DNA of 61,946 nucleotides, filler included, from Bipalium vagum (Eukaryota): NCBI GenBank assembly GCA_037834085.1. It is 3 parts of 3 records of this genome, joined end to end, with 100 filler letters (N's around TTAATTAATTAA, not from the genome) between each part and the next. Parts side by side here need not be neighbours in the genome. Positions count along the whole stretch, not along the records: positions 44,980 to 61,946 come from JBBMKC010084096.1; 2 more parts are not named here. One strand, 5' to 3'. Below, piece by piece: positions 1-61,946 of the stretch. Position 1 is the first letter of the stretch, and each line of letters opens with the position of its first letter. The position numbers were made by a program, and so were the translations under genes. Under the pieces are notes generated by a model that saw only the letters and a program-made list of their open reading frames with translations, made no database searches and was not told where the DNA came from.

Positions 1-59
1 TTCTTTAGTTATTTATTTTTTTATTGATAAATTTTGATTAATGATTTAATAATAATTTG

Positions 60-171
60 TAGAGAAATCTAAATATGACAGGTAAGGAATTATTGCCAGA
101 AAAACGGGCACAAATCATAAATGCTTTTTTCTAGAATTTTAAGAGTGGCCAAAGACTTTTGGCGGGGATTG
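60..171 (+). mobile_element. Tc1-like deletion remnant
   Basis: MTGKELLPEKRAQII resembles a Tc1 transposase N-terminus. It is followed by a TIR-like end ggccaaagacttttggcggggattg|TA. Confidence 0.4.
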
Positions 172-3100
172 TATATAGACATATATAGACAAATAATGCT
201 TATCCCAATAGGGTCTTATTTTTAAATCCTAGCGCATGTATACAAAATGGTTTATATTTCTTTTATTGATACATAAGTCAAGAAGTGAAATAATGATCTG
301 AAATTTCTCATTATAGCCAACACGGTCAGGGCAACAATTTTCTCTCAATACAATTCCAGGAACCAAACTTTTAACTTGTATAAATTTTACACAATTTCCC
401 CACTCTTCTTTACTTATTTTTAATAATTTTCTAATTTCAACTTTATTATTCTCAGATTCTGTTAATTTGTGAAGCTACACTTAATAAAAGTTTTATTACG
501 ATATTTGTGGTTAAAAGAATATTTTAATTCATTGTTTAGCCAAAACTTTTCCCAAGATGCTTTGTCCAGGAAAATTAAATATTTAAAATTAATAAAATTA
601 ATTACATTTAAAAATGATTTACACCGATTTTAATTTTTAAAATGTGTGACTTAAATTTAAAGTATTTTTATTTAATAAAATAATAAATAATAATTTTATA
701 AAATAAAATTTGTTACTAATATAACTCAATAATGTAACTTGCACTCGTCTACGAGTGACTCCTCACTTTACTAAAGTTGTGCTCGTAACTAGGTTAACCT
801 CAGCTTGAATCAAAATCTTCACAATAAAATGATGACGGAGTTTAGTTTATTATTATCAATTTTCCATCAAAGTCCCGACACTGAGACTCTAATGTATCGT
901 GCAAAATTTAATATTATTCCCTTTTTAAAAATATATTAATTGTTGTATTATTATTATTATTTTTATTATTATTATTATTATTATTATATGCCTTGAGCCA
1001 CCTCAACAAATTTTATAATTATTAAAAATATTTCCCTTTTTAAAAATATTGAAATTAATTTTCTTCAAGATATTTATCATATTTCACAAATAAAATATTA
1101 TGACTACTCTTGGTTTTAATATCAGCTTTAAGGCTTATTTTTTCATTTCATGAAAATTCAAAATTAATAAAATCCATATTTTTATAACCTGAAATTGGCA
1201 CGACTAAAAAAGGTAATATTTCAAATATATAAATAACATTATGGTTTGATGTGATATCGTTAGTGAAGCATTTTTTAATAGTAAAAATTAATATTATCTT
1301 TGATTTTCCAATAAATACTGTTAGAAGATGACATACAATTACCGAAACAGCAAATTTTTCAATTTATGATTCTGTGATTATAAAAATATATTTATGAAAT
1401 AAATTTTAGAATAATTGATGATAAGGATGGAATAATTAATTTAAATGGGAAACATATTTTTTTGTATTATTTACTTGAAACAGGTTTGAAAGTCTTTAAA
1501 ATTTTTATAATTTTTGTATGAGAGTTTAAAGGAAAAAGGATAAGAAATCAAGTCAACTCAACTCAGTCATCAATCCAGTGAAACATTAAAATCGTTTAAT
1601 ACATTTATTTTATGATTTAATGCTTTATATCTGTTGGGATAGCCAAGGACACATCCCTGTTAACCCTGATAAAGATTATATTATAAAGATCGCAAAAGGG
1701 TCTAGATTATTTATAATTATTATTCATACATTATTAAGGGTCAGAAGTGAAATAATAATTATTATTATAATTATAATTAATTAAAAAGTACAAACTTAAT
1801 TTTAAAAATTTATTTATTATTTTCCAAAAGGATCTAATCTTGGTAACGGTGAAGCTAAATTTCCAAGATTAGACCAGGGTCTGCAAGCAGGGACCTATTT
1901 AGGAATAAAGATCTAAAAATGAAATTGACATTCCCCATTAATTAACCTTGTCTACGTTTGATAAGTCGTCTGATCAGAATAGTATTTATGGAGTTTGAAT
2001 CCGCATTGAATTGCCACAACAAGAGATCTTGACCTAATTTTATTTTGAAGAAATTTGTCGGAAGAAACATCTTATCTTAGAAGAAATTTGTAATCATTTA
2101 TTTTACGCCATTAACTTTGTGATAGGAGCTTACGATGAGTCCTGTACTGTTAGGGGGTTTCTGTGCGAACCGGGTTTGGGTCAGCAAAACAACCTTTAGA
2201 CCCGTCGTCGACAGAATTGGTAAGGTTATCGTTGTTTTTCTTTGTTTTTTTAATAATTTAATTGATTAATTAAATTAAAATTTTAATAAAATTGTTTAAT
2301 TGATTATTATTCTTTATTAAGACATCTGACTTTTAGTTTGATCGATTATTGAAACATTTGATCGTGTGATTGTAAACATTTTATTGACAATTCGATTTTA
2401 TTATTCTTTAGTGAGGCATTGTGGTTGTAACTTTGATAATAAAGTCTTATTTGTAGTGGTTTCGATTCATTTATTTGCACACACGTTTTGACAAAAGTGA
2501 AGAGGTCAGTAAACTTTACGACCTAAGTGTTAAAACAAGGTTCATAGTAATTTAAAAGCGTAACATATCAAGCACAAAGTGTACCAAACTGGTATCATCA
2601 ATTGTTCTAGTTTATAATTTTTGTTGAAAAGGAAGTATACCCTGACCATCCAAATTTCAGAACGAATACCCATTCTAAAAGAGAGCTCCATGGCCTCAAT
2701 CTATTCATTAGCCACCTCGAAGTAACTGACTCAATATCAACATCAATATTATCCAAAGGAATCGTGCCTCTGCAGGAATTATTGGAAAATGTGGAAAAAC
2801 TAAATTATCAGACTTGAGCCTCTTCTGCGCTAAATAGTTGATCTACAACAATATGTGGCCGAAATGGTAATCTAGAAAATCATTCATCATAGTGAATGAT
2901 TTGATAAGCAATATAAGATAAGCAAGAAAGAAAGCACAATCACAATGGAATCCTAATAAATCCAGATGTCGTACATACATAATTGTATATATGTAATAAA
3001 CATGTTAATTCCTAGACAACCATCAGCCTTCAAAATCAAGCCAGTCTCGACTTGAGCATCTAGCTTTGAGTCACTGGTATTTACTGGAAATTTATCTACA

Positions 3101-3433
3101 TATTAATTATATTTAAATATAAATAAATAAAAATATTAATCTCTTTACAGAAATATTTCTGCTTAAATAACTTCTCTTAAAGTTAAGCGCTCTTGCAGAT
3201 ATTTTTTAATTTTCAGTTACCCATTACAATTAGAAAACAAAAGCTCTATTGCAATATTAATATTTAAAAAGTAATGAATAGCTATCAATATATCTCCACT
3301 GGTACACAGGTACATCCACAAAGCACAAAACATTTACATATATTGTCATAGAAATCTATAAGAATGAAAGTAGAGACTTTCACAAATCAAGTGAAACTGA
3401 GCTTTAGGATTCAATAAAATTATCCAATAAATA

Positions 3434-5233
3434 TTACTTGTCAACTGAAACGGTTACTTTTTGATTTATACCCGTAAATCTTGACGAACTAGACTGTTGT
3501 GGACCAACAGAAAAGCATGACCATTTTCCACACAATCTTCGAGCCAGCAGTCTAAGATGGTTTTCTGAGGCCTCTAAATCCACTTTTAACGGCTTTAAAA
3601 TTCTCTTCGGAATTTCAATTTGACCACCGTTGTTAGAATTTTTCCTCTTCTTTTCTATGTTAGCATTCCCATTTGCCAAATTCAGGCTTTGTCGACAAAT
3701 CATCAACCTTTCCAGATGGGTTTGGATCGCCTGACCCAAAATTTCAGGGTCTGGATCAGCACCGTATATTTCCCAGGTTTGACCGAATTCATCGAACTCA
3801 ATTTCTTTCGGCAGCAATGGTAATAATGCAAGACTCTCTGCATCATCGGGTGCCGAATTTTCATCATCAGTCTCCTTTGTCAACGATATTAAACAAGGAT
3901 TATCTGAATTTAAATTTTCTACTTTAATCCTTCCTCTTATCTCATTTTGAGACCCTACTAAACTGGATCTCCTGTCATATTCATAAGGACTATGAAATTC
4001 TATTTCCTCAGCGATGGCGCTGACTTTTCGGTTTATCATCATAACACCTTGCTCATCATCAAATGAGACTTGTTTCCTCATTAATTTTCTTTTACCGAAT
4101 CCAGGGCCCATTACTGATGACGATCCTGTGGGTGTCTTAGAGATATTAGTGGTGAGTTTCGTCTTTTCTTGCGTGGAATTATTAGAATTCATTGCCAGAG
4201 TCGCCTCTTCTCTTTTAAAGTTGTTAATTATCGCCTTCAAGTCTAGATCGCTACATATGATACCATTATCTTTATGATTGATATGCTCCATGGTATCATT
4301 TGTAGAACTATAAGACGTCATTGATCTCTGCAGTTTCTCTCGCTTAAAATATCTTCCAGAGCCAGCTGGAATGATATTTCTTAATGATTTTCTACTGTTA
4401 TTGTATGAACTTGGGAATGATGATTGGTCAATGGATTTACTTTTTATTAAATAGGTCTCTCTGTTCACCACTTGCGATGGCTTCACGTTCACATTGACAT
4501 TGGCTGACTGACAATTGGACAGGCTAGAATAACGGTAACGTTCTGAAAACAAAATGCTCGGCGACGGCCAGTCGTCCGGCTGGACAGACTGGACGACCAC
4601 TCGACGGAATTTATCTTTCATTGATTTTACTCTTGTTAAAATCACCGACGACGAGCTGAACCATTTTCGATTTTCCAAATCATCGCTAATCTGCTGTCTT
4701 CCAGGCTGAATGGAAGAGTTCATGGAATTTTGCCGACTGAGAAGGTTGATGGACGCATACGATGTCTGTCGACCGCTGAATGAGATACCTGCTGAAGAAT
4801 GGTGTGAACGTGGAGAATCCGATTCTTTTGGCGATTTCTGTTGGGATGGAATCAAAAAATTACTTCCGGCGCAATTTTTGTTACTGCTCAACGAATAACC
4901 CGTGTCAGAAATGTTCGATTTGTTGGAATCAACTGAATGTCGTTTCATTAAACATCTTTCACTGCTCTGTCGTCGAATGGGGGATTTCTGGTGGTTTTGC
5001 GATTTCGCAAATTGCGTAGACCCGAACAGCTGAGAATTGTTGTGAGACGGACTGTTGGGAATGGAATAGTGATTGGCAGCAAACGATCTCTGGCGGCTGG
5101 TGTTGGCCAAACTAAATCCATTCCTTCCATAATCCAAGCTGCGTCTCTGTCGAAACCGATTGTTCGGTACTGGTAGATCAAAGCAGATATTGTTCAGTGA
5201 TTTGTTTGTGTTATCATATCCAAAAATAGACAT
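3434..5233 (-). CDS. GRIN_C-domain protein (GPRIN / G-protein-regulated inducer of neurite outgrowth-like), single coding exon, 599 aa
   Basis: Long intronless ORF, mostly Ser/Arg/Asn-rich and predicted disordered. The C-terminal motif KEIEFDEFGQTWEIYGADPDPEILGQAIQTHLER (~3707-3808) matches the GPRIN C-terminal signature V.WDE.G.TWEVYGA....E.LG.AIQKHLE, followed by a Cys-containing tail (LCGKWSCF). Confidence 0.8.
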   Translation of the reverse strand: MSIFGYDNTNKSLNNICFDLPVPNNRFRQRRSLDYGRNGFSLANTSRQRSFAANHYSIPNSPSHNNSQLFGSTQFAKSQNHQKSPIRRQSSERCLMKRHSVDSNKSNISDTGYSLSSNKNCAGSNFLIPSQQKSPKESDSPRSHHSSAGISFSGRQTSYASINLLSRQNSMNSSIQPGRQQISDDLENRKWFSSSSVILTRVKSMKDKFRRVVVQSVQPDDWPSPSILFSERYRYSSLSNCQSANVNVNVKPSQVVNRETYLIKSKSIDQSSFPSSYNNSRKSLRNIIPAGSGRYFKREKLQRSMTSYSSTNDTMEHINHKDNGIICSDLDLKAIINNFKREEATLAMNSNNSTQEKTKLTTNISKTPTGSSSVMGPGFGKRKLMRKQVSFDDEQGVMMINRKVSAIAEEIEFHSPYEYDRRSSLVGSQNEIRGRIKVENLNSDNPCLISLTKETDDENSAPDDAESLALLPLLPKEIEFDEFGQTWEIYGADPDPEILGQAIQTHLERLMICRQSLNLANGNANIEKKRKNSNNGGQIEIPKRILKPLKVDLEASENHLRLLARRLCGKWSCFSVGPQQSSSSRFTGINQKVTVSVDK

Positions 5234-6640
5234 TGGATACGGAATGATGCTTCCAAAATTGTAATTGATTTCTCAATTTTCAAATTCGACCATCGCGTTG
5301 AAGCAAAAGTATTTCTGTCTGCTCATCATATGACTACTGTATGATTTTTACCTTGAATTTTAATATCCATTTCAGGGACAAAATCAAAAGCCTAAAAGGA
5401 TAGAAAATCTACATTGTTGGGCATGTTACACTGAATTTTCCATCTTTGAGGAATGAAAATTTTATCTCTCTCATTATATTTGTTCACTTCCTTGTAATCT
5501 CAAATATTTGCTTATAGAGAATATAAAAACTGTCACAATTTTTCCATACACAACATTTATCTGTGTGTTATAATTTCACTGGAATTTTTATTTAATTTCG
5601 TTAAGATGAATANNNNNNNNNNNNNNNNNNNNNNNNNNNNNNNNNNNNNNNNNNNNNNNNNNNNNNNNNNNNNNNNNNNNNNNNNNNNNNNNNNNNNNNN
5701 NNNNNNNNNNNNNNNNNNNNNNNNNNNNNNNNNNNNNNNNNNNNNNNTTTTATTTAAAACCCAAAATATATTGATAAAATTAAGCAATTGGCTTAATTAA
5801 AGAAAAATAATTTAAAAAGACTGTAATTGTTTCAGTCATCACTTTGACTTTTCTCCTTTTACCAAATTTCCATTAAGGATTTCAAAATCTTTCTAACTAT
5901 GTATGTGGTATCATTGAATTCTTCGATTAATTACTTTCTCATGATTTTTATATAATCAACATATCGGGGTCTGGAATCTTTTGCCTTTTATATACAAAAT
6001 AAATCAATTTATTGAATTTTCTGTGTAACTATCTTTATCCTTGTTATTCGTATCTTCGTCAAATTTTCATCATTCATAAATTCGTTTCATCGATATTTTT
6101 CACTTATTTATTCCAGAAAACCCTTATAATAATTGAGCAGCATTCCAGATGTAAATCTAACCGGGTTGTTAAGTCTAATAAACATTGACCATTGTTATAC
6201 CTAAAATAAATAATGTGTATGTCCATGGAAAAATGATTTTTCTTCCCATCATGTTCTTTGCATTAGAAATTAAAAATTTTACCTTAATTGCTCTTCTAAA
6301 TTCTTAGCTGCACGTATAAACATAAGTGATAACTGATTTTGCAGTTCTACAAATCTGTGAGTTCCAGAAAGGTTGATGTTTATTTACTTACCAGATTTAC
6401 TTTACTTAACGATCATCGCCACGGATATGCACGAACTTCATTATATTGAGAAGCTCATCATGACTGTGAAAATTTGCGTTAAATTATATCTTAGAATGGT
6501 TGTAAATAAAGATGGCAAAGATTTGATAGTGGAATCATAAATTTATTCACCATAAACAAAAATCATTGGAAATTTTCCGATATTTCTCAAAATGACCTTT
6601 GTTTAATAAATGCTCTTATACAAAAGTATATATATTCAAG

Positions 6641-6740
6641 TACCCTAATGTTCCGTGTATATCGCGCGCATTATACAAAGAAAAAAGACAATATTTTTAC
6701 AAAAAAACACGCTGCGCTTTATACAAGGAACTTTAAGGTA
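6641..6740. mobile_element. ~100-bp degenerate MITE (Tc1/mariner-pogo type)
   Basis: Imperfect TIRs: TACCCTAATGTTCCGTGTATATCGCGC versus the reverse complement of the right end TACCTTAAAGTTCCTTGTATAAAGCGC. Both ends are TA. Confidence 0.5.
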
Positions 6741-7129
6741 TATATTTTTACCCTGATTTTTATGACCTAAAATTTTCTTGTTAGAACAAGAGATTTTTCC
6801 TATGTTCTTAAAAAATTAATTTCAAGTTTTATTATTTCCATACTTTGGTATAACCTAATCATAATATTATTTTATAAATATTCATTTTTATAATATTATG
6901 AATATAATAAATAATTATTTAATATCAGCTCGATCTCAATTGTACCCAAAAGTAATCGGTTACATTACCGACTATATTTCTTCATAATTTTAACTCTTTT
7001 ATAACATGTGACAATTAAAAATTCTGATACAAAACAAAATCAAAAATTCATTTTTCTCTAACAATATTTCAAAAATTTATTTTCAACATAGAAGACAATG
7101 TCCTTTTAAATTAAAAAAACATTTATCAT

Positions 7130-7900
7130 TCTATGGCGCCGTACAGCATCGACTCTAATGAATGTAGAATTCGCTGGATTGAGTACGCGTTCATGACCAA
7201 GTTTCTTCAATAAATTTTCAATTCTTCTCAGAAGCTGATCAAGATTTTCGGCACACAAGCCTTTATCGCAAACTTGGCGTTTTAATTCAGATCAAAAGTC
7301 CTCGATCGGTTGCAGTTCAATTTTTTCAATTTACTTATGCATTTGGTGATATATCATTTTGTATTGATTGTCTGACCTGACGGAACAAAGTAATTCAAAC
7401 CAGTAATTTTGACTCAAATTTTTCAATTCTCTTTAGTTTTATTTTGCTAGGCGTTTCTTCGATATTTGATGTATTAAATCCAGAATTAGCAGCCAGATCG
7501 TTGTTTGACAAAAGAAAATATGACATCATCCAAAAATAATAATTTTTTCACGAAAAAGGTTAACCAACTGGCGAATTTTTGACAATCTAAAGCCTGTTGA
7601 GCTGATGTGCGATTTTTTTTCTTTTTTCTTTTTCTTTTACCTTTTTTTCATATATCGAATACCCGTCTTTTCTTTTAAAAATTTGGCATACATACTGTTG
7701 GGTAACATTGAATATTAAAGCCAGTTTTCTTTGCGAAGTACCATGAGTATGATCTATCATTTTTTTCAGGCTCTGTACCGATTTTGGAGGCATTTTATAG
7801 CAATACTACTACTTTCAGTCTTTTGTTCTGCATTTATGTTATCCTCATCTCTTCGAAGAATTTGATAGTGTATATTTTGCAATTCTCTACAAAAAGAGAC
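7130..7900 (-). mobile_element. degenerate IS630-Tc1-mariner transposase relic
   Basis: HTH-like SQRKLALIFNVTQQYVCQI (7587-7793) and C-terminal catalytic-region remnant ELQPIEDF*SELKRQV..G...NLDQLLRRI (~7200-7320), with stops and frameshifts. Confidence 0.65.
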
Positions 7901-7968
7901 CAAATTTTTAAAAATATTGATTCTTAGTTTAAAATTGATTTGAATTTTTAATTGTCAGATGCTAGTTA

Positions 7969-8457
7969 CAGTCAAATCTCGTTACTATGCCACGCCGCTA
8001 TTATGCCACTCTCGCTATTATGCCACTTTTCTACGTTCCCGACAAAATTTACTACAAAATAAATTTATTATGCCACCCCTTGCGACTGGTGGATCATTTA
8101 CGTTAGAAGAGATTGCGGAGGAGGTGCTGTGCAGCGAGGAACCGGTGGAAGAATAATAATAAAGTAATAACTGTCGAGGAGGAAGTTGTTCCTTTCGAGG
8201 AAGCCCAGCGCGCATGGATAATTGTTCGAAAGTTTATGCAACAGAACAGCGGTAAAACTGATGTTATGTTAGCGTGCGATAGGTTAGATAACGAGATAAA
8301 CAGAATTCGCCAAAAGAAAATGCGCCAGCCGACGATTTTTGAAGTCTTTGGATTAGCTGATAGTAACTTTAAAAAATAAAGTCTTTTTTTACAAACCCTC
8401 GCTACTATGCCACTCTCGCTCGGTCCCAACGGGTGGCATAGTAACGAGATTTTACTG
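7969..8457 (+). mobile_element. pogo/Tigger-type non-autonomous element (489 bp)
   Basis: 25-bp TIRs CAGT(C/A)AAATCTCGTTACTATGCCAC with TA on both flanks and subterminal CTA(T/C)TATGCCAC repeats. The interior is an acidic transposase C-terminal remnant (TLEEIAEEV...KKMRQPTIFEVF). Confidence 0.85.
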
Positions 8458-9228
8458 TATAATTAGACTCGTGAATCCTTATTTTTCTTTTATTAAGTTA
8501 AGTGTTTCTTGTTGAATTTCTCTTCCTTATACTAATATTTTGATTTCATATAATAATAATAAATATATAATTGTTTTTTTCTGGTGGATCCCAACAATAT
8601 TATTAAAATGAAAATAATATTGAGTTAAAATGTTTTAAATTAGCAGAATAACCAAAATAAAGAAAAGACGTGGACAGAATTTTTAGAACTATTTTTAATA
8701 ATTTCTAAATATAAAGAAAAAATAATATCAGAATATACTAATAACTAATTATATAAGAAAATCACCAAAATTAAGATAACTGAATATTCTTAGTTTAAAA
8801 TAAAAATGACTTTAAAATTGGTAAATTAAATACATTTAAGAGTTGATTCAACTTTTTATTGTAAAAATACTTCCGGTAAGTTGTGCAACCCACAACTGTT
8901 ATAATTAATACCAATTGTAACAAACATTGAAATTAACTAATATTTAATTACTTAAGATTACCTAATATTTCGAACGTTCTACTACGATAAGTTGTTCTCA
9001 TGGTGCTTATCAATTGAATAATTATGTACACTTAAGTTTAACAACACCTTGTTTATTACCAAATAAACCTTAATTAACTAATTAGACAACCTTTAACATA
9101 TTTTAGTTGGGCTGTAATAAAAAAACTAAAAAATTTGAAAGACCGTAAAAATACAATTATCCTAAAATGGATATATTAAAAAAAACATTTATTTACAGTT
9201 CAAAAGCTTCTGAAATGGAAATTATGCA

Positions 9229-11260
9229 TTACAACTCCGTCTTGGCATCGTCTTTCTTCTCATCAGGTTGTGGTGGTGGAGCTCCTCCTTGCTGATAAAG
9301 TTTGGTCATTATAGGAGTAACAACATCTTCCAGCTTCTTTTTCTGGGCTTTCAGCTCTTCAGTGTCTGCCTGCTGGTTCTTCTCTAACCAACTTATTGAT
9401 TCCTCAGTCGCCTTCAACACGGTATCCTTGTCAGAGGGACTCAACTTTCCACCTAACTTTTCTTTGTCGTTGATTTGAGTTTTAAGCGAATACGCATAGC
9501 CCTCTAAATCATTCTTGGCCTCAACTTTTTCCTTCACCTTTTTGTCCTGGTCTGCATAGGTTTCTGCGTCCTTGATCATTTTCTCAATGTCCTCCGTGTT
9601 CAATCTGTTTTGATCCTTTTGAATAATGATCTTGTTCTTGTTACCAGTTCCTTTGTCCTCAGCCGACACCTTAAGAATACCGTTGACATCAATCTCGAAA
9701 GTAACCTCGATCTGTGGAACACCACGTGGTGCAGCTGGAATTCCAGTGAGATCAAACTTTCCTAAGAAATGGTTGTCTTTTGTCATTGGTCTTTCACCTT
9801 CGAACACTTGAATAGTAACGGTCGGTTGATTATCGGCTGCGGTGGAGAAAACTTGAGATTTTTTAGTAGGGATGACAGTGTTTCTTGGAATTAATTTTGT
9901 CATTACACCACCAACGGTCTCAATACCTAAAGTCAATGGACAGACGTCCAAAAGAACGATATCTCCAGTTTCTTCGACTCCACCGATAACACCAGCTTGT
10001 ACAGCAGCTCCGAACGCAACTGCTTCATCGGGATTGATTCCGCGACTCGGTTCTTTGCCGTTGAAAAACTCCTTCACCAATTGTTGGACTTTGGGAATTC
10101 TAGTGGAACCTCCAACCAAAACGATTTCATTGATGTCTTCCTTCTTCATTTCAGCGTCCTGTAAAACTTTCTCAACAGGTTTCATTGTAGATCTGAACAA
10201 ATCCATATTCAGTTCTTCGAAACGAGCACGGGTCAATGTTTCCGAGAAATCCTCTCCATCAAAGAATGATTCGATCTCTATTCTAGCACTGTGAGCATTA
10301 CTGAGAGCACGTTTGGCCTTCTCCACCTCTCTTCTCAATTTCTGAACGGCACGTTTGTCTTCACTAATGTCCTTTCCTTTCTTCTTTTTGTACAATTTAA
10401 TAAAGTAGCTCATCACTCTCTGGTCGAAATCTTCACCTCCCAAATGGGTATCACCGTTTGTTGCAATCACCTCGAATACTCCGTTATCAATCGTCAAGAG
10501 TGAAACATCAAACGTTCCTCCTCCAAGATCGAACACAAGAATATTTTTCTCGCCTCCCTTTTTATCCAATCCATAGGCAATGGCAGCTGCTGTTGGCTCA
10601 TTGATGATTCTCAAAACGTTCAGACCGGCAATTATTCCTGCATCACTAGTTGCCTGTCTTTGTGCATCGTTGAAATAAGCAGGCACTGTCACAACGGCGT
10701 GGGTCACCTTCTTACCAAGGTATGCTTCAGCGATTGTTTTCATTTTACCCAACACCATAGCTGAAATTTCTTCCGGTGCAAATGTTTTCAATTCACTTCC
10801 AACTTGTACTTCTACGCTGGGTTTGTTGTTCTTGTTGATCACTTTAAATGGGAAATGTTTGATATCGTCTTGAACTGTTTTATCGTCGTAATTTCTGCCG
10901 ATAATTCTTTTTACATCAAAAATTGTATTTTCTGGATTAGTAGTTAACTGATTTTTGGCAGCATCTCCAATTAAACGTTCTCCTTCATTGGTAAATGCAA
11001 CATAAGACGGAGTAATTCGATTTCCTTGATCGTTAGCAATTATTTCAACTCTACCTCCTTTAAAGACCCCAACACTACAATAGATTATTAATTAAATTAA
11101 TAATACAATTTATAAATTACCATGAATAAGTGGTTCCCAAATCGATACCGATTACAGTTCCGTAATCTTCTTTTTTAGACTTATCCTTCTTGTCTGACTC
11201 ACTTGCAGCATATATACTACAGAACAATATGGAAACGAGTAGTAACGTAAATATTTTCAT
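9229..11260 (-). CDS. HSPA5: BiP / GRP78, ER Hsp70 chaperone, 661 aa, 2 exons
   Basis: Exon 1 11260-11121 encodes a signal peptide ([18 protein letters not shown]) then [12 protein letters not shown] 46-nt GT-AG intron spans 11120-11075, and exon 2 is 11074-9229. Hsp70 signatures [12 protein letters not shown] and [14 protein letters not shown] are present. C-terminal ER-retrieval variant KTEL. Total 1986 nt, in frame. Confidence 0.97.
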
Positions 11261-11306
11261 ATTTGCGAATACGAAATAAGAATGTATTTTTAACTATAAA
11301 GAATGC

Positions 11307-11377
11307 TTTTATATGAATATTTACACGTATAATATAATAATTGTATGTTTTCTATAGTCGTGTTGAAATTTGATTGG
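11307..11377 (-). promoter_or_regulatory. BiP core promoter: ERSE-like element plus TATA box
   Basis: The minus strand reads CCAAT-CAAATTTCA(N9)-ACACG at 11377-11359 versus the ERSE consensus CCAAT-N9-CCACG (1 mismatch, exact spacing). A TACGTGT ACGT core lies at ~11323-11329 and TATAAAA at 11313-11307, ~50 nt upstream of the ATG. Confidence 0.7.
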
Positions 11378-13539
11378 TTCTTTAAAATTACGTAAAGTAT
11401 CCTAAATAAACTTATTTGGTTAAACAATTTGATTTTTATTTCAAATTTTATTAAAACTATTACATTTCTAGAAACACTTTAAGAAGATAAAATTTTAAAA
11501 AGCAGATTAAATATTTAATATTACTAAAATTTTATTTAATATTTTTATTTTTGTACTTTACACAAAATTTTCCATTAAGCTATAAATTGGAGAGAATTGA
11601 AATGTTTTTCAGTATTTCAATTTTTTATTTTATAGTCCATAATAATTTTTATCTTGACTAAGTATATTTATTAAAAAGACCGTAAACAACATAATATACA
11701 TTAGTTAATGAAATTATAAAATAAAAGTTTAATTTCTAAATTTGGAAAATCAAAAATGTTAATTTTATTGATTTAAAATTTTAATAATAGAAATTATCTA
11801 GAAAAGTAATAAATGTTTTTATGATAATAATGGACCTAGTTCAGTCAACTTTGATATATTCAATATTTTATTTTAAATCTTTTAATTCAAGAATCACATA
11901 TAAGTTCTAAGTGATTAATTCATTTCATCCATATTCTTAAAGGTTCAAACACGGAGACTGAACTTAATGTTAAATAGCCTTTTTCATTATTAAATTAAGA
12001 TTATTGCGGATTTTTTAAAAATATAATTTAACTAAAGTTTTCCGGGTTAAATTTTTATGTCTTGGTTATAAAACATGAATTCGTTAGGTATTAGATCACA
12101 CTGAGTTTATAATATATATGAATGAATATTAATTAAAAACTTGAAAAGCACTTATCGTTGAAAATTCTAAATAAAACACATAATTATGTTTTCGGATAAG
12201 TGAGATGAAACCAGGAAACTTCCACATACCGAAAAGTATTCGAGTTCTAGTTACATCACTTCAATTGCATAAGTTGTAAAAGGACATCCGAGAAGTCGTA
12301 CAGCTTAGTTAAAGTCAAAGATCATGGCAATTATATTAGATGAATTAATACAGACTCATATCTTTGGCTTTGAATTTTCATATAAATTCAAAATCAATCG
12401 CATGAGATGTTACAAGATTTTCTATTATTCATATTTCATATCAAACTGAAATGTCAAGTTATAATAATAATTTTATTATTATAATTTTATTTCTAATTAT
12501 TCAATAGATCATTTCTTTTATTTTAAATCATAACAGAAATAAAAGAATTTGATTAATTTAGATCTAGACACGCTTACAAGGTTGTTAAAATTGTTTTAAG
12601 GTTAACTTAAATTTTGTATAAAATCTCTTTGATAATATGATCTGGTGTTAAGGATGAGATTAAATAAAGTGGTGAAAAGAGTATTCATAAACTTCACTTT
12701 TAAGCTGAAACATGTTTTTATTACCTCAATCTTTCAGATTTTAACCAACATCTAAAGAAAAGCGACAAAAATAAAGAAGAATTAAAAATTTTATTTATTT
12801 CAAACAATTTTTATAAAAATTTGTGAAACTATAAATTTCATAATTTTAATTTTAAAAAAGAAATTAGATTTTCGACATCAGTATCGTATCTAATACCTTA
12901 TATGCCGTTCCCTATTATTAACTATTGATTGGAATTGTCTTTGCAATTTCACTAATTTGTAGTTTCAAATTATGTTTTCGATAATTATTTTACCAAAATG
13001 TCAATTAGAGTCTTTTCTGGATGAAAATCCTTTTTAGTGAACTCTTTATCCAAATGCAAGTGAAATTTTTCAATAGAATTAATATTTGGTGATTGTGGAG
13101 TAACCAATATTCTTGTTATTTGTATAGCAAAAATCCATTAATTATTTGTGTTGAGTTATTATAGTGATAATAATGATGGTTTTGACAATAATAATAATTA
13201 TTATAATTATAATTATAATAACAATACTTTTCAAGAACTTCTTTTTTTGTGATTCTCTTTTTCTCTCATCTCATTAATATTAGTGTTTATTTTATTATTA
13301 TTTATTTTCTGTTGTTGGACTTATTAGAGATTCCTCGTGGTGATTGATATTGTCATAGTGTTTTTGGTCAATAAAGTTTTATTGAGGACGTTTTGATTCA
13401 GTTCTTATGGTGCGGATACAATATTTTTTTGGTTGCTTTAATTCAGATAAGGTTGAGAGGGACGAACACAACATTTTATAGAAGTGAGGAGTTACGAGTA
13501 CACGAGCACACGTTACTACGTCTAAACATAATAGTAACA

Positions 13540-13850
13540 TTCGTGAAGAATGCTTCTGATCATTGTCCTGTTGAAACATGCAACAATTTTTCAATACCTT
13601 ATTTCTCCACATTTTGTTATATTGCCTGGGAGTATTTTAACATAATTCAGAACAGTCATAATCCCTTCTATTATTACAAATTTTCATACTACACCTGCTG
13701 GTCCAAGACTTACATTAAATTTTGCGGTAGCTCTATTTGTCATCTCTATGTACTAATTCATTACAATGATTTTCCTCCGCTTTCTGGTGTTATAACCATT
13801 TTTTGCATTAATTTTCAAATATATATTTCACATTAATTTGCACAGTAGTA
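13540..13850 (-). mobile_element. Tc1-like transposon remnant
   Basis: MFQQDNDQKHSS (Tc1 second catalytic Asp motif FQQDNDPKH) and a TIR-like end TA-CTACTGTGCAAATTAATGTG. Confidence 0.6.
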
Positions 13851-14302
13851 TACTTGATTCGAAGGTCGCACAGGATATTGATCCTACTTTAAGGTTAACT
13901 TAAAAAAATTAATTGTAAATAAATATTTTTTCTCTCAATATCTTCAATGATTTTGCAAAAGTAATATTTTAAAATAGACAAAGTATTAGAAATATTTGTT
14001 TTTTCTGAAACAGAAGCTGATTCAGAATTTAAATAAAATTTTTAATACCTTTTTTAAGATCCACATAGATTTTCAAACTTTCTGAATTCTGGTCTTAGCT
14101 TGATTTGACAATTTTGTAGTCACCAGGAACTTTGGATTACTTAAATTTTGGTTTAATGACATGTTAAATATCAATTTTAAGTTCAAATTTTAAAAATATT
14201 ACAAAAATTTGTTCTTTATTATCTGTCAAAGTATCTACATTTCATAATTTTTATGAAATGCAATTCTTGTTTTATTGTTTTAAATAATATAATTATAATT
14301 AG

Positions 14303-17540
<3,238 letters not shown>

Positions 17541-18184
17541 TTTTTAAACCATATTTTTACATTTTGGTGAATGTGATGACTTTTATAATAGTTTTATTTC
17601 TAAAATAAATTTTTTCGATTGTTTTTAAATTGCGTGCTATTATACTATTTCTTGATTTTTTAAATTAGTAATGTTGGTAACATCAAAATATTTATTATAA
17701 AAAAATTTTATTTCTGACTCATAAAATAAGATTATTCAAGTATGATAATTTCAAATCTTTATTTTTTAAAATTTATTGATTTAAATCAATTATTTAATTA
17801 TTAATTTAAATTCTTAAAATTATTATTAAATAAACATAAAAAATTTTTCAATTGTTATACTTAATTTGCCTTAAGATTAATTAATTTTTAATAATGATTA
17901 AGACTTAATGGTACGATAATAAATATTTCTATAGATTAACCAATAAAGTAATAGGTAATACACAACTTAACAGGTAAAGCTTTTAAAATACTAAATATCA
18001 AAATGAGTGATTGATAATCGATTGTTTTTGAGAAAAAGGTATTCATATACTGCATAATGTGACAAAATTTGTATTTTCTTAATCTTATTTTGCTGATAAA
18101 TTAAGAAACATTAACATCTAAAACTGTTCAACAAATATTTTTTTAATTTAGAGTGATAAATATTTAGTAATGTTTCTCGACCTA

Positions 18185-18550
18185 TTAAGTCAGTTTTGCA
18201 TTTGATTAATTTAAATTCTATTTTCAATTGAATATCTCTTGTAAACAAGACTTCTACTTTGCTAAAATATTTCCATTGAATTAAAAAGAGGGCAACACGG
18301 TATCAGATTCAAAACATTCAATTTCCTATAATGATGAATACATGCATTATCCATAACCAGTTATCCCCCTACACTGAGTTTTAAGGAAAATTTCTTCATA
18401 ATCATAATATTATGATTCAACAAATCATTTATGCTCATAACAGCTACTTTGCAAAATATTTTGCAAAGTAGAAAATTTTTGTGGGTATACAATTGAGATT
18501 TCATTGAAAGAGCGAATTCGACAGACTTGATCAAATGAGAATTGACTTAA
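18185..18550. repeat. old MITE-like inverted-repeat element containing a perfect 28-bp palindrome
   Basis: Degenerate ~85-95-bp inverted arms (18187-18271 vs 18454-18548). Perfect palindrome CTACTTTGCAAAATATTTTGCAAAGTAG at 18444-18471. Confidence 0.45.
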
Positions 18551-19426
18551 TCAAGTGCACCACTAACTTCATAGATCGAAAAACAGTATTACTTATAAAG
18601 AATAATTAAGAATATGTCTAATAAATTACTGATGGAAAGTTATTTTGAATATTAATATTAATTTGATTGTGTGAGGTTAGTAAAAAGATTTTATATTTGA
18701 AGATTTTTACACAAGGCTGTTTACATTAAAAAAAGTTAACTGTCAGGTTCAAAATATCTTGTGAAATTTATTTATAAAAAATAACATATTTACACAATGA
18801 AATATAAGTACAACCAATCTTTAGTTTAAAAATGTTAACTGTAACATCTGAAAATCCAAAATATATATCGTGTACTCCATTGCGCCCCACTTAAATCCCA
18901 CTTTCCTAATGACTCAACAGGCTGAAACCTGCAATATTTTTAAAAAGTAACGATTGATTTTTAGATGCAGAAGTGTGAGGACTACCAAAATCAAACATTG
19001 TTATCTAATTAAGGACAATTCGTGATTTATCATAACAATGAACTTTTATACTCTCATCTTTTAGGTCTGTCTTTGTGATCCTTTATTTTATTTTTAAAAA
19101 AATATAATAATTTTTTTTCTGTGTAATGTTTTACCTTTGGTGATTATTTTAGTTTTTGTGTAAATTGTCATTGATGGATATATAAAAATTTGTAAATAAA
19201 ATAATTATTATTACAATTATATAATAAATAAAAAATAAATAATTAATAAAATTATTAAAATTACAATTAAAGAAAGTAAAACATAATATAAATAAAAAAT
19301 ATTTCTTAAAGAAAAATTAAAATAACATAAAAATAGAGTAAATAATACAGTCAGATCTGTCTATAAGAAACACTAGAATTTACAAAATTGAACTTGTTCG
19401 CTATTATAAGTAATAAAAAACAATTA

Positions 19427-19623
19427 CAGTCGGCGCTCAGTTATTTGAACTTTCAGTTATTTGAATAATTCTTTGAAAAATGAAGACATGTCTATTCAAA
19501 CAAAGCTGGAAGATCATGGATTTGTTTTAAAATAAATTTTATTTGTAATTGAGTTATTTCGATAATTGAGTTATTTGAACTTTTTTGAAATCCCCACGAG
19601 TTCAAATAACTGAGCGCCGACTG
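19427..19623. mobile_element. 197-bp pogo/Tigger-type MITE
   Basis: Perfect 25-bp TIRs CAGTCGGCGCTCAGTTATTTGAACT, TA target duplication and internal AGTTATTTGAA repeats. Confidence 0.9.
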
Positions 19624-19939
19624 TACATACAAATTTTAATTTTACCCCATGAAAATACAAGACAGTTTTATTTCTAATTACGTTATCAAGCATCGTAAGA
19701 CAGTGATTTTCTCTCGGTTCAAAATTTATCTTTGACTTTGTATATTATGTTCTATTTATCTAAATTTTCTAATTTCTTAATTGACAAATATGCATCCTTG
19801 AACTAATATCCTCATTTTCAGATAGAAAATTCTGTATTGACTCCTTGAAAAAGTCAATATCCTCTGAAATTTCTAGATTAATTTTTTAAATCATCGTCAT
19901 ATTTCAAAGGATCATATTATTTTTTCGAACATGATGAGG

Positions 19940-20396
19940 AGCGTCTAGAAAGAATTCTTGGTGGTGCCTACTGGAAAATGACTGAACATTTTCTACGTCC
20001 GGTAGTTGAAGACAACTAAGAAATTTAGTTTGAACAATATGGTGATTACAAAAATGCTGAATTTTCATAGCCCCACGATCACCAGATTTGACTTCTCAGG
20101 ATTTTTTTTATGGAGCTACCTGAAAGAGAAGGTTTATATAAACAATCTTCAAAAAATTAAACAGCTAAAAGAAAATATCCGAAGTGAGTTACGTCTCTTG
20201 GACCCGAAAATATTGGATACAGGGATGGAAAATGCCATAAGAAGGGGAATTTTTGTGAGCAAGTAAATGATTGTCATTTAAAAGACATTATATTTTGGAC
20301 TTAGAAAAACTTAAATCATAAGCCTGTATCTTTCAAATAACTAATAATAATAGTTATTATAGATTAAAGTCCTTCAGTCTTCCAGCGCCCACCCTG
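19940..20396 (+). mobile_element. mariner-related (DD41D/rosa-like) transposase 3' remnant
   Basis: Frameshifted PRSPDLTSQDFFLWSYLKEKVY motif (WPPRSPDLTPLDFFLWGYLK type) and a right TIR-like end ...CCCACCCTG|TA. Confidence 0.75.
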
Positions 20397-20583
20397 TATG
20401 TCTTTGAGTATATATTTTGTTTAATCTTTAAATTAAATAATTACCTCTAGATTTTGTTCCACACAACATGTTTCATTTTAATTTCTGAACTTTTATTCAT
20501 TAAAAAATTTAGAATTAATATAATTTTTAAAAATTTAATAAAATTGAATCATTAAAACAAATATTTTTTATTAAAATGTAACC

Positions 20584-22242
20584 TCCTCACTCACTCATAT
20601 GGGTGCCTCTCGGCACACATACTCGTTCCTTCGTCAAAAACGTGTTTACCAAAGTAGTACACTGTGTCGTATAAAAAAATTATTTTTCTTAAAAAAATAA
20701 CTAAAAAATAGTCAAAAAAATCAAAAAATTTAAAACTGAAAAAATCAAATTTTCTTTTAAAAATATCTACTCGAAACACTGAAAAATTCAAATATTAATC
20801 TCGATGAATGGCAAGCTATAAAAAATGTTTTACCTTTTGAAGAATGTTCTTTTCCTGACTATTTATTTCTTGATGATTACAATCTAAAATTTTTAAGTTT
20901 TGAAGGTAATAAAATAACTTATTTAAATTCTCATTATTATAAAAAACATTTAGGAACAGTTTATCAATTTAAAATTTCTACGAAAGATATTACAGAAACA
21001 ACTATTACTAATAGTTTAAATCTTATTTTAAAAACCATTACAAATAATAATAATAATTATAATGTTAGACTGACACCTTTACATCCTTTAATTTATCCTT
21101 TATAGTTGTTTTCCTTTATGTAAAAAAGATGTAGTAAATCAATTATTTACAAGATTCGAAAAAATTTTACAATCAGAACAAACATTAAATATTGAAGATG
21201 TAATTTTTGAATTTTTAATTTTACCAATACCAGTTGGAAAAGGAAGAAACTATGTTAATTATAGTGGAAATAATTCTAAAAATGTAATAATTCAAAATTT
21301 TGCACAGAATTTTATTTACATAATTCAAAATAACGACACAATTTGTTTAGCAAGATCAATAATAATTTCTGTAACTTAGGATAACTTTACAAACAAAAAC
21401 TTTTTAAAATTTGAAGAACGTGATAATAGAATTAGTTATATTAGAAGAGGTGATCCAATTTAAGAAGAATGGGAAATAAAATTACATCATATGTCACTAG
21501 TAGAAATTAAAGAATTATAGTTTATTCTCCTAATAATAATCAAGCTGATTCTTTTTTATATAGAGGAAATGAACAATTTGATAAATAAACCTTTATTTAT
21601 TATGATCAAGAAAATCATCATTTTATTTCAATTACAAAAATAACAGCCTTTTTACAATCATTAAAATATTGTAATACGTGCTTAATAGGATTTAAAAATC
21701 AGCATACATGTAAAATAGATAATCGTAAATCTTATAGATATAAAAAAGTTTGTGATATTTGTAATGAAGAATATTTCAATTCATATCAACACAAGTGTGG
21801 TTATAAGAATTGTCCAATTTGTAATGAAAAATACAAACCTCCATTTAATGAGCACAAATTTTATTTAAAAAATAATGATAGAAAATTTAAACAAAGTAAT
21901 AAATATATATTTTTTGATTTTGAAGTAACACAAGAAACAGCTGTTTATCATGAAATGAATTATGCAATTGCTTATGATTTAGAAAGAAAAATATATTTTA
22001 AAATACAAACAAACATAATATCATATTTTAAACTTATTACTGAAAATTTGAAAATTACCAATTGAAAATATTTTAGATAACATAGAATTTTTTAGAAGAA
22101 ATAATAATTGAAAACTCAATGTCTTTAGTTGAAATATACTTTTATAGCACATTATGCAAAATGATATGATAATCATCCAGTATTAGGTTGGTTAATTCAC
22201 GCATATGAGTGAGTGAGGAAAAAATGGGCGTACCAAAGTAGT
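20584..22242 (+). mobile_element. Polinton/Maverick-like protein-primed DNA polymerase B relic bounded by inverted repeats
   Basis: Pseudogenised fragments LPIPVGKGR, NDTICLARSIII, HHFISIT, a Cys-rich segment (YCNTC..CDIC..HKCGYKNCPIC), ExoI KYIFFDFEVTQE (21901-21936) and ExoII-like FIAHYAK*YD (within 22135-22194). A 22-bp inverted repeat lies at 20584-20605 / 22198-22219. Confidence 0.7.
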
Positions 22243-22720
22243 TCTAAGCTTCATTTTAAATACTGTTAATTTCTGTATTAAGTCATGAGCAAATAATTTT
22301 TTCCCTTGTAAATATGTGAGCCCAGATATGTAAGAATATCCAAAGAAAAATGCTAAATCACATATCCATCTTGGATCCAATAATTCTGGAAAAAAATCAT
22401 TTTCTTTAAGCAGTAAAAATATCTTTATTTCTTCCTGAAGGTCCTACTCGCGCCTTAAAACTTTACCCATACATAACTAAATGACAGATATGAAGTTCTT
22501 CAAGGAGATCTATATAATGCTTGTGATTAAGTTGAATGTTTCGTTTCAAAATGTCTTCTCATGTTGTATTCTTTTAAAACTGCCACAGTCGAGTTACTAA
22601 TGAGACAAACTGCTTCACTATTGTACATGGTAAAAAATATTTCAACTTCTAATTCTTCATTAAATATTTGACATTCTAAATCTACTCGTTTTTTGAGATC
22701 CATAATTGAAAATTTAATTA
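22243..22720 (-). mobile_element. hAT (SPIN/GTF2IRD2/Charlie-like) transposase relic, internally deleted
   Basis: N-terminal KKRVDLECQIFNEE...AVCLIS...VAVLKEYNMRRHFETKH and downstream GKVLRR...EEIKIFL...FPELLDPRWICDLAFF motifs. Confidence 0.8.
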
Positions 22721-22771
22721 TATAAAGTAAATATTTGAATATTAAACTGTATATAAACAAATATATAAGTA

Positions 22772-23915
22772 CAATGCCGTCCATATGTTTTGAGCCACCT
22801 CTAAAATTTCGATAAAATGATGAAAATATATAATTATAAGTACTTTAATCCTGTCTAATATTAAAAAAGTAAAATTTTTTTTGTAAATGTAGAAAAACCG
22901 ATTTGTTCAGAAACATCAATTTTTAAGTCATTTTAAATACGACTAAAACGTCAATAGATTATCTTTTACTTACATTTCAAATGATCAAACACATAATAAT
23001 AAAAAAACAACCTCATGAACAATCGCGATACTCGAATTCAGTACCACCACTTGTACTCATGCCTTTATTTTTAATGACCTCTAGTATTCTTCTTGGCATG
23101 CTTTCATATAGATTTTTAATTTTAGATGTTGGAATCATTGCCCAATGATCCTCCAAATTCTTTCACAGTGCCTCAATATTTGTCGGCCTACAGCTATAAA
23201 CTCTGGCTTTTAGGTCAGCCCACAACGGCTCAATTATATTCAAATTTGGCGATTGAGCCGGCCAATCACTGAGTACGCAGATTTTTTTCATGTCCAAAAA
23301 ATAAGAAACTAATTTTGATTTGTGGCATGGAGCTCCGTTTTGTTGAAATATATTCTCTGCATCATATATTTGGAGCAATCCTCACTTTAATACATCCTTG
23401 TAGGCATCAGAATTCATCCGATCCGGACACCTTACCAGAACTCTGGCGACATCTTCTTTAATTACACCCAAAACCATGATACTATTACCTCAGAATTTCA
23501 CCTTTTTCGTGGTATATTTTGGACTATACCTTGATCCTTGCGGTCTGCGGACGTATTGACTTCTTTTAGAAAACAGTTCTATGCGACTTTTATCAGAAAA
23601 AATCACCTCATTCCAAAAAGAAGGAAGCAGTTTGCTATAATCTCTGCACCACTTTAAACGATTTTATATGTCGCTCGTTATAAATATGGTTTCCTCGCTG
23701 CAATTCATCCGGATAAGCCATACTTTCTCAGAATGCGTTTCACAGTACTAAGTGAGTTAGTTTTGCTTGTTTTCTAATTGATAAAAAGATCACGTGCTGT
23801 TTTCTGGGGATTTTTCTTTGACATCCGAATAAGTGATCTTTCTGATCTTTGTTTATTTTTCGGTCTACGACCACTTTTACTTAAGTTTCTCAATTTTCCA
23901 TGTTGTTGCAGCTTC
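22772..23915 (-). mobile_element. Tc1 (DD34E) transposon, 5'-truncated and pseudogenised, with 3' TIR
   Basis: Transposase motifs SGRRPK, FWNEVIFSDKS, IFQQNGAPCH, WPAQSPNLNIIEPLW, LYESMPRRILEVIK. TIR begins TA|CAATGCCGTCCATATGTTTTG at 22772. Confidence 0.9.
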
Positions 23916-24073
23916 CGTAATAGTAATAATAATAAGAAAGAAAAGTTAAAAAGATTCTAGTAAAAAGGAAAAAATTGAACTAAAAATGATGTAATCACGT
24001 TAATAACAAAAGCAAATACAGAAAATGACGTCAAAGTTAAAATTAAAATAACGTTAATAATAAAAATAAAAAT

Positions 24074-24173
24074 NNNNNNNNNNNNNNNNNNNNNNNNNNN
24101 NNNNNNNNNNNNNNNNNTTAATTAATTAANNNNNNNNNNNNNNNNNNNNNNNNNNNNNNNNNNNNNNNNNNNN
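24074..24173. other. assembly gap with artificial TTAATTAATTAA linker (same at 44880-44979; plain N gap at 5613-5747)
   Basis: 100-nt block N44-TTAATTAATTAA-N44, identical in two places. The linker has stop codons in all six frames. Confidence 0.9.
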
Positions 24174-24519
24174 GTTTGCAAATATATTGTTTGGTGTTGA
24201 TATTATTTAAGTTTTAAAATGCGACAATTTCATCGTGGACAAGCTTTATTGTTAATCCTGTTTTATTGACACCTGGCTGTTGAATAGAATTAATCTCTAG
24301 TCCCAAATTGATTTTCGATGACAAATATTGTTAAAAACTGTTATTTGTCCTTTCAACTTGAAATCTACGTGCTGATATGATTTTTCTTCTTTTATATGGA
24401 TAATTACGTGACATTGTTTTTCGTTAGCAAATGTTACCAATTATAACTTTTCGACATTTTTATCTTAAAGTAGCGAAAGCTACTATTAATAACTTTTCAT
24501 GTTATAATGATATGCAAAG

Positions 24520-24881
24520 AATACGATCTTTGATTGATGAGAATTGTGTGATGATGTTAAAGGTACATGAAACAGGTGCATTTTTATAATAGATAATATG
24601 CATTTCCACATGCGCAAAATGGTTTGGAGAAGACTTTGAGCAATAATGTTATACTGTATTATAATGTATTCCTTCCACCTTACTTGCCTTTCCTTAACCA
24701 TATGGAAAATATATTCTCGAAATGGAAAAGTTTGATAAAGGTAAGACAGCAAAAGAATTACAGTGAGTTGTTTGATTTAATTAAAACCAACTGTAAGAAA
24801 ATAATACCAGGTAATTATTCTGGATTCAAAAAGAATAAATTTTCATTCCCAGCGAAATTTCTCAAAAACATCAATCATTGA
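24520..24881 (+). mobile_element. IS630-Tc1-type transposase C-terminal remnant
   Basis: IFIIDNMHFH and FLPPYLPFLNHMENIFSKWK resemble the DDE motifs IMDN..FH / FLPPYSPFLNPIE. Confidence 0.65.
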
Positions 24882-26180
24882 TGGTTGACTTTGTGTATTA
24901 AATACATATTGAAAAGTTTTTCCAAAATTCTATATCAACCAGGTAAGGGTCAGTTTAAAAATGTGGTGATAACATTTAAAATTTGAAATAAAAAATTTTA
25001 AAATGACGTGACAAACTTTGCAGTTATTAATAATATTTATTTTATTTCAAAATTTTATTGAGAATATCTTTAATAATTTTAAATCTTAACAATTTTTAAT
25101 TTCAATAATTTAAGTTGAGAAAATTAAAATTATAATAAAAAATAAAATTGTGAAAAATATTATTTCACAGATCACTGAGATTTCTAATATCATTCAAATG
25201 GCGACCTGTCAGTAATGAATAGATTTTGTCAGAATTTTAGTGGAAAATAACGTAAAATAACTTAAACACACTTGAAAATTAGGCTTTACGAACAAAATTT
25301 TAAAATATAAAATAAAGACAGACAAGTTTAGTCTAAATGGTAAAAATGCAGACCGTCTAACTTGAAACTCAAGTAAATCGATAAATCCCTGTTAAATTAC
25401 TTAATTTTATGAAATTTGTTTTATTTTAAAATCAGATCATCCCAAATCTGTAATAATCGATATTATTATTGCTTCATTTAATAATTCATTTAGAGTATCA
25501 TAAATGATTATAGTGTGATGACCTTACATAAATAGCAAATACGTCCAATTAATATTTAATAAATAAACTTAAACTTTTATGTAAATCACAATATTAGTTA
25601 TTACATGAATTATGAATTTGGTGGAGAACAATGAAAATAATTAATTTATAATTGGAACTATTCTCTTAACAAACAAATACTTTGACCAATATTTTAATAC
25701 AATCTTATTGGACGATTAATTAAAGAATATTGAATGAATTATTATATTGTTCTGAGTATAAAAGTTAAAATTGTCTAATAATAACATAAAATCAGTTCCG
25801 TTTCAAAGGAAAATATATTAAAAATGGCTGAAATTCATATAACTTTTTTATCTCGGATAATATCGCAAAATATATAAATAATTAATTACTCTTTGCCAAA
25901 CTAAGATACCATTTAATTCCACGTGAAAAGATCAATTAAATTTTACTTTTAACAACAAAAAATGTTTCAAAACTGCTCCCAACTCCAACAACGTCACCAA
26001 TCAAAGATAAGGAAGACAAATTACAAAAGTGTATTACAAAGTATGACAATAATAAAACAATAAAACTCGCTACATAATATTTTTAATTTGAACATAATAT
26101 TAGGCCTCCGTGACACATAATGTTGAACACATTGAAGAAAAATGTGGGGTTTTTGTAAGAAAAGCGTCATAATTCTATTT

Positions 26181-43027
<16,847 letters not shown>

Positions 43028-44979
43028 CTTTAGATTAATACAAAAAGAACTTTGAAGAATAAGTTATATATAATAAGTATACCTAATTTGGTAAAACAAA
43101 ATTATTTATCTTCAACAATGAAATTAATATATTTGTGATTTAATATGTATATTAAATTTTATTATTTCTATATAATTATAATTTTATTTTAAATTATTTA
43201 CTAAATATATATTTAAATATTTATAAATTTATCATCTTTATAATTTTATGTTATGTTGAATTAATAAATCTTATTGATCAATTTTTATAAATTTTTTTTT
43301 TTTATAAAATAAACTTAAATTTTTGAAAATATCATGAATTACAAATTTAAAATGAAACTAAATTTTAAATGGAATTTTGAAATAATTTAATGAATTCATA
43401 TTACATAAATCTTTTATTTTTTTTATCAGTTTCTACATTTTTCTGATCTTTAAAATGTTTAGTTATTTAAATAATTTTCAATTTGTCTCACAAAAGTAAT
43501 AATAATAAAGGTTTAATTAGCCATAAATAGTCAATAAAATATAAATAAAGTACAGAAATATTTCTACCTTCAAATTACTTAAAATAAAAATAAATTGTTC
43601 TTTTATTTATTTTATTTCTTATTATTAATTAATTATTATTATTAATCTTAGTGTTTTAATTAATTAATTGATTTTTATTGAATTGCCATTTTGATTAAAA
43701 TCTTATTTTAATTAACTGATTTTTCTGATAAATATTTTGTTGTGACATTTGAGACAATTTGAACATTGTTATTTATTTGTGATTGGTTGATATCGTTGTT
43801 ATTCGGTGTGTTATAAATACAAGTTATCGCTTTACCGACTGCTGTTATTTTGCATCACCTTCGAGTCTGAGTCGGGTTAAATTTGATAATCTAAATATTG
43901 AATGACAATAAAGAATAATATATTAAAAAATTAATCGCAAATTGATTGTTAATCAATTTAGTTTATTAAAGCATGACGGAAATGGCATGCAAAGCTTGAA
44001 GATTTGTATCTAGAGATATGTAATTACCTCCATCAAAAGCGCCAGAGTTAATCATGAACATGACACCATTAAGGTTGATTTCATTGACTTTGACATTGAA
44101 TCTTACTGACTGTAAAAACTCATTAAATACATTAAAATTTTGTTACCTTTAAAACTCTGAGATTTAAGCTTATTGATTCATTACTGCATTAAACCCTTAC
44201 TTATAGAAAAAAAGAAGGACAATGCAAGTATAAATTTTTCCATTAATCATCTAAAATATTTAATAACAAAATGTTTAATAATACAATAAATAATTAATAG
44301 ACAGACAGATAGAGCATGAAATAATCTTTAAAATGATATATTGTTATACCTGATTTATTGTTCGCATCTAGTATTTATATGGGTATATATAGAAACAAGT
44401 AAAAATACGACACTTAATATGGAAAAACTTAATATTAATGTTATTGATGTGTATTGATTGATTGAAGAAAATATAATAATAATCTAAAAACTTTTTAATA
44501 ATATGAAACAAGTGAAATTTTAAAATTTTATGAAAAGAAGTTAATATCAATTTTTAAAAAAGCAATTTTTTAAATTTTAATTAGTTTTTTATTTATTAAA
44601 TACAGAAGAAAAATGGTTTTGTAAAAAATCTATTTCTGAAAACATAAAATTTAAAAAGAAAACAATAATATAATTATTGTAAACTTGATAGATTCAAAAA
44701 CAAATATATATACTTATGTTAAGTTTTGATGGTTGGTTGGGAATTAGTTTGTTCGAACCCCATATATCTTTTCAAAACTTAACGTGGCTCGTTTATTACA
44801 AAATTGCTCAGAAGAATTTAGAGTGTGTTACGTTCGGTTGATATACAAGGTTGCGTTGATATATACATATATATATATANNNNNNNNNNNNNNNNNNNNN
44901 NNNNNNNNNNNNNNNNNNNNNNNTTAATTAATTAANNNNNNNNNNNNNNNNNNNNNNNNNNNNNNNNNNNNNNNNNNNN

Positions 44980-45061
44980 CAGGATTAAAGTATTTATAAT
45001 TATATATTTTCATCATTTTATCGAAATTTTAGAGGTGGCCCAAAACATATGGACGGCATTG
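44980..45061. mobile_element. Tc1 terminal inverted repeat, same family as the 22772 element, abutting an assembly gap
   Basis: Its reverse complement matches 22772-22853 with 2 mismatches in ~82 bp. It ends ...GGACGGCATTG|TA. Confidence 0.85.
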
Positions 45062-45761
45062 TAATTTTAATTAACATTAATAAATTTTCATTTTATAAAA
45101 CGTAAATTATTATAAGTATAAAATGATTGAGAGTTTTCTAAAATTATTTTGATTGGCTTTGTATATATTAATTTTTGTAAAATCTTAAAATTGTGAAATT
45201 TATTTCTTAAAAGTAATTTCCATTTAAGGGTGATTTTGATTAATTATTTTTTAATTTTCTTCTAGAATTAATATTTTAAGCCTAAAATTTTTGATTAATC
45301 TTATTTCTATACATCTTATAAATCAATATAATTTATACTCACTTTAAAATTTAATTATTAATTAATTTTTATTTTAAATTTTCTGGATTAAAAATTTGTT
45401 TAAATGATTTTGAACATTTACTTCTATAAACAATTTTTCAACATATGTTATATCTATAATTAAAAAAGCTTTTTCAGGTTATCATTATTTACCATATAAA
45501 CTGTAAGAAATCTTGCTTAACCTATAAATTTGTTTTATTAATTTAATTGCCAATAATGTTGATATTTGTAAATGACCCTTCTTCAATTATACATTTGTTA
45601 AATAAATATCATTAATTAATACAATTTTAATGAAATAGTTTACAACTTGTAAATTATTTAAATTTATTATTTAATAAAAATAATTAAAGTTTTCTAAATA
45701 AATGTAGATAATATTATTTTAAACTTTTCTATATAAAATATTAAATAATTTTAGGTTTTAA

Positions 45762-48700
45762 ATGGAAATCGAAGTTCTTGATCTAAGTCAAAAGCCTATG
45801 TGTTTGAGTGAAAATGACTTACCAACTGCAATGGATCTTTCTCAAAAAGTTCATTCTCAAGTAAAATTTTTCTTGAAATTTCTCCGTTGAGAATAAAATG
45901 GATTTAAGGGGTCAGGTGTAATATGCTTAAGTGAAGACGAAGATGACGATAGTATTAATCAGTTATTGAACAAACTTAATATAGAAAAGCCATCGTTTAA
46001 AACTATTGAAGCTTGTCAACTGTTACTGCATCAACTTGATGAAAGACTGCGAAGTGAAGAAACCATTGAAATATTATTGGCGCAAATGAAACATACACAG
46101 AAGAAAATTCCATCATTGGTAACAACAGGAAACTCGAATCCAATACGCCAAAATGGTCACTCCAATCCAACAACAACGAGCACAAACAACAACAGTTCCG
46201 CAGCTATTCAAACCTCATCCAGTCGAAATCAAAATATCGATAGCGGAGTAGAAACATCCCCCAGCAATCAGACAGACACCCTCGCAGTTTCTGGTAATCG
46301 CACTAGCGCCCAAAACGTGATCAATAGCGGATACACGAACAACAACGAAATCAGTAAATCGTCGTCGAATGCCGCTGGAATAACGACAACTAACGGTCCG
46401 AAAATGACACGAGAAATGGCTATGCAAGCATTGGATCAGCAATATCTGGCCCGGAAAGCATTGCTACGAAAGCATGCCGACAAAGCCCTTTCCGAAGTCC
46501 CTCTGTCTAGACCACCACAAGGTGCAATGGCTCAATCGGATCTCAATCTGATACCGAGTACGGCTACAAATGAATTTGTTGCTCTGGTGGGCTTGGAAGA
46601 AGTGGTAAAAAATTTACAGGTAAAATAAATTTTATCAATTGATGATTTATTTAACTATTTTATTGTTGATTTTATACAGTTATTAATTATTGACCAGATT
46701 TTTATTTCGGTAGTGATTTTTTTATTTCACTTTTAATGGTCAGTTATCTAGATTAATTATAATCAATAAACCGACTAGATTTAATGAAGATTTATTAAAC
46801 GGAAACTTTTTTTATCGAAAATTAATATAAATATAAACCAGGATCGTTTCAGATTATTCCATCATTAAATTTCACGTCTTTTTAAAAGATGTTTTTTAAA
46901 AATTATTAATTTTTAATAATTTGTAAAAGGTAAATCTTCTGTTATAAAACCACTTTGGGATTTAATTATCGAATTTATTCTTAAAACTAAAGCTTAATTT
47001 CAAAATGAGATTTCTTTTTCTACTTTCATTGAAAACGACTGAAAATTTTAATAGATTTTAAACAAGCAATATCGATTTTCATTTCAGTTTTTTATAAAAA
47101 TAAGGCTTTATTTCATTAAAGAAATTATTTTTATTATTTCTCCATTTGTTCATGTGTATGTACACTTCCTTTCTATTATCGATCTTTAAGGTTATAATAT
47201 TTACATTTGTGATGGCACCTTGTTTTGATTGGTTTTTCAACCACTTCACCATAAAAGGTTTTAATATTCTTTCGTGTTCCGTTTTTTCACCTTTATATTC
47301 AATAGTGACATGGTTTTTTAAAATTAATATCTCAATAATTATCAAATAAAAGAAGTGTTCATTGGATTGTATCATTTTTGTATTATATATTAATTAATTG
47401 CTTATTATTAATAACAATTACCATGTTCTCAATGCAAGAAATTAATTTTAAATCGATAAATTTGCTCAACACACAAAGCTAATTAAACAATCAATTGTTA
47501 TTTGATTTCGGAAGCGAAGCAACCCCAAACATGTCGATCAAACTCTTCTCCAATGACGAGAAGAGGTCATGGTCAAATGTCTTCTTGCATGTGAGTCGGT
47601 GACATTGTTATCGACTGGTTTGAAAATAGCAATTAGAAACGTGTCAACCAATCAATTGTGAGAAATAATTTTCATCTGGGTTATTATGGATATATGTCAA
47701 TCTTGTGAGTCATCTAAACGAATGCGATGTGAAACAAATAAAAAATGTGAAACCACCCGACTTCCTTTTCCCATCGAGAGCTAAATAATGATGCATGTAC
47801 GATCATGTTTGTTTGCCCGTGTGTGTTCCGATGCTTCAGCCTGTTTCTATTTCCACTTAATCTCTAAAAATATCTTTCCAAAACAGAAAAACGATATCGA
47901 TTCATTCTCATAATTTACAATTTTTCTCTTACATTCTACCAACCGTGTACAACAGTCAATAATAATATTAATAATAGTAAAAAAATTATTAATAATAAAA
48001 CTAAATTTTAATAAAAATAATTATGATAATAATGATTTTAATAATAATAAATTAATATCAATAAATAATAAATAATAATAATAACATCACTATTAAAAAT
48101 AAATTACAATAAAAATAATATACAAATAATTTTATAATAATAAATACATAATGAATATGATAATGATAATAATAAAAATAAATTATAATGAAATTAATAA
48201 TATATAAATAATCTTAATAATAAACTTAAATAGTAATAAAATAATTTAATAATATTATTAATAATATAACGATAACATCTTTTGTGTAATTCTTAAACAA
48301 TTCGAAAATTTCCGCTGCATTTGCAGACTGTTTTTTTTTCTATCCCCTAAATAAGTATTTTCACTTTTATTTGAAAGTCTTTGATAGTGTTCACTTCTTT
48401 CCATTTCCCCATAATTCAAATGATTGTTATAATGTTATTTTCTGTTCTTTCCTTAGCTCGGGGATCCATCTTGTCATTATTGATTGACTTCCCTTATGAG
48501 CGTGGCAAAATTTTTTGTGCATTAATTGGTTCTGCAGTGTCCGAATGGTAGATTGAAATCACTGCTGCACATTTCCGAGAATCTTTCCCACATCGAAAGT
48601 TTTATTATATATCGAGCAATCTTCCTTTTCTCAGATAAAATCGTTCTTTCTAATCCTTGATCTATTAAATTTATGCTTTCTTTCCGTTTCATTTTCTCAG

Positions 48701-49636
48701 ATAAAATCGTTCTTTCTAATCTTTGATCTATTAAATTTATTCTTTCTTTCTATTTCATTTTCCCATATAAGATTCCAATATATGAAACCTCATTTTGTTT
48801 TATCTTTATGTTTAGGCGAGAGAATCTTTCGAAATTTTTTATCTATTATCAGTCTACTTTAAACTTCGATCTCGTATAGATCTAATTATTTTTTCTCTTT
48901 ATTCACTTTTCTCTCTTTCATTTCCCTTTGGAATGGTTTCTATTTTAAGAGTTATTCCATTGATTTTTCTCACACCGTAATTTAGTTCTGCGGAAATTTG
49001 ATCAGCGCAGGTTCTATAAATATATTCATTGATTTTTTAAGTGATTATTACATCGGTCTTGTGAACTTTGTTTGTCTGTGGACTTTATAACTTCAACTTC
49101 TGTGACAAATAATTAACAATATTGAAACAGCCTAAAACGAAGCTAATTTCCACGGTGTGCTCCACATTTTCTCGTTAAATTTTTCTCACAGAATCACAGT
49201 TTTCCAAATAGAAAAAACTATCACAACGTTGAAGGCGTTTTCCAATAATTGCCACACTTGAATTGGAATGACTGATTTATACATTGTTAGTTTTTAACAT
49301 CAAGTAGAAACAATCTATTTTACAAATTGCACTATCGATTATCCATATTTGACTGTCAAATTGTCACAACGGAGACTGTACAGTGGTTTGGTATTTTGTC
49401 CATTGAATTGACATTTCTTTCCAAGAGAGCACCTTTGTTTCATTTACATATTTTTAAAAATATATTTGACAAACTTCGATCACTGACTTTTGAAATTGGC
49501 CGGTACCAACGAATGTGCCAAGAACGCAGTTTTAACCGACTCGATCATTGTTTGCCATTGATAAATAGTTACTCAATTTTAATCGAAATATTTCCGTTTA
49601 ATAATAATAATAATTATTATTGTATAATTAATAATA

Positions 49637-49688
<52 letters not shown>

Positions 49689-51604
49689 AATGTCTCACTT
49701 GGCACATTTTCGTACGCTTAATTTGCTAAACTTTATTTAGCTCTACTGGTTTTACTCGGTTATTTCTATTTTGTGATGCGATGATTATCTACGACTTAAG
49801 CACCTGATCAATTCGATAAGAGTTATCAATTTTTCTTTAGAAATCAACTAAGGTCTTCACAAATCTTAAAGTGGTTTTACAGAAATATCTATCTTTACTT
49901 TAATTAATTTTATTAATTAGAGATTTTTATTTATCGATTTTTTCTTTCTGAAAATGTATGATTTTTTTTTAATTATTACTTTTCTATCAATTTGAAAAAA
50001 TGATTTTCTCGGAAATACCAGATAGATTTGTGAGGTCGTCTGAGTTCCATTGAAGGATTTTTCTTTTTGTTGTTATTAAATCAATGTGAATAATTTTGAA
50101 ACTGTAAAAAATGCTATTGAAAAAGTAATTTGCGATCTTTGAAACTTATTTCATTTCTCTTTCAAATTTTATCAGTCAACAAATTTCAAAGTTTTGAGGG
50201 ATGATGATTTGAAAAAAAATCACACAATTCAAATTCGTGATGACTTTGAAAGTAGGAAATTCAATTAAAGATTTGCCTCGTCAATAAACTTTAGAAATGT
50301 CAATCAAAATTAGAACTCTTAATTTTTAATAATGGCAAAATAAATACCGAGAGAGGGCTTTCAGAAATCTTTTTTTTCAATTAATAAACTGATAATTTCA
50401 CTGTTGCTTTTGACCAATTGAAACTAATTTTTTAAAAATGAATTTTTAAGTAAATATTTGATATTATTTTATTCATTTTGAGCAGATTTTCGAAAGTCAT
50501 AAAAATGTATTGAGGAATTAAGTACTAACGTAAAATAATAATAATAGTAATAATAATAATAAAAAAAAAATAATATTAAACCGAATTTAAAGAAAATTGT
50601 TTTATTTATTATTATTAAATTATTCTTAAATTATGAATGGGGAATTAATGGATTAGTTTTATTTTTATATTGTCTTGGAACATTTTGAAGTTTTATATTA
50701 ATTAATAATAATAATATTCTGCTTTCTCTCTTGATAAATCGACCTCAAACCAGTCATAAGAATCCAGAATTTTATAAGTAGAAGTTATTCTTGTTTGCAA
50801 CAATTTCCGTTAATAATGATACACATGGTTAAATATCTGACATACATTTTAAGGAGTCCCGTAAAACATAAATCGAAATATAAGGGTTTTTAAGAAAATC
50901 ACATTTATTGATTTTAAAATCTATATAAACTTTATTAAATAGCTAATAATCTATTTACATTTAAAACAGGAATATCGTAATTTGGCGTTGGGATACAGTG
51001 CAAACGAAGTTCGGATGGTTTTTACTCCCTTTAATTGTGTCCAATGTGGCACTGATTTTACCCCACTTTGGAAACGAGAGCGTCCCGGAAGTAGTAAAGT
51101 GGTTTGCGAGTCTTGTTGCGGTGAGAATTATCGTCGAGCCCTGCAGAATGATTATCAGGAAAAGATTCGATTGGTCCTAAAGAAATATCAAGATCAAGTA
51201 AGTTTTTTCGTGTAAAATTGAATGTCGATAATTTTTTTACTGAAAATGTAATTTAATAACAAAGCTTTACATACCTGCCTTGTATGATGAAATTGTTCCT
51301 TAAAATATTGATTTTATCGACAATACCAATAAAATTGAAAAATTGAAATCGATCGATAGACTGAATTTAAAAAGTTTTATACTTTTTCTTATAAACAACG
51401 ATATTTTGAAAACAATCGTAAAAGCGATAGTGCGATTAATTATTGATTTATAATGAAGAGTTATTATCCATTTTATTGAGTGAGATCAATTTTAAATAAC
51501 GAGCTTAATTTGTTCACGGATATCTTAGTTGTGAAGAGTAAACAACGTTGAAACACTTATTAAATATGATCGTAAATCGGAATAATAATAATAAGTGTAA
51601 TAAT

Positions 51605-51641
<37 letters not shown>

Positions 51642-54600
51642 TGAAAAATTAATTAAAATATAATTTAATGATTAAGTTAATTTTAAAAGAATAAGTCAAT
51701 GATATTAAAACATAATTGAGAGGAGACTCGGAATTGTTTAGATTAATCTTTTTCAATTGTGATTATTGTTAAAAGTAGTCAGTCCACGACAATAATGAAA
51801 GAAACAGTAGGAAATTAATATCACTAATTAGAAATCTGTAATAGAAAAATTGATTTTTGTGGAGAATTTATTTTTTAATGAAATAGTTTTTTCTATCTTT
51901 CGCAATATATTTTGTCTGTCCCATTGTTAATATTGGCTGAAAAATTGCTTTCCTATTTTGTCGAAAATTGATAAAATAATAAAAATAAAAAAAATTGATA
52001 AAATACTAAAAAAAATCAATATACAGATCATACCAGAAAAGCGTAATTGTAAATTTTCAGATTTACATTTTTTATACTTGATATTACAGATATTACAAAA
52101 ATTGATTTTAATTGTTTATAAAATATTTTCAAGAAATAATTTAATGTTTGTCTCCAGACCTAAAAAGTTCCGCGATTTACGTCAATGATTGTTTTAAGTT
52201 GAATTGCAAGCGATCTATAAGTTGTAAATGTAATATTATTAATTATAATATAAAATCAATTACCTAATTGTAATTATTCGAAAGAAATCCACCAATTCTT
52301 TTAATAAGCTAAATATATGTCGCAATAAATTCCAAACAAGGAAGAAATTAGTTAAATTATTAAATTTTATTTCCTGAATGGAAAAAATGCCACAAGTCGC
52401 AAAAAATAGATATGATGTTTATGAAACTAATACTGTATCAGAGAGAGCAGGAAAGGTTATAGACTAAAAAGAGCATATTTGATTTAAAAAGCTTATTTAG
52501 AAAGTTTTTCATTAAAGTTTTTATTAAAGTTTATTTATTGGTCACCCAATATTAAAGGGTGCACGAATTGAAGTAGATTTTAATGATAATGATGGTCAAT
52601 CGATTTTAATGTTATCTGCGCACTGTATACATGTTGTTATAAATTGTATAAATGATTGATGCAATGTGACTGTTGAGATTGTGCAGTTGACTGAAACATG
52701 TACATCGGCGCAAGAAAACTTAGACAGACAACGGTTTTATTTATTACTTAATAATTCTCAAAATTCATAGTCAAAATTCTTATCAAGTATTCTGTTTTCT
52801 TATTTTCATGCTTTTTTTACTTTTAACAAGAGAAAATGATAATTTTATCGAAATTCCAGATGTTTTTTATCGAACGATTTCTCGTTATCTAAATCCATAT
52901 TTAACTTAACTTTTTAAAGTATCTTTTTCTTCTGATGGAATTATAAATTGAACAATATATATATTATATATAAACAGAATTAATAAAAAATAATAATAAT
53001 AATCTCAAAGTAATTAATTTCGTTTTAAGAGAAGTAAAAATCTCAAATCAAATTTATTAAACTAAATTATTCATTGAAATAAATTTTATTGTTATTTTAA
53101 ATCAAATTAAACCAAAACTTATTGATTTTTGAATTTTTATAATTAAAATTCAGATAATTAAAAAATCACTGTAACCTAAAAGCAATTTAAAAATGATTTT
53201 TAAAAAAACTAATATTGATTTTATTATTAAATTTTTCTATTTTTTTGAAAGTTATTAAACATTCATAAAATTATCAACAATCTAGTTCACAGATCTTTCG
53301 TCGTTCTTCGATTATTTTAGTTCTTATTGACTAAATAATTACCATAAACAACCTTGAAACCTTAGTTTGACGAACAGCCGACCTTTATTTTATTCTTATC
53401 TCTTAAAATTTGTTACGGTTGAAAATTAATTAATTGAAAAACAGAAACATTCATAATAATTGGTCATCTAAAAAATTTTTCGTTTTACAAGTAAGAAAAA
53501 AACTGCGTTTTCTGCATTTATTATCAGAATTCAGTAAATAATTTTTGCATTGTCTTCTCATCAAATTGTCACAAAAATTATGTTCTAGAGATTGGTCTGT
53601 AACTTTTTTACGATTTTTCATTGGATTTGTAATTTTCTGGATATTACTTTCTGTTGCTTTCTTTTCTATTCTACTTTTTTGGGGATTGTCTTAAATTCTT
53701 TACCTAAAATATTATTTTGTTTTATTTTCAACTGTTACATTTGCTGTGAATTTTGTTATTGAAAATCAATTATTTTCTAAAAATAGGGCTGAAAAAGTTA
53801 GAAAAACAATTTCAAATTGTTGATCGATATTTTTTTTTATATATTACAATGGTATTTTAAAACAAAATTCCTCTATTAATATGGAACAAGAGAACCAAGA
53901 ACCAATGAGTGACATTTTTCAATTATTTTTCTATCGACAATAAGCAGTAAAACTAGGTCAATTAAAACAATGAGTCTCATCATTTGGTAACAAGTACATA
54001 TGCAAAACATTTTTGTGTGAAAATTGTCATTTTTTCAATTTATTTTCAAAATCTATTTTAAGCTCCGGAAGTTCTTTGTTATTCATCAGATCTATTTTGC
54101 AAAAACCATTCTTCACGGTTTTGTTTTAACTTGAACAAATTGAATAAAATATTCATTGAAATTTTGTCATTGAAAATTTACTGAAAATAATCCCCATAGA
54201 GTTTTTGGTAATGCAAAAGAGACAGTTCCAATGAAATAATAATTCAATGAAATCATCGACAGTTAATCGAGGAAAAAATCATTGTACGTGGGACATTCAC
54301 ACAGGTTAGCTGAATTCCAACACGACAGAAGATATTGTGATTAGTGAATGTTGAGAGATTTTCAGTTTTCCGTGGAGATATCTGAACAAGAAAAGGCACG
54401 AGACAGTAATGAGAGAGTTGAAGAAAATGGCTTAATTGATATGGAAAATATTCTTCTTTTACATAAATAAAGTTATTGTGTGAATATTTACAATTGAGAA
54501 TACGCATTTCTTGAGAGTAATTACAAATGTAAATTGTTAACTACTTTAATTGCTAGATTGTTTAAAGTTTCACTATGAACAGATTGTTTAAAAATCAATA

Positions 54601-57600
54601 CTTTTTTGATTTTTTCTGAAAAGATTTTCTCTTTTTCTGTTTTTTTAAACTAAAATCGAAATTAATATTACAATTTTCCTTTTTTCAAGATTCTGTTCAC
54701 AAAATTATTCTTTCCTGTTTACTGTTTTTAAATAGGCCTTTTTCGTTTCGTGTTGGTGATTATTTACTTTTTTTATACAATCTTACAAGTTTTTTTACTT
54801 TCTTTTTATGTCCGAGTCAATGATATTTTTTTAATTTTCTTTAACTATCTCTGTTTCTCTACTGATAAAACCGTGTCAAAACATACATTATGAATAGTAA
54901 ATAAAATTTGCATTTTGGAGGAATATATTCTGTAGTATCAATAGAAAGACAATTTAATTCTGTTACCTCAGTTTATCGAACTAATGTTTCATTTTTTATT
55001 TCTCAACACACAGTGGATGAATGGTATTGAATTGGTGAGTGTTGAGAAATTCCCAATTGTCTGTGAACATTTTAAGATCAATAGTAAGAGAAGAAATAGA
55101 CTTTTGTAAAATATTCTCTCTGTACATAACAGTGACTGTGAACATTATTAAGAATAAACAAAGAATCAAATTAATGCAAATTAAGACCGAGTATCATAAT
55201 GATTATGGACCTTATAATTCCAAGCCCCGTCAAATGAATTCATGTTTGTTTTACTGTATTGAAACATTGGTTATGTGATTTATTTTACTGAGGAAGTTCA
55301 GATTTTTTCATTACATTTTTAACACAGGAATTTAAGTTACTTAATTATTACATTTATATTTATTATTATTATTATTTTATTAATATTAATATTAATATTA
55401 TTTTTATTGATTAATCTTATTTCTAAATATTACAATATTTCTTACTGATTTTTACTTTCGATTTTTCTTATTCATTTTTTTTTCAATTAATCACCAGTTT
55501 ATAATCAATAATATAAATTTTAAAATTCAGAATTATATTATTAGGTTGAATATTTTTTTATTAATTTAAATAAATAGAAAAATAATTTTCCCTTAACCAT
55601 GATTGATGAATATCCAGATTTTTTACATTTTTCTTTGTTTTTAGATGTCATAAAATTCATAGTAAGGATTTTCAAAAAAATATTTCTTTAAATATTAATT
55701 ATTTTTTGAAAATCATGCTCAGCCAAATGAAAAGAATTCAAACTATTACTTATAATGAGCTTATTCCATATATTTTTAAATTCTAAAATGAAATTCTCAT
55801 TCTGAGATTTCGATCAATATTTTCCCTCTACATATTCATCTGAATGTAATAATCAATTGTTCAGGGTAAGCGCAATTTTTCATTTAAAGAACACTCTTAC
55901 CACGAATATAAATATTATTTTTATTTTTCTCCATTTGTTCTTCTTTCCACTGCAAAATTGTCAGGTAGAATTTTAATTTGATTCGTTTCTCGAAAATATT
56001 CATTTTCTTTTCTCCTTCTGTATTTCTCAGTCTAAATGACAGTTGAATTTTTAAATGAGATTTCTAGATTAATTTTAGAATTCATTCGTTGATTTATTAT
56101 TATTTTTATAAATTATTACGAAAAATTGAAAATGAGTTTTCATAGACAAAATTGATTTATATTTCTTCAGGATATTTTAGAACATAACTAAAAATTCTGT
56201 TTTCTTTAACAAGTTTTTACTCATGAATTTAGGAACGTGACTTGGACCGTGATTATAAAGACATGTTAGACAGTCCTAAAAAATTCGAATTATTCCGTAA
56301 AGAACAAGAGAAAAAGTTGCTGGCAATGAGCACTCCAAACAACAGGTCCAATACAGCAGCCACACAACCAGGATCTCGAGCTTCAACAACTGGACATCAT
56401 CACACGACCTCCGCAAACGCCGTTAGTGCTATACCATCACAGGGTCGACCAACTCATCGTTCGAGTAATATTGTCACTACGGCTAATAATTCTGGCCGGT
56501 CAGCCCCGACCACCGGTTCCCAGCAATATGGGCAACAGATGCGTCATCAGAATTCCACGGCAAGTGGGATAAACGCTTCCTCAACAACAACATCTCAGTT
56601 AACTGTCGATCAACTTGCTTATATGCAGATGTTTCAGGCCCTCAACCAACTTGGTTCATCGAGCACTCGTGAGTCATATTGTAATAATTTTATTGATACT
56701 TTGTTATTTTTTAATCGAATAAAAATAAATTTTTATTATTATTATTAGGTATAAAATTTATTGACTTAATACTATAATCAATGGAGATCGAAAAATATTT
56801 GATTGAAGTTGAATTCAAAAAATTGATTTTGAAAAAAGATTAAATAGAAAATTGAGAAGGAAGGAAATAAAAAATTAATTAAAATTGATTTTTTAAGTCA
56901 GTAAAACAATATTGTAATTATATATATAAAATGTTGAAAGACTTCATATCGATTATAAAATGTTTTGTTTCACTTTGTAATCTTAATCAAAGTCAATATT
57001 TATTATTACTGGGTCAAATAATAATCGTCGATTAAAGAGTGAGAGAAAAGAGTCGATAATAGATCTATAAGTAGTGGCTTTCAATTTAATGTATCCAACA
57101 TTATATGATGGAGGGATTAAGAAATCTTTTAAATGATTACTCTTTTATTCCGTGTTAATTTCAAAAACAGTGTCAGAAAAGCAAGTAATTTAGCAATCAA
57201 AATCTTAAATCGATTTTTTGCTTTGTTGTCAAACATTTATTTAATGTTTGGTTCTCAATATTGATTTAATGATTCATTTTTGAAAAGCAAATAAAGGACA
57301 GAAACAGACGAAATGTGAGTTGAAACGAGCAATTACAGCAAACGAAGGAACTGGTGTTCTTTGTCGCCGTATTCTCGTGTAAAATTCCTCTCGACTTTGT
57401 ATTCTAGAACCATCGATTGTCACTAATCTACGCGATGCAGACTTGATAAGATATTTTAATGATGGTAAAAATCAGTCTCTCTTGATAACTTGATAATGTT
57501 CTGAACATTTCAACAGTTGTCATCTATCCGTCAATTCACATTTTAATCAATAACAGAAAATTCCAATTTCTTGACATTCTTTGTCACATTTTTTTACAAA

Positions 57601-58660
57601 GATTTTTTCCCATTTTCATAATTCAGTAATCCATGTCCTGCTTGTTTAACTTGATTATTGATCGAATTTCTTTTCGGAGTTTTTTTGCGTTTTTCCCAAC
57701 TACCTAGGGTGAATTCTGTATACTTTTTTTCTACTTTGGTTTCCGGAGTTTTTATCTTCCTGAGATTGGAGTACAGTGAAAATATTTAAAATTTTTTATA
57801 ATAAGAACAGTGAAAAATGGAGTTTTTCTGATAAATTATTTTGATTGACTCAAATTATTTAATTTATTACTTACAAATATTTATTCCAATCACATAGAAT
57901 TTCTCACTTTTCCTTCTTGTGAATTTATCTTTGAAAGATAAAAATTTTATTTTTTTAAAAGATATTTTCGAATTAATGAAAATAGTTAATTTCAATTTTC
58001 AATTGACATTATTTGTGAATGTCTTTATATTTTTAAATGTCTAATAAGTTTAAAAGACTAAAAGTTATTTTGTGGATCATTTCCTACTCTTTTTCGGTGA
58101 ATCAAATGATCGTTTATTTTGAAAATAATAATAATGTTTATAGAAACTTCATTTTATCCATTCGCACCCATCCGTCTACAATAGCACTCTTTAAAACCAA
58201 TCTGTAATAAAAATTTAGTCGAACCTTTCTCTATTTATTATCTTTTTCATCATCATTTGTGATGACGGTGAGTAGTATCGTCATTTTCTTGAAAATGGAA
58301 AGAACCAACGAAAGTCAACGTTTCATTATATCAAAACCAATGATACTGTCTCATTGTTTATTTCTTTCTCTTTATGTAGTGAACCAACAAGCTTCTCGTC
58401 AGCAGCAGCAACTCATGCAGCAGATTCTTCAAATGGCCTACATGAGCAGTGCCACTAGCCTGCTGGGTGGCTCCACCAACAATGCGGCCGCAAATTCATT
58501 CGTCCAATTCCTGAGCAACATGGCCGGTCTCCTCAACAATCCCACCAGTACACCTGATACCACTGGCGCTACTGGCAACAGTACCACCAATAACGCTCTT
58601 CTGAACTATTATCTATCGATGCTGCAGCAGCAGCAGGCGGCAGCAAACTCTGACAAATGA
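45762..58660 (+). CDS. GATAD2: p66 / GATAD2A/B-like transcriptional repressor (NuRD subunit), ~584 aa, 5 core coding exons
   Basis: Exons 45762-45860, 45909-46619, 50970-51197, 56233-56668, 58380-58660 (1755 nt, in frame). Domains: CR1 coiled coil (QLDERLRSEETIEILLAQMKHTQ), CR2 (ALLRKHADKALSEVP...LIPSTATNEFVALVGLEEVV), GATA-like finger PFNCVQCGTDFTPLW...CESC, and a Q/N/S-rich C-terminus. Confidence 0.9.
48626..48761. repeat. 66-bp tandem duplication (2 copies)
   Basis: TTTTCTCAGATAAAATCGTTCTTTCTAATC... starts at 48626 and again at 48692 with few substitutions. Confidence 0.85.
55014..55034 (+). CDS. candidate 21-nt alternative micro-exon of p66 (WMNGIEL)
   Basis: Branch-like CTAAT, then a pyrimidine tract, then cacag|TGGATGAATGGTATTGAATTG|gtgagt. 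Phase 0/0 matches the host intron. Confidence 0.65.
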
Positions 58661-59045
58661 TTCGTGATGATGGTCGTCGTGCTTACAAGACTCTCTCCAA
58701 TGACTCATGCGTATTTATTTGTGTACAAGTCTATTTGTTTTTTACTATACAAATTTTTATGAGCCTTTTCCTTATTGATTGATGCTCCCGTATCACCGAA
58801 ACTATTATCATTTATTATTTATTGATAATAATAATAATTATTTATTGATTATTATTATTACTATACTAATTAACTAATTAATTCGATTTGTCAACCTAAT
58901 GGAAATATGGGAAAATTATCGCATTGTGCAATTAATATTTAAACGTTTCTTTTCTGGTCATTGTTACGCTTTCTATATTTTATTCTTGATGTTTATCAAT
59001 CAAGTTATTTTTCTATTATTTTCCGATGAAAGTTAGTGACACGAT

Positions 59046-59375
59046 GGGCAGAGAGTGATAAAAGAAACAAAGAGAAACAGAGGGAGGAGTTAAGAGATGG
59101 ATAAAAAAGAAGCAAAAAGAGAATCCCAGATGGAAATAGAGAAAGAACAGTGGGGAAGAGGAAAAGGACATAGGAAAAAAGGGAAGAGAAATGGAAAGCG
59201 AAAAAGAAAGAGAACAGTAGAAAAGAGATAAAATAGTGTAGATGAATAGAGAAGGTAAGAGAAAAATGAAGACAAAAGAATAAATAAAATAACATTAAGA
59301 GAAAGGAAAGAAGAAAGATAGAGGGTCACAGAGCGGACAGAGATCAAAGAAAAAGAAGGATTGGAACAAAAAACA
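59046..59375 (+). repeat. ~330-bp purine-rich (A/G) low-complexity tract
   Basis: Almost exclusively A/G on the plus strand. It explains the spurious F/L/S-rich minus-strand ORFs. Confidence 0.85.
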
Positions 59376-61852
59376 AAATGATGTTTTAGAATTCAGATAT
59401 GACCAGAAAAGATTTCAAATTTTAATTAGTATTGATTTTCAAATTAGAGCTTTGACGGTAAAAAAAATCGAAATAGAAAATTAAAGCTTATAGGAAAATT
59501 GATTAATTCTTATCATAGAATAATAAACATTTTTCATCTACACTATGGTGAAGCTTTTCGATTTAAGAGAATGACTTTGTCTTTTGTAATTCTAATATTG
59601 ATTGTATGGATATTTATCGCTGATATTTGTGTTCTTTTCCTAACAGTGGTGTTTACGTTTTATGATTTCCGTTTTCACTCTTTTGTATTTTTCAGCAAAA
59701 ACATAAAACAGTTACAATAGTCAATTAATTATTAAATTAAACTTTTTCAAAATGAGCAGCTTTCCTTAATTAGCACCTTAAGTGTTCTTTATGTCAAACC
59801 AAGGTACCTTTTCCGCCTTGTAATTATTCAACCGTAGTAGGTTACACTGATTATTTATTGTTATTAATGTTACAATTTTTAGAAAATAACGTTAGAGAAT
59901 TTTAAATTATATTTTTTAGTATTAAGTGATATATTGTCCAAATATGAATCACATTTTTTAGTTTAATATTTTTATATAAATTCCCAAAATATTCTTTACT
60001 AAAAAAAATCTTTTTCAAAAATTGAGGTTTGCTAATTAGACTGATTACCGTATTACAAGATCCTAAATTTCTCAAACCCTCCTAATGCATATTTAGTGAT
60101 GTTCTCAACATATCTATTAGAAAAACTATTTTAATACTGTTATACTACTTATATGTGAAAGTAAAGACAATTGATCATATATATGTTCAAAAGTACTGAA
60201 AATTAAATAAAGTTGAATCTTTATTTGGTTTGTTTGAAGTGGTATGAGCTCTACATTTGCTTGATCAGATGTATTGAAATTATAGTGTTAAGTAATGTAT
60301 ATTTGCGGATTGGTACTCTATCACAATATTAGATTTTATAATCGCCAAGTAAAAAAATGGCATAGTATATTTTTACCTATTACAGGGTTTTCCATTGTTA
60401 TGCGTGCATGGTTGCAAAAAGGTATATGCATGCTAGCATAATGACAAGGACATTTTTCAATAATGTTAAAATTATAGCAATGACAACATATATATTTATT
60501 ATATAAAAGATGTACACAAAACATTTATATATTAAAAGGAATTGTAAAACATTGAATTAAGTAAATCTCCAGACTTGCCTTTTCTAGCCAAATTATGTTT
60601 TATAAAATTGACTAAGCACCTATATATGATCTATATTTAGAACAACGTTTAAACAATCCTTTAATTTTGTGTGATTGTTTCTTGCCTGTTAATCTTCGGG
60701 TCTTTAACATTGAGAATAACTCATTTATTGGGCTTAAAGGTGCTGAATATTGTGGCAGAAACTTAAGGAATGTTATTTCTTTGCAATGTATTCAACAAAC
60801 ACCTTATCTTGTGGAAGCGTACATTATTCATAATTAAAATTTTTGATTATTTTGGAGGTAAGAACGCAATTTATCAATAATGTAGTATATAAATGTTTCA
60901 TTGTTATATGCTCCTTTACGTATTCCATCAGCCATAGCATTATTGTTACTAATTATACACAATCAACATTTATTTTCCCCTCGATGCTGAAGGTGACGTC
61001 TTTTTCACTCTTCTTGACCTGCTCATACTCTCTTTCTTCTTCATCTCCAATTGTACAAACGCTATCCTCCTCAAAAACACCATATCACAATCAGTAATTA
61101 GTACTCTGTAAACCAATAATAATTCACCTGTATTCAAATTTGTTTGTTTTAGATTGCAGAATGGATATGATATTCTTTTCGTAGTGATTGCATCAAACAA
61201 TCTCTCGAGCTCACTTAACTGGATCATATAATCTGAATATGTAATTACCAAAGCTACTTTTTCACTTTTTCTATATTTTTCTCTTCCTTTGATTATGAGT
61301 TGTTGGGTTCTTACACCTATTCTTGCATTGACCACTAGTCCTATTGCAGTCTGTAACTTCCAAGTTACAAAGACTGATTCGAAGTTTTCTGAATTTACAA
61401 TGACGGGAACTGGTATTAACGATGTTTCCAAGAAAGTTCTTAGTATTATTTGCACCTCAAATTAAATTTTTGTATTTTTCCATCTCGACTCCATATTTAT
61501 TTTATTGACCGTCTTTAGAATTAACCATATGCCAATTATGGACTTTTCTTCATCCATTCTACTTTCACATAGCTGTGCCAACAATAATTCATCAATTGCA
61601 CTATCTGGTCCATCCACAAAATTTTCACATCTTCACAAATTTTAAACATCTATGCATAAATTTCTAACGTTAGTTTATCCGGTTCCTCTGTTGTCTCCTT
61701 CCAATGATGACAAAACTGGCTCAATTAGCTCTAACAATCGTAATAATATCTTCTGATCTTCTTTGGTGGTTTCATCATATGCTTCTTTTTCATGCCAATA
61801 TATTTTAAAATGCAAAATTTTTATTTATAACATATGTACATTACATAAAAAT

Positions 61853-61946
61853 CAATCAGTTATGTATTAGCCTTTATTGTTAATGACTGTTTCCCATCGT
61901 TTAGGTAACTTTTCGATTCCATATCGATAGAAAGCTTGATCTTTTG
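61853..61946 (-). mobile_element. mariner transposase C-terminal fragment (continues beyond the window)
   Basis: FYRYGIEKLPKRWETVINNKG*YITD matches the mariner C-terminal consensus FY..GI.KLP.RW..V....G.Y. Confidence 0.75.

What the first reader, a model, noticed from the sequence alone, without database searches (positions are those of the whole stretch)
54979..55040. One-heptad (21-nt) micro-exon in the helix right after the p66 GATA finger
Seen: a complete 3' splice signal (aaCTAATg, tttcattttttatttctcaacacacag), then TGGATGAATGGTATTGAATTG and a gtgagt donor, isolated in a 5-kb phase-0 intron. Inclusion gives KKYQDQ-WMNGIEL-ERDLDRDY. Established: the p66 CR2/GATA region contacts CHD3/4 in NuRD. 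Inference: exactly 7 residues would keep the register of a predicted coiled coil while lengthening it, which could alter NuRD assembly in a cell-type-specific way.
Basis: partly seen in the sequence, partly recalled or inferred. Interest (0 to 1): 0.75.

Follow-up and report, generated by a model that had tools for sequence, protein, structure and literature searches.

The report
Base-pair-caged micro-exon in flatworm p66
A flatworm gene for the chromatin-remodelling subunit p66 holds a 21-base stretch with complete splice signals that are complementary to five nearby intron sites, so it is likely a normally skipped mini-exon, held shut by RNA pairing, that would add seven amino acids to a conserved helix; no RNA data were available to show it is used.

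Summary
In detail: 55014-55034 is an in-frame, stop-free 21-nt candidate exon with CTAAT branch point, pyrimidine tract, CAG and GTGAGT, inside a flatworm (likely planarian) p66/GATAD2 gene. Homologues match the skipped form (129 of 131).

The exon's 3' splice signal is complementary to five sites in the flanking introns. One starts at the exon's own donor and is predicted to form a 12-bp hairpin looping out the exon. In a control, 20 of 21 other acceptors had no such site and 0 of 282 random tiles had three. One site lies in a decayed tandem copy of the exon region.

The insert falls just before an invariant Glu, inside the helix that closes the CR2 'lasso' around CHD4 in the human structure. 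It would lengthen only one of the two helices and puts Gly at a predicted core position, so distortion is likelier than clean lengthening.

No RNA run and no close relative was reachable, so inclusion and conservation are untested. Best reading: a default-skipped, structure-repressed microexon (0.55). Rival: a silent duplication relic (0.3).

The parts
55014..55034 (+). Candidate 21-nt phase-0 microexon (7 codons, WMNGIEL)
54979..55013 (+). 3' splice signal (CTAAT branch point, pyrimidine tract, CAG); also the 'docking' sequence that all antisense sites match
55035..55071 (+). Donor GTGAGT plus antisense module 1. 55039-55050 pairs with 54998-55009 (12 Watson-Crick pairs, stem A); the GAACATT part (55065-55071) can pair next to the branch point
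55260..55272 (+). 13-nt site antisense to the branch-point region 54979-54991 (12 Watson-Crick pairs + 1 G-U, stem B)
54311..54488 (+). Decayed tandem copy of the exon region (aligns to 54996-55146). Its 15-nt exon-like part has an in-frame TGA, a weak GTGAAT donor and no good pyrimidine tract; it holds antisense module 2 (54344-54381)
53355..53367 (+). 13-nt site antisense to the branch-point region (12 of 13 match)
52666..52700 (+). Antisense module 3 (GTGACTGTTGAGA core plus TGAAACAT), complementary to both pyrimidine tract and branch-point region
55133..55146 (+). Direct repeat of 55058-55071 (partial module, weak pairing)
50970..51197 (+). p66 exon 3: GATA-type finger and first part of the C-terminal CR2 helix
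56233..56668 (+). p66 downstream exon; begins with the invariant Glu and the rest of the helix
45762..46619 (+). p66 coding exons 1 (45762-45860) and 2 (45909-46619): CR1-aligned helix, N-terminal CR2 helix and central CR2 helix
58380..58660 (+). p66 last coding exon; the model is open for 584 aa (skipped) or 591 aa (included)

Best explanation
This is likely a real but normally skipped cassette microexon of a flatworm p66 gene: its branch point and pyrimidine tract are complementary to five flanking intron sites that are predicted to keep it shut, and its inclusion in some cells would put seven residues into the helix inferred to close the CR2 lasso on CHD4. Shown in the sequence: the splice signals, the open frame, the complementarity, the decayed upstream copy, and that homologues match the skipped form. 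Predicted: the 12-bp hairpin that pairs the tract with donor positions +5 to +16 and forms as soon as 16 intron bases are transcribed, hiding both splice sites; the other sites act as redundant or competing partners. Inferred: the cage arose by local inverted and tandem duplication of one module, a direct copy supplying the donor and an inverted copy the acceptor. Inclusion would need a factor that opens the stems. The best guess is a UGU-binding CELF/Bruli-type protein, since UGU motifs sit in the paired arm and MBNL and UGC motifs are absent near the splice sites (weak; about 0.25 given that the exon is real). Inferred protein effect: a bulge or kink, or a 7-residue shift of the distal helix, that loosens the lasso closure or its packing on CHD4 without removing the main CHD4-binding helix.
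For: Strict splice signals are rare by chance, and a consensus branch point is rare among this window's acceptors (4 of 22). Frame and phase are compatible. Stem A is the best of 400 acceptor-by-donor pairings (-16.7 against next -12.1 kcal/mol) and was matched by 3 of 20000 shuffles; its pair probability was 0.88-0.99 in all contexts and temperatures folded and it persists in a 2.7-kb fold. Three 13-mer antisense sites lie within 2.5 kb, against 0 for 20 and 1 for 1 of the 21 other acceptors and at most 2 for 282 tiles; exact 8-mer sites bring the total to five distinct sites. GTGANTGTTGAGA occurs 3 times, all in this intron, expected 0.29 (pattern drawn from these sites). A relaxed version of the same scan finds a 30-nt phase-0 exon in this window's alpha-actinin gene, and S. 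mediterranea has a measured 30-nt actn4 cassette exon (PSI 6 in stem cells, 66 in differentiated cells; PMC4978528 supplement), so such signals can mark real exons in this clade. Planarians have 262 annotated microexons. A harmful cryptic exon would be removed more simply by one point mutation than by five antisense sites (inference).
Against: No transcript, junction read or orthologous exon was seen. None of 131 p66-type homologues carries a 7-residue insert there, though none is a close relative (best identity 54%). p66/GATAD2 is not named in the S. mediterranea stem-cell-differential list. In human genes, complementary regions are enriched over inactive and cryptic splice sites and depleted over active ones (PMC8052449), and vertebrate neural microexons have unusually unpaired branch-point regions (PMC12871342). 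Whole-region folding is no better than shuffles (z -0.08 and 0.24). Stem B vanished in 1 of 3 contexts. Distal duplex energies (-22, -18) are within the range of best partners of other acceptors (up to -26). Because the donor lies inside the inverted repeat, it is not independent evidence of selection. The upstream copy is dead, so such modules can persist without coding.
Confidence: 0.55

Rival explanations
1. A silent pseudo-exon: local inverted and tandem duplications of a short intron module created acceptor-like and donor-like sequences by accident, and the same repeats keep them permanently paired, so the 21-mer is never meaningfully included.
For: A decayed copy with a stop codon lies 690 nt upstream (score 60.5 against mean 30.0, sd 4.4, next best 47.5, 796 windows). 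Three related modules share spacer similarity. Donor and tract are inverted repeats of each other. Paired sites are enriched at cryptic splice sites in human. No homologue has the insert.
Against: It needs a consensus branch point, CAG, length divisible by three and no stop all by accident. The acceptor side is intact in one copy only, while the antisense cores are kept in all three modules. The 54971-55421 bin has near single-copy depth in X1 (34, against about 20 for unique contigs and hundreds at repeats) and one contig spans it, so it is not a young high-copy element. No target-site duplication flanks either inverted repeat.
Confidence: 0.3
2. One reading: a real protein-regulated microexon whose seven residues continue the helix and lengthen the coiled coil in register; the RNA pairing is incidental.
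For: Seven residues keep the helical face. Trp falls at e and Leu at d in the inferred register. The helix is a coiled-coil strand in the human structure. Strong branch point and a 42-nt AG-free zone resemble fly eMIC-type exons.
Against: The partner helix is encoded in another exon and does not lengthen. Gly falls at a, next to Asn. The invariant Glu moves by 7. No UGC near the acceptor and no YGCY within 150 nt on either side. The complementarity is far above controls.
Confidence: 0.12
3. The exon is constitutive in this lineage, or the hairpin is a separate intronic small RNA such as a pre-miRNA.
For: Both splice sites are near consensus; the hairpin is stable (-16.3 kcal/mol over 57 nt).
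Against: The skipped form matches the conserved spacing in 129 of 131 homologues. Both splice sites are predicted to be paired. The uninterrupted stem is only 12 bp with a large loop, and Rfam gives no match above chance.
Confidence: 0.03

Closest known systems
Planarian regulated microexons (CELF/Bruli versus MBNL program; Solana et al. 2016, PMC4978528; passages, supplement file 2 parts 1 and 6 of 7, and searches of its 8 supplement files)
   Same: Length of 27 nt or less, frame-preserving, in a long intron of a likely triclad gene; the window's actinin 30-nt candidate matches a listed event in gene and length.
   Different: p66 is not named in the differential list. No MBNL motif flanks this exon. 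The passages read describe protein motifs, not RNA pairing of splice signals.
RNA-structure blockage and loop-out of cassette exons (tau exon 10, SMN2 exon 7, cTNT exon 5, PCCRs; PMC10790352 and PMC8052449, passages)
   Same: Splice sites, tract or branch point hidden in stems; looped-out exons tend to be skipped.
   Different: Here the exon's own acceptor pairs directly with its own donor flank across a 21-nt exon, with four further partner sites on both sides.
Docking site-selector systems of mutually exclusive exons (Dscam, 14-3-3zeta, Mhc; duplication model of Ivanov and Pervouchine, PMC6071210, passages)
   Same: Several related sites, apparently made by duplicating one stem arm, all complementary to one site.
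   Different: The docking site is the exon's own branch point and tract; only one intact coding exon is present, so no mutually exclusive array; pairing is predicted to repress rather than activate.
eMIC/SRRM3-4-dependent neural microexons (10.1101/2021.02.24.432780, passages; PMC12871342, abstract and first part of Results)
   Same: Short, strong CUAAY branch point, long AG-free zone, branch point 30 nt upstream.
   Different: No UGC near the acceptor, strong rather than weak donor, and a predicted paired rather than accessible branch-point region.
GATAD2A-CR2 lasso on CHD4 (10.64898/2026.06.03.728223, passages and parts 2-3 of 5; 10.64898/2026.07.17.739209, part 1 of 5)
   Same: Same CR2 layout: N-helix, proline linker, central helix, GATA finger, C-helix.
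   Different: No isoform with an insert in the C-helix in the parts read; flatworm helices are longer at both ends.

Membership tests
p66/GATAD2 | GATA-type finger within CR2, with flanking N-, central and C-helices | tested here: met
   Pfam GATA above cut-off; best hits are p66 proteins, named so for flatworms; alignment
p66/GATAD2 | CR1 coiled coil upstream | tested here: met
   Exon 2 aligns with the upstream conserved helix of homologues (helix 68-101 in the model); the label CR1 is from my own knowledge of the family
Microexon (3-27 nt cassette exon) | Length 27 nt or less with canonical acceptor and donor | tested here: met
Microexon (3-27 nt cassette exon) | Frame preserved, no stop | tested here: met
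Microexon (3-27 nt cassette exon) | Inclusion in mRNA shown by junction reads | not testable with these tools
   No RNA holder was listed; X1 behaves as DNA
Microexon (3-27 nt cassette exon) | Conservation in related species | tested here: inconclusive
   No close relative reached; distant homologues lack the insert
MBNL-activated planarian exon | YGCY/GCUUGC motifs in the downstream intron | tested here: not met
   0 within 150 nt either side
CELF/Bruli-activated planarian exon | UGU-rich downstream intron | tested here: inconclusive
   6 UGU in 150 nt against a mean of 2.9; 8 of 98 intron windows reach 6
eMIC/SRRM-dependent microexon | UGC close to the 3' splice site | tested here: not met
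   Nearest TGC is about 105 nt upstream
eMIC/SRRM-dependent microexon | Strong CUAAY branch point and long AG-free zone | tested here: met
Docking site-selector mutually exclusive exon cluster | Several selectors complementary to one docking site | tested here: met
Docking site-selector mutually exclusive exon cluster | Two or more intact tandem alternative exons | tested here: not met
   Every in-frame exon ending at the two upstream GT sites has a stop
Docking site-selector mutually exclusive exon cluster | Pairing conserved with compensatory changes across species | not testable with these tools
   No orthologous intron available
MITE / hairpin transposon | Terminal inverted repeats with target-site duplication and many copies | tested here: inconclusive
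   Inverted repeats present; no flanking duplication; near single-copy depth; one search omitted even the self contig, so old diverged copies are not excluded; no genome held

The most novel reading that the evidence does not exclude
A single microexon whose own branch point and pyrimidine tract serve as the docking site for an array of duplicated antisense selectors on both sides, one of them its own donor. The exon would have been born from inverted and direct copies of one module, and opening this cage in one cell state would make a p66 isoform that loosens CHD4 from NuRD: a splicing switch between full NuRD and the deacetylase-only core in planarian stem-cell differentiation.
Probability: 0.15. 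Interest if true: 0.78.

Novelty: new variant of a known kind. Interest (0 to 1): 0.5.

Why it matters
p66 is the bridge that holds CHD4 in NuRD, and planarian p66 and CHD4 control differentiation and regeneration (PMC5011480, PMC12518275; passages). A regulated insert in the lasso-closing helix would be a natural way to tune CHD4 attachment, an interface that is now a drug target in humans (two 2026 preprints). On the RNA side, it would be a compact, testable case of microexon control by pairing of its own two splice regions, the opposite of the accessible architecture reported for vertebrate neural microexons, and a snapshot of exon birth by local duplication. One RT-PCR or a look at planarian junction reads decides most of it.

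Tried and rejected
No RNA holder listed; the one run, X1, covers introns evenly and shows no splice joint among the joints listed (237 further joints were not shown). No genome held. Word-based protein search with the finger exon found nothing; with a flatworm homologue it gave 13 proteins: 12 named parasitic-flatworm entries (query included) and one unnamed contig protein. Two degenerate-pattern scans of metagenome contigs gave 0 loci. ESM Atlas gave only generic GATA clusters. The human CR2 structure was not found in the PDB copies by sequence or fold, so contacts at the junction could not be mapped. Complex prediction of three helix pieces gave no answer (score 0.01). The second read-laying dropped the self contig and cannot show copy number. 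Rfam: 3 chance-level hits; pre-miRNA rejected. Literature: no paper held the insert or flanking peptides; GATAD2 plus microexon gave one unrelated paper; two searches gave none; some searches gave context only. Bioinformatic supplements of bioRxiv preprints were closed, and one large supplement of PMC12518275 was unreadable; either could hold p66 alignments. An unnamed 21-nt differential exon in the S. mediterranea list (SmeEX0000028) has flanks of about 55 and 4900 nt and could not be assigned. Earlier scan findings: nothing bearing. My first gene model was off by one base and was corrected; the homologue count does not depend on it. Temperature had almost no effect on predicted pairing from 15 to 37 C, so an RNA thermometer is not supported.

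Full report
Observation. The sequence is as described: CTAAT at 54981-54985, a pyrimidine tract, CAG ending at 55013, a 21-nt exon 55014-55034 reading WMNGIEL, and GTGAGT at 55035. A six-exon model (45762-45860, 45909-46619, 50970-51197, the microexon, 56233-56668, 58380-58660) is open for 584 aa without and 591 aa with it. A strict scan found 2 such sites on both strands of the window. Simulated introns gave any hit in 2-3% and an in-frame stop-free hit in 0-0.7% of 300 runs per order (filter chosen after seeing the site). Only 4 of 22 acceptors have a CTRAY branch point.

Gene and clade. The upstream exon holds a GATA finger. Its best relatives are p66/GATAD2 proteins at about 50% identity, and the ten that also match the downstream helix include eight named parasitic-flatworm proteins and two unnamed ones. 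Two S. mediterranea p66 primers from a supplement (PMC12518275) match the window at 15 of 19 and 16 of 20 bases. They translate to VALVGL, found in none of 162 held hits, and to a TPL variant found in 0 of 23 flatworm-type homologues. The organism is therefore likely a triclad other than S. mediterranea; this is an inference.

Protein context. Of 162 held hits, 131 had a p66-type finger by my pattern; 129 have Glu exactly 28 residues after the last zinc Cys, one is truncated and one lacks the segment. The skipped form has this Glu; inclusion puts Trp there. The Glu is invariant in a 56-sequence alignment, with no insertions anywhere in the helix. An AlphaFold model of a tapeworm homologue shows one helix, 289-331, with pLDDT 96-98 across the junction before residue 319. 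In the human crystal structure the N- and C-terminal CR2 helices form a coiled coil that closes a lasso around CHD4 and packs on it, while the 9 nM binding element is the central helix 383-401 (10.64898/2026.06.03.728223). The finger ends by residue 444, so the homologous junction lies inside the crystallised 335-486 (inference). In the register I inferred from hydrophobic spacing, the insert gives Trp at e, Gly at a and Leu at d. Since the partner helix does not grow, a bulge, kink or shift is more likely than lengthening. I could not model the included form.

The cage. A repeat search found arms 54998-55012 and 55036-55050 (15 nt, 93% complementary) enclosing the exon, and arms 54979-54991 and 55260-55272 covering the branch point. 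Stem A has 12 unbroken Watson-Crick pairs. It is the best of 400 acceptor-by-donor combinations from 20 exons of the window, and 3 of 20000 shuffles matched it; 8 of 8743 window positions with the same geometry did. Its pair probability was 0.88-0.99 in every context. Stem B was matched by 6 of 3000 shuffles but disappeared in 1 of 3 contexts. Further partners lie upstream: GTGANTGTTGAGA at 52666, 54344 and 55035 only (expected 0.29), each followed by a short stretch complementary to the bases beside the branch point, and a 12-of-13 branch-point complement at 53355 (no enrichment at two mismatches). A control applied equally to all acceptors gave three 13-mer antisense sites here, none for 20 and one for 1 of the other 21, and at most two for 282 tiles. 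Against this: folding of the whole region is no better than shuffles, and the distal duplex energies are within the range other acceptors reach, although this acceptor has the most extreme z-scores of 22 by a small margin. The local hairpin and the repeated motif are solid; the long-range pairings are plausible only.

Duplication. 54311-54488 aligns with 54996-55146 (core score 60.5 against mean 30.0, sd 4.4). This copy has a 15-nt exon-like part with an in-frame stop and a weak donor. No open in-frame exon ends at either upstream GT site, so this is not a mutually exclusive array. The layout fits the arm-duplication model for docking sites and selectors (PMC6071210), with the difference that the docking site is the acceptor itself. 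The region is not a young high-copy repeat, but old copies elsewhere are not excluded.

Is it used? No RNA could be obtained. Indirect support: a relaxed scan (24 candidates on both strands, most of them noise) found a 30-nt phase-0 exon in the window's alpha-actinin gene with three YGCY motifs downstream. S. mediterranea has a measured 30-nt actn4 exon with similar flanking intron sizes that is skipped in stem cells, as expected for MBNL-activated exons. I matched these by gene and length, not by sequence. The p66 exon lacks YGCY and a nearby UGC and has a modest UGU excess. Indirect doubt: p66 is not named in that study's differential list, pairing over splice sites is typical of inactive sites in human, and vertebrate neural microexons are unpaired there.

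Mechanism and odds. Most likely (0.55) a default-skipped microexon repressed by pairing and opened in some cell state, giving a p66 with a distorted lasso closure. Next (0.3) a silent relic of local duplication. Microexons, structure-blocked splice sites and competing pairings are each known; the combination in a NuRD core subunit was not found in the searches run, which cover open-licence papers only. Verdict: new variant of a known kind, unproven at the RNA level, interest 0.5.

Noticed in passing
window 28483-28512 (- strand): Candidate 30-nt phase-0 cassette exon in the 3.8-kb intron between the EF-hand exons of alpha-actinin, with GTAAGT donor and three YGCY motifs 31-46 nt downstream; same gene and length as the stem-cell-excluded S. 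mediterranea actn4 exon SmeEX0000230. No flanking hairpin.
   Followed up: partly
window 45762-45860 (+): p66 exon 1 has two DLS-containing motifs (VLDLS and MDLS); the first aligns by eye with the VLDLS of flatworm homologues. Reading them as CtBP-binding PXDLS-type motifs is recalled, not tested.
   Followed up: no
homologues P0152, P0003, P0056 and window exons 2-5: Flatworm p66 has conserved extensions of both CR2 helices (N-helix from 175, extra helix 333-346 in the model) that other animals lack, suggesting a longer lasso closure.
   Followed up: partly
window 52558-52665 (+): An AG-to-GT stretch of 108 nt ending at the upstream GT module is open for 33 codons and then stops; possibly a dead or poison exon.
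   Followed up: no
window ~52140-52480: A multi-copy repeat inside the p66 intron (many variant contigs, depth above 1000 at some positions).
   Followed up: no
window 3437-5272 (-), 9232-11293 (-), 14300-17480 (+), 26200-42822 (-): Neighbouring genes by translation: a long single-ORF protein whose C-terminus looks GPRIN-like (recalled), BiP, UDP-glucose 4-epimerase and alpha-actinin (last two named from recall); Tc1/mariner-like fragments near 20000-24900 (recalled).
   Followed up: no
window 58380 acceptor (+): The last p66 exon's acceptor has one 13-mer antisense site about 910 nt downstream, in an AG-rich stretch; probably low complexity.
   Followed up: no
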